Shown one piece after another: positions 1 to 64,000 of a stretch of DNA of 64,000 bases. The translations under genes were made by a program, and so were the position numbers. The stretch comes from an uncultured Candidatus Saccharibacteria bacterium (lineage in GTDB: Bacteria > Patescibacteriota > UBA1384 > GWA2-35-9 > CAYZGQ01): NCBI GenBank assembly GCA_964478135.1, contig CAYZGQ010000001.1, forward strand, positions 3,365 through 67,364. The letters run 5' to 3'. The notes below the pieces were generated by a model that did no database searches, had not been told where the DNA came from, and saw nothing but the letters and a program-made list of their open reading frames with translations. Each line of letters opens with the position of its first letter. Position 1 is the stretch's first letter.

Positions 1-314
1 GAAATCTTATCCGGCGCGAGATCGAGCTTGAGCCGGTCGATAAAATCATCCTTATTGGCACGAAAGTCGTTGTCCTGGGACAAGGCAAGGCGACCTGGTT
101 TTCGGCCCCACAATCGAGCGCCGCCCACAACAGTTTGCCTGTTGGGACTAAGGTTAAGGTGGTCAATTTGGCCAACAGCCAAGCGGTGATAGTGACCGTG
201 ATTGGGGCGGGTATTCGCGGTCCGGCTGTGATTGATCTCTCGCCCGACGCCTTTGCGGTCCTGGCGCCTCTTATCACAGGGGTGATTAACGTTAGGCTTG
301 AGAAAGCGTCATGA
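1..314 (+). CDS. RlpA-like double-psi beta-barrel (DPBB) domain protein, C-terminal fragment (5' end outside window)
   Basis: The frame starting at nt 3 is open to TGA 312-314. It is absent from the ORF track because no start lies in the window. Translation ...GKATWFSAPQSSAAHNSLPVGTKVKVVNLANSQAVIVTVIGAGIRGPAVIDLSPDAFAVLA... fits the RlpA/3D DPBB pattern (AAH..LP.GT.v.V.N..N...V.V.drGP...iDLS..AF). The stop overlaps the rsmA ATG (ATGA). Confidence 0.6.
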   Translation, partial: NLIRREIELEPVDKIILIGTKVVVLGQGKATWFSAPQSSAAHNSLPVGTKVKVVNLANSQAVIVTVIGAGIRGPAVIDLSPDAFAVLAPLITGVINVRLEKAS

Positions 315-1165
315 ACGATCTTCAAGACCAGTTAATCTTGGAACTCAAGCGATACGCGGTTAAGCCCAACAAGAGGCTGGGTCAGTTTTTTGTGATTGAT
401 TCTCGAACAATCCAAACTATGGTTGAATTGGGACAGATTAGTCCAGCTGATACTGTTTTAGAAATTGGTCCGGGTTTTGGTGGGCTGACCCAAGCCCTCG
501 GACGCCAGGCGGCCCGAGGGCTTGTTGTGGCTCTGGAAAAAGATTTTAAACTGGTCACTATCTTGAGCGCCAAGTTTAAGAATTGGCACAATATCAAAAT
601 TGTCCATACCGACGCTCTGGCGTTTGAGTACTCGGTTTTGGTTCGACCATTCAAAGTTGTGGCTAATCTGCCTTATCAAATAACCTCACCGATAATCCGT
701 CGATTGATCGACGAATCGGCTCAACTGATGGTTCTCATGGTTCAAAAAGAAGTTGGACAGCGCATCAGCGCCAGGCCGGGCGATTCCAAGCGTGGGGTGT
801 TGACGATTATTATTGAACTCTTTGGTTTAGCCGAGCTGGTCCAGATCGTCCCACGGACCAGTTTTTTTCCGAAACCTGATGTTGAGGGGGCAATCATTCG
901 ACTAACGCCCAAGCGGGATCGGACCAGGAATGAAAGACAAAATAAGATCGTCATGCTCTTGGCTAAGGCGGGTTTTTCGGGCAAAAGGAGACAGATTCAC
1001 AATAGTTTGAGTGCGGGCTTGAGATTATCAAAAAGGACTGTCCTTGAACTCCTTAAGAGTGCTAAGATTAATCCAGGACAACGCGCTCAAGAGTTGTCAC
1101 TTAAGGACTGGCAGAGATTGGCGGTCGAATACTCAAGTTTAATTGCTTCCAAGCGCGCGCTTTAG
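311..1165 (+). CDS. rsmA: 16S rRNA dimethyladenosine transferase RsmA/KsgA
   Basis: 284 aa. SAM-binding loop VLEIGPGFGGLT and the ANLPYQITSP motif are typical of KsgA. Confidence 0.9.
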   Translation: MNDLQDQLILELKRYAVKPNKRLGQFFVIDSRTIQTMVELGQISPADTVLEIGPGFGGLTQALGRQAARGLVVALEKDFKLVTILSAKFKNWHNIKIVHTDALAFEYSVLVRPFKVVANLPYQITSPIIRRLIDESAQLMVLMVQKEVGQRISARPGDSKRGVLTIIIELFGLAELVQIVPRTSFFPKPDVEGAIIRLTPKRDRTRNERQNKIVMLLAKAGFSGKRRQIHNSLSAGLRLSKRTVLELLKSAKINPGQRAQELSLKDWQRLAVEYSSLIASKRAL

Positions 1166-1178
1166 GGTTGGATATGAC

Positions 1179-1901
1179 ATGCTCTATATTGTCGCCACAC
1201 CCATCGGTAACTTAGAAGATATTACCCTTCGGGCCCTTAGAATACTCCAAGAGGCTGATTTGATTGTGGCGGAAGACACTCGTCGAGTCGCTAAATTGTT
1301 ACAGCGCCACGCTATCGCGACACCAACCCAGTCCTATCATCAGCACTCTGGGCCAGTCAAACTAGACTTTATTCTTAATCAACTCAAGCAGGGCCGTGTC
1401 ATTGCCCTGGTTAGTGATGCTGGGACCCCGGCCATTTCTGATCCTGGCGGCCAGCTTGTTGAGCTGGCCAGCCAAGCTGGAGTTGAAGTTTCTCCAATCC
1501 CTGGACCCTCGGCAGTTACAGCCGCTCTTTCGGTGTCTGGTTTTCCAGCCCAGCAATTTTTGTTTCTTGGTTACCTGCCCAAAAAGAAGGGTCGGGCGAC
1601 GATTCTGGCAAGCCTGAAAGATTACCTTGCCGGGATTAAGACCGTTGTCCTGTATGAATCACCCCAGCGTTTAGGCAGAACCCTTAGTGATCTCAAGCAG
1701 GGGTTGGGAGAGAATCAAGTTTGTATCGGTCGTGAAATGACCAAGCTGTACGAACAGATTTTTCGGGGAACGCTGACCCAGGCGATCGAGCACTTTAGTG
1801 GTGTCGTCAAGGGAGAGCTGACAATCGTGTTACACACTAACTCCAAGGTTCAAAGCTCAAATACCGGTTCAAGCTCAAGGCTTAAACCTTACAACAGTTG
1901 A
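1179..1901 (+). CDS. rsmI: 16S rRNA (cytidine-2'-O)-methyltransferase RsmI
   Basis: MLYIVATPIGNLEDITLRALRIL..ADLIVAEDTR is the canonical RsmI N-terminus. I moved the start from the ORF-track 1143 to ATG 1179, which removes the overlap with rsmA. Confidence 0.9.
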   Translation: MLYIVATPIGNLEDITLRALRILQEADLIVAEDTRRVAKLLQRHAIATPTQSYHQHSGPVKLDFILNQLKQGRVIALVSDAGTPAISDPGGQLVELASQAGVEVSPIPGPSAVTAALSVSGFPAQQFLFLGYLPKKKGRATILASLKDYLAGIKTVVLYESPQRLGRTLSDLKQGLGENQVCIGREMTKLYEQIFRGTLTQAIEHFSGVVKGELTIVLHTNSKVQSSNTGSSSRLKPYNS

Positions 1902-1954
1902 GATTTATTAATTTAGGTTTGATTTGGAGTTTGTTACTTTGCTAAGTTAAGGCT

Positions 1955-2248
1955 ATGACCGACCGAAGTGATAAGTCTCAAGTTACCCTGCGCGTCTTTG
2001 GTCAAGTTACTGGGGTGAGTTTTCGCTACTACATCCTCCAGCAGGCCGAAAAGATTGGTCAGATTACTGGCTTTGTTCGCAACGAGTTCAACGGTTCGGT
2101 TTTGATTGTCGCCCAAGGGCCAAAAGAAAAACTAGAACGTCTTATTAAGTCGGCCAGACAGGGTTCTCGGTTGGCTCGAGTGACAAAGGTGGCGATTGAT
2201 TGGTCTGAACCCATAGATCGATTCGATAACTTCACACTAGGGCTCTAG
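1955..2248 (+). CDS. acyP: acylphosphatase
   Basis: 97 aa. VFGQVTGVSFRYY and GFVRNEFNGSV match the acylphosphatase signatures V.G.VQGV.FR and G.V.N..dG.V. Confidence 0.85.
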   Translation: MTDRSDKSQVTLRVFGQVTGVSFRYYILQQAEKIGQITGFVRNEFNGSVLIVAQGPKEKLERLIKSARQGSRLARVTKVAIDWSEPIDRFDNFTLGL

Positions 2249-2287
2249 GTCTTTACCAATTCGCGGTCGTTCAGGTATGATCAAGCT

Positions 2288-3706
2288 ATGACACAGCCCA
2301 CGCGGGTCTACATTACGACCTCGATTGCCTATGTTAACGCGCCGCCTCACATCGGTTACGCTCTAGAATTGATCCAGGCCGATGTTTTGGCCCGCTACTA
2401 CCGTCAAGAGGGAGCTGAAGTCTTTTTTCTCACCGGGACTGACGAGCATGGCCAGAAGAACTATCAAACAGCCAAGGCGGCTGGCCAAGATACTCAAACG
2501 TTTATCAATGCGATTGCCCCAAAATTCAAGGCTTTAACCAAGGCGTTGAACATTTCCAACGACGATTTTATCCGTACTTCGGATAAAAAACGCCATCATC
2601 CAACAGCCCAGAAATTTTGGCAGGCGCTTGATCGGGCAGGCGATTTGTATAAGAAGCGCTATCAGGGCCTGTACTGTGTCGGTCATGAGTCATTCATCCT
2701 CCAAAAGGAGCTGGTGACTGGTTTGTGTCCGGATCACAAGACCAGGCCAGAGTTGATTGACGAAGAAAATTATTTTTTCAGACTTTCCAGATACCAAGAC
2801 GAGCTCAAGCACCTGATCGAGAGCGATCGGATAAAAATTGTACCGGCCAATCGCAAGCACGAAAGCCTTAATTTTATCGATCAAGGTCTAAAAGACATTT
2901 CATTCTCTCGCTCCAAGAAAACTTTGCCTTGGGGTGTCGGAGTGCCCTCTGATCCAGATCAAGTTATGTACGTCTGGGCCGATGCCCTGACTAACTATCT
3001 TTCGGCAATCGGCTATCACGACAACAGGCATATCAAGTGGTGGAATCAAGCCGATCAGCGAGTCCATTTGATTGGCAAAGATATCGTTCGGTTTCACGCC
3101 CTATACTGGCCGGCCATGCTCTTATCAGCCAAACTGCCAGTTCCGACCAAGTTGCTGGTTCATGGTCACATCACAGTTGAGAACCAAAAGATGTCCAAGA
3201 GTCTGGGTAATGTGGTTGATCCATTTGAGTTGATTAAACCCTATGGAGTTGATCCAGCCCGCTACTTTCTGCTGCGCCAAATCCCCACGAGCGACGATGG
3301 CGATTTTTCATGGCAACACTTCCAAGAGCGTTACCGAAGCGATCTGGCCAATGATTTAGGCAACTTGCTTCAGCGCAGTCTAGTTTTGATCAAAAAACAC
3401 AAACTGGTTATTAAACCAAGTGTTAAACCCAGCCCTATCAAGGTCAACGATCTGATCGAGCGGTTTGATCTGGCCGGCGCGCTAGACTCAATTTGGAAAA
3501 TTGTAACCGAGGCCAACAAATACGTTGATCAACAAAAACCCTGGCAGTTTGAGTTAGGCGATTCACGAGCTCGGCAGGTTCTAACCAGTTTGTACCGCCG
3601 CCTTGAAACCGTCGCGGCTGATCTTAAACCACTCCTGCCTGACACGAGCGCCAATATGTTGGGCCAACTCAACTCGAAACAACCCGAGCCACTTTTCCCG
3701 CGCTAG
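2288..3706 (+). CDS. metG: methionyl-tRNA synthetase (short form)
   Basis: 472 aa. Class I HIGH-type motif APPHIGYALE and a KMSKS loop (NQKMSKSLGN). Confidence 0.95.
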   Translation: MTQPTRVYITTSIAYVNAPPHIGYALELIQADVLARYYRQEGAEVFFLTGTDEHGQKNYQTAKAAGQDTQTFINAIAPKFKALTKALNISNDDFIRTSDKKRHHPTAQKFWQALDRAGDLYKKRYQGLYCVGHESFILQKELVTGLCPDHKTRPELIDEENYFFRLSRYQDELKHLIESDRIKIVPANRKHESLNFIDQGLKDISFSRSKKTLPWGVGVPSDPDQVMYVWADALTNYLSAIGYHDNRHIKWWNQADQRVHLIGKDIVRFHALYWPAMLLSAKLPVPTKLLVHGHITVENQKMSKSLGNVVDPFELIKPYGVDPARYFLLRQIPTSDDGDFSWQHFQERYRSDLANDLGNLLQRSLVLIKKHKLVIKPSVKPSPIKVNDLIERFDLAGALDSIWKIVTEANKYVDQQKPWQFELGDSRARQVLTSLYRRLETVAADLKPLLPDTSANMLGQLNSKQPEPLFPR

Positions 3707-3707
3707 T

Positions 3708-4553
3708 ATGTTAGTCTTGATTATTGCTGGTCTAGCGGAAAGTTTTGGCACCATTTTGGAGAAGTATTCGCTCTCGAGGGTCAGGTTGAGCGTGTCGGAA
3801 CACTTGGTCGCCCTTCATACTGGTCTGGCCCTTGTCACAGTCTTGGTTTTACCGTGGTTTGGCTCGATTAATCTAGAATTGGCGATTCAGCCGGCTAACT
3901 TATTCAAGCTTGTTTTAGTCTTGGTCATTGCCGCTGGTTGGAATCTTGGTTATGCCAAGGCACTCAAGGCCGAGTCGCTGGACGAGTTTGAAGCGATTAT
4001 TTTAATCGCTCCTTTGGCAACTATTATTTTGTCAGCGCTTTTTTTGAACTCTGAACGTGATGGGCGGATCATTCTAGCCTCAAGTCTGTCGGTGGCTGCC
4101 TTATTCTGGGCCCATATCAAACGCCACCATCTTGTTTTCAAAAGATCGAGTCGTCTTTTATTTGGTGTGGTTGGGCTAATGGCGGTCGAGGTGGTACTTT
4201 TACGCCAGTTGCTTGACGTTTTTTCACCGGCCGTTTTATACGTTTTTAGAACCGGTTTTGTCGCGTTGATTATTTTTTCTTTCTTCCGGCCACGCCTTAA
4301 CCGAGCGATTAAACATTGGCCGGTCATTCTCGGGGCGACGATCCTATTCGTGGTATTTCGACTCATCCAGTACACCGCTTTTGTTAACCAGGGAGTCGTC
4401 TACAGCACTGGCGTGCTGGTTTTGTCACCGTTTTTGGTTCTTGTGGCCGATAATCTTATCTTGAAAGAGAAGATCCAACCCCGACAGTTACTCGCTATTT
4501 TCGTGATCGTTGCCTCGATTGTATACGCCACGGTCTCAAGCGGGCGATCTTGA
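3708..4553 (+). CDS. polytopic membrane protein, EamA/DMT-like transporter
   Basis: About 10 hydrophobic segments in two halves. I set the start at ATG 3708 (MLVLIIAGLAE...), immediately after the metG stop; the ORF-track start at 3603 lies inside metG. Confidence 0.5.
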   Translation: MLVLIIAGLAESFGTILEKYSLSRVRLSVSEHLVALHTGLALVTVLVLPWFGSINLELAIQPANLFKLVLVLVIAAGWNLGYAKALKAESLDEFEAIILIAPLATIILSALFLNSERDGRIILASSLSVAALFWAHIKRHHLVFKRSSRLLFGVVGLMAVEVVLLRQLLDVFSPAVLYVFRTGFVALIIFSFFRPRLNRAIKHWPVILGATILFVVFRLIQYTAFVNQGVVYSTGVLVLSPFLVLVADNLILKEKIQPRQLLAIFVIVASIVYATVSSGRS

Positions 4554-4647
4554 TTATGACCACCAAACTGTTCTCTTTAGGACTACTTAGCGATATAATT
4601 CAGCCTTGGTCGATTAAGATTCAATTTTGAGTTATGAGTTTTGAATT

Positions 4648-5445
4648 ATGTTGATCGATAGCCATTGTCATTTGAATTTTAAAGCCTTTGAGGCGGATTG
4701 GCCGAGTGTTTTAGAGCGGTCCGTCCAAGCCGGAGTTGGGCTGATAGTTGTTTCGACCGATCTTAAAACCAGTCAAAAAGCGCTTGAAATTGCCCAAAAT
4801 CAAGATCGGGTTTGGGCGGCGGTTGGCTTTCACCCAATCCATGTTGTCGATCGAGACTGGCGGTCTGAAGTCAACCGTATTTTGGAATTGGTGAGACACC
4901 CTAAAGTGGTCGCACTTGGTGAGATTGGTTTTGATCGATTTGATCTTAAGCGCAGAAATATTCCCACAAGTGACTGGCCGAGTCTTATTGCAACCCAGTC
5001 CAGGATTGTTGATCTCTTTCTCGCCGAGTCAAAAGTATCTAAAAAGCCAATTATTTTTCACTCTCGCGAGGCCCAAGACCTAATCAGTCAAACAGTCACT
5101 AGCCACAAAGCCAATCGGAGCCAGAAGGAGTGGTTTGTGCAACACTGTTTTCCCGGACGACTCGAGGATGCCAGCCAGATTATTGCCTCTGGCGGACTGA
5201 TCTCATTTACCGGTTTGATTACCTATAATCATCAGTCGGACGAGGTGGTAAAACAACTGCCGCTTGAGAAAATAATGATCGAGACTGACTCGCCCTACTT
5301 GACGCCAGAGCCTTTCCGAGGCCAGCGCAATGAGCCGGGCTACGTCCGGGCGGTGGCCGATCGAATTGCTCAACTCAAAGGTCTTACATTTCAAGAGGTG
5401 GCTCGGACAACGACCGGCAACGCCGAACGATTCTTTGGGGTTTGA
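4648..5445 (+). CDS. tatD: TatD-family metal-dependent hydrolase
   Basis: MLIDSHCHLNF N-terminus, GEIGFD, and ETDSPYLTP near the C-terminus. Confidence 0.85.
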   Translation: MLIDSHCHLNFKAFEADWPSVLERSVQAGVGLIVVSTDLKTSQKALEIAQNQDRVWAAVGFHPIHVVDRDWRSEVNRILELVRHPKVVALGEIGFDRFDLKRRNIPTSDWPSLIATQSRIVDLFLAESKVSKKPIIFHSREAQDLISQTVTSHKANRSQKEWFVQHCFPGRLEDASQIIASGGLISFTGLITYNHQSDEVVKQLPLEKIMIETDSPYLTPEPFRGQRNEPGYVRAVADRIAQLKGLTFQEVARTTTGNAERFFGV

Positions 5446-5479
5446 AATGGCATTGAATCGCCATAGTTAGATTTTCACA

Positions 5480-6697
5480 ATGACTACTTTGGGGTTTGAA
5501 ATGATTCGAAGAGAGTTTCCAATTTTTAAGACCAATCCAGACTTGGTTTATTTAGATAGCGCCAGTAGCGCCCAAAAGCCGAGCTTAGTGATTGAGGCGA
5601 TCGAAGAGTTCTACCAAAAGCGTTACGCTAATGTTCATCGAGGATTGTATCGTCTTAGCCAAGAGGCGAGTGAGCAGTTTGAACAGGCGCGAGTAAGGGT
5701 CGCGCGCTTTATTGGGGCCCAACCACAAGAGATTGTTTTTACATCCGGGGCAACCGAGTCAATCAACCTAGTTGCTCAGGGCAGTCTTAATTCTGGCCTT
5801 AAATCTGGACATAATATTGTCATAACTGAACTGGAGCACCACTCAAACATTGTGCCATGGCAGTTGCTGACCCGAACCAGGGGGATAGAGTTAAGATGGA
5901 TTAGCTATGATCATGCTCAAGGAGGGCTGAATCTTAAATTAGCCAAAACTTTGATTGATTCAGAGACTCATCTGGTAGCCATTACCGGAATGTCGAATGT
6001 TTTGGGAGTTAAACCGCCAGTCGCTCACCTGGCGACCTTGGCTCGGAGTAGGGGGGCTCGAGTTTTAGTTGACGCGACTCAATTAGTCGTCCACCAGAAG
6101 ATTGAACTATCAAAACTTGGTGTGGACTATCTTGTCTTCTCAAGTCATAAGCTTTACGGTCCGACCGGAACAGGCGTATTATGGGTTAACCCTAAACACC
6201 ACCAGTCGTTTGAGCCGGTCTTGACTGGTTCGCAGATAGTGAGCGCGGTTTCGAAAAAAGGTCCAACTTGGCGAGACTTTCCAGAGAAATTGGAGCCGGG
6301 CACGCCCAATATATCCGGCGTGGTCGGTTTGGCCAGGGCGATTGATTGGGTAGAAAAAACTCGGTTAAAGCACCAGGCGCTTGATCAAATGGAAGGTTTA
6401 CTGGCCCAAAAGGCGGCCCAAAGCCTGAAACAGATTCCTGGAGTCAGGGTCTTGAGTGATCATTCAAACTGTAATCCGATCTTGTCTTTCGTTTTTGAAC
6501 ATGTTCATCCTCATGATGTGGCTGAATATTTAGGCCAAAACTCGATCGCGATCCGGGCCGGTCATCACTGCGCCGAGCCTCTTCATCAGTCTCTTGGGTT
6601 CTTGGCAACCTGTCGGGTAAGTTTCGGTTACTACTCGAATCTAGATGATGTTAACCGATTGGTAAGATCATTAATTAAGTTGGCCCGATATGGTTAA
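5480..6697 (+). CDS. sufS: cysteine desulfurase (class V aminotransferase, SufS/Csd type)
   Basis: YLDSASSAQKP, VHRGLYRLSQEA, the PLP-lysine region SSHKLYGPTGTGVLW, and the catalytic-Cys region RAGHHCAEPL. Confidence 0.85.
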   Translation: MTTLGFEMIRREFPIFKTNPDLVYLDSASSAQKPSLVIEAIEEFYQKRYANVHRGLYRLSQEASEQFEQARVRVARFIGAQPQEIVFTSGATESINLVAQGSLNSGLKSGHNIVITELEHHSNIVPWQLLTRTRGIELRWISYDHAQGGLNLKLAKTLIDSETHLVAITGMSNVLGVKPPVAHLATLARSRGARVLVDATQLVVHQKIELSKLGVDYLVFSSHKLYGPTGTGVLWVNPKHHQSFEPVLTGSQIVSAVSKKGPTWRDFPEKLEPGTPNISGVVGLARAIDWVEKTRLKHQALDQMEGLLAQKAAQSLKQIPGVRVLSDHSNCNPILSFVFEHVHPHDVAEYLGQNSIAIRAGHHCAEPLHQSLGFLATCRVSFGYYSNLDDVNRLVRSLIKLARYG

Positions 6698-7058
6698 TGA
6701 TTACTTTCGTATTCTAGAACAGGCGAGAGATCTTAAGTTCGCCCGCCGGCCCAAAGCTTTTGATCACAAGATTAAAGCTGAAAATCACGCCTGCGGCGAT
6801 TATGTCGATTTCTACCTCTCGCTTGATAAAAACAAGATCAAAGAGCTGGTCTTTTCAGCTAACGCCTGTGTTTTGGCAACCCTGGCCGCCAATGAGCTAT
6901 GCCGTATCTTAACCCATAAGCCGATCAGTCACATCAAGAATATCTCAGTCGATCTACTGGAAAAAAGGCTTGGCTCTAAGATTAGCTCATCCCGCAAGCA
7001 GTGCCTTAGACTGGGTTTGACCAGTCTGACCGAGGCTTTATTCAGCCAATCAAAATAG
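6690..7058 (+). CDS. sufU: SufU/IscU-like Fe-S cluster scaffold
   Basis: 122 aa. HACGDYVDFYL and SANACVLATLAANELC cysteines. The gene overlaps the sufS end by 8 nt. Confidence 0.7.
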   Translation: MVNDYFRILEQARDLKFARRPKAFDHKIKAENHACGDYVDFYLSLDKNKIKELVFSANACVLATLAANELCRILTHKPISHIKNISVDLLEKRLGSKISSSRKQCLRLGLTSLTEALFSQSK

Positions 7059-7071
7059 TAAAATAAACACT

Positions 7072-8022
7072 ATGGTAACTTTTTTAGATCTAATCTTGTT
7101 TGTCTGGGTGGCGTTTTGGCTTTTTCAGGGCTGGCGTAAAGGCCTGTTCAGAACCGGGGCTGAATTAATTGGCTTAATTTTTACGATTGTCCTAGCCCTT
7201 CAGCTCGCCCGTCCGTTCTCTGTCTTAATAGCCGGCGTGGTTGATTCCGGTCTGGCCTACCCGATCAGCTTCTTATCTTTATGGCTAATTTTTCATTTAA
7301 TATGGCTGTTAATTATTAGGCTGGTTGAAACAAGCCTACCTCAAAAAGTTCTTGGGTCGGAAGTCAATAAAGTAGCCGGCAGTCTATTGGCTGGATTATA
7401 TGGAGTAACCGCAATCGGTCTTAGTCTTGCTATTATTTTAGCTTTGCCGGTTAATAACCGATTTAAATCAGTCATAACAGATAGTGCCGTGGCCTCTCAA
7501 CTGATCGGTCGAACCGCTCGATTAACCCGATTTTTGGAAAGCCAGATCCAACGGTCAGTTGGTCAGACCCTTAGCTACTTTACAGTTCGGCCTCTCTCGC
7601 AAAATAGCTACGAGATTAAACTTAAGCCCGGCCCCTTAACCGTTGATCTGTCAAGTCAAAAAAAGATGCTCGAACTTGTTAATTTGGAACGGCGCAAGGC
7701 CGGGCAAAGGGATCTTGAGCTGGATCAAGATCTGACTAGATTAGCCCAAGGTCAGGCCCAAGACATGTGGCTTAGGCGCTATTTTGGCCACGTCAATCCA
7801 GATGGTCAAGATCCGTTTGCCCGGATGGATAAAGCAAAAATCAGTTATCAAAGCGCGGGCGAAAATCTAGCCCTAGCCCCAAGCGTCGAACTGGCTCACC
7901 TTGGCTTAATGGATTCCTCCGGTCATCGAGCAAACATTCTAAACCCAGGTTTTGGCAGGGTTGGCATAGGAGTGGTTGATGGAGGGTTTGGCAAGATATT
8001 TGTCCAGGAATTCACCAATTAA
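7072..8022 (+). CDS. membrane protein: CvpA-like TM domain fused to CAP/SCP (YkwD-like) domain
   Basis: The N-terminal four-TM region resembles CvpA. The C-terminal LVNLERRKAG...FGHVNPDG...SAGENLA...GHRANILNPGFGRVGIGV matches the bacterial CAP domain pattern. Confidence 0.7.
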   Translation: MVTFLDLILFVWVAFWLFQGWRKGLFRTGAELIGLIFTIVLALQLARPFSVLIAGVVDSGLAYPISFLSLWLIFHLIWLLIIRLVETSLPQKVLGSEVNKVAGSLLAGLYGVTAIGLSLAIILALPVNNRFKSVITDSAVASQLIGRTARLTRFLESQIQRSVGQTLSYFTVRPLSQNSYEIKLKPGPLTVDLSSQKKMLELVNLERRKAGQRDLELDQDLTRLAQGQAQDMWLRRYFGHVNPDGQDPFARMDKAKISYQSAGENLALAPSVELAHLGLMDSSGHRANILNPGFGRVGIGVVDGGFGKIFVQEFTN

Positions 8023-8883
8023 ATGCGACTGCTTGAAGGCCAATCGGTTGCCGGGAAAATACTTTTAAATCTAAAAAGGCAGATTGTTCACGATCAGTTA
8101 AGCCCCTGTCTGGCGATCGTGCTGGTTGGGGCCGATCCGGCTAGTTTAAACTACATTAAACAGAAGCAAAAAGCGGCTGATTTTGTTGGTATCGCGACTA
8201 AACTCTATCAGTTAGACAGCCGAGCATCCTACTGGCAAGTGATCGCCTTGATCGATCAACTAAACAGGACGGATCGAGTCAACGGCATCCTGGTCCAGTT
8301 ACCCCTACCAAAAGCTATCAGTCCTGAAATAGTCGGAGTCTCAATTGACCGGATGAAAGATGTGGATGGCTTTCGATTCGAACTGTTCAAACCACCGGCC
8401 GCCTTAGCGATCATAGAGTTATTAAAAGAATACCAAATTGAAGTTAAAGGAAAAAAGATCGTTATCATCGGAAATGGCTTTTTGATCGGCCGGCCGTTTG
8501 CTAAGCTGTCTCGAGCCTTGGGCGCGCGGGTTGAAACAATCAACAGCCAAACCCCGCGGGCACGCCAACTTGCCAGATCGGCCCAGATACTGGTTAGCGC
8601 GACTGGCCAAGCCCGATTGATTGATCGCTCTTGGGTTAAACCGGGTCAGGTGGTTGTTGACGCCGGCGGGGGATATATTGATCAAAATAGGACTCCCAAG
8701 TTTGTCGGTGAGATTAATTTTGATCAGGTCGCTCCGATCGTTAACGCGATCAGTCCCAATCCGGCGGGAGTCGGTCCAATGACGGTCGCCATGCTTATGG
8801 CCAATGTAGTTAAAGCGGCCAAAATTCAGCAAGCTATGGCCAGCCAGTCAGATCGTAAATCAGTTCCTGGGAGACCGATCTAA
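8023..8883 (+). CDS. folD: bifunctional methylenetetrahydrofolate dehydrogenase/cyclohydrolase
   Basis: LAIVLVGADPASLNYIKQK, GILVQLPLP, VIIGNGFLIGRP and PAGVGPMTVAML. Confidence 0.9.
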   Translation: MRLLEGQSVAGKILLNLKRQIVHDQLSPCLAIVLVGADPASLNYIKQKQKAADFVGIATKLYQLDSRASYWQVIALIDQLNRTDRVNGILVQLPLPKAISPEIVGVSIDRMKDVDGFRFELFKPPAALAIIELLKEYQIEVKGKKIVIIGNGFLIGRPFAKLSRALGARVETINSQTPRARQLARSAQILVSATGQARLIDRSWVKPGQVVVDAGGGYIDQNRTPKFVGEINFDQVAPIVNAISPNPAGVGPMTVAMLMANVVKAAKIQQAMASQSDRKSVPGRPI

Positions 8884-8927
8884 ATTTGTCTTCACTTCCA
8901 GTTGATTTAGTGACATACTGATCAATT

Positions 8928-10043
8928 ATGGCTGGAATTATCTCAACTAAAAAAGCTAAAAAGCCGAAAGTCCTGGTTGCTCTTTCTGGGGGGGTTGATA
9001 GCGCCGTAGCCGCGGCTCTTCTGATTAAGCAAGATTATCAAGTCGAGGCCGCTTTTATGAAGAACTATACCCATCCGATTAAGACCCGGGTTGGATTGGC
9101 TTGCCCGTGGCAGGACGATTTGGCCTGCGCCCGCGAGGTGGCAAAACAGCTTGGTATTCGCCTCCATATTTTTAATTTTGAACTGGCGTACTATGAGAAA
9201 GTAGTCAGAAATTTTTTTAATGAGTACGCGGCCGGCAATACTCCTAACCCAGATGCTTTGTGTAACCGAGAAATAAAGTTTGGGCTTTTTTTAAAGCAAG
9301 CCCGCCGATTAGATTTTCAAAAAGTAGCGACCGGTCATTACGCTCAAGTCAAAACAAAAGTTTCTGATCCAACCCAAACGAGATTTTTAAGAGGGGTTGA
9401 TCTGAATAAAGATCAATCTTATTTTATGGCTTTAGTCAGACCGGATCAGCTTGAGCGGGTTATACTGCCAATTGGCGCTATGATTAAGCCGCGAGTCCGT
9501 CAGTTAGCGAGAGAGTTTGGCCTACCCAACGCCAACCGCAAGGACAGTCAGGGCATTTGTTTTATTGGTCCGGTTAAAGTCAATCAATTCCTTCGATCTT
9601 ATTTACCGGTCAAAAAAGGCCAAGTTATGACAACTGATAATCAGGTTGTGGGTCAACACGACGGGGCTTGGTTTTACACGATCGGTCAGCGTCACGGTCT
9701 CGGTCTTGGGGCTGACTTGCCTTACTATGTTGTTGGAAAGTCTGTCAAAAATAACACCCTGACTGTTAGTCTTGGTCCGGAAGATAGCGCCCTGTATTCA
9801 AGAGAGTTTCGGGTCAGATCATTGAACATAATCGCCAGAGCCAGCTTTGATCGAGGTTCGATATCTTGTCAAGTTCAAACCCGGTATCGTCAGCAACCGA
9901 TCGCCGGAACAGTCTTCCCTCAAGGCGCAAAGCAGGCCAAGGTAATTCTTAAAGAGCCGATTCGAGCCGTGACTCCAGGACAAGTAGCGGTATTTTACAC
10001 TGATAACGAGGTTTTGGCCGGAGGGACTATCGTGCTAAAATGA
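8928..10043 (+). CDS. mnmA: tRNA 2-thiouridine(34) synthase MnmA
   Basis: PP-loop VALSGGVDSAVAAALL, CNREIKF, KDQSYFM and DSQGICFIG. Confidence 0.9.
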   Translation: MAGIISTKKAKKPKVLVALSGGVDSAVAAALLIKQDYQVEAAFMKNYTHPIKTRVGLACPWQDDLACAREVAKQLGIRLHIFNFELAYYEKVVRNFFNEYAAGNTPNPDALCNREIKFGLFLKQARRLDFQKVATGHYAQVKTKVSDPTQTRFLRGVDLNKDQSYFMALVRPDQLERVILPIGAMIKPRVRQLAREFGLPNANRKDSQGICFIGPVKVNQFLRSYLPVKKGQVMTTDNQVVGQHDGAWFYTIGQRHGLGLGADLPYYVVGKSVKNNTLTVSLGPEDSALYSREFRVRSLNIIARASFDRGSISCQVQTRYRQQPIAGTVFPQGAKQAKVILKEPIRAVTPGQVAVFYTDNEVLAGGTIVLK

Positions 10044-11251
10044 AAACATCAAGGTTACTAATACTTATGATTCGTTTTAAAAGTCCTATTCTCGGGATTA
10101 TGATATTGGCTTTAGGTTGGTTGGGCGGATTTTTGCATGGCCACAGAAATCTTGTCTTTGAGCAATCGATTAAACCAACGATTGTTAACACAACTCTTCG
10201 AGAGCCAGATAAAGTTGATTTTTCACTCTTCTGGGACGCCTATAACGAAATTGCCCGAAAAGCGGTTGTTGAGCTGAATCCCAAACAGGCTCTTTATGGT
10301 TCAATTAGTGGTCTAGTCGGCACTTTAAAAGATCCTTTTTCTGTTTTTTTAAACCCCGATCAGTCCCGCCAATTTATAGATGATCTGGCGGGACAGTTCG
10401 ATGGGATCGGGGCCGAACTAGCCCTTAAGGATAATCAATTGATCGTGGTTGCCCCCCTGGAAGGTTCGCCAGCTCAAAAATCGGGCATCAAGGCCAAAGA
10501 TGTCATTGTCAAGATTGACGGGGTTGAGACTTCAACTCTCTCTTTCGGAGAGGCGATCGGCAAAATTAGAGGAGCAAAACGGAGCGTTGTAAAATTAACG
10601 ATTGCCAGGCAAGGCCAAGAGACCTTAATTGAATCGCCAGTCACCCGTGATACAATTCGGGTTAAGAGTGTTACGTCCCAAACCCGGGATCAAATCCTTG
10701 TGATTAAAGTCAGTCAATTTGGTCAAGACACATTAGGACTGGTTAAGTCATTGGCCAGCCAGGCCAAACGAGATCAGCCAAAAGGTATCGTCCTTGATTT
10801 AAGAAACAACCCAGGCGGTTTTCTGGATTCGGCGATTGATATTTCATCCCTTTTTTTAGATGGAGGAACGGTGGTTTTTGAGCAAGACAAGACTGGTCAA
10901 ACTAAGGAGTTTCAAACCACGCTTGAGCCGATGTTCGATCAACTGCCTATGGTGGTTATCATTAATGCCGGTTCTGCTTCAGCCAGCGAGATTGTCGCAG
11001 GAGCGCTTCAAGATAGGGGACGGTCTAAAATTGTGGGCGAACAATCTTTTGGCAAGGGTTCTGTTCAGGATTTGACCAAGCTTAGAGATGGTTCAACTTT
11101 GCGGATTACAACCGCAAGATGGTTAACACCTAACAAACGTCAGATTAACAGTCAAGGTATTCAACCCGACGAAAAGGTCCAAGATGATTCGGCGACCGAG
11201 GCTGACGAACAGCTTAACCGGGCCATAGAACTTTTATCAGTTAATAACTAA
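10040..11251 (+). CDS. ctpA: S41 carboxy-terminal processing peptidase with PDZ domain
   Basis: N-terminal TM helix, a PDZ domain (GSPAQKSGIKAKDVIVKIDG), the DLRNNPGG motif and the catalytic-Ser region NAGSASASEIVAGALQD. Confidence 0.85.
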   Translation: MKTSRLLILMIRFKSPILGIMILALGWLGGFLHGHRNLVFEQSIKPTIVNTTLREPDKVDFSLFWDAYNEIARKAVVELNPKQALYGSISGLVGTLKDPFSVFLNPDQSRQFIDDLAGQFDGIGAELALKDNQLIVVAPLEGSPAQKSGIKAKDVIVKIDGVETSTLSFGEAIGKIRGAKRSVVKLTIARQGQETLIESPVTRDTIRVKSVTSQTRDQILVIKVSQFGQDTLGLVKSLASQAKRDQPKGIVLDLRNNPGGFLDSAIDISSLFLDGGTVVFEQDKTGQTKEFQTTLEPMFDQLPMVVIINAGSASASEIVAGALQDRGRSKIVGEQSFGKGSVQDLTKLRDGSTLRITTARWLTPNKRQINSQGIQPDEKVQDDSATEADEQLNRAIELLSVNN

Positions 11252-11257
11252 ACTGAA

Positions 11258-11581
11258 ATGGTAAAACTCGTCTTAAACCAATCGGTGCCGCGTCTAGGTA
11301 ATAGAGGTGATATCGTGACAGTATCCCCAGGTTTCGCTCGCAACTACTTGATTGCCAGAAATATGGCTGTTATGCTAGAAACATCGACCGCTCGGGCGCT
11401 AGTGGCAGAGATTAGATCCAGGGCCCGTATTAACGTCAAGGCAAAAACTACTCAATCAAAACTTGGCCAAGCACCAGCCGGGTCTAAAAGTTCCAAGAGA
11501 ATTGCTAGAAAGATACTCAAATTAAACAAGCAAGAATCAAGAAAATTAGCTGAAAACGTTACAATTAAGGAATCTTTATAA
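11258..11581 (+). CDS. rplI: ribosomal protein L9 (N-terminal domain plus basic tail)
   Basis: MVKLVLNQSVPRLGNRGDIVTVSPGFARNYLIARNMAV aligns with the L9 N-domain (MKVILLEDV..LGKKGDVV.VK.GYARNFLIP...A). At 107 aa it has no recognisable C-domain. Confidence 0.7.
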   Translation: MVKLVLNQSVPRLGNRGDIVTVSPGFARNYLIARNMAVMLETSTARALVAEIRSRARINVKAKTTQSKLGQAPAGSKSSKRIARKILKLNKQESRKLAENVTIKESL

Positions 11582-11628
11582 TTTCGATTAATTCGTTTAA
11601 TAAGAGTGAATAAAAAAAAGGAGGAATT

Positions 11629-12576
11629 ATGCCCGAGTTTGATCTTTCCCCGCCACCGCCCCAAGGACAAAATAATCCCAACGCGCCAGGCCAAGGATCA
11701 GTTAGTGATCTTAGAAACGCTCCAGTCTCTCCAGTCGCTGGGACAGCGCCTTTTAAACCTGACGCTGGGGCGATCGGTTCAGTGCCCAGCCATGAGCCAA
11801 ACCCCGGCCAAACGGTTGGTCCTAACCCCAATCAACCTGTGGTTTCGTCGGTTTTGGGTCCACCGGCGCCGGTTCAGCCCGATCAAGCTGGATCGGTCGC
11901 ACCTCCGGATAAGCCTTCTCTAGGTCCAGAACTACCAGCCGCTCAATCAGAATTACCCCCGGTAAAATCAGGGCGATCGGGTATGTGGAAGATTTTTATC
12001 GCCCTGGGCTTGGCGGTAGTGCTGACGGCTATTGTCTACGCTTTTGTTAGTCTACCATCACTGCGCGGCTTAATCGGCCTTGATAGCCCAGACAATCTAG
12101 TGCTAGATGATCAAGATCAAGTCAGCGATCTTGATGATCTGGGTTTTTCCGAGTTCGGGGATGATTTTTCAGACACGAGTCTCAATAACGGTGTGGTTGG
12201 AGATTTATCTCAAGGGAGGGTACCGGTTGGTCAACAAAATAACACTTCCTCGAACCTCGATAACCAGAGAAAGAATGATTTGTCATTGATTCAAAGTTAT
12301 CTCGAGGCTTACTTTACAGACAAGGGCGCCTATCCTGTCGCTGGATCATTTATTAAAACGAGCGATCCTTCTTCGGTTTTGCAGGCCGCGCTGTTACCGA
12401 GCTACGCCAGCCAATTACCAGACGATCCTAACTCGGGCCAAGGATGGTGGTATGGCTACCGTTCAGTTGATGGAGCTTCTTATGAACTGACCGCCCGGCT
12501 CGAAAACGAGATTGATCCGCAAGGGGTTAAAGATATTAGCGGTTTAACGCTTTACAAACTGAATAATCCCCGATAA
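11629..12576 (+). CDS. Pro-rich / TM / acidic-linker protein with pilin-like C-terminal domain
   Basis: Preceded by GGAGG-N4-ATG. About 115 aa of P/G/Q-rich sequence, then a TM helix (MWKIFIALGLAVVLTAIVYAFV), a D-rich linker, and a C-terminus QRKNDLSLIQSYLEAYFTDKGAYP...YGYRSVDGASYELTARLEN. That C-terminus resembles the globular part of type IV pilin-like proteins common in small-genome bacteria. No G|FTLIE prepilin signal is present. Confidence 0.5.
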   Translation: MPEFDLSPPPPQGQNNPNAPGQGSVSDLRNAPVSPVAGTAPFKPDAGAIGSVPSHEPNPGQTVGPNPNQPVVSSVLGPPAPVQPDQAGSVAPPDKPSLGPELPAAQSELPPVKSGRSGMWKIFIALGLAVVLTAIVYAFVSLPSLRGLIGLDSPDNLVLDDQDQVSDLDDLGFSEFGDDFSDTSLNNGVVGDLSQGRVPVGQQNNTSSNLDNQRKNDLSLIQSYLEAYFTDKGAYPVAGSFIKTSDPSSVLQAALLPSYASQLPDDPNSGQGWWYGYRSVDGASYELTARLENEIDPQGVKDISGLTLYKLNNPR

Positions 12577-12628
12577 ATCTGGAACGATCGTTCTTCCTGA
12601 ACCAGTGGTTTAGTGAAACTATTCGTAC

Positions 12629-12634
12629 TATAAT
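12629..12634 (+). promoter_or_regulatory. consensus -10 box (TATAAT) 9 nt upstream of ATG 12644; near-leaderless start of the TPR-giant-ABC unit
   Basis: TATAAT at 12629-12634. No SD precedes ATG 12644. The -35 is weak (TGGTTT at 17-nt spacing). Confidence 0.3.
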
Positions 12635-12643
12635 TAGACTGTT

Positions 12644-13207
12644 ATGCCACGGAGGGGACTTAATTATCTTCTTTTTAGTTTAGTTGTTGTTTCGGCGATT
12701 TTGATGATCCTTTTTTGGCGCAGGAGTCCCAAACAGCCAGTTGACCGGCTGGCCCAGGAGCAGAAAGCGGCCGTTCTCTTTACCAGCGCCAAGGAGGCCC
12801 AAACATCGAGAGACTTTAAAACCGCGGTTGCCCGCTATCAGGAAGCGATCTCGTTCAACCCGAATGAGCCGGTTTATTTTGAGTCGCTCGGAGTCGCCCA
12901 GTATAACATTAAGGATTACCGGGGGGCGATTGCCAGTTTTGAGCAGGCGCTCAAATTGACGCCCGGGAGCGCCTTTTTATGGAACGGTTTGGCCAACGCC
13001 GCTCGCGACAGCGGCGATCGCCAGAGAGCCTTTGAGAGCTACCGCAAGGCGATCGAGCTTGACCCGGGTTTTTTGGTCGGCTACACCAACTTGGCTTACC
13101 TTTACCGAGACCAAGGCGCGGTTGACCGGGCTAAGGAGGTAATCGCCGAAGGTCTGGCCAAAAATCCCGACTCGGTTGAGTTGAAAGACATTTTAAAAAA
13201 CCTATGA
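12644..13207 (+). CDS. membrane-anchored TPR-repeat protein
   Basis: N-terminal TM helix, then 3-4 TPR units (A..Y..AI...P.......LG.A......Y..A...F..AL.L.P). The stop overlaps the next ATG (ATGA at 13204-13207). Confidence 0.8.
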   Translation: MPRRGLNYLLFSLVVVSAILMILFWRRSPKQPVDRLAQEQKAAVLFTSAKEAQTSRDFKTAVARYQEAISFNPNEPVYFESLGVAQYNIKDYRGAIASFEQALKLTPGSAFLWNGLANAARDSGDRQRAFESYRKAIELDPGFLVGYTNLAYLYRDQGAVDRAKEVIAEGLAKNPDSVELKDILKNL

Positions 13208-16200
13208 AACGTCATTTGATTAAAACTCTCGAACGTTTGCTTCATCTGCGGCGCCGGACGACAGGCAGAGTTCACGCCCATCTGGTTGGTCGATGGGGCT
13301 GGTATCGAATCTGGCACGAATTTCCTTTTCACCGCCAGGTTCATTTAACCTCTCTTATTTTGATAGTTTTTGGCACGCTCGGTTTGGTCTTGACAGCCAC
13401 TCGGCCGGCCTTGGCAACTGACTACACCGTCTCGACCAACTCGACTTGGTGCGACTCGGGCGATCTGCCGGCCTCAATCGGCAATCTGACAATTAATTCC
13501 GGCGTTACCCTGACACTCGGCGGGACATCTGGCAACGCGGTCAACGGCCAGAATACTGGCGGGACCGACGCCTGTTCTTATGAGGCGCCGAGTTCGGGTG
13601 TCAGTTGGACAATGACCGGGACAGGGACCTTGACGGTTAACGGCACAATCAAAGTTCAAAGCGAGATTTCCGGCTCAACTGGCGGCACAGTCAAAATAGA
13701 TTTTGCGACAGTGACAGTTGCTTCAGGAGGTAAAATTCATGCTGACAGCACGGGGTTTCTCTCATGTAACACATCAGGTTGTACTGGAGGCGGAGCAGGT
13801 GGAGGACAGTGGACCTCTGGCTATTACGGTGGCGGTGGGGGGCATGGCGGGAAAGGCGGCACCGGTCATATTACTAATGGAAAAGGAGGTTCGGTAAATG
13901 GTAATTCATTTGCTCCTGTGACACTGGGTTCGGGCGGAGCGGGAGGTTCTCAAGGGGCAGGAGGTGGAGCAGTTTATATTAATTCAAGTGGCACCGTTAC
14001 AGTTACAGGAACGGTATCCGCAAATGGTGAGGTAAGCAATAGCAGTGTTGGCGGAGGGGGATCTGGAGGGAGCATTTACATTACCGCCGCTACTGTTGCC
14101 GGCGCAGGGACTGTTACAACGACTGGGGGGGATGGTGGTAGCGCATCCGCTGGTGCGGGCGGAGGCGGTAGAGTTGATATTCGCTATTCGACAGCCAATA
14201 CCTTTAGCGTTGCCAACGCAACAGCCGCAACTGGTTCTACTGGCGTAGCTGGTGATGCTGGAACAATTATTTTTATTGATTCAACCAACAAGGATGGGTA
14301 TATCTACAAAACTTTTACATTCAGTGCGGCGCAAGGAATAGATACAAACTTAGCGACAACTACTGACGGAATATTTAATTTTCGCGATCTTACTTTAGGC
14401 GACGCTTCCAACACTGCAACTGTGTTAGCAATATCAACCGGAACAAGCCCCAATGGTAAAGGACCAACCCTCAATCTAACTGGAAACTTTACTTTAGCCA
14501 GTGGCTCAACCTTTTCAGCCAATGGCACGGGTTATTCCGGTGGTTCAACAACTGGCGTTGGGCCTGGGGGTGGAACCTGGGCTAGCGGGTTTTACGGTGG
14601 TGGAGGAGGGTATGGCGGAGCTGGCGCCACGGGGAGCTCCAGCTATGGTGTTGGTGGCCCTACTTATGGTTCAGCTTCAGCGCCAATTGATCTTGGTTCT
14701 GAAGGTGGAGGCGATCTAGCATCCTCATCGGGTGATGGCGGCGGCGCTATTAGAATCAATGCTACTTCAGGCACTGTTACTATCAATGGCACGATTTCAG
14801 CCAATGGTTCTGCTGGAGGCAGTAGTGTATCTGCCGGCGGTTCAGGCGGCAGTATCTATATTACAGCAGCGACGACCGCTGGCACTGGTTCAATTACAGC
14901 TAATGGCGGCGCTGGAGGTAGTGGCAGCGCTGGCGGAGGGGGCGGCGGTCGGTTGGGTCTTTATTATGTGACTGCCCAAAATCACACCGGTAGCAGGACG
15001 GCCAGCCTCGGGAGCGGCGGGACTGGCGGCTCGGCCGGCACGGTCACTCTCAAATCAATCCCAGCCGCTCCGACCCTTTCCTCTCCGGCCGACGCCGACG
15101 GGGTTTCAACCACGCCGGCTTTGCAGTTTTCAACCACTAATGCCGGCACGAATGAAAATGTTCAGTACTACATCCAGATTGACGACAATTCTGATTTTTC
15201 CTCGGTCACTCAAACGATTGACCAAACCGCCTCTCAAACCGGTTGGACCGGACAAGATCGGGCTAACGGCACGAGCGCGACCGCCGGATCAAGTTTTTAC
15301 GCCTCCTCGACCAGCGCCACTTTTACGGTCCAGACCGCTCTGACCACCAACACCACCTATTACTGGCGCGTTCGAGCCATTGCCTCGGGTGGATCGAATA
15401 TCTATGGCAGTTACTCGAGTTCTCGTTCGTTCGTGACCAACGACCCGCCCCAAGTCTCGATCACCAACACCCCGAGCCAGGATTCTTCCGGCAACATCGC
15501 GATCAACTACAATATCTGTGATACCAACCACTCGACGCTGACCATGCGGGTCCAGTTTACGACCAACAACTCGATCTACACGACCGTCGCCGCCGGGGCG
15601 CTCTCGGGCACCAACAGCTTTGGGTCGGTCACCGGCGTCTCGAGTAATTGCGCCTCGCCCAGCGCCAAGACAGTCACCTTTGACGTCTCGGCCGATTCTA
15701 ATGTCCCGGCCTCCTACTACTCGGCCGCCTCGGGAAACTGGAAAGTTCGCATCCAAGCCGACGATGGCATCGCCAACGGCCAGATCAACTCGACCGCCTC
15801 GTCCGCCTTTGAGCTGGACAACGTCTCGCCCGCTACCCCGACCCATTCTTCGCCGGCCAACGCCAGCTACACCAACGACACCACCCCGGATTTGACCGGA
15901 TCGGCCTATTCCGACGACACTACTCAAACCAATCTTCGGATTCAGATTGACGATAATTCGGATTTTAGTTCGGTCGCTGTTGACTACACCAAAGGCGCTT
16001 CCGGCGTGACCTTTACGGTCGGTCAGGCGGTCGGTTCGGGGACATACACCGCCGGATCGGCCGGTCAAACTTTAGCCGACGGGACATACTACTTTCGGCT
16101 GCGCTACACCGATTCAAAAGGCAATCTATCGAGTTATTCGACCGGCACCTCGTTTACCGTTGACGCGACTTCGCCGGTCGCGCCTAGCTCGTTCAATATT

Positions 16201-19200
16201 TTTGACACTTCAACCGGCTCTAATAATTCCCATCAGGTTGAATGGAACGCCGCTACCGAGGCAAACTTCAAAAATTATCTTGTCCTGCGTTCAACCGATG
16301 ACGTCAGTTATTCGACGCTCTCAACCATTACCGATTCAACCATCCGCAACTATCGAGACTCCAGCCTTGACTCGGCTACGACTTACTACTATAAGATTCG
16401 GACGACCGACCAGGCTGACACGGCGACCGATACGGCCGCCGTGTCGAACAAACCCGGCGCCCCGACCCTCTCGGCGATTTCTTCCGGCACGCCCGGGACC
16501 AACTCGGCCACCATTACTTGGACTTCAAGCGAAAACGGCAGTTCAGAAGTTCGACTCGGGACCTCAAGCGGCAGTTATGGTCTTGGCGTTCGGGGCAACA
16601 ATGCCGACTCGGCTACCTCCCATTCCCAGTTGGTTTCAAATCTCAATCCCAATACGACCTATTACTACATCGTTAGGTCTCGAGACGGCAGTGGACTGGC
16701 GACCACCTCGGCCGAGAATAGTTTTACCACCGCGGCCAAAGTTTCAGCCAGCTCTCTTGCCTCGAGCGTCAGTCACACGACCGCCACCCTGACTTGGAAC
16801 ACCACTGGCACCAACACCTCGAGTGTTGTTGACTGGGGAACCTCAAGCGGCAGCTACAGCCGATCAGACGGCGACGCCGACGCTTCAGAGACGACCCACT
16901 CGGTTACCTTGAAAGGACTAGCTCCGGGCACGACCTATTACTGGCGGGTCAACTCGACCGATTCAAACCTAAATGCCATTACCTCGACCGAGCAGAACTT
17001 GACCACGACCGCCAGACCGGCGATTTCATCAGTCTCATCCGGCACGCCCGGTCAAACCAGCGCCGCGATCACCTTTTCGACCGACCGGTCGGTCAAGGAT
17101 GTTTTTGTTGATTACATTGCTTCCTCAACAAGCGGCGCCTGCGCCAGTGTCTCGAATGCCAAAACGGTTTCGGGCGGGATCGCCGCCAGCGCCGGCACGT
17201 CCCACAGCGTCTCTTTAACCGGTCTTTCGGCCGGCACGACCCATCGGTTCAGAGTTCGAGTGATCGAGCTTGACGCTTCAGCTGAGAGCGCCAATCAACA
17301 GGTTCAAACGATTGATGACAACTCCGGCGCCTGCTACAGCTTTACCAGCGCGACCGACTCGACCGCTCCGACTATTTCCAATCTCGCTTCCGGCAACATC
17401 ACCAACACCTCGGCGGTTATCACTTGGGAGACCGACGAGCCGGCGACCGGCCTTGTTTCGGTCAGCTCTTCAAGCGGTTTTGGTTTTGCCAGCGGCAGCC
17501 AGACAACCGCCAACCCCTCGGCCAATAATCAGAAACAGACCGCCGTTATTACCGGGTTGACCAGAAACACAACCTACTATTTCTTGGCCCGGTCGGTTGA
17601 CGGTTCAAATAATGCCACGACTGCTCCTGAAGCTTCATTCACGACGACCGGCGACGCGACCGGTCCGGTTATTTCCGGCTTGACCGCAAGCTCGATCACG
17701 ACCGACGGCGCCCTCATAACCTGGACGACCGACGAGCCGGCCACGACTCAAGTCAACTATGGCCAAACGACCAATCTGGGCTCGTCCTCGGCCAAAGATG
17801 AAAAGCTTGATCGCAATCACCGAGTCACGCTATCCGGTCTTTCGGGCGCCACGCTCTATTACTTCCAGGTGGTTTCCCAAGACGCCAACGCTAACGAGAC
17901 CAAGAGCCCTGTTTCCTCGACCACCACCTTGACCACCCAGACCGTGCCGAGTGTCTCGAGCATCTCGCTGGGAGAGATTAGTTCAAAAACAGCGACTGTC
18001 AGCTGGAGCTCCAATCTCGCTGGCGATTCGTTCGTCGATTATGGTCTGACTTCGAGTTATGGTTCGCGTCAAGGTCGAGCTGATGACAGCCAAACCGCAC
18101 ACTCAATCACTCTCTCTGGCTTGAAGTCCTCGACCACTTATTACTTTCGAGTCAGAACAAAAGATTCAAACGGCAACGAAGTCATCTCGTCTGGTTCAAG
18201 CTTTACAACCGAGAGCTCGGAAGACGATGTCTCGTCTGACAAATTGGCCCCGGTCATCAGCGGCAATGAAGCCAGCCTCTCTGGTCTAACCGATACTCGA
18301 GCGACAATCAGCTGGACAACCAACGAGGAGTCAACCTCGAGGGTGGATTATGGTCTTGACCAATCTCTCAATCAGTCCCAAAGCGACGATACTTTTGTGA
18401 CCAAGCATGAATTGAAGTTGACCGGCCTTGAAGCGGGCAAGAAGTATCGTTTTCAAGTCTCGAGTCTCGATCGAAACAAGAACCGCGGCAAAGGGAGCGT
18501 TCAAGAGTTTACGACCGCCAAGTCTTCGGCCATTTCCGACGCTTCGCTCGTCACTCAAGAGCTCGATAAACTGATCCTTTCGGTTCAAACGACCGAGGCG
18601 ACCAAGGTGAGGGCTCTCTTTGGCGCCGGTTTGGACAGACTTGACTCCGAAGTTTCAAGTCTGGGCGCCGAGACCTCGAGCCACGCCTTTGTGATCGAGA
18701 ATCTCACTCCGGGGACGGCCTATTATTTTCAGTTTTCGGTTAAGGACAAGTTTGGTCAGGAAACGACCACACCGAGTTTTTGGAAGTTTGAAACTCGAGC
18801 CTTGCCGAAAATTACGGCCGTTAATGTAACCGACCAACAGGCGACCCAGGCGGTCTTGTTGGTTTCAGTCAACACTAAAGCCCAAGTGATCGCGGCTTAC
18901 ACCGATCTTAATAGCAAAAGCCGGAGCGTTGGCTCTGGAGCGCTGGCCGAAAAGCACGAAATTAGGCTGGACGGTCTGAAACCAGAAGCAACCATTCCAG
19001 TTGCCTTGACCGCGATTGACGCATCTGGCAATCAGGCCGTTTTTCAAACCAATGTTTCGACCACCGGCGATCGGTCCGCGCCCGAATTTCAAAAAATCGA
19101 GACCGAGATTATCGGCGGGAGCGGCAACAAAGGGGCGACGATCATCGTCTCGGCGGTGCTTAGCGAGCTGGCGACACTTAATGGTCAGGCCGGTCTGGCC

Positions 19201-19461
19201 GCCAGCAATCAGACGCCGATAACCACGCCCAAAAACGCCGCCGCTAAGGAACAGACATTGGTTTTTCGGAATCTGCCTTCTGGTCAGTTTGTTAAGTTTA
19301 AGCTGATAGCCGAAGATCCGGCAGGCAATGTCACAGAGTCGCCCGACATCACCACCTTTACCCCGGAGCCGAGTAAAAGCGCTCTGACCCTTATCACGAC
19401 TCAACTTGAAACTATCTTCGGCGGTCTGGGAAAAGGCCTTCAGTCTTTATTTGGCAAGTAA
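13204..19461 (+). CDS. giant (2085 aa) membrane-anchored surface protein: duplicated Gly-rich beta-helix-like modules plus a long array of FN3-like domains
   Basis: Basic N-terminus followed by a TM helix (LTSLILIVFGTLGLVLTA). Two homologous Gly-rich modules. Two 'IQIDDNSDFSS' modules. At least 10 repeats of the type '..ATITWTS.E..SS.V.YG..S..Y......d....tH.v.L.gL.p.TtYYfrV.S.D..GN'. Confidence 0.85.
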   Translation: MKRHLIKTLERLLHLRRRTTGRVHAHLVGRWGWYRIWHEFPFHRQVHLTSLILIVFGTLGLVLTATRPALATDYTVSTNSTWCDSGDLPASIGNLTINSGVTLTLGGTSGNAVNGQNTGGTDACSYEAPSSGVSWTMTGTGTLTVNGTIKVQSEISGSTGGTVKIDFATVTVASGGKIHADSTGFLSCNTSGCTGGGAGGGQWTSGYYGGGGGHGGKGGTGHITNGKGGSVNGNSFAPVTLGSGGAGGSQGAGGGAVYINSSGTVTVTGTVSANGEVSNSSVGGGGSGGSIYITAATVAGAGTVTTTGGDGGSASAGAGGGGRVDIRYSTANTFSVANATAATGSTGVAGDAGTIIFIDSTNKDGYIYKTFTFSAAQGIDTNLATTTDGIFNFRDLTLGDASNTATVLAISTGTSPNGKGPTLNLTGNFTLASGSTFSANGTGYSGGSTTGVGPGGGTWASGFYGGGGGYGGAGATGSSSYGVGGPTYGSASAPIDLGSEGGGDLASSSGDGGGAIRINATSGTVTINGTISANGSAGGSSVSAGGSGGSIYITAATTAGTGSITANGGAGGSGSAGGGGGGRLGLYYVTAQNHTGSRTASLGSGGTGGSAGTVTLKSIPAAPTLSSPADADGVSTTPALQFSTTNAGTNENVQYYIQIDDNSDFSSVTQTIDQTASQTGWTGQDRANGTSATAGSSFYASSTSATFTVQTALTTNTTYYWRVRAIASGGSNIYGSYSSSRSFVTNDPPQVSITNTPSQDSSGNIAINYNICDTNHSTLTMRVQFTTNNSIYTTVAAGALSGTNSFGSVTGVSSNCASPSAKTVTFDVSADSNVPASYYSAASGNWKVRIQADDGIANGQINSTASSAFELDNVSPATPTHSSPANASYTNDTTPDLTGSAYSDDTTQTNLRIQIDDNSDFSSVAVDYTKGASGVTFTVGQAVGSGTYTAGSAGQTLADGTYYFRLRYTDSKGNLSSYSTGTSFTVDATSPVAPSSFNIFDTSTGSNNSHQVEWNAATEANFKNYLVLRSTDDVSYSTLSTITDSTIRNYRDSSLDSATTYYYKIRTTDQADTATDTAAVSNKPGAPTLSAISSGTPGTNSATITWTSSENGSSEVRLGTSSGSYGLGVRGNNADSATSHSQLVSNLNPNTTYYYIVRSRDGSGLATTSAENSFTTAAKVSASSLASSVSHTTATLTWNTTGTNTSSVVDWGTSSGSYSRSDGDADASETTHSVTLKGLAPGTTYYWRVNSTDSNLNAITSTEQNLTTTARPAISSVSSGTPGQTSAAITFSTDRSVKDVFVDYIASSTSGACASVSNAKTVSGGIAASAGTSHSVSLTGLSAGTTHRFRVRVIELDASAESANQQVQTIDDNSGACYSFTSATDSTAPTISNLASGNITNTSAVITWETDEPATGLVSVSSSSGFGFASGSQTTANPSANNQKQTAVITGLTRNTTYYFLARSVDGSNNATTAPEASFTTTGDATGPVISGLTASSITTDGALITWTTDEPATTQVNYGQTTNLGSSSAKDEKLDRNHRVTLSGLSGATLYYFQVVSQDANANETKSPVSSTTTLTTQTVPSVSSISLGEISSKTATVSWSSNLAGDSFVDYGLTSSYGSRQGRADDSQTAHSITLSGLKSSTTYYFRVRTKDSNGNEVISSGSSFTTESSEDDVSSDKLAPVISGNEASLSGLTDTRATISWTTNEESTSRVDYGLDQSLNQSQSDDTFVTKHELKLTGLEAGKKYRFQVSSLDRNKNRGKGSVQEFTTAKSSAISDASLVTQELDKLILSVQTTEATKVRALFGAGLDRLDSEVSSLGAETSSHAFVIENLTPGTAYYFQFSVKDKFGQETTTPSFWKFETRALPKITAVNVTDQQATQAVLLVSVNTKAQVIAAYTDLNSKSRSVGSGALAEKHEIRLDGLKPEATIPVALTAIDASGNQAVFQTNVSTTGDRSAPEFQKIETEIIGGSGNKGATIIVSAVLSELATLNGQAGLAASNQTPITTPKNAAAKEQTLVFRNLPSGQFVKFKLIAEDPAGNVTESPDITTFTPEPSKSALTLITTQLETIFGGLGKGLQSLFGK
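13741..14200 (+). repeat. Gly-rich beta-helix-like module, copy 1 (coding)
   Basis: ADSTGF...GGGAGGGQWTSGYYGGGGGHGGKGG...GGGAVYINSSGTVTVTGTVSANG...GGSGGSIYITAATVAGAGTVTTTGGDGG...GGGGRVDIRY. Homologous to copy 2. Confidence 0.75.
14518..14985 (+). repeat. Gly-rich beta-helix-like module, copy 2 (coding)
   Basis: ANGTGY...GPGGGTWASGFYGGGGGYGGAG...GGGAIRINATSGTVTINGTISANG...GGSGGSIYITAATTAGTGSITANGGAGG...GGGGRLGLYY. Confidence 0.75.
16450..19380 (+). repeat. tandem array of at least 10 FN3-like domains of about 90-100 aa each (coding)
   Basis: Recurrent pattern A.ITW.T.E..SS.VdYG.tS..Y......d....tH...L.GL...TtYYfrV.S.D..GN. Confidence 0.75.
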
Positions 19462-19483
19462 GTCCTTAAATTAAAGACAAGCG

Positions 19484-20188
19484 ATGCCAGCCAGCAACGT
19501 AATTGAACTTAGATCGGTCACGAAAATCTTTGACAAGGGCAAGCCGAACGAGTTCTATGCCCTCCGAGATGTCAGTCTCGAAGTCAAGGCCGGAGAATAC
19601 TTAATTCTTTTTGGGCCGTCCGGTTCGGGCAAATCAACCCTTTTGAACATTGTGGCCGGTCTTGATCCCTACGAGAAAGGCGAGGTCTTGATCCGAGGCG
19701 AGCGGCTCTCGAAAAAAAGTCAGAACGAGCTGGCTCGCCACCGGCGGGAAAAGGTCGGTATGGTCTTTCAGCAGTTTAACCTTTTGAAAGGGATGTCTGT
19801 TCTTGACAATGTTGCTTTGCCCGATTTGTTTGCCGGTAAATCTTACAAGGTCCGGCGCAATCGGGCCAAAGAACTCTTGAGTCGGTTGGGGTTGAGTAAA
19901 ATGGCTTATCGCAAGCCCAACGAACTCTCGGGCGGACAACAGCAGAAAGTCGCGATCGCCCGGGCCCTGATTCACAACCCTTGGATTTTGCTGGTTGACG
20001 AGCCGACCGGCAATCTGGACTCCAAGTCGGCCGAAGAGGTGATGAATCTACTCAAAGACCTTAACCAGAAGGGCAAGCGGACGATCATGCTGATTACTCA
20101 TAATCCGGATTATCTTGACTATTCCAATCGGGTGGTTTACATGCGCGATGGGAAAATCGAGCGAGAAAAGAGGTCAAGATCACGATGA
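19484..20188 (+). CDS. ABC transporter ATP-binding protein (MacB/LolD/FtsE-like)
   Basis: Walker [11 protein letters not shown]-loop, signature [15 protein letters not shown], Walker [13 protein letters not shown] and H-loop ITHN. Confidence 0.9.
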
Positions 20189-21381
20189 GGCCGGTCGATT
20201 TTTTGAGATTAAGCCTTCAAAATATTTGGGGCAATCGTTTAAGATCAAGCCTGACTGTTTTGGGAGTTAGTATTGGCATTGGCTCAATCGTTTTTTTGGT
20301 CGGCTTAGGCTTTGGCCTGCAACGTCTGACAATTAACCGGATAATCTCTTCGGCCGCCTTGACCACCTTGGATGTCACGACCACCAAGTCGGCCCTTCTT
20401 AAGCTCGATCAAGAAGCGACCAGCCGGTTTGCCAACATCACCGGAGTTGAGGCGGTTTCGCCGATTTTCCGACTGCCTGGTCAGAGTCAGCGGGACGGGA
20501 CGGCGACCGAGACTCTGATTCAGGGGGTCGAGCCCTCGTTTTTTGACCTTGAGGGGATGAAGCTTGTAGCCGGAAGAATCCCGACAGACTTTTTAAAGCC
20601 GGTTTTGGTCGTCAGCGCGAGCACGGTCAAGCTTCTTGGTTTTGAAAGTCCGCAGGCGGCGCTCGATCAAAAACTTGAGATCCGGGCGGCAATTGTCGGC
20701 TCGGAGGACGGTGAGAATAATGGTCTGGTGGCTCAAAAAAATTATAAATTGCCAGTCGCCGGCGTGGTCGAAAACGAATCCTCGGTCGTTTATCTGCCGA
20801 TTGAGCTGGTGCGATCGGAACAGTTGATCAATTACGATCAGGTCAAGGTTAAGGCGCGCTCGATCGTGGAAATAGACCAGATCAAACAGGGAATCAGCGA
20901 CCTTGGGTTTCAGGTGACATCGGTTGCCGATTTGGTTGAGGAGGTCAATCGGATCTTTCGCTATTTCCAGATCATTATGGGCGGTTTTGGTCTAATCGCT
21001 CTCCTTGTCGCTTCGATCGGAATGTTTAATACGATGACAATCGCCCTGCTTGAGAGAACTCGGGACATAGGAGTTATGAAGGCGATCGGGGCGAGAAACT
21101 TCGACATTAAAGTCTTATTTGTCGCCGAGTCAACTATTCTAGCCGTTCTTGGCGGCTCTCTCGGAGTCTTTTTGGCTTGGTTCTTGAGCCTTTTGGTCAA
21201 CGGTTTCGTCAGCCAGATCGCCCGAGCCGGCGGCGTCGGCCCGATTGATCTCTTTTACTTCAACCCGATCTTTGTTTTGTTGGTGGTTTTGTTTTCCCTT
21301 GTTGTCGGTTTGCTAACCGGCATCTATCCGGCGCTTCGGGCCGCCAGACTCAATCCCTTAACCGCGCTAAGATACGAATAG
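20185..21381 (+). CDS. ABC transporter permease, FtsX/MacB type with extracytoplasmic domain
   Basis: TM1, then an extracytoplasmic domain of about 230 aa, then three C-terminal TM helices carrying the FtsX-family motif (ERTRDIGVMKAIGA...). 4-nt overlap with the ATPase gene. Confidence 0.85.
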   Translation: MRPVDFLRLSLQNIWGNRLRSSLTVLGVSIGIGSIVFLVGLGFGLQRLTINRIISSAALTTLDVTTTKSALLKLDQEATSRFANITGVEAVSPIFRLPGQSQRDGTATETLIQGVEPSFFDLEGMKLVAGRIPTDFLKPVLVVSASTVKLLGFESPQAALDQKLEIRAAIVGSEDGENNGLVAQKNYKLPVAGVVENESSVVYLPIELVRSEQLINYDQVKVKARSIVEIDQIKQGISDLGFQVTSVADLVEEVNRIFRYFQIIMGGFGLIALLVASIGMFNTMTIALLERTRDIGVMKAIGARNFDIKVLFVAESTILAVLGGSLGVFLAWFLSLLVNGFVSQIARAGGVGPIDLFYFNPIFVLLVVLFSLVVGLLTGIYPALRAARLNPLTALRYE

Positions 21382-21411
21382 TCGCCTCACTTGCTCCAAG
21401 GTTTTGATTGA

Positions 21412-23517
<2,106 letters not shown>

Positions 23518-23548
23518 AAACAGTCTTTAATCCTAGTACCATACCGTT

Positions 23549-23854
23549 ATGGCTCGATCAACCAGCACTCGTTCAATAAGCCAGCAGACCGTTCGTCACA
23601 TCGCTGGCTTGGCTCGACTTAAACTTTCAGACGAGGCAGTCAAACTTGCCTCAAGTCAGCTGTCAGTGATTTTGGGTCATATGGCAGATCTTGAACAGGT
23701 TGACACGACTGGAGTAGAGCCGATTGGTCAAATAGCTGATTTGTCCAATGTTTTCCAACCAGATGAGCCAGGTTCATGCTTAAGTCAGGAGCAGGTGCTG
23801 GCTCAAGTTAAATCAAAACAAGCCGGTCGGCTAAAGGTGCGGTCGGTATTGTAA
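23549..23854 (+). CDS. gatC: Asp/Glu-tRNA amidotransferase subunit C
   Basis: 101 aa. VRHIAGLARLKLSDEAV...L..IL.HM..L..VDT.GVEP, and its position upstream of gatA. Confidence 0.8.
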   Translation: MARSTSTRSISQQTVRHIAGLARLKLSDEAVKLASSQLSVILGHMADLEQVDTTGVEPIGQIADLSNVFQPDEPGSCLSQEQVLAQVKSKQAGRLKVRSVL

Positions 23855-23956
23855 GCGACTGAAACTGTCAGCCAACAAAATTCTTGTCTGCTTAAGTGAA
23901 CTAAGGTTATCCTGGTTGCAGGATCGCCCGAGCAGACCAACAAAAGATTAAATTAT

Positions 23957-25444
23957 ATGGCAGTACCAAAAACAATCGCCCTGGCTTACCGGGCGCTTCA
24001 AAAAAGAGACATCAGCTCGGTCGAACTGACGCGAGCTGTTCTCGATCAGATTAGGCAGTTTGATCCGCAAATCAAGGCCTTTCTTTATTTTGATCAAGAT
24101 CAGGCTATAACACAGGCTAGGGCGAGTGACAGTCGCAGACGCTCCGGTCAATCAAAAGGCATTTTGGACGGAATTCCGATCGCGCTCAAGGACGTTTTGG
24201 TCACAACTGACATGCCCACGACCGCCGCGTCCAAGATTCTGGAAGGCTTTATGTCAGCCTACGACGCAACAGTGGTTGCGAAACTTAGGTCCCAAGGCGC
24301 GGTACTAATCGGCAAGACGAACATGGACGAGTTTGCCATGGGTTCTTCGACCGAGAATTCGGCCTACGGGCCGACAAAAAATCCATGGGATCTAGGGCGC
24401 GTGCCGGGTGGATCATCCGGAGGCAGTGCGGCCGCGCTGGCCGCTGGAATGTGTCTGGCCGCGCTTGGTTCGGATACAGGAGGTTCAATTCGCCAGCCAG
24501 CCAGTTTTTGCGGCGTGGTCGGCTTTAAGCCGAGCTATGGCGCTGTTTCGCGCTACGGTTTAATCGCTATGTCGTCGAGTCTCGATCAGATCGGACCGAT
24601 GACCCAAACAGTAGCAGATGCTAAGATATTGTTTGAAGCTATCAAGGGTCAGGATCGGTCAGACGCAACGAGCGTTCAAATTAAAAGACCAACTAGGAGC
24701 AACCGTCAGGTTAAGGCAATAGGTCTTGCCAAAGAGTACTTTGGTCAGGGACTAGATTCACAGGTGAAACCATTGGTTGTCAGAGCGATTGAACTGCTTG
24801 CTCGATCAACCGGGGCAGATATTGTTGAGATATCTTTACCGAACGCCCGCTTTAGCGTCTCGGTCTACTACATTTTAATGTCGAGCGAAGTGGCCAGTAA
24901 TCTGGCGCGCTACGATGGAGTTAAGTACGGCTTGCAGATTCAAGGCGACACTTTGCTCGAGAGTTACCTTGAAAGCCGTTCCAAGGGTTTTGGTCAAGAG
25001 GCTAAGCGCCGGATTATGCTGGGTACTTTTTCTTCGTCAGCCGGCTATAGCGATCAGTATTACCAGAAAGCCCAGCTCGCGCGGGCCAAAATTAAGCAGG
25101 ACTTTGATCAGGCGTTCGAAAAGGTTGATTTAATCGCCGCGCCAGTCGCTCCAACTACCGCGTTCAAGCTAGGTGAAAAGGTTGACCAGCCTCTTCAAAT
25201 GTACCTTTCAGATATTTACACTATTCCAACCAATCTAGCTGGTTTGCCCGGTATTTCAATTCCTTGCGGTTTGGTTGAGGGTCTGCCTGTTGGTCTCCAG
25301 TTGATGGCTAATCGATTTGAGGACGAGTTTTTACTCGATATTGGTCAAAAATACGACCAGGCGCGCGGTCAGTTACCCGGTCCACCATATACTAGCGGTA
25401 CTAATGCCAAGGGAAGACAGATCAAAGTGAGATTAAAGTTATGA
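23957..25444 (+). CDS. gatA: Asp/Glu-tRNA amidotransferase subunit A
   Basis: Amidase signature GGSSGGSAAALAAG...GSDTGGSIRQPASFCG. Confidence 0.95.
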   Translation: MAVPKTIALAYRALQKRDISSVELTRAVLDQIRQFDPQIKAFLYFDQDQAITQARASDSRRRSGQSKGILDGIPIALKDVLVTTDMPTTAASKILEGFMSAYDATVVAKLRSQGAVLIGKTNMDEFAMGSSTENSAYGPTKNPWDLGRVPGGSSGGSAAALAAGMCLAALGSDTGGSIRQPASFCGVVGFKPSYGAVSRYGLIAMSSSLDQIGPMTQTVADAKILFEAIKGQDRSDATSVQIKRPTRSNRQVKAIGLAKEYFGQGLDSQVKPLVVRAIELLARSTGADIVEISLPNARFSVSVYYILMSSEVASNLARYDGVKYGLQIQGDTLLESYLESRSKGFGQEAKRRIMLGTFSSSAGYSDQYYQKAQLARAKIKQDFDQAFEKVDLIAAPVAPTTAFKLGEKVDQPLQMYLSDIYTIPTNLAGLPGISIPCGLVEGLPVGLQLMANRFEDEFLLDIGQKYDQARGQLPGPPYTSGTNAKGRQIKVRLKL

Positions 25445-25893
25445 AAAAGCGACTGAACAATCAGCCTTCCTATCAAGAGAAAGTCTTTGACGCCTTGATT
25501 GGTGGAGTAGGCAAGATCGTCGGTTTAGTACGAATTAGCCCTAAATCGAGCAGACCGATCAAGTCAATTGATCGTTTGGAGATCACCACTCGCTGGCGTC
25601 AGATCGAGCAGAGTCATCGTTTAGGAGGTTCATCTGGGCTCAAGCAGGCGGTGATTGAAGCCGATAATCTGCTCGATAAGGCATTGAGAATGAAAGTTTC
25701 AGGCCAAACTATGGGGGAACGTTTAATTAACGCTCAAAGCTTAATAAGTTCTCAAGCCTATCAAGCCGCCTGGGAAGGACATAAACTGCGCAACCGTATT
25801 GTTCACCAAGACCAGAGCGAGGTGTTGAGTTTTGAGACAGAACAGGCGCTTAAGGGTTTCAAACAAGCTCTTCTCGAATTGGGAGGATTATGA
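25441..25893 (+). CDS. hypothetical protein inserted between gatA and gatB
   Basis: 150 aa. ATGA overlaps at both ends (25441-25444 and 25890-25893). Predicted helical C-terminal half (AVIEADNLLDKALR...GHKLRNRIVHQ). No family recognised. Confidence 0.6.
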   Translation: MKKRLNNQPSYQEKVFDALIGGVGKIVGLVRISPKSSRPIKSIDRLEITTRWRQIEQSHRLGGSSGLKQAVIEADNLLDKALRMKVSGQTMGERLINAQSLISSQAYQAAWEGHKLRNRIVHQDQSEVLSFETEQALKGFKQALLELGGL

Positions 25894-27308
25894 ATCATTA
25901 CAGACCGATTATCGGACTTGAGATACACGCAGAACTGTCAACCAAGACTAAAATGTTCTGCCGTTGTCCCAACCCAATCTATCTTAGTAAAAAGGTTGAG
26001 ACTAGGCGGACTGATAAGACAAGTCAAGAAAAAAGGGCAAAATTAACGCCAAACACTCTTGTTTGCCCGGTCTGTCTTGGAATGCCGGGCAGTCTTCCAG
26101 TTATGAATGAGACTGCGGTGAAACTAACTATGCGAACCGGCCAGGCTCTTAACTGCACAATCGCCCAGTTTACCAAGTGGGATCGCAAGAACTATTTTTA
26201 TCCAGATCTACCTAAAAACTATCAAATCTCACAATATGATCTACCTCTGGCTTATGACGGATTTCTTGACTTGGAAGGAGCAAGCGGACAAGGCAAGATC
26301 AGGATCACTAGGATCCATCTGGAGGAAGACACCGGTCAATTGGTTCATTTATCAAATGGTTCCAGTTTGGTTGATTACAACAGAGCGGGCGTGCCTTTGA
26401 TTGAATTAGTGACGCAACCAGACATAGACTCGGCTGAACAGGCTAAGCAATTCGCTAAGGAGTATCAGCAGATTTTAAGAGTTTTGGCTGTTTCAAGCGC
26501 CGATATGGAGCAGGGTGAGATGAGAGTTGAGGTTAACGTGTCCCTAACGCGAATCAGCTCGAATCTCGATTCGAATCCAGCCGGTGTTGGGACTAAGGTG
26601 GAAGTTAAAAATTTAAATAGTTTTAGGTCGGTTGAGCGGGCGATTAACTACGAGATCAACCGACAGACTAAAATACTTGATTCTGGGATTAAGGTCGTTC
26701 AGGAAACAAGAGGTTGGGATGAGTCAAAGCAAAAAACATTCAGTCAGAGGGTCAAGGAAACAGCGGCTGATTACCGCTACTTTCCTGAACCAGATCTGCC
26801 ACCGATAGATACAACTAAAATTTCCCTTGACCCAATACCGGAGTTACCAATTAACCGTCGTCGTCGCTATATCGGTTTGGGGATTACCGATTCTGACGCC
26901 AAGGTGATCGTGGGCGATCGCAAAAGGGAGCAGATACTCGATCAAGTGATAACACAATCACCTAAAAGCGCCAAAAAAATAGCCAATTTTTTGGTCAATA
27001 AACCCCAGGCAGTTAATCTTGGAGTTAAAGAACTGACAAGAATCGCTCGGTTCTCGGCTCATCAGCAAAAGCAATCCTTCAAGGCTGGTCGGGCAATATC
27101 TCAAGTGAACCAAGACCGATTAGCCGGCTCGGGGCAGATCGTCAGTGCGCTTGATCGCGTATTCGATTCAAACCAAGACGCGGTCGATAAATACAAAGCT
27201 GGCAAAAAACAAGTCATCGGTTTTTTAGTTGGTCAGGTTATGTCAGAACTTAAAGGGCAGGCAGACCCTGGTTTGATCAGACAGGCAATTGAGAAAGCTC
27301 TCGAGTAG
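25890..27308 (+). CDS. gatB: Asp/Glu-tRNA amidotransferase subunit B
   Basis: IGLEIHAEL, KMFC.C, CPVCLGMPGSLPV, KNYFYPDLPKNYQISQYD, RIHLEEDTG, and a C-terminal GatB/YqeY domain. Confidence 0.95.
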   Translation: MNHYRPIIGLEIHAELSTKTKMFCRCPNPIYLSKKVETRRTDKTSQEKRAKLTPNTLVCPVCLGMPGSLPVMNETAVKLTMRTGQALNCTIAQFTKWDRKNYFYPDLPKNYQISQYDLPLAYDGFLDLEGASGQGKIRITRIHLEEDTGQLVHLSNGSSLVDYNRAGVPLIELVTQPDIDSAEQAKQFAKEYQQILRVLAVSSADMEQGEMRVEVNVSLTRISSNLDSNPAGVGTKVEVKNLNSFRSVERAINYEINRQTKILDSGIKVVQETRGWDESKQKTFSQRVKETAADYRYFPEPDLPPIDTTKISLDPIPELPINRRRRYIGLGITDSDAKVIVGDRKREQILDQVITQSPKSAKKIANFLVNKPQAVNLGVKELTRIARFSAHQQKQSFKAGRAISQVNQDRLAGSGQIVSALDRVFDSNQDAVDKYKAGKKQVIGFLVGQVMSELKGQADPGLIRQAIEKALE

Positions 27309-27324
27309 TCATTCGATTCGGGTC

Positions 27325-27353
27325 TTGACGGATCGGTCAAACTAAGTCACAAT
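27325..27353 (+). promoter_or_regulatory. putative promoter of the 1816-aa gene
   Basis: TTGACG 27325-27330, a 17-nt spacer, then CACAAT 27348-27353. The double SD AAGGAGAAAGGAGG follows at 27390-27403. Confidence 0.4.
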
Positions 27354-27445
27354 TTTTGTGATATGTGATCTATGCAGGTGCGCATATTTAAGGAGAAAGG
27401 AGGATAACTACGTCCTCTCAATTAAGTCGCAATCCACTGGCCCAT

Positions 27446-30400
27446 TTGATCCCGCTGGCACAAGCAGGCCAGCTTTTTGGCTATTCAGCCGGTCATATGA
27501 ACTATTTAGCCCGGTCAGGGAAAATAATCGCTTTGAAACTCGGGGGTCAGTGGTACACGACTCGGGCGGCTGTTTCAGCCTACCAGGCCGGTCAACCCCA
27601 ACCGGAAAACCCGACCGGATTTATGTCTTTAGCCCAAGCGGCCAAGCAGTATGGCTATAGCGCCGGACATCTCAACCTTTTAGCCCGAGAAGGTAAGCTT
27701 GAAGCGGTGAAACTTGGGCGAAACTGGTACACGACCGAGCGCGCTATCGACCAGTACCGACAAGGCGTGCGTGAGATAGAATTAGTGCCAGATAGTCCTG
27801 ACCCGGCGCTCCAGATATCCCAGCCAGAAAATATTAATGTTAAAGTCAGGCCAGTAGCCAGTTACCAGGGATTTGGCATAACCGAAACCGATGATGACGC
27901 GCCAGGTCCGACCGGGGGATTTAGGCTCAAGTCAGTTATGGTCAGCCGTGGTTTTAAGCTCGGGTTGATCACACTTATAGTGTCTGGGCTGGCTTTTGGA
28001 CTGGGACGACTGGTTCAAGGCTGGCGCACGGGTGAGTTGAATGGACTGGGGCCATCTGGCATCGCGGCTTATTTGTTTGGTGGAGAGTTGGCCCAAGGAG
28101 ATCGTCTGGGCTCGGGTTTTCTCGGCAGTATCACACGAGAGCGAGCTCAATCCGATACGCCTGGGGTCAGACCCGAGGCGAGCCCTAGTCCGGACACTGT
28201 GGTCAATAACACGACAGTCAACAACTATAACCAGACCGTTAACAACGACAATCGTCAGGTGACAAACATCAGTACAACCAAAACTGCTAAAGATATTGTT
28301 GGAGAGTTATCCGACCCGCAGGTGAGTGATGACATCACGATTAACTCGAGCAAGGCTGGTTCGTTTAGTCCAAGCGGTAACACTACTGCCTTGACGGTCA
28401 AGCAAAGTTCAGCCAGTCCCTCGGAAACCCCGATCGTTAAGATTCAAAACGCGTCTGGGGCTAACCTTGTCACAGTTGATTTTGAAGGCAATTTAGGTCT
28501 GGCTGGTGGATCTAGATTGGAAATAGGCGGTCAGCAAATAGGAATTGCCAATCTAGCGGATGGATCTTCTATCGCGTCTCTTTCCGGTAGTCAAACTCTG
28601 ACTAATAAAACTTTGAGCGCGGGCGTTATCTACCAAGGATCGGCGATTAGCCCGAGCTACGGCGGGACCGGTCTAACATCAGCTCCCAGCAACGGCCAAC
28701 TCTTGATCGGCAATGGCTCGGGTTATACTCTGGCGGCTCTAACGGCTGGGACGGCAATTAATGTGACCAACGGTTCTGGTTCAATTACGATCGCTAATTC
28801 AGGTGTTACCTCGCTATCTGCCGGAACCGGCATCGCTGTTAGCGGTTCGTCGGGCGCGGTTACACTGACCAATTCGGGCGTGACCGCTCTGACCGGCACA
28901 ACCAACCAGGTCAGCCTGTCTGGTTCAACCGGTTCGATCACCATCTCAACGCCCCAAAACATTCATACCGGCGCCAGTCCAACCTTTTCAAGGCTCAATT
29001 TATCCGAGGCGTCCAATCAGTTGGTTCTTCAGTCAAATAGTGTTACAGGCAGTCTGACCTGGACGCCGGTCACATCCAATAAAACGATCACTCTGCCTAA
29101 TCTCACCGGAACCGCTTTTTTGATTGATGGAGGCCAGACGATCAGCTCTGCTGTCTGGAACGCTAGCGCTATCGGCCCGAGCTATGGCGGGACTGGTCAG
29201 ACGACCCTGGCCAAGGGTGATATTTTGTATGGCTCGGCGACTGATATTTGGTCGCGACTGGCTGTTGGCAGTATTGGTTATGTCCTCCAGGTCTCCCTAG
29301 ACGGCGTTCCAGAATGGGCGACTATTTCTTCCTTATCTGTTGGTAATGCTGACACGCTTGATTCGCTTGATTCAGCGGATTTTTTGCGCGCGACCGCCTC
29401 GGACACTTTTGAAGGAGTTAATTCAAGAACCCTGACCATTCAGTCTGATCTTTCCTCAGGCGCGAGGACGGTTGACCTTTTGACGATCAGCCAGGCGAAC
29501 GATCCAACCAATAACTTTACGACTGGCAATCTCCTAACAATTGCCCAACTCGACACCGGTTCGTCGGCCGATGCCTTAGAACTTAATCAGACTGGATCTG
29601 GTAAGGCTATTAACATTGTTTCAGGCGAGCTGGCGACAGCCGGCAACATCGTTCAAACCGGGGCAACCACGCTGTCAACCGGCACGGGCGCGGTCTCGCT
29701 CGGGGGTGACACGACCATCGCTACTGGAAAGAACTTGACTCTCGCGTCCGGGACAGGCACTTTTAGTCAGATTTTTAGTAATACGACCGGTACTGGAGCA
29801 AACTGGAATATCACTAACTCTGGTTCTTCTGGGACTAACACTGTTGGCGGGATAGGATTAGTGTTGGCTGGAACCGCCAACACGACTGGTTCGAATGTGA
29901 TTAATGCTATTAATTTTTCCAATGTCCCTCCGGCGACCAATAATTCTTATTACGCCCTGAATGTCGGAACCGGCTTTACTGATATTGTACGCTACAATGG
30001 CGCCCAGTTGATCTCTGGCTCGGGTGTCATTCAATCGGCCGCGCTTTCTGGTAACTACACTGGTGTTACTGGAGTTGGGATTTTATCCACCGGCACCTGG
30101 AATGCAGACACAATCATCTTTGCCAAGGGCGGCACGGGCTTAACAGCCACGCCCAGCAATGGCCAACTCTTGATCGGCAATGGCTCGGGTTACACTCTGG
30201 CCGGCTTAACCGGCACTACCAATCAGATCAATGTCGCTAGCGGGGCCGGTTCGATCACCCTCTCAACTCCCCAAAACATCCATACCGCCGCCAGTCCAAC
30301 CTTTGCCGGTTTGACTTTGTCCGACTTGACCCCTGGTTCTTTGGTCTTTGCCGGCGCCGGCGGGGTGATCAGCCAGGACAACGCCAAGTTCTTCTGGGAT

Positions 30401-32896
30401 CAGACAAATACTCGATTGGGTCTCGGGACAAGTTCGCCACTTTTTCCGATTCATGTTGTTAGATCGGGCGGTGGCGGGACGTTGAATTTTGACACTTACG
30501 CCGGTTCTGGACTGGGCAACAGCGCCATTCAAGGTCGGCGGGCGGCCGGAACTTTGGCCAGCCCGACAGCCACTCTGTCGGATATGACTCTGTTCGATCT
30601 GCTTGGGTCTGGCTACGACGGTTCAGCTTTCACCGGACAGATCGCTTCGATACGCATGCAAGCCAATCAGAATTTTAGCCCGACCAGTCAGGGCACCAGG
30701 ATTGTCTTTTTGACCACGGCCAATGATTCGACGACCGCGACTGAACGGCTGCGGATCAAACACAATGGCGATGTGGCAATCGGCAACGGCTCGACCGATC
30801 AGATATTATTTGGTTCGACCGGCTCGGCGGTCTTCAACGAACAGGGCAATGATGCCGATTTTCGGGTCGAGGGCGACACCGACGCCAATCTATTGTTCAC
30901 CGACGCTTCGGCCGATGTCTTGGGTGTCGGCACCGCGACCTTCGAAGCCAACACCCGCAAGATGGAGGTGAGATACACCGATACCGCGACCTCCGGAGGC
31001 ACCTTTTCAACGATTAGATTGCTTTCGGACATCAATGCTCCTTCTAACTCCACGGCATCCCATTTTGGTCTAGGAACGACTTTAAGAACCGCGAGCGGCA
31101 ACGCTTCCAACTACACCGACTCCACGACAGGTATTAAGGCGATGAACTTTGTCGTCCAGCACCGAGGCACAGGCACGGTTACTAGAATGACAGGCTTGGG
31201 CGGCAATGTCACCAACAGCTCAAGCGGTACGATTACGACTGCCGAGAGCATCGTGGCTGGGGTTGACCTGACCTCAACCGGTCCGATTACTACTTGGAAC
31301 GCCCTGCGGGTCTTCGCGCCCTCTATCACTGGCTCTGGGGTGCTGACTAACGCTCGCGGGCTTTACATCAGTAACATCACAGGGGCCTCCACGCAGAATC
31401 TAGCTATCCTGACAGAAGGGGGCGGAGTAGTCTTTAATGAAAACGGCACGGACAGCGATTTCCGGGTCGAGGGCGACACCGATGCCAATCTATTGTTCAC
31501 CGACGCTTCGGCTGATCGGGTTGGTATAGGGACAAACACCCCTTCGCTCAAACTTCACGTGGTGGACAACTCTTCAACTTCGGCTATTTTCCAGCGCAAC
31601 AGCACTGCCACCGGTTCGAGTGTTGGCTCAACGGTTTTTTTGGATAATTTGGACACCACGACCAACAATGGAGCTCGTTTGATTTTTAGAACCAACGATA
31701 CTGGCGGCGCAACCAGGCAAGCGGCTGGAATAGGCTCGCTCGTAACCGCCCGGGGTGCTAGCAGTGTGACTGGCGATCTGGTATTCCTGACCAACAACAA
31801 CTCAACCGGCGTTTCCGAGGTTGCTCGGTTAACCGGAGCGGGCGCGCTTGGCATTGGTGAGTCGCCGGCGGCCAATATGAAGCTTGATGTCGCTGGCCGG
31901 GTTCAGATTAATCTGGCCGGAACCCAAACCTCGGTTGCCTTGTGCGGTAGTCACCCGGCTGGCGGCGGGGCCTCGGTTTCCGATGTCGAGATTGTTGACT
32001 GCACCGGCACGCCGGCGGCTGACTATGCCGAGATCTATCCGGTTTCAAACGATGTTGAATACACTGATTTAGTGGCTATCGGACCGGATTCGGTTAAAAC
32101 CACCGATCAAAACTCGATTCAAAGGCTAGTCAAAGCTACGATCGCCAATCAAGCCAACACTTTAGGAGTCGTTGTTGACAACTACGGCGATTTCTCCTCG
32201 GTCGGTCACAACATTAAAGGTTCTGATAATCCCAAACCGGTCGCGCTTTCAGGCCGGGTGAGAGTGAAAGTTTCCGGCCAGTCGGGCGCGATAGCGCCCG
32301 GCGATTATCTGACCGCCTCGTCCAAACCCGGTCGGGCGATGAAGGCGACCTCAAGCGCCAAGATAGTTGGAGTGGCTTTGGGATCATTTAGCGGCGACGA
32401 GGGGACGGTAATGATGTTTGTCAGCAATTTCTGGTATAATCCGTCTTCGGGCGAGAGTATTCAGGGTACCCAAACTGCATCCTACCAGGCGCTCGAAGTT
32501 GCCGGCCTTTTGCGAACGAATCTTTTGGAGGTTGCCGGGCCAGCCGAGTTCAAAGGTAGTTTAGTTGTCTGGGGTGAAACAACCTTTAAGGCACCGGTTG
32601 TGGTTCAAAAGACGCTGACTGCTAAAGAAAAGATCGTGTCCAAAGGTGACCTTGAGCTCAAGGGCAATCTTGTTCTAAACCCCGACATTAAAGGGTCAGC
32701 CTTGCCAGTGACTAAGGGCGCGACCAGCCTTGAGGTCGTGTTTAGCAAGCCCCAAGCTGACACAAGCTACTTGGCTTTCGTCACGCCATCCCAGCCGATC
32801 GGTTTTGGCGTTACCAAACAATCTGACAAAATGATCGTTACCTTTGAGGCCGAGGCGCCGGAAGGATTAATCCTGGATTGGCTGATAGTCAGATGA
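27446..32896 (+). CDS. giant (1816 aa from TTG 27446) membrane protein: 2x HTH_17-like repeats, one TM helix, tail-fibre-like ectodomain
   Basis: Two N-terminal repeats (LAQAGQLFGYSAGHMNYLARSGKIIALKLGGQWYTT.AAV.AY and LAQAAKQYGYSAGHLNLLAREGKLEAVKLGRNWYTTERAIDQY). TM helix FKLGLITLIVSGLAFGLG. Ectodomain with repeated ..YGGTG(L/Q)T..PSNGQLLIGNGSGYTLA.. and NE.G.D.DFRVEGDTDANLLFTDASAD motifs. The frame is open from 27392, so the start is uncertain. Confidence 0.85.
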   Translation: MIPLAQAGQLFGYSAGHMNYLARSGKIIALKLGGQWYTTRAAVSAYQAGQPQPENPTGFMSLAQAAKQYGYSAGHLNLLAREGKLEAVKLGRNWYTTERAIDQYRQGVREIELVPDSPDPALQISQPENINVKVRPVASYQGFGITETDDDAPGPTGGFRLKSVMVSRGFKLGLITLIVSGLAFGLGRLVQGWRTGELNGLGPSGIAAYLFGGELAQGDRLGSGFLGSITRERAQSDTPGVRPEASPSPDTVVNNTTVNNYNQTVNNDNRQVTNISTTKTAKDIVGELSDPQVSDDITINSSKAGSFSPSGNTTALTVKQSSASPSETPIVKIQNASGANLVTVDFEGNLGLAGGSRLEIGGQQIGIANLADGSSIASLSGSQTLTNKTLSAGVIYQGSAISPSYGGTGLTSAPSNGQLLIGNGSGYTLAALTAGTAINVTNGSGSITIANSGVTSLSAGTGIAVSGSSGAVTLTNSGVTALTGTTNQVSLSGSTGSITISTPQNIHTGASPTFSRLNLSEASNQLVLQSNSVTGSLTWTPVTSNKTITLPNLTGTAFLIDGGQTISSAVWNASAIGPSYGGTGQTTLAKGDILYGSATDIWSRLAVGSIGYVLQVSLDGVPEWATISSLSVGNADTLDSLDSADFLRATASDTFEGVNSRTLTIQSDLSSGARTVDLLTISQANDPTNNFTTGNLLTIAQLDTGSSADALELNQTGSGKAINIVSGELATAGNIVQTGATTLSTGTGAVSLGGDTTIATGKNLTLASGTGTFSQIFSNTTGTGANWNITNSGSSGTNTVGGIGLVLAGTANTTGSNVINAINFSNVPPATNNSYYALNVGTGFTDIVRYNGAQLISGSGVIQSAALSGNYTGVTGVGILSTGTWNADTIIFAKGGTGLTATPSNGQLLIGNGSGYTLAGLTGTTNQINVASGAGSITLSTPQNIHTAASPTFAGLTLSDLTPGSLVFAGAGGVISQDNAKFFWDQTNTRLGLGTSSPLFPIHVVRSGGGGTLNFDTYAGSGLGNSAIQGRRAAGTLASPTATLSDMTLFDLLGSGYDGSAFTGQIASIRMQANQNFSPTSQGTRIVFLTTANDSTTATERLRIKHNGDVAIGNGSTDQILFGSTGSAVFNEQGNDADFRVEGDTDANLLFTDASADVLGVGTATFEANTRKMEVRYTDTATSGGTFSTIRLLSDINAPSNSTASHFGLGTTLRTASGNASNYTDSTTGIKAMNFVVQHRGTGTVTRMTGLGGNVTNSSSGTITTAESIVAGVDLTSTGPITTWNALRVFAPSITGSGVLTNARGLYISNITGASTQNLAILTEGGGVVFNENGTDSDFRVEGDTDANLLFTDASADRVGIGTNTPSLKLHVVDNSSTSAIFQRNSTATGSSVGSTVFLDNLDTTTNNGARLIFRTNDTGGATRQAAGIGSLVTARGASSVTGDLVFLTNNNSTGVSEVARLTGAGALGIGESPAANMKLDVAGRVQINLAGTQTSVALCGSHPAGGGASVSDVEIVDCTGTPAADYAEIYPVSNDVEYTDLVAIGPDSVKTTDQNSIQRLVKATIANQANTLGVVVDNYGDFSSVGHNIKGSDNPKPVALSGRVRVKVSGQSGAIAPGDYLTASSKPGRAMKATSSAKIVGVALGSFSGDEGTVMMFVSNFWYNPSSGESIQGTQTASYQALEVAGLLRTNLLEVAGPAEFKGSLVVWGETTFKAPVVVQKTLTAKEKIVSKGDLELKGNLVLNPDIKGSALPVTKGATSLEVVFSKPQADTSYLAFVTPSQPIGFGVTKQSDKMIVTFEAEAPEGLILDWLIVR
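28685..28987 (+). repeat. intragenic duplicated segment, copy 1 (PSNGQLLIGNGSGYTLA ... GSITISTPQNIHTGASPTF)
   Basis: 28685-28736 is near-identical to 30152-30203 (about 3 mismatches in 52 nt). 28931-28987 is near-identical to 30248-30304 (4 mismatches in 57 nt). Confidence 0.85.
30152..30304 (+). repeat. intragenic duplicated segment, copy 2
   Basis: See copy 1. In this copy the two conserved blocks are only 44 nt apart, against 194 nt in copy 1. Confidence 0.85.
30857..30916 (+). repeat. 60-nt intragenic direct repeat, copy 1 (DFRVEGDTDANLLFTDASAD)
   Basis: Matches 31457-31516 at 57 of 60 nt by eye. Confidence 0.85.
31457..31516 (+). repeat. 60-nt intragenic direct repeat, copy 2
   Basis: Matches 30857-30916 at 57 of 60 nt by eye. 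Confidence 0.85.
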
Positions 32897-32949
32897 ACCG
32901 TCTTTAATAAGTTAATAGACTAACTAAAAAAGGGGAGAAAGGAGATTGT

Positions 32950-33408
32950 ATGAAGTCCAAAACAGTTGTTATCGCGTTGGTGGTGATAGCGATCGTGTCC
33001 ACAGCCGCCTATTACTTTGGCGTGGTTATTCAAACACGAGCCCAAAAGCCGACCGCCCAATCTGTGTCTCGTAGTTACGAGGCGGTCTTTCTAACTAACG
33101 GCCAGGTTTATTTTGGCAAAGTGGCCAAAAGAGACCGGGACGAGATCGTGGTCAGAGACATTTATTACTTGAGAGTTGAGCAACAACTTCAGCCCGCTCC
33201 AGAGAATCAGACGGACCAGCAACCTAAAATAGCTTTAGTTAAGCTGGGTGATGAAATCCACGGCCCTCAAGACATTATGAGGATCAATACCCAACATGTT
33301 CTTTTCACAGAGAAGCTAAAAGAAAACGGTCAGGTAGTCCAGACAATTCTGCGTCACAAGCAAGGCGCGACCAGCCAGTCTTCGGCTCAACAATCTCCGG
33401 TCGAGTGA
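32950..33408 (+). CDS. hypothetical single-pass membrane protein
   Basis: AAGGAG-N5-ATG. N-terminal TM helix (VVIALVVIAIVSTAAYYFGVV), a small globular region and a Q/S-rich tail. Confidence 0.55.
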   Translation: MKSKTVVIALVVIAIVSTAAYYFGVVIQTRAQKPTAQSVSRSYEAVFLTNGQVYFGKVAKRDRDEIVVRDIYYLRVEQQLQPAPENQTDQQPKIALVKLGDEIHGPQDIMRINTQHVLFTEKLKENGQVVQTILRHKQGATSQSSAQQSPVE

Positions 33409-33447
33409 TGGACTGACTTGACCAGATCGTGGTAGTATATAAAAATC

Positions 33448-34581
33448 ATGACTAAACGTCTCATCGTTGCGGGCGCTCTAATTTTGGCACTTTTGATTGG
33501 CGGAGCCGGCGGAGCGGCCTTTGTTTTGATCAGTGGTATTTCGAGTGTTCCGTCAGGCGCTATTGGGTCGGCCAAAAGTGATGCCAGCCGGGTTGAGAAA
33601 GTGGTTGTCGAGCAGTCATCGGGCGTGATAGACAGTGTTAAGAAAGTTTCTTCATCGGTTGTGGCGATCACTGTTAAGGGACAAGTGATTGATTTCTTTT
33701 TTGGACCAGTTTCTACCAGTTCGGCCGGCACTGGTTTTATCGTTACTGCCGATGGGTTAATTATCACTAATAAACATGTTGTTGCGGACGATAAGTCGGA
33801 ATACACGGTTTTCTTGCCAGACGGACGAAATTTTTCGGCCAAGGTGGTTGACCGCGACCCGCTCCAGGATTTGGCCTTTATTAAGATCGAGTCGAACGGT
33901 TTGCCGGTGGTTGAGTTGGGAGATTCTGACCGATTACAGGTAGGCGAGCAGGTGATTGCGATCGGCAACGCCTTGGGCGAGTTTCAAAATACAGTAACAG
34001 TTGGAGTGATTTCAGCCAAGAATCGTCAGATTACGGCATCAAACGGGGGTCAGGCCGAACCACTATCCGGCCTTTTACAAACCGATGCGGCCATCAACTC
34101 GGGCAACTCCGGCGGCCCGCTGGTTAATTTACGCGGTCAAGTGATCGGGATTAACACCGCTACCGCGACCAAGGGCGCCGCCGAAGGAATTGGCTTTGCC
34201 ATACCGACTAACACTGTTAAGCCTTCTTTAACCAGGATTACTAAACTCGGCCGAATTGCTCGGCCAATGCTTGGAGTTAGGTTTGCCAACATCACAAAAG
34301 AGTTGGCTGACCTGGAAAACTTGCCGGTTACTCAAGGCGCTTTGCTCGTGTCAGATGTCCAGGGTCGCCAACAAGCGGTTGTGGCCGGCGGACCGGCTGA
34401 CAAAGCCGGCCTTAAAAACGGTGACATTATTAGCCACATTAATGGTGATAAGATTGATCAGAGTAACTCTTTGCCCCAATTGATTGATCAGTATAACCCG
34501 GGGGACACGGTTGAGCTGACCGTGATCCGAGACCAAAAGACGCTCAAGATCAAAGTTCGACTCGAGGAGCTCAAGGTTTAG
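33448..34581 (+). CDS. htrA: HtrA/DegP-family serine protease with PDZ domain
   Basis: TM anchor. Catalytic triad contexts TNKHVV, DLAFIKI and GNSGGPLVN. C-terminal PDZ domain (GGPADKAGLKNGDIISHING). Confidence 0.9.
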   Translation: MTKRLIVAGALILALLIGGAGGAAFVLISGISSVPSGAIGSAKSDASRVEKVVVEQSSGVIDSVKKVSSSVVAITVKGQVIDFFFGPVSTSSAGTGFIVTADGLIITNKHVVADDKSEYTVFLPDGRNFSAKVVDRDPLQDLAFIKIESNGLPVVELGDSDRLQVGEQVIAIGNALGEFQNTVTVGVISAKNRQITASNGGQAEPLSGLLQTDAAINSGNSGGPLVNLRGQVIGINTATATKGAAEGIGFAIPTNTVKPSLTRITKLGRIARPMLGVRFANITKELADLENLPVTQGALLVSDVQGRQQAVVAGGPADKAGLKNGDIISHINGDKIDQSNSLPQLIDQYNPGDTVELTVIRDQKTLKIKVRLEELKV

Positions 34582-34597
34582 GCCGGCCATTTGGGTT

Positions 34598-35275
34598 CTA
34601 GCTGGCTGGCGAGGGGCTTGGGCTAGCGGCTGATTGGCCAGTTTGACGGGCGAACACAATGTAACGTTTGACGAGCGTGCCCGGAGGCCAAGAGGTTTGG
34701 AGAGTTATGGTTTTGTCTTTCGGATCTTTGGGCGTTGGGTCTAGAACCGAGAAGTCGTCAGAGGCGACCACCTTCTTGCCAAAGACCTCGTATTGGTAGG
34801 CGACATTTTTGTAATAGACGATGAACCGATCGCCTTTGTCGAGTTTGTCGATACTTTTGAAGATTTCTTTAAGTTCTGGTTTACCCGGGAAGTTTTTAAA
34901 GTAGCTCGAGTGACCGAAGATGTACATATTTCCCAGTTGGTCCGGTTTCTGGCTACCTTTTAGATGTGCGACACCGAGCTGGGAGGTGATTTTTTGATAG
35001 ACCGGTTCGTTAGCCCCGTCAACATCCGCGATAATTGGAACCCGGATGCTGATTTTTTCGATCTCAAGACCAAATTCTTTGATCTCGACTGGTTCTGGCA
35101 GGGAACTTTGATTAAGCCCTGAAGGAGAGGCAGAGGGTTGAACGATTGATACGTTCAAGCCTGACTTTACCAAAGCAAGCGTTCCGGCAACAACCATAGC
35201 GCTTGCTAGTCCAATACCAAGAATAACTAGCTTTTTTTGAGTAGTCACTTGTGGCAAGACAGATTGTGGGTTCAC
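34598..35275 (-). CDS. sortase-family protein with Ser at the catalytic Cys position (no Cys in the protein)
   Basis: N-terminal TM anchor. The His loop NMYIFGHSSY, KGDRFIVYY..VAYQYEV, and ITLQTSWPPGT..KRYIVFARQ align with sortase TLxTC...R. The nucleophile codon is TCT (plus-strand aga 34691-34693). The start overlaps the stop of the upstream LPKTG gene by 4 nt. Confidence 0.8.
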   Translation of the reverse strand: MNPQSVLPQVTTQKKLVILGIGLASAMVVAGTLALVKSGLNVSIVQPSASPSGLNQSSLPEPVEIKEFGLEIEKISIRVPIIADVDGANEPVYQKITSQLGVAHLKGSQKPDQLGNMYIFGHSSYFKNFPGKPELKEIFKSIDKLDKGDRFIVYYKNVAYQYEVFGKKVVASDDFSVLDPTPKDPKDKTITLQTSWPPGTLVKRYIVFARQTGQSAASPSPSPAS

Positions 35276-38200
35276 GCGAGCCGGCGTCGAAGGGTTACCG
35301 CGACCGATCCAGCGGCAAGAGCGGCCAGTCCGATCAAGGCCAGTAGGTTGAGCGCGAGCGTGTTGGCCCCGGTTTTCGGCAGCTCAACAACCTGCGCCGA
35401 AACCTGATCGGTGTTAATTGACTCGTTGCCAGTTGTATCGAGGGAGCGCAGGGTGTAGTAGTATGTCCCTTTGGCGGTCAGGCTGTCATTATAACTCGTG
35501 TCTGCCTTGACGGTCGTCTTAATTTTATCGCCTAGCTTTCCAGATTCACTCGAGCGGTAAATGTTAATCTTGTCAAAGTCAGAGTCGGTTGGATTTTTCC
35601 AAGTTAAACTGATCTTACCAGTGCCGGCAGTCGCTTTGACTTCGCTTGGAGCGGCCGGCGGGGCGCTGTCAGCGTTGGCCGCCAGGCCAAAGACGGTTAA
35701 GTGGGAAACCAAACAACTAACTTCGTTTTTAGTGGTGTCAACGGTGCAGTTTTCCTTAGACAGTGAACCATCGGTCTCGTTGAATGAGACGATCTGGATA
35801 TCAGCTTCTTTGACCCCGGCCGGAATATCGGATTCTTTATAGGGGAAGGTGACGGTCAAGGGACTGTTGGGAGAAGTAATGTTAGAACCATTAGAGTCGA
35901 TCGCCGTGATATTATAAGCCTTTCCAAAGACAGAGGCACCTTCTTGGGCAGGCATTTCTGCTGTGGCGCCAACATTAAGCGTGACATTAGCGTCATCATT
36001 GTTTTTATCGAGTGCATCTGCGGGCACTTGGATGTTCATACCATCGCTTAAGGAGATTGCCGTAGCCGAACCCGAATTGCCAGTTCTTGAAGCGTCAGCT
36101 GGCAAAACGTTGCTTTGGGTAGTCAAACTAAAATCTTGGGTGAGATTGGTCGTTTGACCCTTGGTGTTAACCAGTTTTTCACCTGGTAGGATTATGACAT
36201 CTTTTTGGTTATCAGCATCTTTGGCGACATCAAGGTGCCAGACAGTATCTTTGGTGGCATTCATTGAGTATTTGCCATTGGAATCAGTCCGGACTTGGTT
36301 GACAGCGCCGTCGTCGGAATAGGCGCTGACAAGGGCATTGTTGACTGTTTGAGCGCTGGAATCATTAACTGTGCCTTCAAACTTAAAGTCGGCTTTGCGT
36401 AACTTAAAGTCAACCCCAGTTTTAGTTTCTTGATTGCCCACGCTAACGATTTGTTCAGCCGGTGGTAGCCAGCCATTTTTATTCAGCACTTCGGGCGCCA
36501 TAAAAACTCGGATGTTTTGGGTTTCACTGGAAGTGACATCGATTGAGTAGCTACCATTCGTATCAGTTTGGCCACTGAATTCGAAGAAGTCAGGCACAGG
36601 ACCTTTAGTTGCGTTGCGGTTATCGTCGTCTAGGCCGTTGTCCACTTTAACTTTCGCTCCCACGACCGCGTTACCATCGGGATCGGTGACTTTACCTTGG
36701 ATTTTGCTGTCAAGGGCTTTGAGTGTTACTTTAACCTCTGCCGTTTGGCCGGCCGTCAGGCTGACTTTGTCTTTGGGGGGTACCATGGCAAAGCCTGAAC
36801 CTGGTTCGATAAAGACACCGACACGGTAGGGGCTTTGCCCGGCAACAACACTAATGTTGTTAACAGAGGCGGCTCCGCCATGACCGGCGAAATCACCCAT
36901 GACATTGACACCTTTGTCAGAAATAGCAAAGGCGTGGGCAAAGACGCCGGAAATGGCACTGCCGTCAGATTTCACTAACTTAACGGCAATGTTAGCATCG
37001 GTAGGAACCAGCTTGATATCAATTGATTTGACCTCGTTTTTAGCAAGTTTGACCTTGCTAAATCCTTCGGGCATAAAGCCGTTCATTGGCATCATTGGGT
37101 TTAATGTGTACTCATTGTCACCGGGAACTTTGATATTAGCGCTCCCACGCTGGATTGGTTTACCCAGAAAGCCGATCGTATCACTATTAACTTCCATAAA
37201 GCCAAAGCTGTCAGAGACGACAGCTTTGGTGTCAGAACGGGTAATCCTGGCCTTGATGGTGGCATCGGCGTTAAGTGCCTCGAAGGTAGCTGTTCCACCG
37301 GCTTCAACGAACTGTGGCCCGCCTTTGATCACCTTGGAACTGCCAGCCTGTTGCTCTTGATCCTTTTGACCACCTTCAGGTCCAAAGTTCTCTGACATCA
37401 CCATCACGCCGTATTTGCCCGTGCCGACCACAGGGATCGTGCCGGTTGCTTCGGTCCCAGTCAGCTTAAGAATAGTAAAGCCGAATTCACCGCCTCCACC
37501 GACGCCCATCTTAAAGACATTGGCATTCATGTCGGCGGAGCCGTTTTTAACCACGACTTTGATTGCCTTTTCTTTTTTTACCAGAGTCAGGATACCGAGG
37601 TTTTTGGTTTCGCCGGCTTTAACCGCGATTGGCTCAATGACAGGCGCTGCGAACTGGGCGGCGTTGGGATTTTGGAAGTTCGGTGGCGAAAAGATGTCGA
37701 AATTATAGCTTTTTCCTCCGGCTACTTTCACGTTGAAGTTGACCGAGGAGGCACCCGGGGTAATCTGGAGGGGCGCGCCAAAGCCAAAGTCATTACCGGC
37801 CCGGATACCAAGACCGGTGCCTTGAGCTAGGGCGGATCCATCAGGCGTGGTAATTGTACCGGTAACCGCGGCGTCGACTTTTACGAAGTTATTAATGTTA
37901 ACGGTGACTGTTTCCACTGAATCGTCGTCTTTAAAGCTAGCCTGAATTGGCGGACCGCTCATCACGAAACTGCCGGCCCCATCGCTCGGGGCATGGATAT
38001 TCCATCTACCACCCGAGAGTTTGACGCTGTAGTTGCCGCTCCCGTCGGTTTTAGTTTGGGCAAAACCACCCGCTTCTTTAAAGAAGTTTAAGCTAGTAGT
38101 GATTACAGCTTCACCGGTCGCGGTGGTTGCTTTACCGGTTAAAGTTTTGGTCGCAGATTTAAATTTAATGGTTTTGCCAGTCAATTGGCTGCCGGTGTAG

Positions 38201-38577
38201 GTACCAAGATCTGTGAACGGGGGAGAGATTAATCCAGTGGTTGAGCCGTCAAACGGTGGGAAAAGATCGGCCACGAGCTTGTCGCCGCTTTGGGTGTTAT
38301 TAGCGAAGTCTTGGATAGTTGCCAGGCCGTTAGCGTCTGAATTGCTAAATAAGGAATATTTAAAATCAATCGGATGGACGTTAACTCCGGCGTTTTTGAC
38401 CGGCGCGCCATCGGCATCCTGGATGGTAATTACAATAATGGTTTTAGCCGTGGGTGGTGGTTGGGCGAGTGAGGCGCCAGAGTAGGCGAGGACTAGGCCC
38501 GCGATAGTGAAGACGCTTGTAAGGCCGCGCCAGTACAGGCGGAAAGCACCCGCCTGGGTCGTTCCTGATTGTAACAT
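35272..38577 (-). CDS. LPKTG-anchored giant surface protein (about 1101 aa), CarboxypepD_reg/Ig-like repeats plus C-terminal FN3
   Basis: I set the start at ATG 38577, preceded by AAAGGAGGG-N4; the ORF-track TTG 38598 lies upstream of that SD. Signal peptide ...LVLAYSGASLAQ. The C-terminus has an FN3 domain (ISLTWKNPTDSDFDKINIYRS) followed by LPKTG, a hydrophobic stretch and RRRLA. Confidence 0.85.
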   Translation of the reverse strand: MLQSGTTQAGAFRLYWRGLTSVFTIAGLVLAYSGASLAQPPPTAKTIIVITIQDADGAPVKNAGVNVHPIDFKYSLFSNSDANGLATIQDFANNTQSGDKLVADLFPPFDGSTTGLISPPFTDLGTYTGSQLTGKTIKFKSATKTLTGKATTATGEAVITTSLNFFKEAGGFAQTKTDGSGNYSVKLSGGRWNIHAPSDGAGSFVMSGPPIQASFKDDDSVETVTVNINNFVKVDAAVTGTITTPDGSALAQGTGLGIRAGNDFGFGAPLQITPGASSVNFNVKVAGGKSYNFDIFSPPNFQNPNAAQFAAPVIEPIAVKAGETKNLGILTLVKKEKAIKVVVKNGSADMNANVFKMGVGGGGEFGFTILKLTGTEATGTIPVVGTGKYGVMVMSENFGPEGGQKDQEQQAGSSKVIKGGPQFVEAGGTATFEALNADATIKARITRSDTKAVVSDSFGFMEVNSDTIGFLGKPIQRGSANIKVPGDNEYTLNPMMPMNGFMPEGFSKVKLAKNEVKSIDIKLVPTDANIAVKLVKSDGSAISGVFAHAFAISDKGVNVMGDFAGHGGAASVNNISVVAGQSPYRVGVFIEPGSGFAMVPPKDKVSLTAGQTAEVKVTLKALDSKIQGKVTDPDGNAVVGAKVKVDNGLDDDNRNATKGPVPDFFEFSGQTDTNGSYSIDVTSSETQNIRVFMAPEVLNKNGWLPPAEQIVSVGNQETKTGVDFKLRKADFKFEGTVNDSSAQTVNNALVSAYSDDGAVNQVRTDSNGKYSMNATKDTVWHLDVAKDADNQKDVIILPGEKLVNTKGQTTNLTQDFSLTTQSNVLPADASRTGNSGSATAISLSDGMNIQVPADALDKNNDDANVTLNVGATAEMPAQEGASVFGKAYNITAIDSNGSNITSPNSPLTVTFPYKESDIPAGVKEADIQIVSFNETDGSLSKENCTVDTTKNEVSCLVSHLTVFGLAANADSAPPAAPSEVKATAGTGKISLTWKNPTDSDFDKINIYRSSESGKLGDKIKTTVKADTSYNDSLTAKGTYYYTLRSLDTTGNESINTDQVSAQVVELPKTGANTLALNLLALIGLAALAAGSVAVTLRRRLA
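35368..35382 (-). other. LPKTG sortase-recognition motif codons
   Basis: The reverse complement of 35368-35382 reads ctg ccg aaa acc ggg (L P K T G). It is followed by 26 mostly hydrophobic residues and RRRLA. Confidence 0.85.
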
Positions 38578-38630
38578 TATCCCTCCTTTTGAGCTCAAGA
38601 TATATTTAATTAATTTGTAATTCTGTTTTT

Positions 38631-38659
38631 AAAATAACAAGATTTGGCAGATGTGTCAA
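38631..38659 (-). promoter_or_regulatory. putative sigma70-type promoter of the 1101-aa LPKTG gene
   Basis: The minus strand reads TTGACA (38659-38654), a 17-nt spacer, then TATTTT (38636-38631). It sits about 50 nt upstream of the SD and ATG. Confidence 0.45.
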
Positions 38660-38678
38660 GTTTCAGACTGTGGAAAGC

Positions 38679-39587
38679 TTAATTCTTTTTGGATTGTTGA
38701 GTTATTGATTCAAAGATCGGTTCAAGTTGACCATCTAAAATAGAGTTTATTCTGGAAAAACTTTTACCCGATCGATGGTCGGTCACCCTGTCCTGGGGGA
38801 AGTTGTAAGTTCTGATTTTTTCCGATCGATCACCCGAACCAACCATTTGTTTGCGAACTTTATCGGTCTTGGCGTGGATGCTGGCATCCTCGATTTTATT
38901 GAGCCGGGCGGCTAAAACCGCCAGTGCGCTTTGTCTGTTGGCCGTTTGAGAACGTTCGTCCTGTGAGGTCGCGACTAGGCCGGTTGGCCGGTGAACGATT
39001 CGGACCGCTGTCTCAACCTTATTAACATTTTGACCGCCGTGACCGCCGGCGCGAAAAAATGATATTTCAAGCTCGCTTGGTTTTAATTTAGCCGAGTCTT
39101 GTTTGACAACCGGCAAAACCGCGACCGTGGCGGCGGATGTGTGAATTCGGCCTCTCTTTTCCGTTACTGGTGTTCGCTGGACCCGGTGAACACCAGCCTC
39201 GGTTTTGAGGGAGTGATAGGGACTTGGGTTAGTTTCAAGTTGAGCCGATCCTTGGTTTTGTTTAACTTCTACTATGGCCGATTTAATCCCGCCTTGACTT
39301 GACGTTTGAATCTCAATCGGCCGCCAAATCCACGATCGGCGATGGCAAAAGTGCCGATACATTCTTAAAAGATCGGCCGCCCAAATTTCAGCCTCACCCC
39401 CGCCCACGCCGGCCCTGATTTCAAGAAAACAGTCATTGACTCGTTCTTCCTTTTGGCCCTTAAACTGACCGGTTTGAGCCTCGAGGCGTTTAATGTCCTC
39501 GCGAGCCATCTGCCCGATCGCAGGATCAGGATTTGAAGCGAGCGCCCGCGCCTGATTGAGCTGTTTGACAATTGTTTGATAGTCCAT
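38679..39587 (-). CDS. prfA: peptide chain release factor 1 (short, 302 aa)
   Basis: The RF1-specific tripeptide context [15 protein letters not shown] (PxT), the GGQ motif [18 protein letters not shown], and [21 protein letters not shown]. Confidence 0.9.
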
Positions 39588-39791
39588 AGTTTTGGGCTGG
39601 TTTGAGTTTGTTTCGCCGGCAATTGGTTTGAAACTGACCCAGTCTTGCCAACCGAGCTAAGATAATGTTACACTCATCAACTGGATTGGTAAAATGTAAT
39701 ACTAAAATATAGACTCTCATACTAGACGAGAGAGATTGATTTTTTCTCTCTTTATCTTTAATTGTAATTTACTTTTGTCTTGCCGATCAAA

Positions 39792-40028
39792 ATGAAAAAA
39801 AAGATCCATCCAACCTATCACCAGGCGAGCGTGAGGTGCGCCTGCGGCGCTAACTACACCGTTGGCTCAACCAAGACTAACATGAGTATTGAGGTTTGTA
39901 GCGCCTGTCATCCACTTTTTACAGGCGATGCTAAGTTTTTGGACACAGCCGGGAGGATTGATCGCTTTAAGGCGAGACTTAAACAGTTGTCCGAGGCCGA
40001 ACCTAAGACTGCAAAAAAGTTAAAGTAA
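39792..40028 (+). CDS. rpmE: ribosomal protein L31
   Basis: MKKKIHPTYH start; I moved the start to ATG 39792 from the ORF-track TTG 39780. Cys pairs C.C....C..CHPLFTG. Confidence 0.9.
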   Translation: MKKKIHPTYHQASVRCACGANYTVGSTKTNMSIEVCSACHPLFTGDAKFLDTAGRIDRFKARLKQLSEAEPKTAKKLK

Positions 40029-40068
40029 CTAAAGCCTTTTTGCTAATTTCAACCCAATAACTGGATAT

Positions 40069-40959
40069 ATGGCTACCAAGATTATTAAAGTAAAAGCGGT
40101 CAAGTCAGCCCAAACAACTACCGGTCGCCAGAAGACCGAAAGCCATCTTATGGGTAAGACGAGCAAGGCCAAGGAGCCTTCAAAGATAGCCCTGCCAAGT
40201 GTTGAGAAACTATTTGAACTGGGCGCCCATTTTGGTCATCAGCGCTACCGATCTCATCCTGATTTTCAGGAATACGTCTGGCAAGTGCGCGATGGAGTTA
40301 TGATTTTGGATTTAAGCCAAACGCTTGACCGGCTCAAACTGGCGCTTGATTTTTTGGACAAGCAGAGTCGACTTGGCAAAAAAATACTAATTGTTGGGAC
40401 CAAGAGAATCAGTCGTGATTTGGTCGAGCGCTTGGGTAAAGAAACAAACACAGCTTGGGTCTCAAACCGGTGGTTGTCTGGTACTTTGACTAACTTTGCC
40501 ACTCTGATTGGACAAATCAAAAAACTCAATCGTTTAAGCGAGTTGATCGGCTCGAAAGAGTTTGAGCAGATGACTAAAAAGGAACGTTTAATCTGGGAGC
40601 GAAAACTGGCCAGGCTCCACGACAACTTTGACGGTTTGAGCAGTCTTGAGGCAAGACCGGATATATTAGTGGTGATTGACGGACACGCTCACCGGATTAG
40701 CACAGATGAAGCCAAACGTTTGGGGATCACCACGGTCGTGTTCGCCGACAGCGACACTGATCCTAGCCTGTGCGATTACTTGGTCCCGATTAACGATGAT
40801 TCACGATCAACGATCGAGCTGGTGATTAATTTAATCGGTCAAGCGATCGGCGGTGCCAGAACATCTGATCAGACAACAAAGCCGGACAGTCTAGTAAAAA
40901 GTGACAGAGCCAGAGCGCGCGGTTTAAGTAAAATCAATAATGTCCAAGACGTTAGTTGA
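40069..40959 (+). CDS. rpsB: ribosomal protein S2 with N- and C-terminal extensions
   Basis: The core LFELGAHFGHQRYRSHP...ILIVGTKR...RWLSGTLTN matches S2. An N-terminal extension of about 45 aa is present; an alternative start at ATG 40150 is possible. Confidence 0.9.
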   Translation: MATKIIKVKAVKSAQTTTGRQKTESHLMGKTSKAKEPSKIALPSVEKLFELGAHFGHQRYRSHPDFQEYVWQVRDGVMILDLSQTLDRLKLALDFLDKQSRLGKKILIVGTKRISRDLVERLGKETNTAWVSNRWLSGTLTNFATLIGQIKKLNRLSELIGSKEFEQMTKKERLIWERKLARLHDNFDGLSSLEARPDILVVIDGHAHRISTDEAKRLGITTVVFADSDTDPSLCDYLVPINDDSRSTIELVINLIGQAIGGARTSDQTTKPDSLVKSDRARARGLSKINNVQDVS

Positions 40960-41404
40960 GACGATCAAAAAGCTCCGGGATGAAACAGGGGCCGGACTAA
41001 TGGATGTTAAAAAGGCGCTCACTCAAGCTGGTTCGGATCTCAACAAGGCGAGAGTGATTCTGCGTCAGACAAGCGCTGTCAAAGCGGTTCAAAAGAGTGA
41101 ACGCTCGACCCAAGCCGGCTTGATCGAATCATACGTCCACGCCGGCAAAATCGGGGTGCTGGTTGAGCTGGGTTGTCAGACCGATTTTGTGGCGCGCACG
41201 AGTGAGTTCAAGGCGCTAGCCCATGAACTAGCCCTGCAAGTGGCCTCAATGGCCCCTAAAAACGTGACCGAGCTGTTTAGCCAAAACTACATCAAAGACG
41301 AGTCAACCACGATCAAGCAGATTGTGAATAACGCGATCGCGAAACTGGGCGAAAATATTCAAATTAAGCGTTTTGTAAGGTTTGAACTTGGTCAGGGCGA
41401 CTGA
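40940..41404 (+). CDS. tsf: elongation factor Ts (short form, 154 aa)
   Basis: The UBA-like N-terminus IKKLRDETGAGLMDVKKAL, YVH.GKIGVLVEL.CQTDFVART. 20-nt overlap with rpsB. Confidence 0.85.
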   Translation: MSKTLVETIKKLRDETGAGLMDVKKALTQAGSDLNKARVILRQTSAVKAVQKSERSTQAGLIESYVHAGKIGVLVELGCQTDFVARTSEFKALAHELALQVASMAPKNVTELFSQNYIKDESTTIKQIVNNAIAKLGENIQIKRFVRFELGQGD

Positions 41405-41444
41405 CCATTCTTCAAACTGTAATGTCTCAACCGATTAGTTGCTC

Positions 41445-41473
41445 TTGACAAGGCTGGTTTATGTCTTGACAAT
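41445..41473 (+). promoter_or_regulatory. putative promoter of the second LPKTG gene
   Basis: TTGACA 41445-41450, a 17-nt spacer, then GACAAT 41468-41473. A second overlapping TTGACA sits at 41466-41471. Confidence 0.4.
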
Positions 41474-41503
41474 GTAAGTAAGACACAAACCGAAGGAGGG
41501 GAA

Positions 41504-44500
41504 ATTAATTCAAGACAGAATGAGACTTGGGGGTTTAGTCTAGGAGAGTCTCTTGCGAAGCCCTTTATATGGCTAGTGCTGGGTGTTTTAGCCCTGCTCG
41601 GTCTGGTTTTAGTCAGTCCTTCGGCCGTCCAGGCCGGTGCAATCACCGGTTTGTCGGTTACAGTCAGTGACACGAGCGTCCAAGGGACGGCTGACTGGAC
41701 AATTGCCCTGACTCCAGAACAGTCAGTCCCAGCCAAGTCAAATGGCGGTCGGATTCACATGTGTGTCTATGGACCAGGCTCGATGAGTTTTCGGGATGGT
41801 TCTGTCGCGCTCGATTCGTCGGCTAGCACGAGCGGTTTGTCAATCTATGAACGGTTGGGAAATTGTATCACCCTTCAGTCAAACAGCGAGATCGCAGGAG
41901 GAACGGTTATCACTGCCAAACTGACAGGGGTTAGAAACCCAGACAAAGCCGGACGGTATGTTGGTCACATCTACAGCTCGACCTACGGCACCGCCCGAGA
42001 CGGCACCTCTCGCTGGGGCGGGCTCTACAATAGTTCTTTTACCATCGGCGATTTGACCAAGAACACTATTTCAGGTACGGTCACAGATGCCAATGGCGCA
42101 CCGGTCCGGTTTGCCTCCGTCTCTGTTTGGGGTAGCGGCGGCGGCGCTTGGGGCTACAGCTACACCGATCAAAATGGCCAGTACGCGATCGGCAGTCTAA
42201 CCACTGGCTCCTACAACTTTAGCGTCTACGGTCCCTACAACGAAGACGGTATCTTTTATTTTGCGCCTGATGTTTCGAGTATTTCAATTTCCGATACTTC
42301 GGCCACGACCAAAAACGCCAGCTTTTTAGCGACTCCCAAAACATTGCAAATTAAGGTTGAGGACGGCTCTGGTACAGCCATAACCGATGCCTATGTCTCG
42401 ATCTGGTCCAGAAACGGGAATGGTTGGGCTCAAACCAAAAACAACACCAACGGAGTCTACAAGATTAATGTTCCGAAAAACCGGACTTTTGGGTTTAGCG
42501 TTTATCCCCAAAATTGGCCTTCAACCTGGCAGTCATGCGGCAGTTATAACGAAGAAGTTACGACCGCCAACACCGATACGGCCGAGACTGTCAGTAAGAC
42601 GTTTAAGGTTTCCTCGCTCAACGCCACGGTCAAAGGTAAGATTGAGCGGTCTGACGATAGCACGCCCAAGCGCTGGTCAGTGAGCGTGAGTTTCCAGTCA
42701 AGCGGAGGTTGCTGGGCTTCAGCCGACTTTCCCGACGACACTGGTAATTTCAGCGCTAAAGTTGTCAGTGGCGAGACTATCACCGCGACTGGTTGGGTTT
42801 CGAGTGATCTCAACGAATCATTCCCAACGGTCAGTAACTTTTCGGTCCAAGCCAACCAAGAGCACAACCTGGGCGTAATCAAACTTAAAAAGCGTGATAA
42901 AAAGCTCGCTGTGACGGTTGTGGACAAAAATGGCGATCCGGTTAACAAGGCCAACGTCTACGCTTGGAAAACTGGCGGTTCGTATGAATATGCCAACGGC
43001 ACAACTGGCTCCGATGGCAATGCGGAACTCTTTTTGAGTCCAGGCAGCTGGAATGTTTCGGCCGGGCCAGAGTACCGCTGGAATGGCTCAAACAACGAAT
43101 ATGACTATGTCTCCAACTGGAAGTCTCAATTGATCAGCTTTTCCGAGTCAGACACGACTAAAACGATCAAGTTTATCTTCCAAAAGGTTACCTCAACGAT
43201 TAATGTCACCGTGACCGATGAGGCTGGGAGCGTCCTTAACCTATCGGGTAGTTTGTCGGCCAACGATGGTTCGCAAGAATGGTCAAATATCTGGTCCCAG
43301 CTCAATAGTGGCAAAGGCAAGCTTAGGGTTCCCCGAGGGACCTGGAGTGTTAACGCCAGTATTTGGGATGAGACCTATAGCTCACCAAATCCGGTTGACA
43401 TCACGATCGGTGATAATGAGACCAAAGAGATCAAGCCCAAGGCCTTGATCAATGATTCGACCATTTCCGGCAAAATCTACACAGAAGATGAAGATGGTAA
43501 CCGGACCCTGCTTAAAAACACTTGGCTTAGCATCTATGCTAACAAAAAAAATTCCTACTCTTCTTGGCGGTCAGCCTCGGTCAACCAAGAAGAAGGAACC
43601 TATTCGATCAAAGTTTCCTCGGGTGACTGGAGGCTCGGTTACTGGTTTTATAACAACAATTATATGTCAGGATACGGGAACGAAGTTGATGTATCGGTTA
43701 AATCAGGTGAAACTAAGACCCAAGATATTATTCTGCGCAAAGCTAACTACACCATCTCGGTCAAGGCGCTCGATCCAGACGGCAAGGCGCTGATGGGGGC
43801 TTGGATCACGGCTGACACGCGCAATCCTAAAGAGCGGACCGAAGCTGGTACTTGGTACTCAACCGGTACCTCAACCAATAATCAGGGAGAGGGGACGATT
43901 CAAGTGTCAGCCAACACTTACTGGATTAGTGGTTCGATGTGGTCAGGTTATATCAGTCCAGAGCGCCAAGAGGTTAAGGTCAATAAAGACAATCCAACTG
44001 CCAGTGTCACTCTCCAGTTCGGTCGGTCTGATGCGACTATATCTGGCACAGTCAAGCTCGATGACAAAGGGACTAAGTCGTTTGTTAATGCGGTCAGCGA
44101 GAAAGGCCGCTATGCCGAGACTAATTCAAGTAACGAAGGCCATTACATCCTCAACGTCTCGAAAGACGACACTTGGGTCGTCAAGGCAGTTAAAAAGGAT
44201 GGCGCAACTTTGTATCGATCAGACAAGAATCGAGTTGATCTCACTGGTAAGACCACGGGCATAGTCAATCTCGATTTGGTAAAAGAAACAATCAAGTTGC
44301 CGGAGGGGACGACCAGCACCTTTAATGCCAGCCAGTCAACTACCGTTAAGATTAAAAATGGCAATGTTGACGAAGTGATCATCACTGTTCCGACTGGCAC
44401 CCTGTCGAGCGATAATGAACAGATAACTGTAACGGCCGATGTGACCGAAGAGGTCACCGACACTTCAACTAGCGAGCCTGTTTTCGACTACGGTTATGAC

Positions 44501-45193
44501 ATCAACGCCAACGGTAGCCAATCCGGCACAATCAGCCAGTTGAAGGATAACGTGACCGTGACCGTAAACTATTCGGCCAACGAGCAGGCGATCCAAGATG
44601 AGGGAACAGAAGAGGACCTAGTGGTAGCCCGTTTCAACAACGAGAAAGGTGAATGGGAGCAACTCCAAGGTTGCGCTACAAACAAGGATGACAACACTAT
44701 TACCTGTCAAAATAATCACTTCACCAAGTTTGCGGTTGTCGCTTCAACCGACATCACCCCACCTTCTGCTCCAGGTAGCCAGAAGGCGATTGCTTCGAAC
44801 GCTAAGATTTCTTTAAGCTGGAGCAAGCCAAGCCAGGCCGACTTTGCCGGGGTTAACATCTATCGGTCAACCGAGAGTGGCAAGCTGGGTGATAAGATTT
44901 ACGGCAAAAATACCTCCACCAGTCACGACGATACGGTTCTGATCAACGACACGGTCTATTACTATACCCTCAAGTCAGTTGACAAAGCCGGTAACGAGTC
45001 AACCGCATCCGATCAGCTCAAAGCCAAGCCTTCAGCAACCTCGCCGGAGTCATCGGACGGTTCAACCACTGCCACGCTCTCAATTCTGCCCAAGACTGGT
45101 CAACCAGCCTCGCCTTTGAATTGGTTGTTGGCGATTCTGACAGTGATCAGCCTGGCCGGGGTCAGGGCATCGAGGATTGTCCGGATTAAGTGA
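41504..45193 (+). CDS. LPKTG-anchored giant surface protein (1229 aa if ATT 41504 is the start; 1205 aa from GTG 41576)
   Basis: GGAGG 41495-41499, then N4, then in-frame ATT 41504. This start adds an n-region (MNSRQNETWGFSLGESLAKPFIW) in front of the hydrophobic core LVLGVLALLGLVLVSPSAVQA. The body has CarboxypepD_reg-like repeats (ISGTVTDANGAPVRFASVSVW...TDQNGQYAIGSLTTGSYNF). The C-terminus has an FN3 domain, then LPKTG 45086-45100, a hydrophobic stretch and RIVRIK. Confidence 0.8.
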   Translation: MNSRQNETWGFSLGESLAKPFIWLVLGVLALLGLVLVSPSAVQAGAITGLSVTVSDTSVQGTADWTIALTPEQSVPAKSNGGRIHMCVYGPGSMSFRDGSVALDSSASTSGLSIYERLGNCITLQSNSEIAGGTVITAKLTGVRNPDKAGRYVGHIYSSTYGTARDGTSRWGGLYNSSFTIGDLTKNTISGTVTDANGAPVRFASVSVWGSGGGAWGYSYTDQNGQYAIGSLTTGSYNFSVYGPYNEDGIFYFAPDVSSISISDTSATTKNASFLATPKTLQIKVEDGSGTAITDAYVSIWSRNGNGWAQTKNNTNGVYKINVPKNRTFGFSVYPQNWPSTWQSCGSYNEEVTTANTDTAETVSKTFKVSSLNATVKGKIERSDDSTPKRWSVSVSFQSSGGCWASADFPDDTGNFSAKVVSGETITATGWVSSDLNESFPTVSNFSVQANQEHNLGVIKLKKRDKKLAVTVVDKNGDPVNKANVYAWKTGGSYEYANGTTGSDGNAELFLSPGSWNVSAGPEYRWNGSNNEYDYVSNWKSQLISFSESDTTKTIKFIFQKVTSTINVTVTDEAGSVLNLSGSLSANDGSQEWSNIWSQLNSGKGKLRVPRGTWSVNASIWDETYSSPNPVDITIGDNETKEIKPKALINDSTISGKIYTEDEDGNRTLLKNTWLSIYANKKNSYSSWRSASVNQEEGTYSIKVSSGDWRLGYWFYNNNYMSGYGNEVDVSVKSGETKTQDIILRKANYTISVKALDPDGKALMGAWITADTRNPKERTEAGTWYSTGTSTNNQGEGTIQVSANTYWISGSMWSGYISPERQEVKVNKDNPTASVTLQFGRSDATISGTVKLDDKGTKSFVNAVSEKGRYAETNSSNEGHYILNVSKDDTWVVKAVKKDGATLYRSDKNRVDLTGKTTGIVNLDLVKETIKLPEGTTSTFNASQSTTVKIKNGNVDEVIITVPTGTLSSDNEQITVTADVTEEVTDTSTSEPVFDYGYDINANGSQSGTISQLKDNVTVTVNYSANEQAIQDEGTEEDLVVARFNNEKGEWEQLQGCATNKDDNTITCQNNHFTKFAVVASTDITPPSAPGSQKAIASNAKISLSWSKPSQADFAGVNIYRSTESGKLGDKIYGKNTSTSHDDTVLINDTVYYYTLKSVDKAGNESTASDQLKAKPSATSPESSDGSTTATLSILPKTGQPASPLNWLLAILTVISLAGVRASRIVRIK
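45086..45100 (+). other. LPKTG sortase-recognition motif codons
   Basis: ctg ccc aag act ggt, followed by QPASPLNWLLAILTVISLAGV and a basic tail. Confidence 0.85.
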
Positions 45194-45876
45194 AATATGC
45201 TTTAACGGCACATCTTTTATCCCGGGCGGGCAAAATAGATGAGCCTGATTTGATGATACTCATAACGGAAGCGGGATAATGGTGACCGTAAGCGATCGAT
45301 CAATCGCCGACCACTTACAGGCTGGCGTAAAGACATTGATTTAACCGACAAATCTCAAAAAAGCGGTTGGTTTTTTTTGTTTTGCTCGCGCTTTGTGAAT
45401 CTTAGACCAGGCAGGATCGAGGGTGAGGTATGGGCCCGAATAATTTAGGAGTCTGCTGGAAGGATCAGTCAATGTCTGATGAGCCCAGGCTGATCAAGGC
45501 CGGTTTTACCACCTGCTATTGACAATGGGCCTTAAAAAGTGTCTGGCTCCAGGTACCTTGGACTGGGTAGGGCCCGGCAGGCCCGACATTTGTCAAGACA
45601 AACAATCGCCACGATCAGCCTCGGATCTTGCGGATCTAGAATGCCTCGCGTCTAGCAGCCTGATATAAAACACCCCGAGAGACTTGACTAGTCAAGACCG
45701 TCAGATGACACTGGAGACCGTCTGGCCAAAGGCCGACCGGATGAGCGTCCAATAAGCGTGATATCGCAATAACTAAAAAATAGGTCAATTCAGTCTGGTG
45801 GTACCAGGCCGCGGATCAGGCTCTGACTGGTTCAAGATAAAAAATAAACGGGATGGGGCAATAATCAGCCATTGGG

Positions 45877-45897
45877 GTCGCCCAAAAGGCGATTTTT
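45877..45897 (+). terminator. putative small intrinsic terminator / attenuator hairpin
   Basis: gTCGCC-caaaa-GGCGA followed by TTTTT, ending 6 nt before ATG 45904. Confidence 0.35.
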
Positions 45898-45903
45898 GAT
45901 CAA

Positions 45904-46446
45904 ATGATGGACCCAGTGGTAAGGGTGCTTGAAAAGAGTTATTCAGCCAGGCACAATTGTGTTATGATGACTGTCCTGGCGGCCGGGGTGTTTGATGTGA
46001 TACATCCTGGTCACATTTACTTTCTCGAGCAATCCAAGAAGCTGGGTGACCGCTTAGTGGTCGTTGTGACGTCTGACGAGACGGCCGAGACCCAAAAGAG
46101 ACACCCTTTTTTTAATGTTAAGCACCGGTTGTCTATCGTCCAATCACTTCGATCGGTTGATCTGGCGGTTATTGGGCAGGCAGGCGAGACCCTTAAAAGT
46201 GTGATTGATATTAAGCCAGACGTGATCGCGATCGGCCACGATCAATTCATTCAACCAATCGGTAGCAAAAGTTTAACAACTGGCATCGAGCCGGGCCGGA
46301 CAAGCGTTCAGCCCCAAGACCACGGGCTAGCCCAACTGGGCCGCGATTTGGCAAAATTGGGTTGGCGAGGTAAAATTGTCCGTATAGACAAAATGCCTGG
46401 GATTAGAGTTTCATCGAGTCGAATTAAGAAGTTACTTAGACGCTGA
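45904..46446 (+). CDS. cytidylyltransferase-family nucleotidyltransferase, RibL-like (possible FMN adenylyltransferase)
   Basis: AAGVFDVIHPGHIYFLEQSKKLGDRLVVVVTSDE (the (T/H)xGH nucleotidyltransferase motif), ...PDVIAIGHDQ..., and C-terminal RVSSSRIKKLL. This layout resembles archaeal-type FAD synthetase RibL. A more likely start is ATG 45964 (MMTVLAAG...). Confidence 0.55.
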   Translation: MMDPVVRVLEKSYSARHNCVMMTVLAAGVFDVIHPGHIYFLEQSKKLGDRLVVVVTSDETAETQKRHPFFNVKHRLSIVQSLRSVDLAVIGQAGETLKSVIDIKPDVIAIGHDQFIQPIGSKSLTTGIEPGRTSVQPQDHGLAQLGRDLAKLGWRGKIVRIDKMPGIRVSSSRIKKLLRR

Positions 46447-46487
46447 CGTTAACTCGTTTTTTCTATTAGCTAGTTTCCACCAAAACA

Positions 46488-47045
46488 ATGCTTGATCAAA
46501 TCATCAAACAAACTCGAGACAAAATGGAACAGGTCCTAGCCCAGATGAGCCAGGATTTTAGCCAGTTGCGCACCGGCAAGGCCTCGGCCGTCTTAGTCGA
46601 GTCGATTATTGTTGACCAGTACGGGGCCAAACTGCCGATTAAGCAACTGGCCACAATTACCGTTCCAGATGTCAATTTAATCGTGATCACGCCTTGGGAT
46701 AAGGGGTCTTTGGTTCAGATCGAGGCGGCGATTGATCAGTCAAACCTTGGCCTCAACTCGGTTAATGACGGATCTTCTATCCGTTTGAACTTGCCGCCGA
46801 TGTCAGCCGAGCGCCGAGCTCAAATAGCTAGGCTGGTCCTGACAAGAGCCGAAGAGGCCCGAGTGGCCCTTAGAGAACTCCGTCAATCAGCCTGGTCCCA
46901 GGTTCAAAAAAATGAAAAGTTGGGTCAGTTAACCCAAGACGATCGTTACCGAGGCGAAGAGATGCTTAATAAGTTGATTGCCGAGTTTAACGACGAGGTT
47001 AAAAAGAGTGCTCAATCAAAGGAGCAAGAAATTAGTTCGGTCTAA
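46488..47045 (+). CDS. frr: ribosome recycling factor
   Basis: 185 aa. F..LRTGKAS..L...I.V..YG...P..Q.A.I.VPD...I.I.PWDK. Confidence 0.9.
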   Translation: MLDQIIKQTRDKMEQVLAQMSQDFSQLRTGKASAVLVESIIVDQYGAKLPIKQLATITVPDVNLIVITPWDKGSLVQIEAAIDQSNLGLNSVNDGSSIRLNLPPMSAERRAQIARLVLTRAEEARVALRELRQSAWSQVQKNEKLGQLTQDDRYRGEEMLNKLIAEFNDEVKKSAQSKEQEISSV

Positions 47046-47095
47046 CAAACAGTTTTGTTTGACTAGAATTACAATTTATTATTTTTAATCAAACT

Positions 47096-48154
47096 ATGGT
47101 TCTAATCACAGTTGTCGCCCTGATTTTAATCCTTGGAGTGATTATTTTCGTCCACGAGTTAGGGCATTTTTTGACCGCCCGCTTATTCGGTTTTAAAGTT
47201 GATGAGTTCGCCTTTGGCTTTGGCCCAAGGATATTTAAAAGACAATCTAAGCAAACTCTTTTCAGCGTTAACGCTTTTCCGCTGGGAGGCTATGTTAAGC
47301 TCCATGGCGAGGGTCAGGCTCTTGATGATTCTGATTCATTTGAGACAAAACCGATCTTACATAGAGCGGCGGTTGTCTTAGCGGGCGTGGCGATGAACTT
47401 GATTTTAGCTTGGTTGGTATTGAGTTTTTGGTACTTATTGGTGATTGTTCAGCCGCCCGACAACTCGGTGATTGTCGGTCGGGTTATTGCCGGTGGTTCA
47501 GCCCAGGCGGCTGGAATTCAAGCCGGTGATTTGCTCGTCCAGGGTGACTCGGTCAGATTTGAGCACGCCCGGGCGGTGGCCGAGTTTACTCGATCTCATA
47601 CCGGACAAACTGTCGAACTGGTGGTGCGGCGATTTGGCAAGGATGTTGTCAAGAGAGTCAAGCTAGGTGATGATCCAACCGCTCCACTTGGACTAGCCCC
47701 GATTGACTTAGTTGATCTTCCGGAAGGCTTAGAGGTTGGTCGTTCATCCCTGTATGCCCTTCAAGAAGTAACTTTAGTTATCAAAGCCAACAGTCAGTTT
47801 ATTGGTCAGCTTGTGACCGGTATTTTTAGCCGGGCTCCGGCCCCTGTAGGCGAGGTGGCTGGTCCGGTCGGGATTTATGGTTACTTGTCTCAAATGGTTT
47901 CGATTGGCCCGATTTTTGTGCTCCGTTTTAGCGCAATCTTGTCGCTAGTGGTGGCTTTTTTCAACATTTTGCCCATTCCAGCCCTTGACGGCGGGCGGCT
48001 ATTTTTTATCTTGATTGAGGGTCTAGCCGGCCGGAAATTAGTCCGCCAGCAGATCGAGCAGGCGGTCCACGCAGTTGGTTTTGTCTTTCTGGTCGGTCTG
48101 ATCCTTTTAGTAACGTATCAAGATATCGCAAAGCTGATTGGCAGTCGGCTCTAA
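47096..48154 (+). CDS. rseP: RIP site-2 metalloprotease (M50, RseP-like) with PDZ domain
   Basis: HELGHFLTARLFGFKVDEFAFGFGP, a PDZ domain (GSAQAAGIQAGDLLV), and NILPIPALDGGRL. Confidence 0.85.
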   Translation: MVLITVVALILILGVIIFVHELGHFLTARLFGFKVDEFAFGFGPRIFKRQSKQTLFSVNAFPLGGYVKLHGEGQALDDSDSFETKPILHRAAVVLAGVAMNLILAWLVLSFWYLLVIVQPPDNSVIVGRVIAGGSAQAAGIQAGDLLVQGDSVRFEHARAVAEFTRSHTGQTVELVVRRFGKDVVKRVKLGDDPTAPLGLAPIDLVDLPEGLEVGRSSLYALQEVTLVIKANSQFIGQLVTGIFSRAPAPVGEVAGPVGIYGYLSQMVSIGPIFVLRFSAILSLVVAFFNILPIPALDGGRLFFILIEGLAGRKLVRQQIEQAVHAVGFVFLVGLILLVTYQDIAKLIGSRL

Positions 48155-48268
48155 CCGACTTAAGCTAAAAGTCAAGGTCCAAAATGAAAAATAACGCTCA
48201 AAAACGTCAGCCCTTTTTGATTTTTAAGTTGCAGTTTTGCTCTTTTCGCTTTACTCTTTGAACAGAGT

Positions 48269-49528
48269 ATGCGTTTCAGCCAGCTTATAACTAAAACCTT
48301 GCGGGATGAACCCAAGGATGAGCAATCGATCAGCGCGCGATTGCTCATCCGGGCTGGTTTTATTCATAAAAACATGGCTGGGGTTCACTCGTTTTTGCCC
48401 CTTGGTTTGAGGGTTTTGCGCAAGATCGAGCAGATTATTCGCCAGGAAATGGACCGGATCGGAGCTCAAGAGGTTTTGCTCAACGCGCTCCAGTCAAAAG
48501 AGCTCTGGCTTAAAACCGGTCGTTGGCAGAGCGCCAACCAAGTAATGTACCAGTTTAAAGATCACTCGGGCAAAGAGCTTGGATTGGGCTGGACCCACGA
48601 AGAAGTGGTGGTTGACATTATGACTCACCACATTCAGTCCTACCACGATCTACCCAAAGCAATCTATCAGATTCAGACCAAGTTTCGCCACGAACCCCGA
48701 GCCAAGTCAGGCATTTTGCGAGGCCGTGAGTTTGGCATGAAAGATCTTTATTCGTTTCACCTCGATGGTGACGATTTGGATCGCTACTACGACATAGTTA
48801 AGGATGCCTATCTCACGATTTTTAAGAGGGTTCATCTTGATAATGTTTGGTTGACCGAAGCCTCGGGCGGACAGTTTTCTAAACTCTCACACGAGTTTCA
48901 GGTTGTCTCTGGCAGTGGAGAGGATACGATTTATACTTGCGATGAGTGTCGGTTTGCTCGAAACGCCGAATTGATTGATCAGTCTGGTCTGCGCTGTCCA
49001 ATGGGTCATCCCTTGACCAAACAGCCGGCGATTGAGGTTGGCAACATCTTTAAGCTCGGATCTCGTTTTAGCCAGGCGGTCGGTCTTTTTGTGACCGATC
49101 AAAGTGGAGTCCGCCAGCCGGTTATTATGGCGTCATATGGGATAGGTACAGGTCGGCTGATGGGTGCGATTGTTGAGCTGTTTCACGATGATCGAGGAAT
49201 CGTCTGGCCAGCCCAGCTAGCACCCTATCAGATCCATTTGATTGATTTAAAAACCAGCAATCACCAGCAAGCAACACGGACTAAGGCTGAAACAATCTAT
49301 CGCAAGCTGACTGAACATGGTTTTACGGTCCTGTGGGATGACCGCGACCAAGTCTCACCGGGGGAAATGTTTAATGATGCTGACTTGATTGGTTCTCCTG
49401 TCCGCTTGGTTGTGGGCGGTAGAGTGTCAGACGGTCGGGTTGAACTCAAACAGCGAGTCCAAGAAGACGTGATACAGGTTATCGATCAGAATGTGGTTGA
49501 CCAATTGATCAAGATGGGGTATACTTAA
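48269..49528 (+). CDS. proS: prolyl-tRNA synthetase, bacterial-type N-terminus but lacking the INS editing domain (419 aa)
   Basis: MRFSQLITKTLRDEPKDEQSISARLLIRAGFI..., motif 2 FRHEPRAKSGILRGREFGMKD, and motif 3 ASYGIGTGRL. Only about 80 aa separate motifs 2 and 3. Confidence 0.9.
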   Translation: MRFSQLITKTLRDEPKDEQSISARLLIRAGFIHKNMAGVHSFLPLGLRVLRKIEQIIRQEMDRIGAQEVLLNALQSKELWLKTGRWQSANQVMYQFKDHSGKELGLGWTHEEVVVDIMTHHIQSYHDLPKAIYQIQTKFRHEPRAKSGILRGREFGMKDLYSFHLDGDDLDRYYDIVKDAYLTIFKRVHLDNVWLTEASGGQFSKLSHEFQVVSGSGEDTIYTCDECRFARNAELIDQSGLRCPMGHPLTKQPAIEVGNIFKLGSRFSQAVGLFVTDQSGVRQPVIMASYGIGTGRLMGAIVELFHDDRGIVWPAQLAPYQIHLIDLKTSNHQQATRTKAETIYRKLTEHGFTVLWDDRDQVSPGEMFNDADLIGSPVRLVVGGRVSDGRVELKQRVQEDVIQVIDQNVVDQLIKMGYT

Positions 49529-49557
49529 ACTACTAACTAAATTTCCAAGGAGGTTCG

Positions 49558-49842
49558 ATGGACGATTCAATGAATCCCGTTGGCGGTGGTACGGGTGCCG
49601 GCGATACCGGTTCTACCGACACTGGCGCCGGGGCTGTTCCTAGTACGCCAAGCGGCGACACCAGTACGGGGGATGCAGATCAAACCCCTGCTTCTGGGGG
49701 GGGTAGCTCGGTCCCAACGCCCCCAGCTCCTTCTGGCGGCGATGGTGGTTGGACTCCTGCTGGGGCTGATACAGCTAGCATACCAGATGGTGATTCCGAT
49801 TATTCGGCCGACGCAGTTCCAACTCCACCCGCCGGTCAGTAA
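49558..49842 (+). CDS. small acidic G/T/P/D-rich (probably disordered) protein
   Basis: GGAGG-N4-ATG, 94 aa, and a strong terminator immediately downstream. No TM helix or signal peptide. Low-complexity sequence. Confidence 0.5.
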   Translation: MDDSMNPVGGGTGAGDTGSTDTGAGAVPSTPSGDTSTGDADQTPASGGGSSVPTPPAPSGGDGGWTPAGADTASIPDGDSDYSADAVPTPPAGQ

Positions 49843-49863
49843 CCCGAATTTGTCGCCAAACAT

Positions 49864-49895
49864 CCAAAAACAACCCCTTAAGGGGTCGTTTTTGG
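49864..49895 (+). terminator. intrinsic terminator
   Basis: CCAAAAACAACCCC-ttaa-GGGGTCGTTTTTGG forms a 14-bp stem with one mismatch. The 3' arm ends in a T run. Confidence 0.7.
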
Positions 49896-50024
49896 ATGCT
49901 GGTTGTGATAGATTGAGTTAAGCGATCATTGTGCCCCGGTTGCGAACAACTATTGTCTAGTTTTTTCCAGTCCCAGTCCCAGTCTTTATTGCTAGTTGTC
50001 ACTATCTAACTTTTATGTAAAGTA

Positions 50025-50777
50025 ATGATTGGTTACCCGCTGATTATTGGCAACTGGAAGATGATGACGACCTTGTCCGACGCGATGGTAGTGCTCTCGA
50101 TGCTTAAAAAGCGGGCCGAGGGGCTGGGACAGGTTGAAATCGTACCCTGCCCACCCTTTGTTTATTTAGTTCCAGCCAAAGAAGAGCTGGCGCGCGCCCC
50201 CCACAACCTTAAGCTGGGCGCGCAGAGTGTTTTTTGGAAGGAGCAAGGGGCTTACACTGGTCAGATTTCAATTAAAATGCTCAAGGGTTTAGTTGATTAT
50301 GTAATCGTTGGTCACAGCGAGGTCATGCGCTGGGGCTATGAAACGTTAGATCAAGTTAGTCGCAAAGTTAATTTGTGTCTTGATTACGGTCTAACCCCGA
50401 TAATTTGCCTAGGTGAGGAGCACAAAAGCGATCACTCCAGCGCGACACTAGGACGCAATCTCCAATTGATTCTCAAAAACGTCCCAAAGGCTGATTTTGA
50501 CAAGTTGGTTATCTGCTACGAGCCGGTTTGGGCGATTTCCAGGGGCGATCTTAAAACAAGCCAAGCCGCCAGCGGCAGTTATGCCCAAAAAATGGCTTCC
50601 AAAATTCGCCAGGTTATTGGAGGCCAAGGCCGTATTCTCTACGGCGGGTCAGTCACAGCCGAAAACGCGGTCGAGTTTTTGCACCAGGATGATATCCAAG
50701 GTTTATTGGTTGGGGCGGCGTCACTTAAGGCAAGAGAGTTTTTAGCGATCTGCGAGCTAGCGAGCGATCTGGGCTAG
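50025..50777 (+). CDS. tpiA: triosephosphate isomerase
   Basis: IIGNWKM, GAYTGQIS, VIVGHSE, ICYEPVWAI, and YGGSV.... Confidence 0.9.
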   Translation: MIGYPLIIGNWKMMTTLSDAMVVLSMLKKRAEGLGQVEIVPCPPFVYLVPAKEELARAPHNLKLGAQSVFWKEQGAYTGQISIKMLKGLVDYVIVGHSEVMRWGYETLDQVSRKVNLCLDYGLTPIICLGEEHKSDHSSATLGRNLQLILKNVPKADFDKLVICYEPVWAISRGDLKTSQAASGSYAQKMASKIRQVIGGQGRILYGGSVTAENAVEFLHQDDIQGLLVGAASLKAREFLAICELASDLG

Positions 50778-50808
50778 TCAGACTTATGGAAATAATTAGC
50801 TGCCAGCT

Positions 50809-51867
50809 GTGAAACTAAGAACCGTCAAGAACGTTAGTTGTTCGGGCCAACGAGTTTTGGTCAGAACCGGTTTCGATGTTCCGATTAAAAGTGGTCGGGT
50901 CCTAGATATTGGCAGGCTCGAAGCCGCTGGCCCAACCTTAAAGTATTTGATTAAGCGCCAAGCTCGTTTGATTATCGCGTCTCATCAGGGCCGTCCTGAT
51001 GGAAAATTTTTAGCCGCCTTGAGTCTTAGGCCGATCATAAAGGTGATTGAACGACTGCTTAATCGGCCGGTTATTTTTGCCAAGAGATGCGTTGGCGTTC
51101 AAACTAGAAAAATGGTCAGTCAGCTTGTGCCAGGCGAGGTAATGTTGCTTGAAAACTTGCGTTTTGAGCCGGGTGAGACGGCCAACGATCCAAGTTTTGC
51201 CCGTCAACTGGCCGGATTGTGCGACATTTATGTCAACGAGGCTTTCCCTAACTGTCATCGAAACCACGCCAGCATGACCGGTCTGGCTAAACTTGTGCCA
51301 GCCTACGCCGGGTTTCAAGTTGAACAAGAGGTTTTTCAGCTTTCCAAGCTCCTGGCGTCTCCGGCTAAACCATTTGTGGTGATTATCGGCGGAGCCAAGG
51401 TTGAGGACAAAGCGTCAGTCATCGATCGGTTAAAGAGCAAGGCCGATTGGGTGCTGGTCGGCGGTAAGACAGCCCTTGAAATTAACCAGCGCGGTTTGTA
51501 TCGAGCTGACAAAAACGTCTTGGTCGCTGATGATTTTGTCCTGGACGAATCAGGTGTCAAGCTTGATATTAGCCGAAAGGTTGTCGATTGGTTTACCCCG
51601 AAGATTTTGAAGGCCCAAACTATTTTTTGGAATGGCAATCTAGGCAAGACCGAGGATGCCCGTTTTAGGGCTGGCAGCGAGACGATTGGGGCGCTTGTGG
51701 CCAATTCGTCAGCCGTGAGCGTGATTGGCGGCGGCGATACAGCCAACCTTGTCCGAGAGTTAGGGATTGCTCGCAAGATGACCTTTATCTCAACCGGCGG
51801 CGGGGCGACGACCCAATTTCTGGCTACCGGCGGACGTTTGCCAGGACTCGAACCGCTCTATCGTTAG
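50809..51867 (+). CDS. pgk: phosphoglycerate kinase (short, 352 aa)
   Basis: GTG start. RVLVRTGFDVP, ASHQGRP, LENLRF..GE, and C-terminal ISTGGGA... Confidence 0.9.
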   Translation: MKLRTVKNVSCSGQRVLVRTGFDVPIKSGRVLDIGRLEAAGPTLKYLIKRQARLIIASHQGRPDGKFLAALSLRPIIKVIERLLNRPVIFAKRCVGVQTRKMVSQLVPGEVMLLENLRFEPGETANDPSFARQLAGLCDIYVNEAFPNCHRNHASMTGLAKLVPAYAGFQVEQEVFQLSKLLASPAKPFVVIIGGAKVEDKASVIDRLKSKADWVLVGGKTALEINQRGLYRADKNVLVADDFVLDESGVKLDISRKVVDWFTPKILKAQTIFWNGNLGKTEDARFRAGSETIGALVANSSAVSVIGGGDTANLVRELGIARKMTFISTGGGATTQFLATGGRLPGLEPLYR

Positions 51868-51971
51868 TTTTTAGACTTGTCAAGTCTACTGGTAGCCCTA
51901 CATGCTCTGAACAATGTCAGTTAATTATGATTTGAACCTTGTTAGGTTTTTGTAATTATCAGTGTCAGAGG

Positions 51972-52000
51972 TTTACAATCAAACCTTGATTAGTTATGGT
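51972..52000 (+). promoter_or_regulatory. putative promoter of the ASCH / hotdog / reductase unit
   Basis: TTTACA 51972-51977, a 17-nt spacer, then TATGGT 51995-52000. GGAGG-N4-ATG of the first gene follows at 52009-52020. Confidence 0.45.
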
Positions 52001-52017
52001 GAGCGGCTGGAGGAGAT

Positions 52018-52410
52018 ATGGCAAAGCATCTGGCTATTTTTAGCCCTAATCAACTGATCGAAAAAATTTTTCGCTCTATCAAGACGGTTGATGGTCGCTT
52101 GACCCAAGACCGAGTCGCTCCCTATGGGTTGGTTAAAAAAGGCGACACAATCCTGATTAAAATCAGCGGCGGACCGGTTTTAGGTCAGGTTGAAGTGGAT
52201 AACGTTTTGTTTTTTGAGCTGACAGATGGGGAACTATTGGGTAAACTTCGGAAAGAGTATGGGGCTGACATGGCGGTTGACGATCGTTTCTGGGAACTTA
52301 AACGAGAGGCCCGCTTTGCCAGCATCATCTTCTTAACCAAACCCAAACGTTACCTGACGGCGCTCAAGTTCAAAAAGCGCGATCGCCGGGCTTGGGTCGT
52401 AGTGGGATAA
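52018..52410 (+). CDS. ASCH (PUA-like) domain protein
   Basis: 130 aa. IFSPNQLIEKIFRSIKTVDGRL....VKKGDTILIK..GGPVLGQVEVDNV fits the ASCH pattern (...I..G.KT.E.R.....i..GD.i.l......v.g.v.v..v). Confidence 0.5.
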   Translation: MAKHLAIFSPNQLIEKIFRSIKTVDGRLTQDRVAPYGLVKKGDTILIKISGGPVLGQVEVDNVLFFELTDGELLGKLRKEYGADMAVDDRFWELKREARFASIIFLTKPKRYLTALKFKKRDRRAWVVVG

Positions 52411-52427
52411 AAGAAGGAGGTTGTCCT

Positions 52428-52544
52428 TTGACAATTATTCGTCGGTCGATTTTATCGGTCGGCTCGTGCATTTTAATGGCGGAAAATTTGTCGGATTGTG
52501 GGATTAGTGGATCGATGGCAAAGCTAAAAGGAGGTAGGGAATGA
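52428..52544 (+). CDS. candidate 38-codon small ORF (below ORF-track threshold)
   Basis: The orphan strong SD GAAGGAGG 52413-52420 sits 7 nt upstream of TTG 52428. Translation is MTIIRRSILSVGSCILMAENLSDCGISGSMAKLKGGRE. Its TGA overlaps the ATG of the next gene (ATGA 52541-52544). Confidence 0.3.
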   Translation: MTIIRRSILSVGSCILMAENLSDCGISGSMAKLKGGRE

Positions 52545-53404
52545 ACAATCTTACTCTAGAAAATCTTTCCTTGCCCAAGGAAGATTATTTTAAGATCAAC
52601 TTTCAAGTTACCGATGAGATGTGCCTGGGTCATTTTGATCCCAAACGACACTACGGGGTCTTGCCTGGTGCGTACCTTTTTGGGTTGGTTTGTGATTATT
52701 TCACCCAGAATAATAACCGTTCAATCACTGCAATTACTAAAGCTCAATTTACCCGACTGATACTACCGAGCATGGAGGTGTTAATCGAAGTTTGGATCAA
52801 GGGCAATCAGGTAAGAGTGGTTTGTTTTGCCGAAGGCCGGTCGGCGGCTACCATGGATCTGTTGCTGACCGAGTTGTCCGGGTCACAGGACGATTGCCCA
52901 GGCGCAGTGTCTTTGGCCGGAACTTATCTCCCATCCGATCAACTTAATGACTTATTGCCGTTTAGTTCTGATTTTATATTGATTCGGGATGTCGTAATCG
53001 GAGAGGATTGTTCCTTCTGTCTTGTTAGATCGAAACAAGACCCTCGTTTTTTTGACGATCAAAGGTTAAAATTGTCGGGTCTGATCGAAGCCGGTAATCA
53101 TTTATTAATCACTCACGTCTTATCACTCCATCAGGAGCTCGTCGGACAGGTGCCGTTTCTGGTCAGGCTGACCGATGTCAGCTTCTCGGGCCCTCGACTG
53201 GTTAATCCGAATTGTGTTCTACTGATGGTTGATAATCTTAATATGCGAGGTAATCACGGACGTGCTCGAGTAATCGGCTGTCAGACGGATGTAACAGAAA
53301 TCTACCGGGCTCAAGTTAGCTTCCGTAGTGACTCAAGTGGTGTCGAGCATAAATACCAACCCGGTACGCCAGTACCGAGCAACCCATCCCCAGCTTTGCC
53401 TTGA
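52541..53404 (+). CDS. tandem (double) hotdog-fold protein, FabZ/FabA-like
   Basis: The N-half has CLGHFDPKRHYGVLPGAYLFG (compare FabZ GHFPGKPIFPGVLILEA). The C-half has DPRFFDDQRLKLSGLIEAGNHL. See the findings for details. Confidence 0.6.
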   Translation: MNNLTLENLSLPKEDYFKINFQVTDEMCLGHFDPKRHYGVLPGAYLFGLVCDYFTQNNNRSITAITKAQFTRLILPSMEVLIEVWIKGNQVRVVCFAEGRSAATMDLLLTELSGSQDDCPGAVSLAGTYLPSDQLNDLLPFSSDFILIRDVVIGEDCSFCLVRSKQDPRFFDDQRLKLSGLIEAGNHLLITHVLSLHQELVGQVPFLVRLTDVSFSGPRLVNPNCVLLMVDNLNMRGNHGRARVIGCQTDVTEIYRAQVSFRSDSSGVEHKYQPGTPVPSNPSPALP

Positions 53405-54152
53405 ACCGGCTAAAACGGTGGTAATAACTGGCGGATCGGGGACGATCGGTCGAGCGATGGTCTGGCAATTCGGGGCCAATGGCTGCGACGTAGTGGTCCA
53501 GTATAATAGAGACGAACCGGCGGCTCGATTTACTGCCGAGTCAGCCCAACGGCAGTTTGGGGTCAAGACCTGGCTTGTCCAGCAAGATTTTGCTCAACCA
53601 GGATCTGGCAAGAATTTCTGGCTCAATGTCAAAGCTATAGTCGGCCAAACCCCGGACATTCTGGTCATCAATGCCGGTTTCCTTGGCATCGGATCAAACG
53701 GGCTTTCCCTGACTGAAGAAGAATTATATGACAGTATCCAAGTCAACGCCGTGCAACCGTTTTTCTTAATGCAGGCGATGATGAATGACCCGGACACCCC
53801 CTCTGATTCCCAAATCTTGGTCCATCTTTCTAAGGGTTGGGACAAGTGGCTGCCCGGTTACGCTGGATTAGGCATGGCCAAAGCCCTTCTGATGCGGATG
53901 GTCATTGAACTAGCCCAAGTAGGAGCGCCCCGCCGTATTTGCGTCAACGCCATTACGAGCGACCTAGTTGCCCAGACCGACGTTATGAATTGGTTTCCCC
54001 CTCATGAGGTCGCGCTCCACCTCGATCGGATGCCCTTTGGGAGACTGATATACCCAGAGGATGTGGCAATATTTTTCTGCCACACTGCCTGTAACTTAGG
54101 TGTTACCGGCCAAAACCTTGTGTTCGATGGCGGGGTAGGGAATGTAGCATGA
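53328..54152 (+). CDS. SDR-family enoyl-[ACP] reductase-like protein (FabL/FabI-type Y-x6-K)
   Basis: VVITGGSGTIGRA (TGxxxGxG), NAG, and PGYAGLGMAKALL (Y-x6-K, as in FabI NYNVMGLAKASLE and FabL NYTTVGVSKAALE). The GTG start at 53328 has no SD and overlaps the hotdog gene by 77 nt in the +1 frame, so the start is uncertain. Confidence 0.7.
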   Translation: MTQVVSSINTNPVRQYRATHPQLCLEPAKTVVITGGSGTIGRAMVWQFGANGCDVVVQYNRDEPAARFTAESAQRQFGVKTWLVQQDFAQPGSGKNFWLNVKAIVGQTPDILVINAGFLGIGSNGLSLTEEELYDSIQVNAVQPFFLMQAMMNDPDTPSDSQILVHLSKGWDKWLPGYAGLGMAKALLMRMVIELAQVGAPRRICVNAITSDLVAQTDVMNWFPPHEVALHLDRMPFGRLIYPEDVAIFFCHTACNLGVTGQNLVFDGGVGNVA

Positions 54153-54163
54153 GATTTTCAGTC

Positions 54164-54190
54164 AAAGAAGGCCCAAACAGGCCTTCTTTT
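54164..54190 (+). terminator. intrinsic terminator
   Basis: AAAGAAGGCC-caaaca-GGCCTTCTTT forms a perfect 10-bp stem that runs into a T tract, 12 nt after the reductase stop. Confidence 0.8.
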
Positions 54191-54223
54191 GAGAGCCGGG
54201 TCGTGCTAGAGTAATTGGCACAG

Positions 54224-55486
54224 ATGGCGAATCGTCACTCTAGTTCGAGCCGACTTTCAGTCCCCGAGATTAAGGTGAGCCTCAAAAAGTTGCCTCGGTC
54301 ACGGGTTGCGCTGACGATTAGAGTATTCCAACAAATGTTAGGCGCCACGGCCAAACGGGTCTACTCAGCCATTGCTCCCCAAGTGACAGTGGCCGGCTTT
54401 CGGCCGGGCAAGGCGCCGATTGACAAAACGATCGAGGCGTTCGGTCGCGTCCGTTTTAGCAACGAAGTCCTTAACTTAGCCCTAAAAGAAAGCTACCAGC
54501 AGGGGCTTGAGAAAAATCAACTTGTGCCAGTGGCTGGGCCCTCAATCAGCTTGGCGGCTTGGCGGCTCGACGAGCGTGGCCGGCCGCTTGAGAATCTAGT
54601 CTACACGGCTGAAGTTGATGTCATGCCCAAGGTGTCAGTCAGCGGCTACCAGTCGATCCGTCTCAAAGACTATCAACCGTTGTCAAGCGAGGTGACCGAT
54701 CAGGAGGTTGAGGCGGTGTTAGATCATTTGAGCCGTCAGCGGGGTGAGCTCAAACCGCTTGACCGACCGGCGAGACTGGGAGACTGGATCCTTATTAGTT
54801 TTAAGGGCAGTATCGAAGGTGTGGTCAAAGAGCCGCTCACGTCAAAAAATTATCCTCTTGTTCTTGGGTCGAGGCGAATGGTCCATGGTTTTGAAGATAA
54901 TGTGGTTGGTATGAAGGCTGGTCAAAAAAAAACCTTTGAGTTGAGACTGCCCAAGTCAATCAAGGATTTGGGCGGCCGGAGAGCGGGCTTTGAAGTTTTG
55001 CTCCATGAGGTTAAAGAAATTATTAAGCGGCCGATTGACCAGGCCTTTGCCCAGTCTCTTGGTCACGAATCTCTTGAGAGTCTTAAAAAGGCGATCAGGG
55101 CCAATTTAGTTCGGGAAAAGAGTCAACGGGCGCGTCAACACCTGGAACAGACCGCTATACGGGAACTGCTTAAAAAACTGTCAGTCGAGATTCCAGACAG
55201 CTTAATCGAGCGTGAGCTTGGGCGGATGCTCGATTCGATTCGTGAGAGCGTTACCAAACAGGGACTGACCATGGAGGGCTACTTGGCTTCAATTAAAAAG
55301 ACGATCGAGCAACTGGCCCAAGACCTTCGAACCCGAGCCCAAGACTCGGTTCGAGCCGGTTTAGCCTTGACCGCACTTGGCCAGGCCGAAGCAATTGATA
55401 CCAATCAGCCAGGGTCAACTAATAAAGTGATTAACAGATTGATCGAGATTGGACTGCGATCAGATAAGAAATCAGATAAGAATTGA
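54224..55486 (+). CDS. tig: trigger factor
   Basis: The N-terminal ribosome-binding region includes GFRPGKAP. An FKBP-like middle domain ([14 protein letters not shown]....) and a helical C-terminal domain follow. I chose ATG 54224 over the ORF-track TTG 54215. Confidence 0.85.
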
Positions 55487-55610
55487 CAATACGAGACCGA
55501 TTGATGATAGGGCTGACCTAACGAGTTTCGAAACCGAGCCGATCGGGCGATCGGGACAAATTATGGACAAACTGTCCAAAAACACGTTAAAATACAGTCA
55601 ATATAAGGCA

Positions 55611-56222
55611 ATGAATCAAAAAACCGTTGAGACAAACCAAATGCTCGTGCCAATGGTCCTGGAAAAAAGCCAGTTTGGCGAGCGAGCCTACGATATTTTT
55701 TCTCGCTTGCTCAAGGATCGGATTATTTTTCTGGGCACGCCGATCACCGACGAAGTGGCCAATCTTGTAATGGCCCAACTGCTTTTTTTGGAAGCAGACG
55801 ATCCTAAAAAGGACATTCAGATGTATATTAACTCGCCCGGGGGAGTGGTCACGGCTGGTTTGGCGATCTATGACACCTTGTGTTATCTCAAGTCCGATGT
55901 TTCGACTATCTGTATCGGTCAGGCCGCCTCGGCGTCGGCAATTTTACTGGCCGCTGGCACTAAAGGCAAGCGCTACGCCCTGCCTAACGCCCGGGTTATG
56001 ATTCACCAGGTTATGGGCGGAGCCGAGGGTCAGGCCAAGGATGTTGAGATTCAAACCCGGGAAATCATGCGGGTCAAACAAGCGATTAACCAGATTATGG
56101 CGAGACACACCGGCCAGCTGATCGATAAAATTGAGCGCGACACCGACCGAGATTTTTACATGAGCGCCGAGGAAGCCAAAAAGTATGGTATTATTGATCA
56201 GATTATTACCAAAGCGAAGTGA
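55611..56222 (+). CDS. clpP: ATP-dependent Clp protease proteolytic subunit
   Basis: [32 protein letters not shown], catalytic Ser in [14 protein letters not shown], and MIHQ. I moved the start to ATG 55611; the ORF-track start at 55449 overlaps tig. Confidence 0.9.
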
Positions 56223-56251
56223 ATATTTAGGCTAAGCTCATTACGAATAGT

Positions 56252-57007
56252 TTGATCCCTAATCAGATAAAAAAAGTGTCTAAGTCCAAGACAGATACTC
56301 GAGATGGTTATTATGGCCGATCGTATTATTGCCAGGCTGAACGGGGCTATCACGAAAGCCATCTTGATCGGGCGCGAGATCAAAAGGCGCTCCATCCCTT
56401 TTTTTGGTCAGTCTTAACCGAGGGAAAGTTTCAGCCAAAGACACTGCTCGATGCCGGTTGCGGTTTGGGTCTGTACGCCGATTTTGCGGCGAGCCAAGGG
56501 GTGGTTGTCACCGGTCTTGACCGTTCCAGTTTTGCCTGTCAGGAATCAAGTCAGCTACTCGGATCAAACAAGGTGGTCAGGCATGATTTGGAAAAGACAG
56601 CCATACCCTTTAGGGCCAACAGATTTGATGCGGTAGCTTGCCTGGACGTGATCGAGCACGTCAAGAGGGATCAGTATGTCCTTAATCAAATTTACCGGGT
56701 AATTAAACCTGGCGGACGAATTTTAATCACCACACCCAACGCGTCTGGCTGGTGGCATAGAATTTTTGGTCAAAGTGATTTTAGCCATGTTAATGTCCAG
56801 GATCAGCGCTACTGGCGCCAACTTTTAACCAAGACCGGCTTTATCAATATCGAGCTAACCGGCATAGCTTTATTCGATCTCTTGCCCCATAAAAGATTGA
56901 GAAAACTTTTTAAACGCCGACGGGCGCGGCCGATCCGATTATCTTGGCCACCCTTTTTGGTTTGGGCCTTAGTTATCAGAGCCTCAAAGCCGGTAGGCTG
57001 GTCTTAG
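56252..57007 (+). CDS. class I SAM-dependent methyltransferase
   Basis: Motif I LLDAGCGLGLYA, then VTGLDRS, FDAVACLDVIEHV and IKPGGRILITTPN. Confidence 0.75.
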   Translation: MIPNQIKKVSKSKTDTRDGYYGRSYYCQAERGYHESHLDRARDQKALHPFFWSVLTEGKFQPKTLLDAGCGLGLYADFAASQGVVVTGLDRSSFACQESSQLLGSNKVVRHDLEKTAIPFRANRFDAVACLDVIEHVKRDQYVLNQIYRVIKPGGRILITTPNASGWWHRIFGQSDFSHVNVQDQRYWRQLLTKTGFINIELTGIALFDLLPHKRLRKLFKRRRARPIRLSWPPFLVWALVIRASKPVGWS

Positions 57008-57044
57008 AGCATCTGATCGTGGTATCGTAGTATTATCACGCTTT

Positions 57045-58163
57045 TTGGGAAAAGGAGGGATCATTAAAACAGGCGGTAAAAGGATCTTAATTTTAAACTG
57101 GTACGATAAGCGTCATCCCAAATCAGGGGGGGCTGAAGTTTACCTTGAAGAGGTGGCTAAAGAGCTTAGTTTACTTGGCCATGAAGTCCATTGGTTTGCT
57201 AGTTCCTTTTCTGGTAATACTCCCCACGAGTTAGTTGAGGGTATCACAATCGAGCGTTTTCATCAGTCGTACTTAATCAATCTAGTCAGCTTGTGGCGTT
57301 TGTTCAAGGAGCGTTCCCGTTTTGATCTGGTGATTGACGCGACCAACAAATTGCCTTACCTAACCTCGATATTTTTTAGATCAAAATCCTTGCCCTTGTT
57401 TTTGCACATCAACGATCAAATTTTTACCAAAGAATTCGGCCAGATTTTTGGTCGGCTGGGCAGGTGGTTTGAACGACAGATGGTCAAAACCTACCGTCGG
57501 CTCAAGGTTGTGGCGATCTCGAAAAGCACGGCCAGCGATCTTGAAAAATTGGGATTGTCACAAGAACAAGTCGTGATCGCGGTTCCAGGTGTTAAGACCG
57601 ATCTGTACCGCCCTGGCAAAAAATCTGACTATCCTTTGATCGTGTCGGTCAACAGACTCCGCCGCTATAAAAACCTCGACATTTTGATCAAGTCTTTTAA
57701 GGCTGTTAACCGGTCAATTCCTAAAGCCCGGCTCGTGATAATGGGCAGGGGTCCAGATTATGCCCGTTTGGTTAGGTTGATTCATAAGTTCAAGCTTGAG
57801 CAATCGGTCAGACTGACTGGATTTGTGTCCGAGAGGGAAAAAATTAACTGGCTTCAAAAAGCTTGGATTCACGTCAATCCTTCAACCAAAGAAGGTTGGG
57901 GTCTTAACGTGATTGACGCGGCGGCCTGCGGCACGCCCTCGGTCGGAAGCGATGTCGCGGGTTTGAGAGATTCGATCCAAGATGGTGCTACAGGTTGGCT
58001 GGTGCCAGTTGGAGCCGAGTCTGCTTTGTCAAGAAAGCTGATTAAAGTTTTAAAAGACCATCAGCTAAGGCGGCAGATTGGTAAACGATGCCTCGGCTGG
58101 GCCAGTCAATTCAGCTGGGCGCAGACCGCTCGAATGTTCGATGAAGTCATTAGCTCTCGCTAG
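57045..58163 (+). CDS. glycosyltransferase family 4 (GT-B)
   Basis: C-terminal EGWGLNVIDAAACGTPSVGSDVAGLRDSI (the E-x7-E region). An alternative start is ATT 57063, preceded by GGAGG-N4. Confidence 0.8.
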   Translation: MGKGGIIKTGGKRILILNWYDKRHPKSGGAEVYLEEVAKELSLLGHEVHWFASSFSGNTPHELVEGITIERFHQSYLINLVSLWRLFKERSRFDLVIDATNKLPYLTSIFFRSKSLPLFLHINDQIFTKEFGQIFGRLGRWFERQMVKTYRRLKVVAISKSTASDLEKLGLSQEQVVIAVPGVKTDLYRPGKKSDYPLIVSVNRLRRYKNLDILIKSFKAVNRSIPKARLVIMGRGPDYARLVRLIHKFKLEQSVRLTGFVSEREKINWLQKAWIHVNPSTKEGWGLNVIDAAACGTPSVGSDVAGLRDSIQDGATGWLVPVGAESALSRKLIKVLKDHQLRRQIGKRCLGWASQFSWAQTARMFDEVISSR

Positions 58164-60174
58164 GACAGATCAATTTAAGCTGTTTTTGAGTGTCATTGTT
58201 AGTTTAGCCTTTGTGTGGCGACTGACAATCGCCCTAGCCGGGCCCTGGCGGCCGGATGAAATTGTCTATATTGACTGGCTTGGTCAGTGGTTTCGCGGTC
58301 ATTTTTTTGAGTATTTTTTTCAGATTAAACAGACCGTTTTTCCGCCCCAGTCACCGGTTTTTGGCAACCCTCCTTTAGCCATGTGGTTGATGGCGCTCGC
58401 AAGCGCCGTGTCCGAGTTTTTCGGTCAAAGCGCTTTAATCGGAGCGAGACTGGTTAACGTTTTCTTGGGTTCGCTGGCGGTTTACCTGACAGCTAGTTTA
58501 GGCAAGCGCCTGTTTAGCCATAAGGTTGGTCTTGTGGCGGCGGCAACAATGGCCGCGACTCCTTTTGTGGCGGTCAACAACGCCACAGCTTACCTTGACA
58601 CGCTTTTGGTAAGCTTGATTATCGCCAGCTGGCTCGTTCTTGAGAGTTATCGCAGATCCAATACTAGAGCGAACGCTCTAATGATTGGGGTGATTAATGG
58701 TTTAGCCTTGCTGACCAAGGCCAGCGCCTTGCCTTTTGTCCTCCTTAATCTGATTGGAGTGTACGTCTTAACTCGATCGACCGGTCTCTTTCGAGGCAGA
58801 CAGTTGAGAGTGGCTTTTTGGTCCAGCTTGATCGTACCGCTTGTTTTGTGGCCTGGCGCCAGGGATTTTGGCCATATCTACCAGATAATTAGTTACTTCT
58901 CAACAATCGGCAAAGAAGCCCTGTTTGAGAGTCTGGCTCCAACGTCTCTAATTTACTTAAACATGATGGTCAGTATCCTGCCTTTGGCTTCAGTGTTTGG
59001 ATTAGGGTTGTTTATCGTTTGGTTTATTAAGGACGGCCTGGAGAGCCGGCCAGCCTGGTGGCTAGTTCTAAATCTGGCGGCCTACTTCAGTTTTTTGATC
59101 GCCATCACTGGTCCTAGGGATAGCCATCACTTGGTGGTGATATCGCCAGCCCTGTCTATAATATCGGCCCTTGGGCTAGTCTGGATTTTCAAACGATTAA
59201 ATCAATCCGCTGTCTTGACTCTTAAAATCGTGGTCGCGCTTTCGTTTTTGGCTCCCGCCCTGTCGATTAAACCGGCCTTCGCCAGCTTGTATGTTAACAG
59301 CCTGATCACTAAGAATCAGGCAAGAGACAAGTTCGTTCTGGCCAGTGGAGGTGAGGGTCTAGTTGAGTTGGCGGCCTGGCTCAAAGAAAACGTTGGAGGG
59401 CAAGACGTGATCGCCAGCGGCTACGAAAATTTTCAGCTGGCCAAATATATTGATAATCCGATCGTGCCCTTTTTTGGTTTTGATGGACTAGATGGAGTCA
59501 GGGCTCGAGGCGCCAATTGGGTCGTGGTAACAAGCTCTATAGAGAATCGGTCCAATCAGGCGAGCTGGCGCTACTTTAGCCAGCTCGCACCGAACTTTGA
59601 AGTATCCTATCAAGGTTTGACCGTTCAAAGGGTTTATAAAATTAACTATGACGACACATTCTCGGGCGTTAATATTAAGATCGGTCACCCTGGCTTAACA
59701 TCCTGGAGAACGGGCAAGCGTTTACCCCAAGATGAAGTTATTTTTGTTCCAGAAGAAGGGGGGGTAAAGATTGACTACAGCTTCCCTGACGAAGGACCGC
59801 TTAGCTGGTTTTTCCTGGAATCAGAGGCTGTTTTTGATCTAAAGCCATACCGGGGGATCGCCCTTGATGTTTATGGGGATGGTCTTGGAATAGACACTCT
59901 AACAACCCATCGGGGTTTGCCTCGGCAGTCGCTCAAAATTGACCTAATGGGGGAAAACAGGAGAGCCAATGTTTTAAGATACAGCCTCGGTGTCGCGTGG
60001 CCGGGCTGGCGCAGGGTCTATATTCCGTTTGAGCTGTTCCAGCCGCAAGTTCTAGAACCAGATGTTACCATGCCCGGACTAAGTGATAAACTGGTGCTCA
60101 AATTTGCCCTTGATTCAAGGTCACAACAGCGGGCTAAAATCGGTTTGCGCAACATTGTTTTAGTTCCAAAGTAG
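58141..60174 (+). CDS. GT-C fold membrane glycosyltransferase (GT39 / ArnT / PMT-like) with C-terminal extracytoplasmic domain
   Basis: About 11 TM segments. A DE motif in the first loop (WRPDEIVYIDW). I set the start at ATG 58141; the ORF-track start at 58078 lies inside the preceding GT4 gene. Confidence 0.7.
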   Translation: MKSLALARTDQFKLFLSVIVSLAFVWRLTIALAGPWRPDEIVYIDWLGQWFRGHFFEYFFQIKQTVFPPQSPVFGNPPLAMWLMALASAVSEFFGQSALIGARLVNVFLGSLAVYLTASLGKRLFSHKVGLVAAATMAATPFVAVNNATAYLDTLLVSLIIASWLVLESYRRSNTRANALMIGVINGLALLTKASALPFVLLNLIGVYVLTRSTGLFRGRQLRVAFWSSLIVPLVLWPGARDFGHIYQIISYFSTIGKEALFESLAPTSLIYLNMMVSILPLASVFGLGLFIVWFIKDGLESRPAWWLVLNLAAYFSFLIAITGPRDSHHLVVISPALSIISALGLVWIFKRLNQSAVLTLKIVVALSFLAPALSIKPAFASLYVNSLITKNQARDKFVLASGGEGLVELAAWLKENVGGQDVIASGYENFQLAKYIDNPIVPFFGFDGLDGVRARGANWVVVTSSIENRSNQASWRYFSQLAPNFEVSYQGLTVQRVYKINYDDTFSGVNIKIGHPGLTSWRTGKRLPQDEVIFVPEEGGVKIDYSFPDEGPLSWFFLESEAVFDLKPYRGIALDVYGDGLGIDTLTTHRGLPRQSLKIDLMGENRRANVLRYSLGVAWPGWRRVYIPFELFQPQVLEPDVTMPGLSDKLVLKFALDSRSQQRAKIGLRNIVLVPK

Positions 60175-60218
60175 GGGATTGTTTGCTCCGGGTTTTGTCA
60201 AGTGACTAGAGCTGGCCC

Positions 60219-61343
60219 ATGAGAATCGTCATAACCGATTTTGATGATCTTACTAACCCTTATGGCGGCGGTCAGGCCATTAGAACTTTTGAAATTGCCA
60301 AAAGACTGGCTCTCAAACACGACCTAACGGTTGTTACTTTTGGTCACTGGGGTAAAAAACCAAAGGTTGTCGAGGCGGTTCGATTTGTTCCGATTGGTTT
60401 TGGTCGTTTTCCGATTAACCACCTAAGTTATTTAGCCCAATTACCCAAAACCGTTTCAAAAATTCCCCACGACATTGTGCTGGAGCAGTGGACTCCGCCA
60501 ATTGGCATGAGTCTGCCGCCTTTGCCCTTAGTCACCAAGGCACCGGTGGTCGCTTCTTTGTCTTGGTTTTTTAGCCAATGGATGAGCCGGAAATATCACC
60601 TGCCTTTTGCCAAGTTAACGTTTGGGCTGGCTAAGTCGTATCGTTTCGCGATTGGGATGACCGAGTTTGACGCGGCTAGATTTCGCAAACTGAATCCTCA
60701 TGCCAAGGTCTGGACGATTCCCTACGCGGCTGACAGTCCCGATGTTGTCAGAGGTAATTTTGGTATGACACAATTGAGTATTGAGCCAGACTTCGAATAC
60801 ATTTTGTTTTTAGGCCGGCTTGATATTCATCAAAAAGGTTTGGACCTATTGATTAAAATTTTTGTTGACAACAGAGAAAAATTACCTGTCCTGATCGTGG
60901 CGGGGGAGGGCCGAGAGCGAAAACGTCTCTTAAGAATGATCGTAAGGAAAGGTTTGTCCGACCGAGTTATTCTGCTCGGTCGTGTTGACGGAGAGCGTAA
61001 ACAACTCCTTATTGCTAAGGCTAGGGCGCTAGCTGTTCCTTCTCGCTATGAAACTTTTGGCCAGGTGGTGATTCAAGCTTTTGCGCAAAGAACGCCGGTC
61101 GTTATGTTTAACTTGCCCCAATTTCGTAAAATAGTCCCTCAAGGATATCCACTGTTTGCCCCTGCCTTTGATTTGGCTCGATTTGGTCAGTTGCTAAGAC
61201 GTGTTTGTCAAGACGTTGATTTTAGGTCAAAAATAGTCACTCAATATCAATTGGCTCGACAATTTATAGATTGGGATACTATTGCCGATTATCACCAAAA
61301 AGTGTTTGATCAAGTCGTTTTGAAAAATCAGCGCCGGGAATAA
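60219..61343 (+). CDS. glycosyltransferase family 4 (GT-B)
   Basis: FLGRLDIHQKGLDLLI, and VPSRYETFGQVVIQAFAQRTPVV (the E-x7-E-like region). Confidence 0.8.
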   Translation: MRIVITDFDDLTNPYGGGQAIRTFEIAKRLALKHDLTVVTFGHWGKKPKVVEAVRFVPIGFGRFPINHLSYLAQLPKTVSKIPHDIVLEQWTPPIGMSLPPLPLVTKAPVVASLSWFFSQWMSRKYHLPFAKLTFGLAKSYRFAIGMTEFDAARFRKLNPHAKVWTIPYAADSPDVVRGNFGMTQLSIEPDFEYILFLGRLDIHQKGLDLLIKIFVDNREKLPVLIVAGEGRERKRLLRMIVRKGLSDRVILLGRVDGERKQLLIAKARALAVPSRYETFGQVVIQAFAQRTPVVMFNLPQFRKIVPQGYPLFAPAFDLARFGQLLRRVCQDVDFRSKIVTQYQLARQFIDWDTIADYHQKVFDQVVLKNQRRE

Positions 61344-61353
61344 GACTAGTTTG

Positions 61354-61362
61354 TGGTACAAT
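61354..61362 (+). promoter_or_regulatory. extended -10 element (TGGTACAAT) 7 nt upstream of ATG 61370; possible leaderless transcript
   Basis: TGnTACAAT at 61354-61362. There is no SD between it and the ATG. Confidence 0.4.
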
Positions 61363-61369
61363 ACAAAAA

Positions 61370-62521
61370 ATGAGGCGGGTGACTATTTTTCGGTTCGGCC
61401 CGATGAGAAATTTAGTAGTCTTGGTTTTTGGGCTGGTCATTTTTAGCCTGGCAGGCACGGGGGCGGCTTTGGGTCAAACTCGCGATCTATGCCTAGCCGA
61501 TCCCTACTGCACCGATAAAACTCGAGAAGAGGTTGGCATTTTTCAAAAACTAGATCCCTCCGGACAAACAGCCGAGGCGGTTAGTTTGATTAAGCTAGTG
61601 GTTGAGTCGGCTGTTGGTCCGATCGCGATCACTGCTGCCGCCAGTACCTTTGCCGGTGGTATTGGTTTTGTCTTACAAATACCCTTGATACCAGCTTGGA
61701 CCAGACGTAGGGCCAAACCCTGGGGGAGTGTTCTCGATAGAGTTTCCGGAGCGACCCTGTCGGCTGTTTTGGTCCGCTTGTTTGAAACAGAATTTGGCCG
61801 ACTTGTGGCTAGCGCCCTATCCGACAGCCAAGGGCGATTTAGTTTTCAGTTAACTGAACCGGGACGTTTTTTTGTCTTGGCCAGCGCCAGCGGTTATGAG
61901 CTGACTAGAACTCAAGATTTTATTGTTTCAGACCCTCGCCAGGGCAAGCCTGGTTCAGACTGGAAGATTTATCTTAACCCAATTTCGACCGCCCGAAGCT
62001 TAAAACAAGATCACTTAATTTGGTTAAGACCGGTCAGCGTGTTCCTAACTCTTATCAGGCGACCGTTACTCGTTCTTGGCAGTTTGGTTACTTTAATGGC
62101 TCTGGTGACAAGCTTTGATCTAAAGGTTTTGATGTTTGCCTTTTTTTACTTGATTTTGTGGTTGCTCGAGTACTGGCAATCAAGACCACCCAAGCCCTAT
62201 GGCCAGCTGATTGATCGGGCAAGCGGCCGGCCTGTTACTTTGGCTCTTATTCGGGCCTACCGAGTTCGGTCCAACTCTCGTTCGTATCTTGCCCAAACGA
62301 CTGTTTCAAACAATCAGGGTCAGTATCGCTTACTGGTAGCGCCAGGAAAGTACTACTTTGAGATTGAGCGCCCAGGCTATTTTAAGTTAAGGATCGGTCC
62401 GAAGCGGTTATTCGGTCTAAAAACTCAACCTAATTATCGATTTAAACTCCAACCGGTGACTCAACCGCTTGGTCAAAAATCGTGGTCAGCGACAGTTGAG
62501 CGGACTGGAGTGTCGGTATGA
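61370..62521 (+). CDS. membrane protein with two carboxypeptidase-regulatory-like (CarboxypepD_reg) domains
   Basis: Signal/TM N-terminus and internal TM helices. Two segments of type VLDRVSGATLSAVLVRLF......SDSQGRFSF.L.EPGRFFV.ASASGYE. Confidence 0.5.
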   Translation: MRRVTIFRFGPMRNLVVLVFGLVIFSLAGTGAALGQTRDLCLADPYCTDKTREEVGIFQKLDPSGQTAEAVSLIKLVVESAVGPIAITAAASTFAGGIGFVLQIPLIPAWTRRRAKPWGSVLDRVSGATLSAVLVRLFETEFGRLVASALSDSQGRFSFQLTEPGRFFVLASASGYELTRTQDFIVSDPRQGKPGSDWKIYLNPISTARSLKQDHLIWLRPVSVFLTLIRRPLLVLGSLVTLMALVTSFDLKVLMFAFFYLILWLLEYWQSRPPKPYGQLIDRASGRPVTLALIRAYRVRSNSRSYLAQTTVSNNQGQYRLLVAPGKYYFEIERPGYFKLRIGPKRLFGLKTQPNYRFKLQPVTQPLGQKSWSATVERTGVSV

Positions 62522-62528
62522 GATTGGT

Positions 62529-64000
62529 ATGAAATCGGTCTTGTTGCTCATATTAGATGGTTTTGGCCTGGCTCCTCTACTGGAAGGTAACGCCGTTGCC
62601 CAAGCTAAGACTCCAATCCTTGACGCCTTGTCGCGTCAGGCGAGACTTTTCGCCCTTCACGGCGCGGGCGAGGCGGTTGGTTTACCCTGGGGGGTGATCG
62701 GCAATTCAGAAGTGGGTCACACCACAATGGGTGCGGGCCGAGTCGTTCTTCAGGATTATCCTCAAATCAATCAAGCGATCCAAAACGGAACTTTTTTTAG
62801 AAACCAGAGCCTTTTAGACACAGTCGATCATGTCAAAAAGAACAACTCAACTCTGCATGTTATGGGTATCTGTTCTAACGCTGGCGTCCACGGCTATATT
62901 GATCACATTATTGGTGTGATTGAGTTGGCCAAGCGATCGGGTTTGAATCGGCTTGGAATTCATCTCATAACTGATGGGCGAGACACTCCACCTCAAAGCG
63001 GTCAGGTATTCGTTGGCCGAATCAAGCAGGCGATTAGTCAGCGTGGTGTTGGGACTATCGCGACCTTGGTCGGTCGATACTGGGCCATGGATCGGGATAA
63101 AAATTGGGATCGGATCAAACTGGCCTATGATGCGCTCACACTATCGGGCAAGAGCCCCAGTGTGAGCGATCCAGTGTCAGCTCTCAAAGCGGCCTACCAG
63201 ACTGGTCAGAATGACGAGAACCTTAAACCGATAATTCTGGAGTCCCAACTCCGCCTTAAGTCTTTAGACGGGCTGATCTTTACTAACTTTCGTAGTGACC
63301 GGGCGATTCAGTTGACCAAAGCCCTGGCCGATCCAAAATTCGATAACTTTGCGCTTAAGCCGCTTAACAACTTTAAGATGGTAACGATGACTACTTTCGA
63401 GGATTCAAACCTACCGACACTGACAGCCTTTAGCGCGATTATGTTAGCCAACCCCCAGACTAACCCGACCGACCAGCCCTTGGGGCAGATTGTGGATCAG
63501 GCCGGACTGACTCAAGTCAGGATCGCCGAGACTGAAAAGTCGGCCCACGTGACCCAATTTTTTGATCTGGGTCGAGCCGATCCCTACTCAACCCGAGACC
63601 GAAGAATTATTGTCCCTTCTAAAAAAGTTAGTTCGTTTGCCCAAGCGCCGGAGATGTCGGCGGCAGAGATTGCCTACCAAGCTGAAAAAGTTATGGCTGA
63701 TCGACCCAATCTGATGGTTATTAACTTGGCCAACGCCGATATGGTTGGTCACACCGGTGATTTCAAGGCGACCCTGAAGGCGGTCGAAATCCTGGATCGA
63801 GTAGTTGGTCAATTAGTCAGTCAAGCTCAATCCAAGGATATTGACGTTATGATTACAGCCGATCATGGCAACGCCGAGGCTATGGTTGAGTTAGACGGAT
63901 ACTCGTCCAATAAAGAACACTCAATCAATCCAGTCCCGTTTTTGATTGTCACGGCCGATCGACCGGTCAACTTAACCCGGACCCGCCCGTTGACTCCCAA
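62529..64000 (+). CDS. gpmI: 2,3-bisphosphoglycerate-independent phosphoglycerate mutase (3' end outside window)
   Basis: Not in the ORF track because no stop lies in the window. MKSVLLLILDGFGLAP..GNAVAQAKTPILD, NSEVGHTTMGAGR, ITDGRDTPP, NLANADMVGHTG and ITADHGNAE. Confidence 0.9.
   Translation, partial: MKSVLLLILDGFGLAPLLEGNAVAQAKTPILDALSRQARLFALHGAGEAVGLPWGVIGNSEVGHTTMGAGRVVLQDYPQINQAIQNGTFFRNQSLLDTVDHVKKNNSTLHVMGICSNAGVHGYIDHIIGVIELAKRSGLNRLGIHLITDGRDTPPQSGQVFVGRIKQAISQRGVGTIATLVGRYWAMDRDKNWDRIKLAYDALTLSGKSPSVSDPVSALKAAYQTGQNDENLKPIILESQLRLKSLDGLIFTNFRSDRAIQLTKALADPKFDNFALKPLNNFKMVTMTTFEDSNLPTLTAFSAIMLANPQTNPTDQPLGQIVDQAGLTQVRIAETEKSAHVTQFFDLGRADPYSTRDRRIIVPSKKVSSFAQAPEMSAAEIAYQAEKVMADRPNLMVINLANADMVGHTGDFKATLKAVEILDRVVGQLVSQAQSKDIDVMITADHGNAEAMVELDGYSSNKEHSINPVPFLIVTADRPVNLTRTRPLTP

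Follow-up and report, generated by a model that had tools for sequence, protein, structure and literature searches.

A giant FN3 fibre gene with a conserved C-terminal tail is linked to a MacB-type ABC pair in Patescibacteria

The window analysed here (a 64-kb stretch of DNA) contains four consecutive genes, which encode a TPR protein, a giant FN3 fibre protein, an ABC ATPase and a permease. These genes, a promoter-like hexamer and the successive regions of the giant are placed as follows.

12629..12634, + strand: TATAAT, resembling a -10 box, 10 nt before the start codon of the TPR gene, weak and at chance level
12644..13207, + strand: gene for the TPR protein, 187 aa (ORF)
13204..19461, + strand: gene for the giant FN3 fibre protein, 2085 aa (ORF and translation)
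13204..13416, + strand: export signal of the giant, with a 45-aa basic n-region, a hydrophobic segment at aa 46-66 and then P-A-L-A|T-D
13417..15063, + strand: Gly/Ser/Thr-rich N-terminal region of the giant, with an internal duplication (GGSGGSIYITAAT...GG.GG twice)
15064..19323, + strand: FN3/Ig-like array forming the stalk of the giant (Pfam Pur_ac_phosph_N 7, fn3 4)
19324..19458, + strand: family-defining tail of the giant, the end of the last FN3 and an amphipathic helix, running to ...GNVTESPDITTFTPEPSKSALTLITTQLETIFGGLGKGLQSLFGK and the stop
19484..20188, + strand: gene for the ABC ATPase, 234 aa (ORF)
20185..21381, + strand: gene for the permease, 398 aa (ORF)

An earlier note on this DNA had described four packed, consecutive genes with overlapping ends and a 22-nt gap, and the coordinates and junctions match the sequence exactly. 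The TPR gene and the giant gene share an ATGA at 13204-13207 (read directly in the sequence), a 22-nt spacer (19462-19483, 'gtccttaaattaaagacaagcg') separates the giant gene from that of the ATPase, and the ATPase and permease genes overlap by the 4 nt of another ATGA (20185-20188). The domains that had been named, TPR repeats, FN3 in the giant, the ABC ATPase and the MacB/FtsX permease, were all recovered by Pfam.

Tight spacing and the TATAAT box were considered as evidence for an operon and rejected. Nearly every gene in the window lies on the + strand and is joined to its neighbours by overlaps or short spacers, and because tight packing is the norm throughout it provides no argument for an operon. 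The TATAAT that had been placed upstream of the first gene is present, but at chance level and with no acceptable -35 hexamer, for which reason it offers no such argument either; the site is missing from a two-hexamer promoter scan. The scan also returned 13 terminator-like matches on the + strand between 12146 and 21190, all of them intracoding and none in the spacers between the four genes. The single promoter-like site found by the scan (21404-21431) lies between the permease gene and ligA.

The fibre protein and its C-terminal tail

Pfam recognizes seven Pur_ac_phosph_N stretches and four fn3 stretches in the giant, each of which passes alone. The protein had previously been taken to be N-terminally anchored, a label that is doubtful because a signal-peptidase-like site follows the hydrophobic segment. 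The basic n-region carries the motif W-x-W-Y-x-x-W-H-x-x-P...H, and among 63 fibre-family members the n-region has a median length of 39 aa, many members having an A-x-A-like site right before the conserved mature start. Judged from its sequence, the N-terminus resembles a long signal peptide that could be cleaved, and not necessarily an anchor. The conserved cytoplasmic n-region motif, together with HTH-like heads in some members, nevertheless hints that an uncleaved N-terminal segment might serve as a real anchor.

The Gly-rich region that follows is common to only some homologues and forms the variable 'tip' of the family, and residues ~72-615 of the giant gave no Pfam or PDB sequence match that would support the beta-helix label. 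Across the fibre family the N-terminal parts are variable and the C-terminal ~110 aa are conserved, a pattern that fits the logic of an adhesin with a variable tip and a conserved base.

The conserved C-terminal tail is the most informative feature of the locus and is absent from the earlier note. In the family it consists of the last FN3 domain and a ~25-residue amphipathic helix with the consensus YTxLTPxxxxSxLQxIIxxLExTFGW (from a logo built from 100 unique sequences), and membership was assigned where the last FN3 was followed by a profile-matching amphipathic helix ending no more than ~15 residues before the stop. The helix of the giant spans aa ~2060-2083 (nt 19381-19452), and the tail HMM aligns to the giant at aa 2041-2081. 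A leave-window-out HMM matches the window's tail at the extreme C-terminus with 37.5 bits (i-E 9e-11). The copy is divergent, since a helix-only model gives just 10.2 bits (E 0.024), and it carries FGG in place of FGW; by these profile comparisons the giant is best described as a divergent member of the tail-bearing family. Its tail is the sole tail match in a six-frame translation of the window, and neither Pfam nor NCBIfam has a match to it even at E <= 10.

The position of the tail is strict: in 49 of 49 tail-bearing representatives (962-6321 aa) it stands at the extreme C-terminus and is never internal. An all-against-all profile search gave 26,079 matches at E <= 0.001, which are mostly summed FN3 repeats and are not the size of the tail family; the tail is carried by 49 of its best 150 matches. 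A word-indexed protein search with the tail profile yielded short contig-end fragments only, which served for the modelling alignment and are unsuited for counting. The same tail is found on a client of 571 aa that has a classical signal peptide, so that the tail, and not size, defines the clients.

The hydrophobic moment of the tail is 0.415 (vs 0.188 when shuffled), and its hydrophobicity is moderate, too low for membrane spanning. An AF2 model of the tail contains an FN3 sandwich with block-mean pLDDT of 83-97, mostly >90, after which comes a lone helix (model residues 105-128, pLDDT 64-69). The tail has the look of a sorting or docking signal.

The ABC pair and the TPR protein

The ATPase matches ABC_tran in Pfam, its best NCBIfam matches are MacB, LolD, DarD and FtsE (all under the equivalog cut-offs), and its motifs are intact, namely Walker A, the Q-loop, LSGGQ, Walker B (ILLVDEP, with D172-E173) and the H-loop. 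In the permease Pfam finds MacB_PCD (aa 21-239) and FtsX (aa 268-391), with four TM helices and a ~190-aa outside domain between TM1 and TM2, an arrangement with which hydropathy agrees. Its AF2 model (pLDDT 86.7) has helices at 18-54, 247-290, 305-348 and 361-387 and an alpha/beta domain at 55-246. When compared with the PDB by Foldseek the model matched 5gko_A at an E of 2e-23, and TMq values were 0.74 for MacB (5nik_J), 0.71 for YtrEF (9o9x_C), 0.70 for LolE (9rld_E) and 0.61 for 5xu1, but only 0.46 for FtsX (8ymc_C). On this model the permease is of the MacB type (type VII ABC), with a predicted MacB/LolE fold. The pair had been described as MacB/FtsEX-type; the permease has the fold of MacB and the ATPase a complete set of motifs, the resemblance to FtsX being low.

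The partner gripped by FtsX is helical (EnvC or PcsB; PMC7668044, PMC6355983), and the present pair might be pictured as an FtsEX-like regulator of wall hydrolysis or division, to which the fibre would be an unrelated neighbour or a wall-associated scaffold. The two share an ABC superfamily, FtsE is among the top matches of the ATPase, and FtsEX with EnvC/PcsB/CwlO/RipC likewise combines a separate ATPase with a 4-TM FtsX-type permease whose outside domain would be expected to grip a partner's helix, no substrate crossing the membrane and the partner gene often being adjacent. Such a role is nevertheless highly improbable here, given that the scores of the FtsX models, 34-46 bits, stay far below the cut-offs of 225-255 (FtsX_actino 45.8 vs 250, FtsX_Gpos 43.6 vs 225, FtsX_Gneg 33.6 vs 255), that the ATPase reaches 202 against 264.85 for FtsE, and that the outside domain is of the full MacB type. 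The cluster contains no hydrolase or coiled-coil activator gene and has no division link, no hydrolase domain was found in the fibre client, and the candidate partner, an FN3 fibre, ends in a single helix and is not a coiled-coil hydrolase activator.

The best fold matches (5gko, 5nik, 5xu1 and 9o9x) are those of MacAB-TolC and the Gram-positive MacB-like pumps, and as in the latter (Spr0693-0694-0695, YknXYZ, YtrEF) the ATPase is separate. Unlike these pumps the cluster has no gene for a MacA/HlyD-type adaptor. A domain scan found none of that family among the window's genes at 311-39587 and the ORF at 41576..45193, nor did the called genes at loci L003-L008 and L169-L171 include one. The conserved neighbour here is instead a tail-bearing fibre, with or without a TM-TPR protein.

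It might also be supposed that the tail is read in the cytoplasm and that the ABC pair itself translocates the giant. LapA and SiiE are giant repetitive adhesins with a C-terminal signal and an adjacent ABC transporter gene (PMC6272769, PMC8277102), and type 1 secretion of this kind (LapA-LapBCE, SiiE-SiiCDF) resembles the present locus in its giant repetitive surface protein, its position-specific C-terminal signal and its neighbouring ABC genes. This is very unlikely, however, as the permease has the type VII MacB fold, which is not known to offer substrates a path across the membrane (PMC5985334), and is not of the HlyB type. Only ABC_tran and MacB_PCD/FtsX are found by Pfam in the cluster, with no HlyB-type ABC_membrane, HlyD or OEP domain and hence no membrane-fusion protein or outer-membrane factor. 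The clients moreover bear N-terminal Sec-type signals, and their tail is an amphipathic helix after FN3 and not an RTX-type signal.

The TPR protein begins with a hydrophobic segment (aa 6-24) that is followed by TPR repeats (Pfam TPR families). Together with its relatives it forms a specific family with lengths of 176-222 aa, and a TM segment stands at the N-terminus of each of the 23 distinct full-length members that were tabulated. Most members carry more K/R on the N-side than on the C-side of the TM, which suggests an N-in topology with the TPR domain probably outside; the charge balance of the window's protein is ambiguous (2 vs 4). With a family-specific HMM, a copy was found 1-2 genes from the ABC pair or a tail protein in every locus that has the family (L096 holds a truncated second copy, 8 genes away). 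The gene is present in only ~20-25 per cent of loci and confined to part of the family, and the optional TPR protein beside a tail that is present points to the permease as the universal partner.

Linkage across related genomes

The permease relatives compared are 35-49 per cent identical and come from about 80 species. In 19 of 61 loci the gene that directly precedes the ABC pair is an ORF of at least 1000 aa, and ORFs of this size fill 35 of 240 positions within two gene slots of the pair but 5 of 375 positions four or more genes away (Fisher OR 12.6, p 8e-11, without correction for shared ancestry). A tail-bearing FN3 protein lies no more than 3 genes from the permease in 35 loci, and probably in 6 more, against 17 without one (58 assessable). 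In the order of the permease tree, as read off a printout, the window's short-ATPase clade has ~19 positive and 3 negative assessable loci, and a sub-clade (L015, L023, L029, L030, L033, L074) has no tail protein at all near the permease.

The same neighbourhood was reached from the tail. Of 47 assessable cases, at least 33 have an ABC pair next to the tail protein, as found by a reverse metagenome scan whose narrow alignment is biased to the '(S/T/N)LE(D/E/K)TF(G/S)W' sub-type. Among the remainder, one case, the tail protein of L108, has no pair on either side, and in 13 a pair is lacking downstream and the upstream side could not be assessed. Look-ups anchored on the TPR protein fell beside an ATPase and permease in 3 of 3 cases, the matches of the TPR profile search beyond the top six being noise from generic TPR proteins. 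Where the C-terminus of an adjacent giant could be read it carries the tail in 15 of 16 instances (the exception is L047). The linkage is thus three-way, and the synteny check that the earlier note had proposed finds it conserved from the permease, tail and TPR anchors independently.

The details of the arrangement are less constant. The ATPase gene is directly upstream of the permease gene in most homologous loci according to gene-map labels; the label is missing at L009, L010, L016, L019, L076 and L079, and tblastn finds the ATPase at L009 and L010. In the closest relative, L003, the TPR gene is followed by the permease gene with no ATPase or tail protein between. The giant may come before or after the pair, the TPR gene takes four different positions, tandem clients occur at L035 and L081, and homologous ABC pairs with giant FN3 genes are flanked by different genes (ligA, recO, a ferredoxin gene). 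Because gene order and flanking genes vary in this way, inherited order alone does not explain the linkage.

There is some reason to consider that the genes are not functionally coupled, the pair being a MacB-type pump of general export or resistance function (its substrates peptides, lipids or drugs) that has its neighbours through inherited order, co-regulation or compaction. Packing is tight throughout the window, the 17 assessable loci without a nearby tail protein would then be expected, the genomes contain paralogous pairs of the MacB type (L023 and L069), and the source annotations carry generic names. The absence of coupling is distinctly unlikely, however, in view of an adjacency that persists in many CPR classes despite changes in order, in orientation relative to the pair and in flanks, of the enrichment near the pair, and of the convergence of the tail- and TPR-anchored searches on one neighbourhood, where the neighbours are specifically carriers of the tail. 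The suggestion that giant, ABC pair and membrane TPR protein form a dedicated module is therefore supported by conserved linkage, with the TPR protein belonging to it in part of the family only.

A possible route for fibre anchoring and deployment

The cluster may, with roughly even confidence for and against, be regarded as one copy of a three-part module widespread in Patescibacteria (CPR). Its parts would be a Sec-exported fibre with a variable N-terminal part, an FN3 stalk and the conserved C-terminal tail; a dedicated pair of ATPase and permease with the MacB fold (type VII ABC); and, in the lineage of the window, a small TPR protein that is anchored by its N-terminus and probably has its TPR domain on the outside. 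The giant FN3 fibre would by inference be the client. With moderate confidence, the tail would be a handle by which the ABC complex, here with the TPR protein, captures the exported fibre for anchoring or deployment. The fibre would cross the membrane via Sec, its long signal peptide probably being removed, and the extracytoplasmic domain or stalk of the permease, aided by the TPR protein where one is present, could catch the C-terminal helix on the outer side of the membrane as the last part to emerge. The cytoplasmic ATPase would then drive conformational changes (mechanotransmission) by which the base of the fibre is seated, held or handed on, and the displayed fibre would direct its variable N-terminal tip away from the cell.

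LolCDE and HrtBA extract membrane-embedded moieties, and a comparable release can be envisaged in which the tail, or an uncleaved N-segment, resides in the outer leaflet and the ABC pair uses ATP to pull it out and expel the fibre, which would pass to the wall, into the medium or onto a host cell. This alternative shares every tested feature with capture by the tail, and the outcome alone differs. The permease model fits LolE almost as it does MacB (TMq 0.70 vs 0.74), the tail is amphipathic and moderately hydrophobic, and the pair, like LolCDE, would be expected to act after translocation on Sec-exported, membrane-associated proteins and to hand them on. Release of this sort is still rather unlikely. 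The giant has no lipobox and nor do the clients, the tail is too weakly hydrophobic to span the membrane, no acceptor protein was identified and no LolA/LolB or outer membrane is evident, and the NCBIfam scores are far under the cut-offs (lolCE 79.1 vs 362.45; LolD 211.2 vs 307.75). The cluster also has a single permease gene, the product of which presumably forms a homodimer, against the two distinct genes of LolC and LolE.

Capture by the tail may be extended, more tentatively, to a novel sorting pathway of Patescibacteria in which a signal of FN3 and amphipathic helix is read outside the membrane by a dedicated type VII ABC complex, fibres being installed or anchored with ATP. That the pathway would serve fibres up to >6000 aa, with the TPR protein as a co-receptor in some lineages, is a possibility put forward with the same reserve. 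Sortase/LPXTG and exosortase/PEP-CTERM systems are similar in that a short, conserved signal at the extreme C-terminus is joined to variable N-terminal parts, the cognate machinery is often encoded beside the client, and there may be several clients (as at L035 and L081). The tail differs from their signals by having no TM segment and basic cluster, and there is no transpeptidase, the candidate machinery being the ABC pair.

The remark in the earlier note that no system of this kind had been described agrees with the literature, since a search covering CPR giant proteins, MacB/FtsX in CPR, YtrEF, Saccharibacteria genetics, sorting signals and Omnitrophota giant genes found no published description of the fibre-ABC linkage. 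The tables for Southlakia epibionticum list MacB-like pairs and contain no Pur_ac_phosph_N-type FN3 protein, and this cultivated model probably does without the system; its SEML1_0890 is a small Ig-like protein unrelated to the fibre.

Much of bacterial diversity belongs to the Patescibacteria. Those in culture grow attached to other cells, an attachment thought to depend on their large surface proteins (10.1101/2020.11.10.374967, PMC10633639). For such proteins that lack LPXTG, no mechanism is known to hold them on an envelope that has no outer membrane. If the proposal is correct, the tail and its dedicated ABC partner would provide a concrete, testable mechanism of anchoring or deployment, the tail profile would pick a whole class of surface fibres out of metagenomes, and tail peptide and permease ectodomain would offer a handle for culture-free biochemistry. 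Mechanotransmission by type VII ABC systems, which acts on wall hydrolases, lipoproteins and efflux, would likewise be extended to giant fibres, and the sorting pathway would give the MacB family a new role and Patescibacteria a functional equivalent of sortase/LPXTG.

A classical sortase system coexists with the fibre module in the window. [quoted passage not shown] The C-terminal signal of the fibre differs from theirs: the giant has no LPXTG, hydrophobic segment and basic tail at its C-terminus and ends ...LETIFGGLGKGLQSLFGK.

The four genes and their surroundings

The gene arrangement described in the earlier note, which proposed a dedicated surface-fibre module, was borne out by reading the sequence: four open reading frames, two ATGA overlaps, a 22-nt spacer and a TATAAT box at 12629-12634.

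Genes of the proposed module
12644..13207, + strand: TPR gene; ORF with Pfam TPR repeats behind an N-terminal hydrophobic segment
13204..19461, + strand: giant gene (the FN3 fibre); ORF with a Pfam FN3/Pur_ac_phosph_N array
19484..20188, + strand: ABC ATPase gene; ORF with Pfam ABC_tran
20185..21381, + strand: permease gene; ORF with Pfam MacB_PCD and FtsX

On its own this layout says little about function. [quoted passage not shown] The TATAAT box has no usable -35 partner and is absent from the promoter scan output, which places a promoter-like site at 21404-21431, between the permease gene and ligA; all terminator-like matches between 12.1 and 21.2 kb fall within coding sequence, none in the spacers between the four genes. 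The flanking genes are housekeeping ones, with mnmA, a ctpA-like S41 peptidase, rplI and a 315-aa protein without Pfam match upstream, and ligA followed by gatCAB downstream. The 315-aa protein (11629..12576, + strand), directly upstream of the TPR gene, has a Pro-rich N-terminus and a single TM segment and matches no known family; it probably lies outside the module, since it adjoins the module in no other locus examined. Between gatA and gatB a 150-aa ORF without Pfam match (25441..25893, + strand) overlaps each by 4 nt; at L003, a homologous locus in another genome, a 151-aa ORF directly follows gatA, but four more genes precede gatB.

Linkage of the ABC pair to tail-bearing proteins

Relatives of the permease number more than 1000, those with a name being Patescibacteria ABC permeases, and the linkage pattern is already visible in the neighbourhoods of the closest (45-49% identity).

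Gene order at loci of close permease relatives
L004: 4492-aa FN3 protein, ATPase, permease, ferredoxin gene
L005: protein of at least 2655 aa, ATPase, permease, 176-aa TPR protein, recO
L007: 3173-aa FN3 protein, phosphoglycerate mutase gene, ATPase, permease, TPR, recO
L003 (exception), 9319..11203: TPR, permease, ligA, with neither ATPase nor giant between

The L003 permease is the closest relative of the window's (49% identity); TPR stands directly before it and the ATPase gene is missing there. The conserved C-terminal tail described below is missing from the large protein encoded 6 kb upstream, beyond Fic, MazE/PIN and Bro-N genes; decay or rearrangement of the module may explain this locus.

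Genes were mapped in 80 loci, scanned with one genome per species, from Berkel-, Falkow-, Moran-, Kerfeld-, Peri-, Doudna- and Uhrbacteria and unnamed CPR. In 19 of 61 loci the gene immediately before the ABC pair is an ORF of at least 1000 aa, and such ORFs fill 35/240 positions in the two slots either side of the pair versus 5/375 at four or more genes away (Fisher test, OR 12.6, p 8e-11, uncorrected for shared ancestry). The order is not fixed: the giant may precede the pair or follow the permease, and the TPR gene occurs at four positions in all. At 35 loci a tail protein is encoded no more than three genes from the permease, with 6 more showing a large ORF that lacks its 3' end.

An ABC pair without any direct coupling to the fibre would leave such neighbourhoods to inherited gene order, co-regulation of envelope genes or genome compaction, and 17 permease loci with enough flank do have no tail protein nearby. 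By-eye reading of the permease tree-order printout gives about 19 positive and 3 negative loci in the short-ATPase clade, which includes the window; in the long-ATPase clade positives and negatives interleave even at ~85% similarity, and one sub-clade has no positive locus. Searching metagenome contigs from the tail finds the ABC pair adjoining the tail gene in 33 non-redundant cases, against 1 without it on both assessable sides and 13 without it downstream whose upstream side is not assessable. The TM-TPR protein is a distinct family, and its HMM puts a copy one or two genes from the module wherever the family occurs; 3/3 independent look-ups adjoin ATPase and permease. The linkage proposed in the earlier note thus holds from all three anchors; the conserved tail of the giants had been overlooked. 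We regard the module's genes as very probably functionally linked, and an absence of direct coupling as quite unlikely.

In two of the three TPR look-up loci the tail-bearing protein, or client, is just 571 aa, with a classical signal peptide; it is therefore the tail, not size, that marks a client. In one of these neighbourhoods (L170, 3903..10621) the run of ATPase, permease, 571-aa tail-bearing FN3 protein and TPR is immediately preceded by genes for a response regulator and a histidine kinase, and in L171 (12..5236) a kinase alone is visible ahead of the module before the contig ends, which suggests regulated expression in this lineage. Size variants occur among both partners: ATPases of ~430-480 aa with a ~200-aa C-terminal extension (L028, L061, L044 and others), and permeases of 660-715 aa that are extended at the N-terminus and have a far larger outside domain (L133, L157 and others).

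The two ends of the fibre

The giants' N-terminal parts are dissimilar (Gly-rich repeats, a 'TYxFxQxxWSGG' start or DUF2341), yet their final ~110 residues can be aligned; fibrillar adhesins are usually built this way, with a variable tip on a conserved base. After the last FN3 domain the consensus reads ...GNxxxSxDYT(I/V)LTPxxxxS(v/l)LQ(l/v)I(i/v)xxLE(e/d)TF(G/S)W(v/l)... and ends 0-15 residues before the stop codon. The logo, read by eye, shows a hydrophobic stripe at i, i+3, i+4, i+7, i+11, i+14 and i+17, and the helix has a hydrophobic moment of 0.415 vs 0.188 in shuffled sequences. In the AF2 model of the window giant's last 130 residues, an FN3 sandwich is predicted with confidence and a single helix after it with less. 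A library-wide profile search finds the helix in 49 of the best 150 matches, in proteins of 962-6321 aa and at the extreme C-terminus in 49/49. The window's own tail, ...SKSALTLITTQLETIFGGLGKGLQSLFGK, scores 37.5 bits (FN3 end plus helix) against an HMM built without it, the helix alone just 10.2 bits; it is a divergent family member.

At the other end, 63 fibre members start with a basic n-region that is long (median 39 aa, maximum 135 aa), followed by one hydrophobic segment, many with an A-x-A-like site immediately ahead of the conserved mature-protein start; in the window this is P-A-L-A|T-D, with putative cleavage after residue 71. These features resemble those of a cleavable signal peptide and weaken the proposal that the giant is N-terminally anchored. 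A subset of tail-bearing giants (the window's, L027, L031, L080, L092-L097, P0270 and P0337), mostly in loci that also have a TM-TPR gene, carries a His/Trp-rich motif, W.WY..WH..P....H, just ahead of the hydrophobic segment (window 13204..13340, giant aa 1-45), which leaves room for the N-terminus being retained as an anchor instead. The Gly-rich region (giant aa ~72-615), formerly read as a beta-helix, contains an internal duplication and has no sequence match in Pfam or PDB. A 1816-aa ORF at 27446..32896 (+ strand) starts with two tandem HTH_17-like repeats (GYSAGHxNxLARxGKxxAxKLGxxWYTT), and P0339, a tail-bearing giant of the representative library, has a similar head ahead of its TM segment; these would be cytoplasmic, DNA-binding-like heads on giant envelope proteins.

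A proposed role for the ABC pair

The ATPase has a complete set of catalytic motifs. For the permease, AF2 predicts four TM helices with an alpha/beta domain of ~190 aa outside the membrane (pLDDT 86.7). Among PDB structures this model most resembles MacB, LolE, S. pneumoniae Spr0694/5 and B. subtilis YtrEF, and the permease's scores against the NCBIfam equivalogs MacB, LolCE and FtsX are all far below cut-offs. By analogy with FtsEX, which grips EnvC, and LolCDE, which handles exported lipoproteins, we propose that the ABC complex would capture the C-terminal helix of the exported fibre outside the membrane, and that an ATP-driven conformational change would then seat, hold or hand on the fibre base. 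The tail could equally well be or not be a recognition handle, and we would give the whole mechanism an even chance; the tail-ABC contact, its direction (anchoring or release) and signal cleavage are each things we infer. Lol-like release of the fibre, to which the LolE match lends something, is unlikely. FtsEX-like wall regulation is very improbable given a poor structural match to FtsX, and type-1-like export of the fibre, which would make the ABC pair its exporter, is just as far-fetched beside the signal-peptide-like N-terminus.

Terminal peptides are common ligands of TPR domains, and charge bias across the TPR family suggests an N-in topology with the TPR domain outside, the charge distribution of the window's copy being ambiguous. 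The tail is universal, but just one locus in four or five, roughly, encodes the TPR protein; this makes the permease the likelier universal tail partner and the TPR protein a lineage-specific helper.

Taken singly, the type VII ABC transporter, the TPR protein and the FN3 fibre are of familiar kinds; their conserved pairing, like the tail, is new to the libraries searched. The tail helix is absent from Pfam and NCBIfam, literature searches found neither the fibre/ABC linkage nor the tail described, and such FN3 proteins are seemingly missing from the cultivated Saccharibacterium with Tn-seq data. That the module is a distinct protein-sorting pathway is a tentative reading, a little short of even. 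A classical sortase system lies alongside it in the window.

Sortase system
34598..35275, - strand: sortase gene
35272..38598, - strand: 1108-aa surface protein, beside the sortase gene
41576..45193, + strand: 1205-aa surface protein, close by

The two surface proteins flank the sortase gene. Both have many CarboxypepD_reg domains, and at the C-terminus both carry LPKTG followed by a hydrophobic TM segment and a basic tail. With LPKTG ends and the fibre tail in one window, the genome therefore appears to use at least two different C-terminal signals.

Follow-up and report, generated by a model that had tools for sequence, protein, structure and literature searches.

Putative serine-nucleophile sortases of Patescibacteria: recurrent replacement of the catalytic cysteine by serine along with two further residue changes

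The window analysed here, a 64-kb stretch of DNA from an uncultured Candidatus Saccharibacteria bacterium, encodes a sortase homologue in which serine occupies the position of the catalytic cysteine. This replacement is recurrent in Patescibacteria and not a one-off; judging from sequence comparison, Ser arose at least three times, namely in a main family, in the clade of the window protein and in a third, more distant protein (P0155). We consider it probable that the window gene encodes a working serine-nucleophile sortase that is dedicated to the co-transcribed LPKTG surface protein and has been maintained in evolution. The more general proposition, towards which we lean slightly, is that Patescibacteria possess natural Ser-sortases with a Tyr-Gln-Ser-His-Arg active site and at least three convergent origins from cysteine sortases, which would anchor LPXTG proteins by way of an oxy-ester acyl-enzyme.

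The window gene is a sortase by homology and by fold. The sequence-only reading had taken the 225-aa minus-strand protein for a sortase homologue with an N-terminal transmembrane anchor and had proposed a Pfam alignment and a structure prediction as checks, and both bear it out. The PF04203 (Sortase) model matches residues 70-211 with 76.7 bits, well above the cutoff of 26.6. The AlphaFold2 model, for which 43 homologues served as input, has a mean pLDDT of 79, with most of the catalytic domain at 90 or above, and consists of a helix (residues 15-37) followed by a beta-barrel; when this model was compared with the PDB using Foldseek, sortases accounted for all 50 of the top 50 matches listed (probability 1.00), with target-normalised TM-scores up to 0.78 among these matches. 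Assignment to a particular sortase class is a different matter. The protein passes the generic NCBIfam model TIGR01076 (42.5 bits versus 39.35), whereas none of the NCBIfam models for class A-F and GN sortases reaches its cutoff, the best being those for class E (51.2 bits versus 160) and class D (46.8 bits versus 165). The Ser-type proteins of the main family described below also fall short of the cutoffs of these class models, and there is no specific curated NCBIfam model for Ser-type sortases.

The GTG start codon of the gene (35273-35275) shares four nucleotides (GTGA) with the TGA stop codon of the upstream ORF, which is the overlap that had been noticed earlier. The gene call in the NCBI record (P0001) is shorter, 199 aa, and its start would fall inside the helix formed by residues 15-37; given that it would cut the anchor helix, we prefer the GTG start. 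The anchor is predicted to place the sortase domain outside the cell. The features of the locus are listed in Table 1.

Table 1. Features of the Ser-type sortase gene and of the LPKTG surface proteins encoded in the window
Feature	Position	Strand	Description and basis
Ser-type sortase gene	34598..35275	-	225 aa, GTG start, TAG stop, no cysteine; ORF list and sequence, Pfam, AlphaFold2/Foldseek
N-terminal membrane anchor, residues 15-37 (KKLVILGIGLASAMVVAGTLALVK)	35165..35233	-	Hydrophobic; predicted helix in the model
Tyr118 codon (TAC), His-4	34922..34924	-	Tyr in 80/83 Ser forms; mostly Phe in Cys forms
His122 codon (CAC), conserved sortase His, motif IFGHSS	34910..34912	-	Invariant; aligned to GH of PDB sortases
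Gln193 codon (CAA), Ser-2	34697..34699	-	Gln in 83/83 Ser forms versus 24/178 Cys forms
Ser195 codon (TCT), site of the catalytic Cys in TLxTC	34691..34693	-	Alignments and sequence; aga on the plus strand
Arg204 codon (CGT), conserved sortase Arg	34664..34666	-	Invariant or near-invariant; aligned to Arg of PDB sortases
Cargo surface protein	35272..38598	-	1108 aa, CarboxypepD_reg repeats; ORF list, Pfam; gene pair also in the orthologous loci L002 and L006
Cargo C-terminal sorting signal	35272..35382	-	LPKTG (35368-35382), hydrophobic stretch, RRRLA, stop; sequence
Second LPKTG surface protein	41576..45193	+	1205 aa; LPKTG (45086-45100), hydrophobic stretch, RIVRIK; sequence, paralogy

The canonical sortases (MEROPS C60, PF04203) are exemplified by SrtA of S. 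aureus, with the residues His120, Cys184 and Arg197. Both pairwise and profile alignments put Ser195 of the window protein on the catalytic Cys of the PDB sortases: TLQTSwP lies over TLVTCTP, TLLTCYP and TLITCTP of solved structures, GHSS over the catalytic His, and KR over the catalytic Arg. The presence of a TCT (Ser) codon at the nucleophile site, as originally pointed out, is thus confirmed by the sequence and the alignments; so are the complete lack of cysteine in the protein and the retention of the His and Arg of the triad, which correspond to His122 and Arg204. Among homologues, Cys occupies the column of Ser195 in 173 of 185 sequences, and His122 is invariant in both sets of aligned homologues (43/43 and 262/262). 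Measured against the definition of a cysteine transpeptidase (MEROPS C60), the protein has the His and Arg but not the catalytic Cys. Neither does it show the relaxed constraint expected of a pseudoenzyme that has lost catalytic residues, given that the nucleophile alone differs and is exchanged for another nucleophilic residue, with His, Arg and the surrounding motif remaining invariant and dN/dS at 0.05-0.13.

A single base separates TCT from TGT, and an error of sequencing or assembly, or else the recent mutational inactivation of a gene in decay, had to be considered; the sequence-only reading had listed a base-call error among its options and had also raised the possibility of a decaying copy. 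Several lines of evidence speak against them. Logan assemblies of two other sequencing runs, ERR3478686 (12,970 bases) and ERR4904391 (3,617 bases), are 100% identical across the gene. The search for orthologues sharing the Ser, which had also been proposed at the outset, yielded first P0002 (61% identity) and P0004 (48% identity), found among 42 relatives from a collection of 5.8 billion proteins, and then the wider family; both orthologues have Ser at the nucleophile position and no Cys, and in P0002 the Ser codon is TCC, as opposed to TCT in the window. The gene for P0002 follows that of a 1116-aa cargo orthologue ending in LPTTG, a transmembrane segment and RR. Beyond these, at least 78 further genomes encode Ser at this position using five different codons. 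Nothing interrupts the reading frame, neither the remaining catalytic residues nor the motif vary, and dN/dS is low (~0.05-0.13). Accordingly, we rejected both a base-call or assembly error and a decaying pseudogene, and consider that explanations of this kind have practically no chance of being correct. The possibility of a catalytic cysteine displaced to another part of the protein was rejected as well, given that the window protein contains no Cys, as is the case for 53 of 80 Ser-type proteins.

The distribution of Ser forms was explored by two further searches. When 1.84 billion cluster representatives were searched with phmmer, the best 150 matches, added to those of the first search, revealed more distant Ser forms with His and Arg intact (P0039, P0041, P0155 and P0175). 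Subsequently, one genome for each of 185,579 species was scanned with two patterns derived from seven Ser forms, [GT]NxY[IL][FV]GHSS and T[LI]QTS[WY]P[PVI][GN]T, which produced 156 relatives. Of the best 80 among these 156, 78 have Ser at the nucleophile position and the other two have Cys; because the scan was designed for Ser forms, 78 is a lower bound on the number of species, and 78 of 80 is not to be read as a frequency. The motif of the Ser-type sortases in these Patescibacteria genomes, at least 78 in number, is T-L-Q-T-S-[WY]-P, with two of the 78 scan matches having Ala rather than Thr at position -1. The hosts include Doudnabacteria, Uhrbacteria, Yanofskybacteria, Kerfeldbacteria, Parcubacteria and many bins labelled Saccharibacteria. 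In public records, the proteins appear as 'hypothetical protein', 'Sortase', 'sortase' or 'LPXTG-site transpeptidase (sortase) family protein'.

The Ser-type sortases are under purifying selection. Wherever dS is unsaturated, dN/dS of the catalytic domain is between 0.05 and 0.13 (for example, dN of 0.018 and dS of 0.24 for the loci L030 and L035), and several pairs of Ser-type proteins retain 75-92% identity despite saturated dS. Among the Ser-type loci, the nucleophile is encoded by TCT, TCC, TCA, TCG and AGC. His122, Ser195, Arg204, Thr194, Pro197 and Gln193 are each 100% conserved in 80 Ser-type sequences outside the clade of the window protein, and within the Ser clades there is no case of Ala, Gly or Thr in place of Ser. 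At one of the scanned loci (L077), a second Ser-type copy is present in tandem in the ±10 kb flank.

The association with sorting-motif proteins is a common feature of these loci. At about 50 of the loci examined, the Ser-sortase gene follows, on the same strand and at a distance of less than 300 nt, a gene for a protein with a sorting motif, namely LPRTG (44 cases), LPVTG (6 cases), LPTTG or LPKTG, followed by a transmembrane segment and a basic tail. The cargo proteins sampled contain SpaA, SpaA_2 (prealbumin-like), SdrD_B, Cna_B, DUF11 and InlB-B-repeat-like domains; domains of these types are usual parts of sortase-anchored adhesins and pilins. The window itself conforms to this arrangement. 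The upstream protein ends in LPKTG, a hydrophobic stretch and RRRLA, as described in the sequence-only reading, with 26 mainly hydrophobic residues between LPKTG and RRRLA; its length is 1101 aa if translation starts at ATG (38577), the figure given there, or 1108 aa if it starts at TTG (38598). The second LPKTG protein, correctly placed 6 kb away, is a paralogue of the first along its full length (26% identity, E 5e-63) and is a likely second substrate on the strength of its sequence. The complete signal, consisting of an LPXTG motif, a hydrophobic segment and a basic tail, is found both in the upstream gene product and in this paralogue. An Rfam scan of the window detected no RNA families.

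To trace the relationships among Ser and Cys forms, a neighbour-joining tree was built from 262 catalytic domains, with columns 118, 193 and 195 left out. The Ser forms are found in this tree as a clade of 76 with a group of 3, as the pair P0002/P0004, as the window protein alone and as P0155 alone. The window protein groups with P0002 and P0004 but also with the Cys-type proteins P0003 and P0044; its identity to several Cys-type sequences is 46-59%, compared to 30-42% for the Ser forms of the main family. The main family has a signature of its own (GHSSD, TSYP, Pro106, Gln180 and Ala201-Leu202) that is missing from the window protein, which resembles its Cys-type relatives at these positions. 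A single monophyletic Ser family was therefore rejected and, given the absence of the signature and the position in the tree nearer to Cys types, the window clade is taken to be a separate, convergent origin.

Comparison of each of the three origins with its nearest Cys-type relatives shows that exactly three positions have changed in the same way in all of them: Phe to Tyr at 118, Met to Gln at 193 and Cys to Ser at 195. Across the 262 sequences, the triplet at these positions is Phe-Met-Cys in 114, Tyr-Gln-Ser in 80, Tyr-Gln-Cys in 16, Phe-Gln-Cys in 7 and Phe-Gln-Ser in 3, and no Ser form lacking Gln at 193 was found among them; P0044, P0045 and P0067 are examples of Phe-Met-Cys proteins. 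The closest view of the transition is offered by P0003 (locus L006), which is 59% identical to the window protein and has the triplet Tyr-Gln-Cys, with Cys encoded by TGC; the two loci agree in gene order, with S2, L31 and a release factor preceding the cargo and the sortase, and at L006 the cargo is likewise a large CarboxypepD_reg protein with LPKTG. On this basis, the path from Phe-Met-Cys through Tyr-Gln-Cys to Tyr-Gln-Ser seems likely, although a reversal in P0003 is equally parsimonious, so that P0003 looks like either an intermediate or a revertant. We regard the window copy as a young, independent origin, for which the Cys-bearing sister P0003 is a natural control. Given that Tyr and Gln also occur in Cys types (the Tyr-Gln-Cys and Phe-Gln-Cys classes), these two residues might have to do with the choice of substrate and not with activating the nucleophile.

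If the window protein is a serine sortase, the following mechanism can be envisaged. The membrane-anchored enzyme would recognise the LPKTG motif of the translationally coupled upstream protein, and probably also that of the paralogue. Ser195 would attack the Thr-Gly bond, with His122 serving as the general base/acid and Arg204 stabilising the transition state, and the resulting acyl-enzyme would be an oxy-ester in place of a thioester. An amine of a cell-wall precursor would then resolve the acyl-enzyme, leaving the surface protein covalently attached to the envelope. Tyr118 and Gln193 might remodel the floor of the active site in such a way that a hydroxyl nucleophile works, for example, through hydrogen bonds to Ser or to the oxyanion. 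That the protein is active, that Tyr and Gln have such roles, that a cell-wall amine is the acceptor and that transpeptidation occurs rather than hydrolysis is our inference. In sortase structures, strand β4 ends with the His and the adjacent strand β7 with the nucleophile, and β8 carries the Arg; the β4 and β7 residues two and four positions upstream face the same side, where they form the floor of the LPXTG groove. The modelled strands 115-120, 188-196 and 203-216 agree with this β4/β7/β8 layout and, given such a layout, Tyr118 and Gln193 are predicted to face the active site beside Ser195 and His122.

The same conservation could be interpreted differently, namely as that of a dead pseudo-sortase which binds the LPXTG signal of the neighbouring gene product as a chaperone, retention factor, assembly partner or regulator, with a separate Cys-type sortase elsewhere performing the chemistry. 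This interpretation draws on the properties of engineered S. aureus sortase A C184S, the activity of which is dramatically reduced, to the point of near inactivity (PMC4827206), and which has served as a scaffold devoid of cysteine (PMC5578623); exchanging Cys for Ser is thus insufficient on its own. Moreover, selection on substrate-binding residues could explain both the low dN/dS and the pairing with cargo genes, and the search for Cys-type sortases covered the window and the ±10 kb flanks. Within that range, however, none was found: tblastn with 42 sortases matched only the gene at 34598-35275 in the window, and no Cys-type sortase turned up when the sequence within 10 kb on either side of each of the 78 Ser-type loci was scanned for motifs. 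Furthermore, it is not obvious why a binding protein should require the general acid/base His or a hydroxyl precisely at the nucleophile site, whereas His, Ser and Arg are invariant in 83 Ser forms that have diverged to ~30-40% identity, and the Ser has not drifted to Ala, Gly or Thr. The Tyr/Gln/Ser triple change, which occurred three times, looks like re-engineering of an active site and not like inactivation. Because His and Arg are strictly kept, Ser is specifically kept and the triple change is convergent, we consider a dead partner unlikely; the convergent change and the conserved cargo pairing favour an enzyme.

An enzyme need not be a transpeptidase, and the protein could instead be an active serine hydrolase that clips LPKTG, so that the surface protein is set free or matured but not joined to the wall, as by a sheddase or a signal-removing peptidase. 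Everything that points to a selected active site is equally compatible with this possibility. Oxy-ester acyl-enzymes undergo aminolysis less readily than thioesters, and the reverse swap, Ser to Cys, in subtilisin (thiolsubtilisin/subtiligase) reportedly favours ligation. Nevertheless, Ser as such is no bar to ligation, given that penicillin-binding proteins transpeptidate through serine acyl-enzymes. In addition, the cargo retains the full anchoring signal, with motif, transmembrane segment and basic tail, that is typical of wall-anchored proteins, and the Cys-type orthologue P0003 has the same cargo arrangement, which suggests that the function is unchanged. A hydrolase thus appears quite improbable to us, and serine-dependent anchoring of the cargo remains the preferred reading.

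The full-text literature, in which subscription journals are thinly covered, yielded no description of a natural Ser-sortase, and the Ser-type family seems to be a hitherto undescribed serine counterpart of a well-known cysteine enzyme. The reviews that we found define sortases as cysteine transpeptidases, and both inhibitors and protein engineering have been built around the thiol. If the serine mechanism is correct, the sortase clan becomes a mixed Cys/Ser family, and the sortase scaffold can carry serine chemistry. Evolution would then have provided a recipe, Phe to Tyr and Met to Gln followed by Cys to Ser, for which natural Tyr-Gln-Cys intermediates exist, and it might lead to thiol-independent, oxidation-insensitive ligases for 'sortagging' that are unaffected by thiol-reactive compounds. 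The findings also bear on the display of large adhesin-like proteins, presumably for attachment to hosts, by the little-studied and mostly uncultivated Patescibacteria. Annotation pipelines currently name the Ser forms 'sortase' or 'hypothetical protein' and do not flag the change of the nucleophile.

Compared with canonical sortases, the window protein has the same fold and domain, the N-terminal anchor, the His and Arg, and the T-L-x-T-[nucleophile] strand motif, and its putative substrates, with LPXTG, a transmembrane segment and a basic tail, are likewise encoded next door. It differs from them in that the nucleophile is Ser and Cys is absent altogether, that Gln at -2 goes with every Ser and Tyr at His-4 with nearly every one, and that it scores far below the cutoffs of the class A-F and GN models, with only the generic TIGR01076 being passed. 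The Cys-type P0003 is much closer, sharing 59% identity, the gene order and both Tyr at His-4 and Gln at -2, and differs in the nucleophile codon, which is TGC (Cys) as opposed to TCT (Ser) in the window gene. With the main Ser family (for example, OGE76169.1, KKW00971.1, XOU94263.1 and MBI5654538.1), the window protein has in common the Ser, Gln at -2, Tyr at His-4, the His and Arg, and a dedicated upstream LPXTG cargo, but it is only 30-42% identical to members of this family and lacks GHSSD, TSYP, Pro106, Gln180 and Ala201-Leu202.

Engineered S. aureus SrtA C184S resembles the natural Ser forms in the single substitution of the nucleophile; unlike it, the natural proteins have undergone two further changes that co-evolved with the Ser, and they are subject to purifying selection. 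Outside the sortases, transpeptidation in the cell envelope proceeds through a Ser acyl-enzyme in the penicillin-binding proteins (DD-transpeptidases) or a Cys acyl-enzyme in the LD-transpeptidases, and the rhombosortase/GlyGly-CTERM system employs a serine protease as a C-terminal sorting enzyme. The folds of all these enzymes are unrelated to that of the window protein and there is no sequence relationship, so that the analogy is purely functional; by this analogy, the serine chemistry proposed here is plausible.

In one Yanofskybacteria genome (CG10_big_fil_rev_8_21_14_0_10_46_23, PCXO01000010.1; locus L014), a single frame encodes both a cargo, that is, an LPXTG-type surface protein, and a Ser-type sortase, in which serine replaces the catalytic cysteine. 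The LPRTG motif, a TM segment, the basic tail QVRRK, a second TM segment and the sortase domain follow each other without interruption, a topology that would allow a natural, self-processing cargo-sortase fusion. Alternatively, a stop codon could have been lost, or an internal start could have gone unrecognised. At another locus, two Ser-type sortase genes follow a single LPRTG cargo gene in tandem (see the table).

A different context is found in GCA_027341205.1 (contig DAIENG010000002.1), where the gene for the Ser-type sortase P0039 has no neighboring cargo gene and adjoins an oxidative stress and iron-sulfur block encoding superoxide dismutase, AhpC/Redoxin, Fur and Suf. This neighborhood might hint that the loss of the thiol is tied to oxidative conditions, or it may be a coincidence.

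Features of the window and of the loci around sortase matches
Feature	Locus	Position	Strand	Details
HtrA-like serine protease	window	33448-34581	+	Trypsin_2 and PDZ
1816-aa ORF	window	27446-32896	+	two HTH_17 (Pfam) copies, hydrophobic stretch, repeat-rich remainder
LPRTG cargo and Ser-type sortase in single frame	L014	7979-10459	+	826 aa
Tandem Ser-type sortase genes	L077	~10349 and ~11717	+	3' of one LPRTG cargo gene
P0039 neighborhood	L001	1-9200
Ser-type sortase, Ala before nucleophile	L080	9947-10570		LQASYP
Ser-type sortase, Ala before nucleophile	L086	9791-10417		LQASYP

In the window, the sortase gene is convergent with the gene for the HtrA-like protease, the two stop codons being separated by only 16 nt, and L003 and L004, which are further assemblies of the organism, show the same layout. 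The 1816-aa ORF begins with two helix-turn-helix segments, and its hydrophobic stretch is followed by approximately 1600 low-complexity residues rich in repeats; this is an odd combination of a DNA-binding-type domain with a giant protein that appears to be extracellular. No Rfam family reached the gathering score on either strand of the window (1-64000), which thus contains no tRNA, rRNA or riboswitch.

Several bins carrying typical patescibacterial pairs of Ser-type sortase and cargo are labeled 'uncultured Gammaproteobacteria' or 'Acidobacteriaceae' in their record titles (L020, L022, L032, L033, L040, L052, L066, L075 and L083); these bins are probably mislabeled or contaminated.

The active site itself also varies among the homologues. 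The otherwise invariant threonine preceding the nucleophile is replaced by alanine in the Ser-type sortases of L080 and L086. In P0141, a homologue from the search of cluster representatives, the nucleophile position is occupied by asparagine (LTLMTNWPP), and the sole cysteine comes immediately after the catalytic histidine (LFGHCE); this protein may be an active-site variant of another kind, or its nucleophile may have been relocated.

Follow-up and report, generated by a model that had tools for sequence, protein, structure and literature searches.

We analyzed a stretch of 64,000 nucleotides (the window). As originally predicted, two divergent LPKTG genes, which we call adhesin1 and adhesin2, bracket prfA, rpmE, rpsB, and tsf: both open reading frames are present, and Pfam and NCBIfam confirm the identities of the four genes in the core translation block. 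The features of the locus are:

34598..35275, minus strand: sortase, with serine at the position of the catalytic cysteine (Pfam Sortase, TIGR01076)
35272..38577, minus strand: adhesin1, 1101 amino acids, with a signal peptide, CarboxypepD_reg-type repeats, a putative MAIN domain, FN3, and LPKTG (open reading frame, Pfam, and homology)
35272..35382, minus strand: sorting signal of adhesin1 (LPKTG at 35368-35382, hydrophobic segment, RRRLA, stop)
35386..35661, minus strand: FN3-like stalk domain of adhesin1 (about amino acids 973-1064), between MAIN and LPKTG
35395..38430, minus strand: recombinant-like segment of adhesin1, from the mature ectodomain through FN3 (sliding DNA identity against relative L002)
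35674..36141, minus strand: putative MAIN (GAIN_B-like) domain of adhesin1 (amino acids 813-968), with predicted cleavage at H959-L960/T961 (nt 35703-35695)
38631..38659, minus strand: promoter-like site between prfA and adhesin1, upstream of the latter (TTGACA-17-TATTTT; consensus match only)
38679-39587, minus strand: prfA, a short RF1 of 302 amino acids, in the same direction as adhesin1 and the sortase (Pfam, NCBIfam)
39780-40028, plus strand: rpmE (Pfam, NCBIfam)
40069-40959, plus strand: rpsB (Pfam, NCBIfam)
40940-41404, plus strand: tsf, only 154 amino acids (Pfam, NCBIfam)
41445..41473, plus strand: promoter-like site upstream of adhesin2 (TTGACA-17-GACAAT; consensus match only)
41504/41576-45193, plus strand: adhesin2, 1229 or 1205 amino acids depending on the start codon (open reading frame, Pfam, and homology)
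44261..44743, plus strand: putative MAIN domain of adhesin2, with predicted cleavage at H-F/T (nt 44717-44725)
44753..45025, plus strand: FN3 domain of adhesin2 (7-strand model, Foldseek)
45086..45193, plus strand: sorting signal of adhesin2 (LPKTG at 45086-45100, hydrophobic segment, basic tail, stop)
45904..48154, plus strand: context genes (a cytidylyltransferase-like gene, frr, and an M50 (RseP-like) protease)

Adhesin1 starts with ATG, with AAGGAGG upstream, and its signal peptide is amino acids 1-38. Adhesin2 has two alternative starts: GTG at 41576, which is chosen in public gene calls and gives 1205 amino acids, and ATT at 41504, which gives 1229 amino acids, has a strong Shine-Dalgarno sequence (GAAGGAGG) 4-5 nt upstream, and supplies a proper charged n-region to the signal peptide. 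The promoter candidate of the TTGACA-17-nt type that had been proposed for each gene is present. (The two sites match 10/12 consensus positions each and are the best two matches in the region, in a scan that scores consensus match only and that found 8 sites where 3.5 were expected.)

The architecture that the two proteins were said to share (signal peptide, beta-sandwich repeats, C-terminal cassette, and LPKTG) is indeed present in both, after an extra N-terminal region of ~140 amino acids in adhesin2 that is absent from adhesin1. The CarboxypepD_reg family from Pfam matches both proteins (4e-19 and 2e-18), and this repeat array is presumably the binding or spacer part. Our label "adhesin" is inferred from the repeat architecture; searches identified no ligand-binding domain. 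The FN3-like domain of adhesin1 has weak Pfam matches to DUF4998 and DUF4959, and fn3 is found in homologs; for adhesin2, the top Foldseek matches of this domain are FN3 domains from neogenin, titin, and cytokine receptors (E about 1e-7). LPKTG followed by a hydrophobic segment and a basic tail occurs in both adhesins and in no other open reading frame in the window, so the expectation that both proteins are sortase substrates agrees with the predicted sorting signals at both C-termini. Both belong to a large family of surface proteins that are secreted and anchored to the cell envelope.

Full-length BLASTP of adhesin1 against adhesin2 gives 26% identity across 1150 columns (E = 5e-63). A comparison of the bodies only, with the MAIN domain, FN3, and the tail cut off, still gives a colinear alignment (23% identity, 813 amino acids, E = 5e-24), so the similarity extends beyond the FN3/LPKTG tail and the suggestion that the genes are paralogs holds. 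The C-terminal cassettes are 42-54% identical. However, the identity of the paralogs at third codon positions is close to random (0.15-0.47), and both have nearer relatives in other genomes than each other: adhesin2 scores 651 bits against P0157 and over 500 bits against P0032 and P0148, versus 221 bits against adhesin1, and adhesin1 is 42% identical to P0007. Given these comparisons, the paralogy is ancient, and the pair did not arise by a recent duplication at this site.

The order prfA-adhesin1-sortase is kept in relatives with an adhesin that is 82% or 47% identical to adhesin1; the relative with a 61% identical adhesin is on a short contig, with only adhesin1-sortase in view. prfA is also upstream of adhesin1 in L001 and L002. 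We sought a syntenic ortholog of adhesin2 in the relatives and found none, whereas adhesin1 has one. The earlier view of accessory adhesins around a fixed core thus stands for adhesin2 only. By gene order, adhesin2 is a lineage-specific insertion in the rpsB-tsf-frr cluster: the context genes downstream of it extend a conserved rpsB-tsf-...-frr-rseP-aaRS cluster, which adhesin2 breaks.

The original prediction also suggested a duplication-inversion around the translation block. In this scenario, a recent duplication, followed by inversion, would have set two accessory adhesin copies around the fixed block. This would account for two mutually inverted genes with full-length homology and for the missing syntenic ortholog of adhesin2; also, frr lies directly after adhesin1-sortase in L001, so rearrangements do happen at this locus. 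But we consider this scenario very improbable given the low identity of the paralogs in both amino acids and third codon positions, the several closer homologs of each in other genomes, and the retention of prfA-adhesin1-sortase even where the adhesin of a relative is only 47% identical.

Segment 35395..38430 has 75-91% DNA identity to L002 (about 84% in the body of adhesin1), versus 45-64% (about 55%) in its surroundings, and this contrast points to recent recombination. By the Nei-Gojobori method, pS against L002 is 0.50 in the adhesin and 0.77 or more in the flanks. These comparisons point to a recent exchange, between lineages, of the ectodomain-coding part of the conserved prfA-adhesin1-sortase unit.

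Several side observations concern the wider family and its setting. One distant homolog that carries a name is from Candidatus Kerfeldbacteria (29% identity). The bit-score ranking already points away from adhesin1 and adhesin2 as sister sequences. There are relatives from groundwater, and EF-Ts and RF1 are both reduced in the window.

We propose that the segments reading C..C..SHLTVFGLA in adhesin1 and C..C..NHFTKFAVV in adhesin2, whose nature the original prediction missed, are the catalytic end of a GAIN_B-like autoproteolytic (MAIN) domain, as judged from alignments and structural models. The MAIN domain, which in microbes corresponds to GAIN_B, the autoproteolytic domain of adhesion GPCRs in animals, was described by Brogan & Rudner in May 2026 (bioRxiv 10.64898/2026.05.12.724683). 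In YfkN and five other MAIN domains, cleavage occurs between F and S of an HFS motif and the fragments stay associated; a typical MAIN protein has a signal peptide, an ectodomain, the MAIN domain, and, last, an anchor of the sortase, SLH, or peptidoglycan type (bioRxiv 10.64898/2026.05.12.724683). They surveyed RefSeq Select, and the text of the paper does not name any CPR lineage (bioRxiv 10.64898/2026.05.12.724683). In both adhesins, a signal peptide is followed by a large ectodomain, MAIN, and a surface anchor, and the anchoring tails that follow MAIN in their homologs are LPXTG, SLH, or peptidoglycan-binding-like.

A profile built from the two MAIN sequences retrieved 2072 representative proteins with E ≤ 1e-3, of which 353 reach E ≤ 1e-10. 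Across 143 aligned copies of the homologous domain, histidine is at the predicted site in 143/143; the next residue is F (91) or L (52), and the second residue after His is T (119) or S (24), so that T/S is also found in 143/143, followed by x-[FYW]-[AGS]. Almost no other positions are invariant. The AF2 model of the MAIN domain (pLDDT 92.5) places the H-x-T motif in a turn between strands 140-145 and 150-156, and the model of MAIN plus FN3 from adhesin2 (pLDDT 89.9) has HFT between strands 146-151 and 156-161; in both models, the motif precedes the last beta-strand. The best Foldseek match of the MAIN model is the GAIN domain of BAI3 (E = 1.8e-4, TM 0.55-0.60), and its beta-sandwich can be superimposed on subdomain B of GAIN. 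The modelled domain is all-beta, flanked by beta-sandwich repeats before and FN3 and LPKTG after; a helical GAIN_A subdomain and a downstream 7TM/11TM receptor are absent from it. When the profile of 42 family sequences was compared to the PDB, it matched the GPS of ADGRF1 at E = 3.7e-4, with HfT aligned on HLT. Pfam's GPS (PF01825) scores 21.5 bits in adhesin2 and 19.2 bits in adhesin1, both just under the gathering cutoff of 22.5; homolog P0009 clears it (27.8 bits). GPS is the top Pfam family for 13 of the 42 members, and ZU5 has weak matches in only 2 of the 42.

The fold does not always imply cleavage: some GAIN domains (BAI3, CELSR) and all ankyrin-type ZU5 domains are not cleaved. On the model of the ZU5 domains of ankyrin or UNC5, or of uncleaved GAIN domains, the domain could be a non-cleaving structural beta-sandwich, and the proteins would stay tethered permanently, as components of the wall or of something like an S-layer. 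We think that this is unlikely, because the His and the Thr/Ser are invariant when almost nothing else is, a constraint that is missing from non-catalytic ZU5 domains. Furthermore, nearly all of the bacterial MAIN domains that were tested experimentally are cleaved (bioRxiv 10.64898/2026.05.12.724683).

The original prediction missed a feature of the gene after adhesin1: the sortase that it encodes lacks the catalytic cysteine. The GTG start of this gene overlaps the stop codon of adhesin1 (GTGA), and the protein matches Pfam's sortase family (PF04203; 76.7 bits, E = 1.7e-21, cutoff 26.6) and TIGR01076 (42.5, cutoff 39.35). No sortase class (A-F or GN) in NCBIfam is above its cutoff; the best are class E (51 bits) and class D (47 bits), versus cutoffs of 160-165. 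His122 and Arg204 of the sortase triad are retained, but the catalytic motif is TLQTSWPP, with a TCT serine codon, and there is no cysteine in the whole protein. In a profile alignment with solved sortases, this serine falls on the Cys of TLITC. Sortases are cysteine transpeptidases by definition, and to our knowledge all known sortases have the catalytic cysteine at this position. Judging by its translation, this sortase lacks it, which is unexpected.

That definition would fit a catalytically dead pseudo-enzyme, as would the Cys-to-Ser mutants of SrtA from S. aureus, which are reportedly inactive or nearly so. The wall anchoring would then be due to a cysteine-containing sortase elsewhere (our view of this genome spans 64 kb), or else the adhesins would be held in the membrane via their C-terminal helix. 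We give this some weight but lean against it. Among 71 related metagenomic sortases, 32 have the serine, which is encoded by TCN as well as AGY codons; within those 32, both the His and the Arg are always retained (32/32 each), much as in the related sortases overall (His 71/71, Arg in 69/69 aligned sequences). The Cys/Ser change has at least two origins, each with a Met-to-Gln change at position -2. And at least 19 of the genes for serine sortases begin 3-220 nt past a gene for an LPRTG or LPTTG substrate, on the same strand. The pairing of adhesin1 with the sortase is kept in L001-L003 and L007.

Taken as a whole, the best explanation, which we consider probable, is that the two adhesins are ancient-paralog, wall-anchored surface proteins with MAIN domains that are predicted to cleave themselves. 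Drawing on Brogan & Rudner 2026 and on GAIN biochemistry, we expect that after export, MAIN would cleave itself between L960 and T961 in adhesin1, or between F and T in adhesin2 (H1048/F1049/T1050 in the 1205-amino-acid numbering), with the invariant His activating the Thr for an N-O acyl shift. The last beta-strand would be kept hydrogen-bonded within the sandwich, and therefore the ectodomain would still be attached: ~920-1040 amino acids held non-covalently on a wall-anchored stub of ~110 amino acids (the last strand, FN3, and LPKT-). A pulling force on a bound ligand could then free the ectodomain and leave the cell wall undamaged. Anchoring would be expected from the sortase that is translationally coupled to adhesin1, with a triad of His-Ser-Arg instead of His-Cys-Arg; since this enzyme, the window's sole sortase, is without the canonical nucleophile, it is not certain that the adhesins become covalently linked to the wall. 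Large adhesins would fit an epibiotic life, and the host is probably a groundwater member of the CPR/Patescibacteria, as suggested by the Kerfeldbacteria homolog, the groundwater relatives, and the reduced EF-Ts and RF1.

Parts of this locus resemble several known systems. The MXAN_2561 family of MYXO-CTERM proteins (NCBIfam NF045522) matches adhesin2 at amino acids 1021-1155 (E = 3.3e-8), across the GPS-like end of MAIN and FN3, and in both cases this cassette lies ahead of a C-terminal sorting signal, although the signal is MYXO-CTERM in that family and LPXTG in the window. We rejected membership in this family (33 bits versus a cutoff of 150 bits). The sortase is like those of classes D and E (MEROPS C60) in its HMM match and fold, its His and Arg, its N-terminal membrane anchor, and the linkage of its gene to an LPXTG substrate gene, but it has TLQTS[WY]P instead of TLxTC, with Ser at the nucleophile position. 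The ZU5/FIIND domains (PIDD, NLRP1, CARD8, UNC5, ankyrin) are cytoplasmic and eukaryotic, unlike the MAIN domains in the window. Compared to the GAIN domains of adhesion GPCRs and polycystin-1 (Arac et al. 2012, PMC3321182), the likeness at the sequence level is limited to the GPS motif, about 40 residues, and the adhesins have neither GAIN_A nor a downstream 7TM receptor, so signalling by a tethered agonist is not evident.

The published MAIN proteins (YfkN of B. subtilis and the IgA-Fc receptor of S. agalactiae, among others) differ from the adhesins in having HFS at the site instead of HLT or HFT. Unlike them, the adhesins have an ectodomain built from CarboxypepD_reg repeats that lacks any enzyme domain, FN3 between MAIN and LPXTG, a probable CPR host, and a partner sortase with Ser instead of Cys. 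Our comparison to the YfkN group is of fold, motif, and architecture, from genes and models. On that basis, both groups share a GAIN_B-like sandwich with an H-x-(S/T) turn before the last strand, and both are large proteins in which a signal peptide leads into a large ectodomain, MAIN, and a wall anchor (LPXTG).

The surface proteins discussed here, adhesin1 and adhesin2, have the following genes and neighbors:

35272-38577, minus strand: adhesin1, 1101 aa, starting at ATG 38577 with AAGGAGG 5 nt upstream of the ATG
41576-45193, plus strand: adhesin2 from GTG 41576, the first canonical start and the one used in public gene calls, 1205 aa
41504-45193, plus strand: adhesin2 from the in-frame ATT 41504, 1229 aa, with GAAGGAGG just upstream (start region 41491-41506)
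34598-35275, minus strand: sortase, clearly so by HMM, whose start overlaps the stop codon of adhesin1 (GTGA)
between the adhesins: prfA (minus strand) and rpmE, rpsB and tsf (plus strand)

The ORF listing and translation agree with the gene coordinates of the original prediction, and its length of 1229 aa for adhesin2 is reproduced from ATT 41504. We believe that this rare codon, behind the strong GAAGGAGG, is probably the true start: it supplies the charged n-region of the signal peptide, which the GTG start truncates. As had been claimed, both proteins carry LPKTG tails. In a scan of the 64-kb window for C-terminal sorting signals, these are the only two ORFs whose C terminus combines LPKTG with a hydrophobic segment and a basic tail. 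From the gene order and strands, the locus consists of two divergent, co-directional strings, one on the minus strand (prfA, adhesin1, sortase) and one on the plus strand (rpmE, rpsB, tsf, adhesin2). The two TTGACA-17 sites proposed as promoters are present and are the best local matches, but they are consensus matches only.

Two of the translation proteins are reduced forms, yet they score as tsf and prfA. At only 154 aa, EF-Ts (40940-41404) covers no more than the first half of the tsf model (293 positions), and RF1 (38679-39587) has 302 aa and is without about 45 N-terminal residues. After adhesin2 comes a spacer of ~710 nt (45194-45903), which is unusually long for this compact genome. It has no ORF of at least 60 aa, no Rfam, tRNA or protein similarity, and no convincing terminator; we considered a decayed gene or RNA there, and the Rfam, tRNA and protein-similarity checks were all empty. 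Two giant ORFs elsewhere in the window were rejected as related adhesins, as neither has an LPXTG signal or the MAIN domain (a microbial GAIN_B-like autoproteolytic domain) described below:

13204-19461, plus strand: 2085 aa, with a Gly-rich region and then an array of FN3 and purple-acid-phosphatase-N-like domains
27446-32896, plus strand: 1816 aa, beginning with duplicated HTH_17 motifs, then a transmembrane segment and a long stretch that matches no Pfam family

The adhesins are paralogs, as had been predicted. Full-length BLASTP aligns them over 1150 columns at 26% identity (E = 5e-63). A colinear alignment of the bodies persists when the C-terminal 280 aa are removed (E = 5e-24), so the homology extends beyond the FN3/LPKTG tail. 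The repeats are 10-40% identical, and the FN3 cassette reaches 42-54%. At third codon positions, identity is essentially random (0.15-0.47), which argues for an old duplication without recent gene conversion; for the C-terminal cassettes, recent conversion was considered and rejected because their third-codon identity is 0.31-0.47. Adhesin2 also has an extra N-terminal domain of ~140 aa (41576-42000; residues ~1-140 of the 1205-aa form) that is absent from adhesin1. It matches no known family and may serve as a tip or in ligand binding.

The original prediction also explained the arrangement by duplication and inversion around the translation block. This is not supported, because each paralog has closer homologs in other genomes than the other paralog. 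Orthologs of adhesin1 in three related metagenomic loci are 82% (L002), 61% (L003) and 47% (L001) identical. Upstream sequence is available for L002 and L001, and in both of them prfA directly precedes adhesin1; in all three loci the sortase is the gene that follows it. In the 47%-identity relative (L001:3978-5803), a 23S-IVP gene lies between adhesin and sortase, and frr comes directly after the sortase. The window has frr downstream of adhesin2 instead, so gene order at this locus has changed from one lineage to another. Adhesin2 itself interrupts an otherwise classical rpsB-tsf-(pyrH)-frr-rseP-aaRS string. The sole sequence more than 37% identical to it is adhesin2 recovered again from this genome in a second sample (L005), and its nearest relative (P0157) has an unrelated gene context. 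The expectation of a variable locus therefore holds for adhesin2, whose context is not shared by relatives, but not for adhesin1, as the order prfA-adhesin1-sortase is kept. Scans of GTDB representative contigs with RpsB or with an alignment of the adhesin1 orthologs returned no match, nor did a scan of metagenome contigs with the adhesin alignment. The bacterium is probably a member of CPR/Patescibacteria, as judged from a homolog named as Candidatus Kerfeldbacteria, the relatives from groundwater, and the short EF-Ts (154 aa) and RF1 (302 aa). Overall, the observation was confirmed, but its evolutionary interpretation was only partly right.

Adhesin1 appears to be a mosaic. From window position ~38430 to ~35395 (L002 ~670-3700), DNA identity to L002 is 75-91%, or about 84% overall. 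This segment runs from just past the signal peptide to just ahead of LPKTG. Identity is 45-64% in the parts of adhesin1 outside it (signal peptide and sorting tail) and in the neighboring prfA, sortase and htrA genes, which by themselves are only about 50-60% identical. By the Nei-Gojobori method, the body of adhesin1 has pS = 0.50 and dN = 0.11 relative to L002, versus pS of at least 0.77 (saturated) and dN of 0.40-0.55 for the flanking genes. Selection on the protein cannot hold synonymous sites, so the likeliest explanation is that the ectodomain-coding segment was recently recombined or transferred between lineages. Ectodomains that are exchanged among lineages while their housekeeping flanks diverge are a signature of selection at the host interface.

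The truly unexpected element of the locus is the sortase that is coupled to adhesin1. It reads TLQTSWPP, with the serine aligned on the catalytic cysteine of solved sortases, and the whole protein contains no cysteine. The sortases of L002 and L003 also have this serine (codon TCC), while L001 has TIMTCWPP. No class-specific NCBIfam sortase model reaches its cutoff with the window sortase, and a literature search on serine sortases and CPR sortases found nothing relevant. A metagenome scan gave 80 related sortase loci, many from groundwater. Of 71 non-redundant sortase domains, 37 have Cys and 32 have Ser at the nucleophile position (the Ser codons are TCN in 26 and AGY in 5), and the catalytic His (71/71) and Arg (69/69 aligned) are always kept. 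The serine enzymes may have a pseudo-enzyme role. However, the window protein looks like a functional, undescribed variant: a glutamine at -2 covaries with the serine (TLQTS[WY]P; L002, L003 and L020-L064), and in at least 19 cases a serine-sortase gene begins 3-220 nt after a gene whose product ends in an LPRTG or LPTTG sorting signal. We searched the 64-kb window for any further sortase or MAIN protein and found none.

In a quick neighbor-joining tree (motif columns masked, no bootstrap), there is a large TLQTSYP clade, and the small clade of the window sortase lies apart from it, nested among TxMTCWP enzymes. Given these two separate clades, the paired change from Met-Cys to Gln-Ser arose at least twice. 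Our tentative proposal, which we rate as somewhat short of probable, is that these are undescribed serine-nucleophile sortases with a His-Ser-Arg triad and always Gln for Met at -2 (TLQTS[WY]P), that they evolved at least twice from cysteine sortases in groundwater bacteria that are probably CPR, and that they are working anchorers of LPxTG proteins, including self-cleaving MAIN adhesins. The locus reveals a sortase clade that has serine for the defining catalytic cysteine and is genetically coupled to LPxTG substrates. If the serine is the nucleophile, then "sortase = cysteine transpeptidase" is no longer universal. If the enzymes are active, then the textbook definition of the family changes, and they would provide oxidation-resistant enzymes for sortase-mediated ligation.

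The adhesins themselves add to the sortase-anchored MAIN-domain surface proteins, a very recently described kind for which neither their lineage nor their sub-architecture has yet been reported. A word-index homology search with the C-terminal cassette gave two matches, both limited to FN3, so finding this family needs an exhaustive HMM search. Using a profile from two sequences of the 160-aa region before FN3, exhaustive search identified 2072 homologous representative proteins (E ≤ 1e-3), 353 of them with E ≤ 1e-10, and the sub-architecture (CarboxypepD_reg repeats, MAIN, FN3, anchor) proves to be widespread. Across 143 aligned copies, a histidine is the sole fully invariant residue. It is followed by F (91/143) or L (52/143), then T (119/143) or S (24/143), and then x-[FYW]-[AGS]; a tryptophan is kept in 132/143. 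No dedicated Pfam family covers the domain; for 13 of 42 members, the best-matching family is GPS, the motif at the predicted cleavage site. In adhesin2, GPS is near threshold at "GEWEQLQGC...C.NNHFTKFAVV" (21.5 bits versus a cutoff of 22.5). The 42-sequence profile matches the GPS motif of ADGRF1 (E = 3.7e-4), with its HfT aligned on HLT.

Structural models agree. The AF2 model of the adhesin1 domain (pLDDT 92.5, pTM 0.84) places HLT in the turn that joins the penultimate strand to the final one, and a Foldseek search with it agrees with a GAIN-type fold. The model of MAIN+FN3 from adhesin2 (pLDDT 89.9) has HFT in the same turn, then a PPxAP linker and a 7-strand FN3. We identify the conserved motif before FN3 as the predicted GAIN/MAIN autoproteolysis site.

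This type of domain was described in May 2026 as MAIN (Brogan & Rudner, 10.64898/2026.05.12.724683). In that work, the MAIN domains of YfkN and of several other bacterial proteins cleave at HF|S and the fragments remain together; a signal peptide and an ectodomain usually come before MAIN, and an anchor after it; and the proposed role is release of the ectodomain triggered by force (10.64898/2026.05.12.724683). That survey covered RefSeq Select and CPR/Patescibacteria are absent from its text (10.64898/2026.05.12.724683). Our results place the module in a probable CPR/Patescibacteria genome.

For both proteins, our analysis shows the fold, locates the invariant catalytic dyad in the correct turn and identifies the anchor signals and the order of the domains; from the repeat architecture, we infer that they are adhesins. 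They would cleave themselves at L960|T961 (adhesin1) and F|T (adhesin2). A stub of ~110 aa, made up of the last strand, FN3 and LPKT-wall, would then hold the ectodomain of ~920-1040 aa by non-covalent contacts, and load on the ectodomain would release it. A force-releasable adhesin would be a concrete and testable mechanism of attachment and detachment for ultrasmall, host-attached epibionts. A pair of cysteines flanks the hairpin just before H-x-T (C944...C955 in adhesin1, 35704-35750; 44669-44716 in adhesin2), and a disulfide between them is plausible. Most bacterial homologs are without this pair, but both paralogs share it with the eukaryotic GPS motif.

Follow-up and report, generated by a model that had tools for sequence, protein, structure and literature searches.

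Probable AUU initiation behind an extended Shine–Dalgarno sequence in the gene for a giant LPKTG surface protein of a Saccharibacteria bacterium

The gene for a giant surface protein with an LPKTG sortase motif, found in an uncultured Candidatus Saccharibacteria bacterium, is probably translated mainly from an AUU codon at position 41504 and not from the GTG at 41576. Positions refer to the window, by which we mean the whole stretch of 64,000 nucleotides that was analysed (from contig CAYZGQ010000001.1). An earlier note on this DNA had proposed initiation at AUU, and the coordinates that it gave for the GGAGG motif (41495–41499), the ggaa spacer (41500–41503), the ATT (41504–41506) and the GTG (41576–41578) are exact. 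As it had also stated, the ATT is in frame with no stop codon before the GTG, and translation from the ATT returns the peptide that it listed. Of the readings that we tested AUU initiation emerged as the best supported; weighing on the other side are a Shine–Dalgarno (SD) sequence that most genes do without, an n-region that is not net positive and a signal peptide that is over-long. The elements at the 5′ end of the gene are as follows.

41493–41499, plus strand: Shine–Dalgarno sequence AAGGAGG, followed by GG; one of eight intergenic sense-strand AAGGAGG sites
41504–41506, plus strand: proposed AUU initiation codon, 4 nt past GGAGG and in frame with the 1205-aa ORF
41504–45193, plus strand: full coding sequence if AUU is the start (1229 aa and stop codon), for a giant surface protein containing CarboxypepD_reg/Ig-like repeats (PF13620 and others)
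41576–41578, plus strand: rival start GTG, the first canonical start and the choice of the gene caller (P0001, 1205 aa)

The frame is open from 41423 and contains no ATG, GTG or TTG before 41576. ATT 41504 is the sole ATN or NTG near-cognate codon in this stretch, and the GTG follows exactly 24 codons (72 nt) later in the same frame.

The product was described in the earlier note as a second LPKTG giant protein, and LPKTG is indeed present both in the product of the 1205-aa ORF and in a paralogue on the minus strand.

45086–45100, plus strand: LPKTG sortase motif, residue 1171 in the numbering from the GTG
35272–38577, minus strand: paralogous LPKTG giant protein, 1101 aa; AAGGAGG-N4-ATG start; signal peptide about 40 aa long, in which the n-region is long and polar
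34598–35275, minus strand: sortase gene (PF04203, E = 1.7e-21), whose GTG start overlaps the stop codon of the paralogue

Gram-positive LPXTG substrates with long signals combine a Sec signal and a repeat-rich, Ig-like body with a C-terminal LPXTG motif, a hydrophobic segment and a basic tail. The architecture here is the same: the C-terminal LPKTG is followed by the hydrophobic segment QPASPLNWLLAILTVISLAGV and the basic tail RASRIVRIK, as in LPXTG sortase substrates, and a sortase is encoded nearby in the genome. The differences are that the host is a candidate-phyla-radiation (CPR) bacterium and that the signal peptide has, by eye, no YSIRK-type motif.

There are 14 AAGGAGG heptamers in the window, counting both strands, and seven are intergenic, or eight if the site at 57052 is included; intergenic sequence amounts to 8% of the window. 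All eight lie on the sense strand at the 5′ ends of genes, with none antisense. Five are placed 4–7 nt before an ATG or TTG and two, at the LPKTG gene and at a GT4 glycosyltransferase gene (57063), exactly 4 nt before an in-frame ATT. Three of the intergenic sites have no canonical start, and the probability that two of three such orphan SDs would have an in-frame ATT at exactly N4 is, by our own estimate, about 1e-4 if the model is strict and 0.025 if it is as liberal as possible. The SD-N4-ATT arrangement at the LPKTG gene exceeds chance. Two further copies of GGAGG-N4-ATT, at 13735 and 24488, fall within genes. No orphan SD-ATH site was present in about 60 kb of related CPR loci scanned in the same way, so such sites are not routine output of the scan.

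The earlier note had put forward GGAGG-N4-ATG as a local spacing rule. All four of its examples are real, and the N4 spacing at the ATT is shared with these canonical SD-led genes at 11629, 49558, 52018 and 38577 (minus strand), but N4 is not strict, as other SD-led genes in the window have N3 (25890), N6 (52541) or N7 (TTG 52428). Its observation that no SD precedes GTG 41576 is true but makes a weak argument when taken alone, because about 80% of the genes in the window are without an SD and pgk itself starts at an SD-less GTG. Confident starts in the window number 38, of which 37 are ATG and one is GTG.

The second gene with this arrangement offers a comparison.

57052–57065, plus strand: AAGGAGG-N4-ATT at the 5′ end of the GT4 glycosyltransferase gene (57063–58163)

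Homologues of the GT4 enzyme start one or two residues before a conserved ILxLNW strand and show that the protein must begin upstream of that strand. There is no canonical start between the SD and the strand; TTG 57045, the one canonical codon on offer, precedes the SD. A Logan contig with a single SNP difference (57749) has the same ATT. Judged from its sequence, the GT4 site is independent support for the use of AUU in this genome. The third gene with an orphan SD encodes an 1816-aa HTH_17 protein at 27404, for which no homologues were found.

Local RNA structure is start-like at ATT 41504 and not at GTG 41576. We computed the minimum free energy (MFE) in a window from −30 to +30 around the start codon, with the 38 confident starts and random sites as reference; the means were −8.3 kcal/mol at confident starts versus −12.7 at random sites. 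The value at the ATT is −5.1 kcal/mol, compared with −14.3 kcal/mol at the GTG, and the opening energies are 9.7 and 13.5, respectively. Just 3–5% of real starts are as structured as the GTG. AT-richness upstream did not discriminate between the candidate starts. A hairpin that would place the SD beside GTG 41576 was considered and rejected, the fold of 41480–41600 being no better than that of shuffled sequences (z = +0.73). Further upstream there is a candidate promoter.

41445–41473, plus strand: sigma-70-like promoter candidate, TTGACA-17 nt-GACAAT, 10 of 12 matches; consensus match only

It is the sole match in 41200–41800, where shuffles expect 0.3. Transcription from it would begin near 41480, with the ATT following about 23 nt later. 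A terminator scan detected no terminator-like site after tsf, and the spacer between tsf and the LPKTG gene contains no known RNA element or tRNA according to Rfam (at gathering and E<=1 thresholds) and ARAGORN.

The choice of start determines the form of the signal peptide.

41504–41575, plus strand: 24-codon N-terminal extension, (M)NSRQNETWGFSLGESLAKPFIWL, covering the n-region and the first h-region residues
41504–41635, plus strand: predicted Sec signal peptide of 44 aa, with an n-region of about 23 aa, h-region FIWLVLGVLALLGLVLV, c-region SPSAVQA and cleavage before GAITG

The product of an AUU start would begin (f)MNSRQNETWGFSLGESLAK, and its predicted signal peptide is laid out as MNSRQNETWGFSLGESLAKP-FIWLVLGVLALLGLVLV-SPSAVQA, followed by GA; the peptide NSRQNETWGFSLGESLAK would mark this start over the GTG. 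The cleavage site was placed by inspection, at the AXA-like VQA, together with the alignment of orthologues, which have a conserved AGAxT. The h-region has an H12 of 3.03, and a small-X-small cleavage motif comes after it. Two Lys/Arg residues precede the core in the AUU product, Arg4 and Lys19, with Lys19 two residues from it; the GTG product has none. All other N-terminal signal or anchor sequences in the window have at least two Lys/Arg residues ahead of the core, with the exception of RseP, which is probably N-out. The earlier view that the GTG-start signal peptide has no charged n-region is therefore borne out, in that it contains no Lys or Arg and would be unique among the exported proteins of the window. 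That the AUU start completes an n-h-c signal holds in part: Lys/Arg residues, core and a VQA/GA junction are present, but the charges in the n-region cancel to a net 0 (Arg4 and Lys19 against Glu7 and Glu15) and the peptide is longer than those of the orthologues. Codon usage in the extension is ambiguous: a log-likelihood ratio (LLR) of +0.59 or more is reached by 25% of intergenic windows, and +0.59 corresponds to the 5th percentile for real coding windows.

Eight orthologues with 35–43% identity were located in Ca. Saccharibacteria and Berkelbacteria MAGs. They start with ATG or GTG, none with ATT, and all have a Lys/Arg n-region. Seven of the eight have a strong SD 3–9 nt before the start, and an SD is accordingly to be expected at the true start of the LPKTG gene. 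The number of residues before the conserved AGAxT is 29–38 in the orthologues, 43 in the AUU version and 19 in the GTG version, which makes the GTG version the larger outlier. The orthologue starts align inside the 24-codon extension, so that the first ten or so residues of the AUU product have no counterpart. Against shuffles, the extension shows no significant similarity to the orthologue N-termini (best score, p = 0.60; summed score, p = 0.07), and a likeness of the AKPFIWL/IKPIIFL kind was discarded as evidence since it is not significant by shuffles.

Closer relatives were sought in several ways. A protein search returned only an identical protein and three orthologues at 39–43% identity, single-protein scans of GTDB genomes and JGI metagenomes gave no match (the patterns included RQNETWGF, which lies inside the extension), and exact-cluster look-ups gave single-member clusters only. 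Conservation of the 24 upstream codons, which the earlier note had proposed as a test, found no backing: the orthologues start with ATG or GTG within the equivalent region, their similarity there is non-significant and the other copies are identical. With no close relatives available, we regard this outcome as uninformative rather than contradictory. The region of ATT 41504 is identical in two independent Logan assemblies, which excludes an assembly error at this codon; two Logan contigs show no differences over 9.6 kb. The 3.7-kb ORF is fully intact.

Three other accounts of the locus were weighed against AUU initiation. Translation might start at GTG 41576 independently of any SD, with a leader of about 95 nt and the short signal peptide MLGVLALLGLVLVSPSAVQA, and AAGGAGG-ATT would then be a relic of a mutated ATG start or a chance motif. 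We consider this unlikely, while acknowledging that gene callers pick the GTG, which is the first canonical start, that SD-less genes (about 80%), including pgk with its GTG, are the norm here, and that 20 residues with a hydrophobic core of 13 and VQA before Gly would still make a plausible Sec signal. The weak codon usage of the extension, its non-significant homology to orthologue N-termini and the chance GGAGG-N4-ATT sites inside genes point the same way. However, the start would then lie in a region more structured than 95% of real starts and at a codon that accounts for one of the 38 confident starts. Its product would stand alone among the exported proteins of the window in having no Lys/Arg in the n-region, and would be ten residues shorter before AGAxT than the shortest orthologue. 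A perfect 7-mer SD would be left idle, whereas every other intergenic AAGGAGG serves a start; moreover, SD-N4-ATT recurs at the GT4 gene. Alternatively, the ATT could be a recent knock-down or knock-out of an ATG in a gene that is silenced or decaying, with residual initiation at the AUU and/or the GTG and no adaptive tuning. This appears very unlikely given the intact 3.7-kb ORF, the presence of the same ATT in contigs from two sequencing runs, at least one of them with a slightly different strain (SNP 57749), and the same arrangement at GT4, two independent recent lesions being improbable. In its favour, the orthologues all have ATG or GTG, the SD is still perfect as a recent change predicts, the other copies are all identical and so give no sign that the ATT has been conserved over the long term, and ATG-to-ATT/ATA start mutations readily arise in Listeria (PMC13068326).

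The remaining account involves a short upstream reading frame.

41520–41543, plus strand: 7-codon upstream ORF from ATG to TAG (MRLGGLV*), in the +1 frame; heptamer G_GGT_TTA at 41531–41537

Here initiation at ATG 41520 would be followed by a −1 slip on G_GGU_UUA, or by length variation in the G5 run (41529–41533), into the main frame, giving an N-terminus that begins MRLGGFSLGESLAKPFIW. The heptamer matches X_XXY_YYZ in the right frame one codon before the stop of the upstream ORF, and the context of ATG 41520 is AT-rich and unstructured, resembling SD-less starts here. Such a protein would have 38 residues before AGAxT, within the range of the orthologues, and an n-region with a net charge of +1. 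Nevertheless, we judge it highly improbable: the SD is 20 nt from this ATG, compared with 3–9 nt here and in the orthologues, no stimulatory structure is apparent (z = +0.73), the one hairpin containing the slip site itself, five Gs are few for phase variation and their number is the same in three assemblies, a heptamer of this kind in the right frame has a chance of about 3–4% by our estimate, and the GT4 case would be left unexplained.

If initiation is at AUU 41504, a transcript from near 41480 would carry some 23 nt of leader, the 30S subunit would bind the extended SD, AAGGAGG(GG), and initiator tRNA would be set on the AUU 4 nt downstream with the geometry of the SD-led ATG genes of this genome. 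The strong SD would make the weak AUU codon usable. Output would be low as a result of imperfect pairing with the initiator anticodon and IF3 proof-reading; from values in other species we would expect about 1–10% of that of an AUG version. The predicted 1229-aa preprotein would be exported through its 44-aa signal peptide, presumably by the Sec pathway, and after cleavage the LPKTG protein may be anchored in the wall by a sortase, one gene for which is present at 34598–35275. The likeliest origin would be an ATG-to-ATT change that throttles a costly surface protein.

The LPKTG gene is most likely a further case of AUU/AUA starts behind an extended SD, a known way to restrain expression, and calls for no new mechanism. 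The closest parallels are in Staphylococcus aureus, where cvfC1 (AUU), ccpN (AUA) and infC (AUA) have extended SDs and yield about 10% of the output of AUG (PMC13009471). The likeness extends to the weak AUH codon, the optimal spacing, an unusually long and perfect SD and a monoderm-type bacterium, and here too output would be expected to be throttled constitutively, to about one tenth of that from AUG. In contrast, the S. aureus sites have been mapped by initiation profiling and reporters and are conserved across species, whereas ours is known from sequence and has orthologues with ATG or GTG; the genes there encode small regulators and not a 1229-aa secreted, sortase-anchored protein. For E. 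coli the output of AUU has been put at just 1–2% of AUG (10.1101/063800). AUU starts of infC and pcnB in that species are cited in two sources (10.1101/063800; PMC13009471), and here as there the AUU would be read by initiator tRNA with an efficiency limited by IF3 proof-reading. However, infC is part of an autoregulatory loop in which the product is IF3. The analogy with infC-like regulation drawn in the earlier note has no support, the product here being a CarboxypepD_reg/Ig-repeat LPKTG protein; since the gene has no link to initiation factors, only the logic of pcnB, in which an inefficient start limits expression, would apply. In Listeria monocytogenes rsbW, ATG-to-ATT/ATA start variants tune expression in the order ATG > ATA > ATT (PMC13068326). 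There too a single-base change of the start, with the SD kept, lets evolution adjust the amount of protein, but both ancestral and derived alleles were observed and fitness was measured, whereas the ancestral state of the LPKTG gene is inferred from distant orthologues. Our literature search for non-canonical starts in CPR/Patescibacteria turned up nothing specific.

An AUU start would correct the annotation at both genes. Gene callers accept only ATG, GTG and TTG, with the result that the LPKTG protein is truncated and the GT4 enzyme over-extended: the GTG call drops 24 residues from the former and the TTG call adds six to the latter. Loss of the n-region could distort predictions of secretion for this protein, a candidate for host attachment in an epibiotic-type CPR bacterium. 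If the assignment is right, a large secreted adhesin-like protein joins the short list of bacterial genes throttled by AUU behind an extended SD; as a one-off start-codon variant the case would be ordinary. Two sites within 64 kb of an SD-poor genome raise the question of whether the reduced ribosomes of CPR bacteria tolerate or exploit near-cognate starts to a greater extent.

The share of non-canonical starts typical of bacteria is well under 1%. A broader reading, which we regard as quite unlikely, is that this CPR lineage has relaxed or exploits start-codon stringency, with AUU/AUA at two, possibly three, of eight SD-led genes within 64 kb: those for the LPKTG protein and the GT4 enzyme, and perhaps that for the HTH_17 protein at 27404. 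At least a quarter of SD-led genes, or about 4–6% of all genes, would then start with AUU/AUA, and this would suggest a trait specific to the lineage, in IF3, in the initiator tRNA or in the reduced ribosome of CPR bacteria, and envelope genes might be throttled systematically in this way. Missing N-termini were looked for by mapping NCBIfam profiles on the stop-to-stop translations of 20 genes, and no further clear AUH start was apparent among them. The housekeeping genes fit ATG starts, pgk fits GTG and rsmI fits TTG; trigger factor and ClpP are ambiguous, both with canonical options.

The gene for the second LPKTG giant surface protein has been read from GTG 41576 (1205 aa); the earlier note proposed an AUU start upstream, giving 1229 aa. 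The plus-strand sequence at its 5′ end, ccgAAGGAGGggaaATTaattcaagac, contains the proposed arrangement of GGAGG, a 4-nt spacer (N4) and an in-frame ATT with no stop before the GTG, exactly where it had been placed, and the four GGAGG-N4-ATG genes offered as its model are all correct. The elements are as follows.

41445–41473, plus strand: promoter-like TTGACA-17-GACAAT, a consensus-like candidate
41493–41499, plus strand: AAGGAGG, the Shine–Dalgarno sequence (SD) of the giant-protein gene
41500–41503, plus strand: spacer between AAGGAGG and ATT
41504–41506, plus strand: ATT, the proposed AUU start of the giant-protein gene

From 41423 onwards the frame is free of stops, and no ATG, GTG or TTG occurs in it ahead of 41576, which lies exactly 24 codons 3′ of the ATT; in that interval the ATT is the sole near-cognate codon (ATN or NTG). 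The DNA is identical across 9.6 kb in contigs from two separate sequencing runs and the ATT is therefore not an assembly error. Transcription from the candidate promoter would start near 41480 and put a short leader of 23 nt ahead of the ATT. Searches of the intergenic spacer before the gene for terminators, Rfam families and tRNAs were all negative.

Relatives of the giant protein, at 35–43% identity, are confined to Candidatus Saccharibacteria and Berkelbacteria MAGs, so that the organism is a candidate-phyla-radiation (CPR) bacterium; a search for close relatives found none. The window is 92% coding and its housekeeping genes include rpsB, a short tsf (154 aa), frr, proS, metG, pgk, clpP and tig. 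The genome is poor in SDs, with recognisable examples in some 8–10 of roughly 50 window genes, both LPKTG giant proteins among them. Almost all orthologous giant-protein genes of other CPR genomes have a strong SD, which in seven of the eight orthologues lies 3–9 nt before ATG or GTG. The earlier note was right that GTG 41576 has no SD but, since most window genes also lack one, this carries little weight alone. Among start codons here GTG is rare: 37 of 38 confidently placed starts are ATG, and the single GTG, that of pgk, was confirmed by profile mapping.

Read from the GTG, the protein has no Lys or Arg ahead of its hydrophobic core, as had been claimed. All other N-terminal signal or anchor sequences in the window have at least two, except RseP, the N-terminus of which is probably outside, and all eight orthologues encode a Lys/Arg-containing n-region. 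Our translation from the ATT matches the proposed peptide exactly. It supplies R4 and K19 ahead of the core and also two Glu residues, which qualifies its description as a complete signal peptide. Ahead of the conserved AGAxT the orthologues have 29–38 residues, the GTG model 19 and the ATT model 43; both models are length outliers, the GTG model further out. The paralogue, the minus-strand LPKTG giant protein at 35272–38577, has a signal peptide some 40 aa in length whose n-region is long and polar. In both proteins a hydrophobic segment and then a basic tail come after LPKTG. The codon usage of the 24-codon extension is ambiguous: its log-likelihood ratio of +0.59 corresponds to the 5th percentile among coding windows and the 96th among out-of-frame windows, and 25% of intergenic windows score as high. 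An apparent likeness to orthologue N-termini (AKPFIWL / IKPIIFL) did not reach significance when tested with shuffles (p = 0.60 for the best score, 0.07 for the summed score).

RNA accessibility was assessed as minimum free energy (MFE) over −30 to +30 and opening energy over −15 to +12, in kcal/mol. The 38 confident starts have an MFE of −8.3 ± 3.7 and a mean opening energy of 7.9; for random positions the values are −12.7 ± 4.8 and 11.4. The ATT gives −5.1 and 9.7, the GTG −14.3 and 13.5. The GTG is more structured than 95% of real starts, only 3% of which are equally hard to open. SD-less initiation at GTG 41576, made less exceptional by the scarcity of SDs in the window, is unlikely but ranks next after the AUU start.

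A second gene bears on the question. The GT4 glycosyltransferase gene (57063–58163) has AAGGAGG-N4-ATT at 57052–57065. Its homologues (about 120) place Met 1–2 residues before a conserved ILxLNW strand, and between the SD and this strand the GT4 gene has no ATG, GTG or TTG. The sole canonical option, TTG 57045, is 5′ of the SD and places it inside the coding sequence; this TTG is the start adopted for the database entry P0006, which thereby gains six residues. Starting at the ATT of AAGGAGG-gatc-ATT yields MKTGGKRILILNW, and SD and ATT are unchanged in a Logan contig that carries one SNP at another position. No other new evidence supports AUU initiation in this genome as strongly as this independent gene does.

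The two strands of the window together carry 14 copies of AAGGAGG. Seven of them fall in the intergenic 8%, each in the sense orientation and none antisense; they become eight if the site at 57052 is included, which is coding only if the GT4 start is taken as TTG 57045. At five of the eight a canonical start follows within 4–7 nt (ATG 11629, 49558, 52541 and, on the minus strand, 38577; TTG 52428), and at two, 41504 and 57063, an in-frame ATT follows after exactly 4 nt. The eighth (27397) belongs to a double SD and lacks a canonical start within 40 nt; its in-frame ATA 27404 is a possible third non-canonical start. For orphan SDs with random downstream sequence, we estimate the chance of an in-frame ATT at N4 in two of three at about 1e-4, or about 0.025 if any ATH (ATT, ATA or ATC) at N3–N8 is allowed. 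Two occurrences of GGAGG-N4-ATT inside genes do not help the argument from the ATT or cut against it. The AAGGAGG scan, applied in the same way to about 60 kb of related CPR loci, found no orphan SD-ATH sites. The AAGGAGG upstream of ATT 41504 is very probably functional.

Initiation at AUU 41504 is, on balance, the best explanation for the giant protein, and we hold it with moderate confidence. The ATT might instead be a recent, non-adaptive knock-down of an ATG, a start-codon lesion rather than tuned expression; none of the eight orthologues has an ATT start, and the GT4 gene carries the same arrangement. We consider this improbable. An upstream ORF could also be joined to the main frame. 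Seven codons, MRLGGLV and a stop, run from ATG 41520 to TAG 41543 in the +1 frame and hold G_GGT_TTA (41531–41537), a canonical-looking −1 slippery heptamer, as well as a G5 run. Slippage by −1, or one more G in this run, would fuse the two ORFs into a product beginning MRLGGFSLGESLAKP, the N-terminus of which is of orthologue-like length. However, the SD is 20 nt from ATG 41520, a stimulatory structure is absent, the G5 run is identical in three assemblies and frameshifting leaves the GT4 case unexplained, making this very improbable indeed. Separately, a hairpin bridging the SD to the GTG is unsupported, the region folding no better than shuffles (z = +0.73).

From these features we infer the following course for initiation at AUU 41504, export and expression level. 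The extended SD would recruit the 30S subunit and the AUU would accept initiator tRNA at N4, the spacing that this genome prefers. The resulting 1229-aa preprotein, with a predicted 44-aa Sec signal peptide, would be exported, cut after VQA and sortase-anchored via LPKTG, its output presumably capped by the weak AUU codon. AUU is an intrinsically weak start, yielding 1–2% of AUG in E. coli (10.1101/063800) and, with extended SDs, about 10% of AUG in S. aureus (PMC13009471). The 41504 site matches the 'extended SD plus AUU/AUA' class known from S. aureus (cvfC1, ccpN and infC), as well as the classical AUU starts of E. coli pcnB and infC and the start-codon tuning of Listeria rsbW. Autoregulation like that of infC, to which the earlier note alluded, does not apply because the giant protein is unrelated to IF3. 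Our literature search found nothing on non-canonical starts in CPR bacteria; anti-SD motifs are often absent in part of Parcubacteria (CPR ribosome paper, PMC9297842). It is doubtful that AUH starts are unusually frequent in this CPR lineage (two to three of eight SD-led genes in the window). The main value of the AUU start would lie in correcting the annotation.

Several other loci deserve comment. In the region 27390–27446 the double SD reads AAGGAGaAAGGAGG; ATA 27404 precedes TTG 27446, the first canonical start of a protein of 1816 aa in which HTH_17 domains are repeated and for which a search found no homologues, and both start candidates are in structured RNA. TTG 52428 (region 52414–52544), with AAGGAGG 7 nt upstream, opens an unannotated 38-codon ORF, MTIIRRSILSVGSCILMAENLSDCGISGSMAKLKGGRE; its TGA shares bases with the next gene's ATG (ATGA), an overlap suggestive of translational coupling. 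In trigger factor (54215–54280) a start at the first ATG, 54224, would make the N-terminus some 15 aa longer than in the family, and an in-frame ATT 54269 and GTG 54275, with no SD, line up with the region where Met1 usually lies (IKVSLKKL versus E. coli MQVSVETT).

EF-Ts (40940–41404), the gene for which overlaps rpsB by 20 nt, has only 154 aa and a single Pfam match, PF00889 (residues 72–150), spanning only positions 1–77 of the 204-position EF_TS model, in keeping with the reduction of translation factors in CPR bacteria. Directly downstream of the paralogue is a sortase gene (34598–35275, minus strand), the GTG start of which overlaps the paralogue TGA (GTGA), suggesting a coupled substrate–sortase pair. 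The 710 nt 3′ of the giant gene (45194–45903), an unusual gap in so densely coding a window, has no ORF above 50 aa and no Rfam match even at E ≤ 1, and may encode a divergent non-coding RNA or be the remnant of a decayed gene. Finally, a 2085-aa protein (13204–19461) combines a Gly-rich, GGAGG-encoding stretch close to the N-terminus with seven purple-acid-phosphatase-N/Fn3-like repeats; lacking LPXTG, it is a further putative giant protein of surface type that has no sortase signal.
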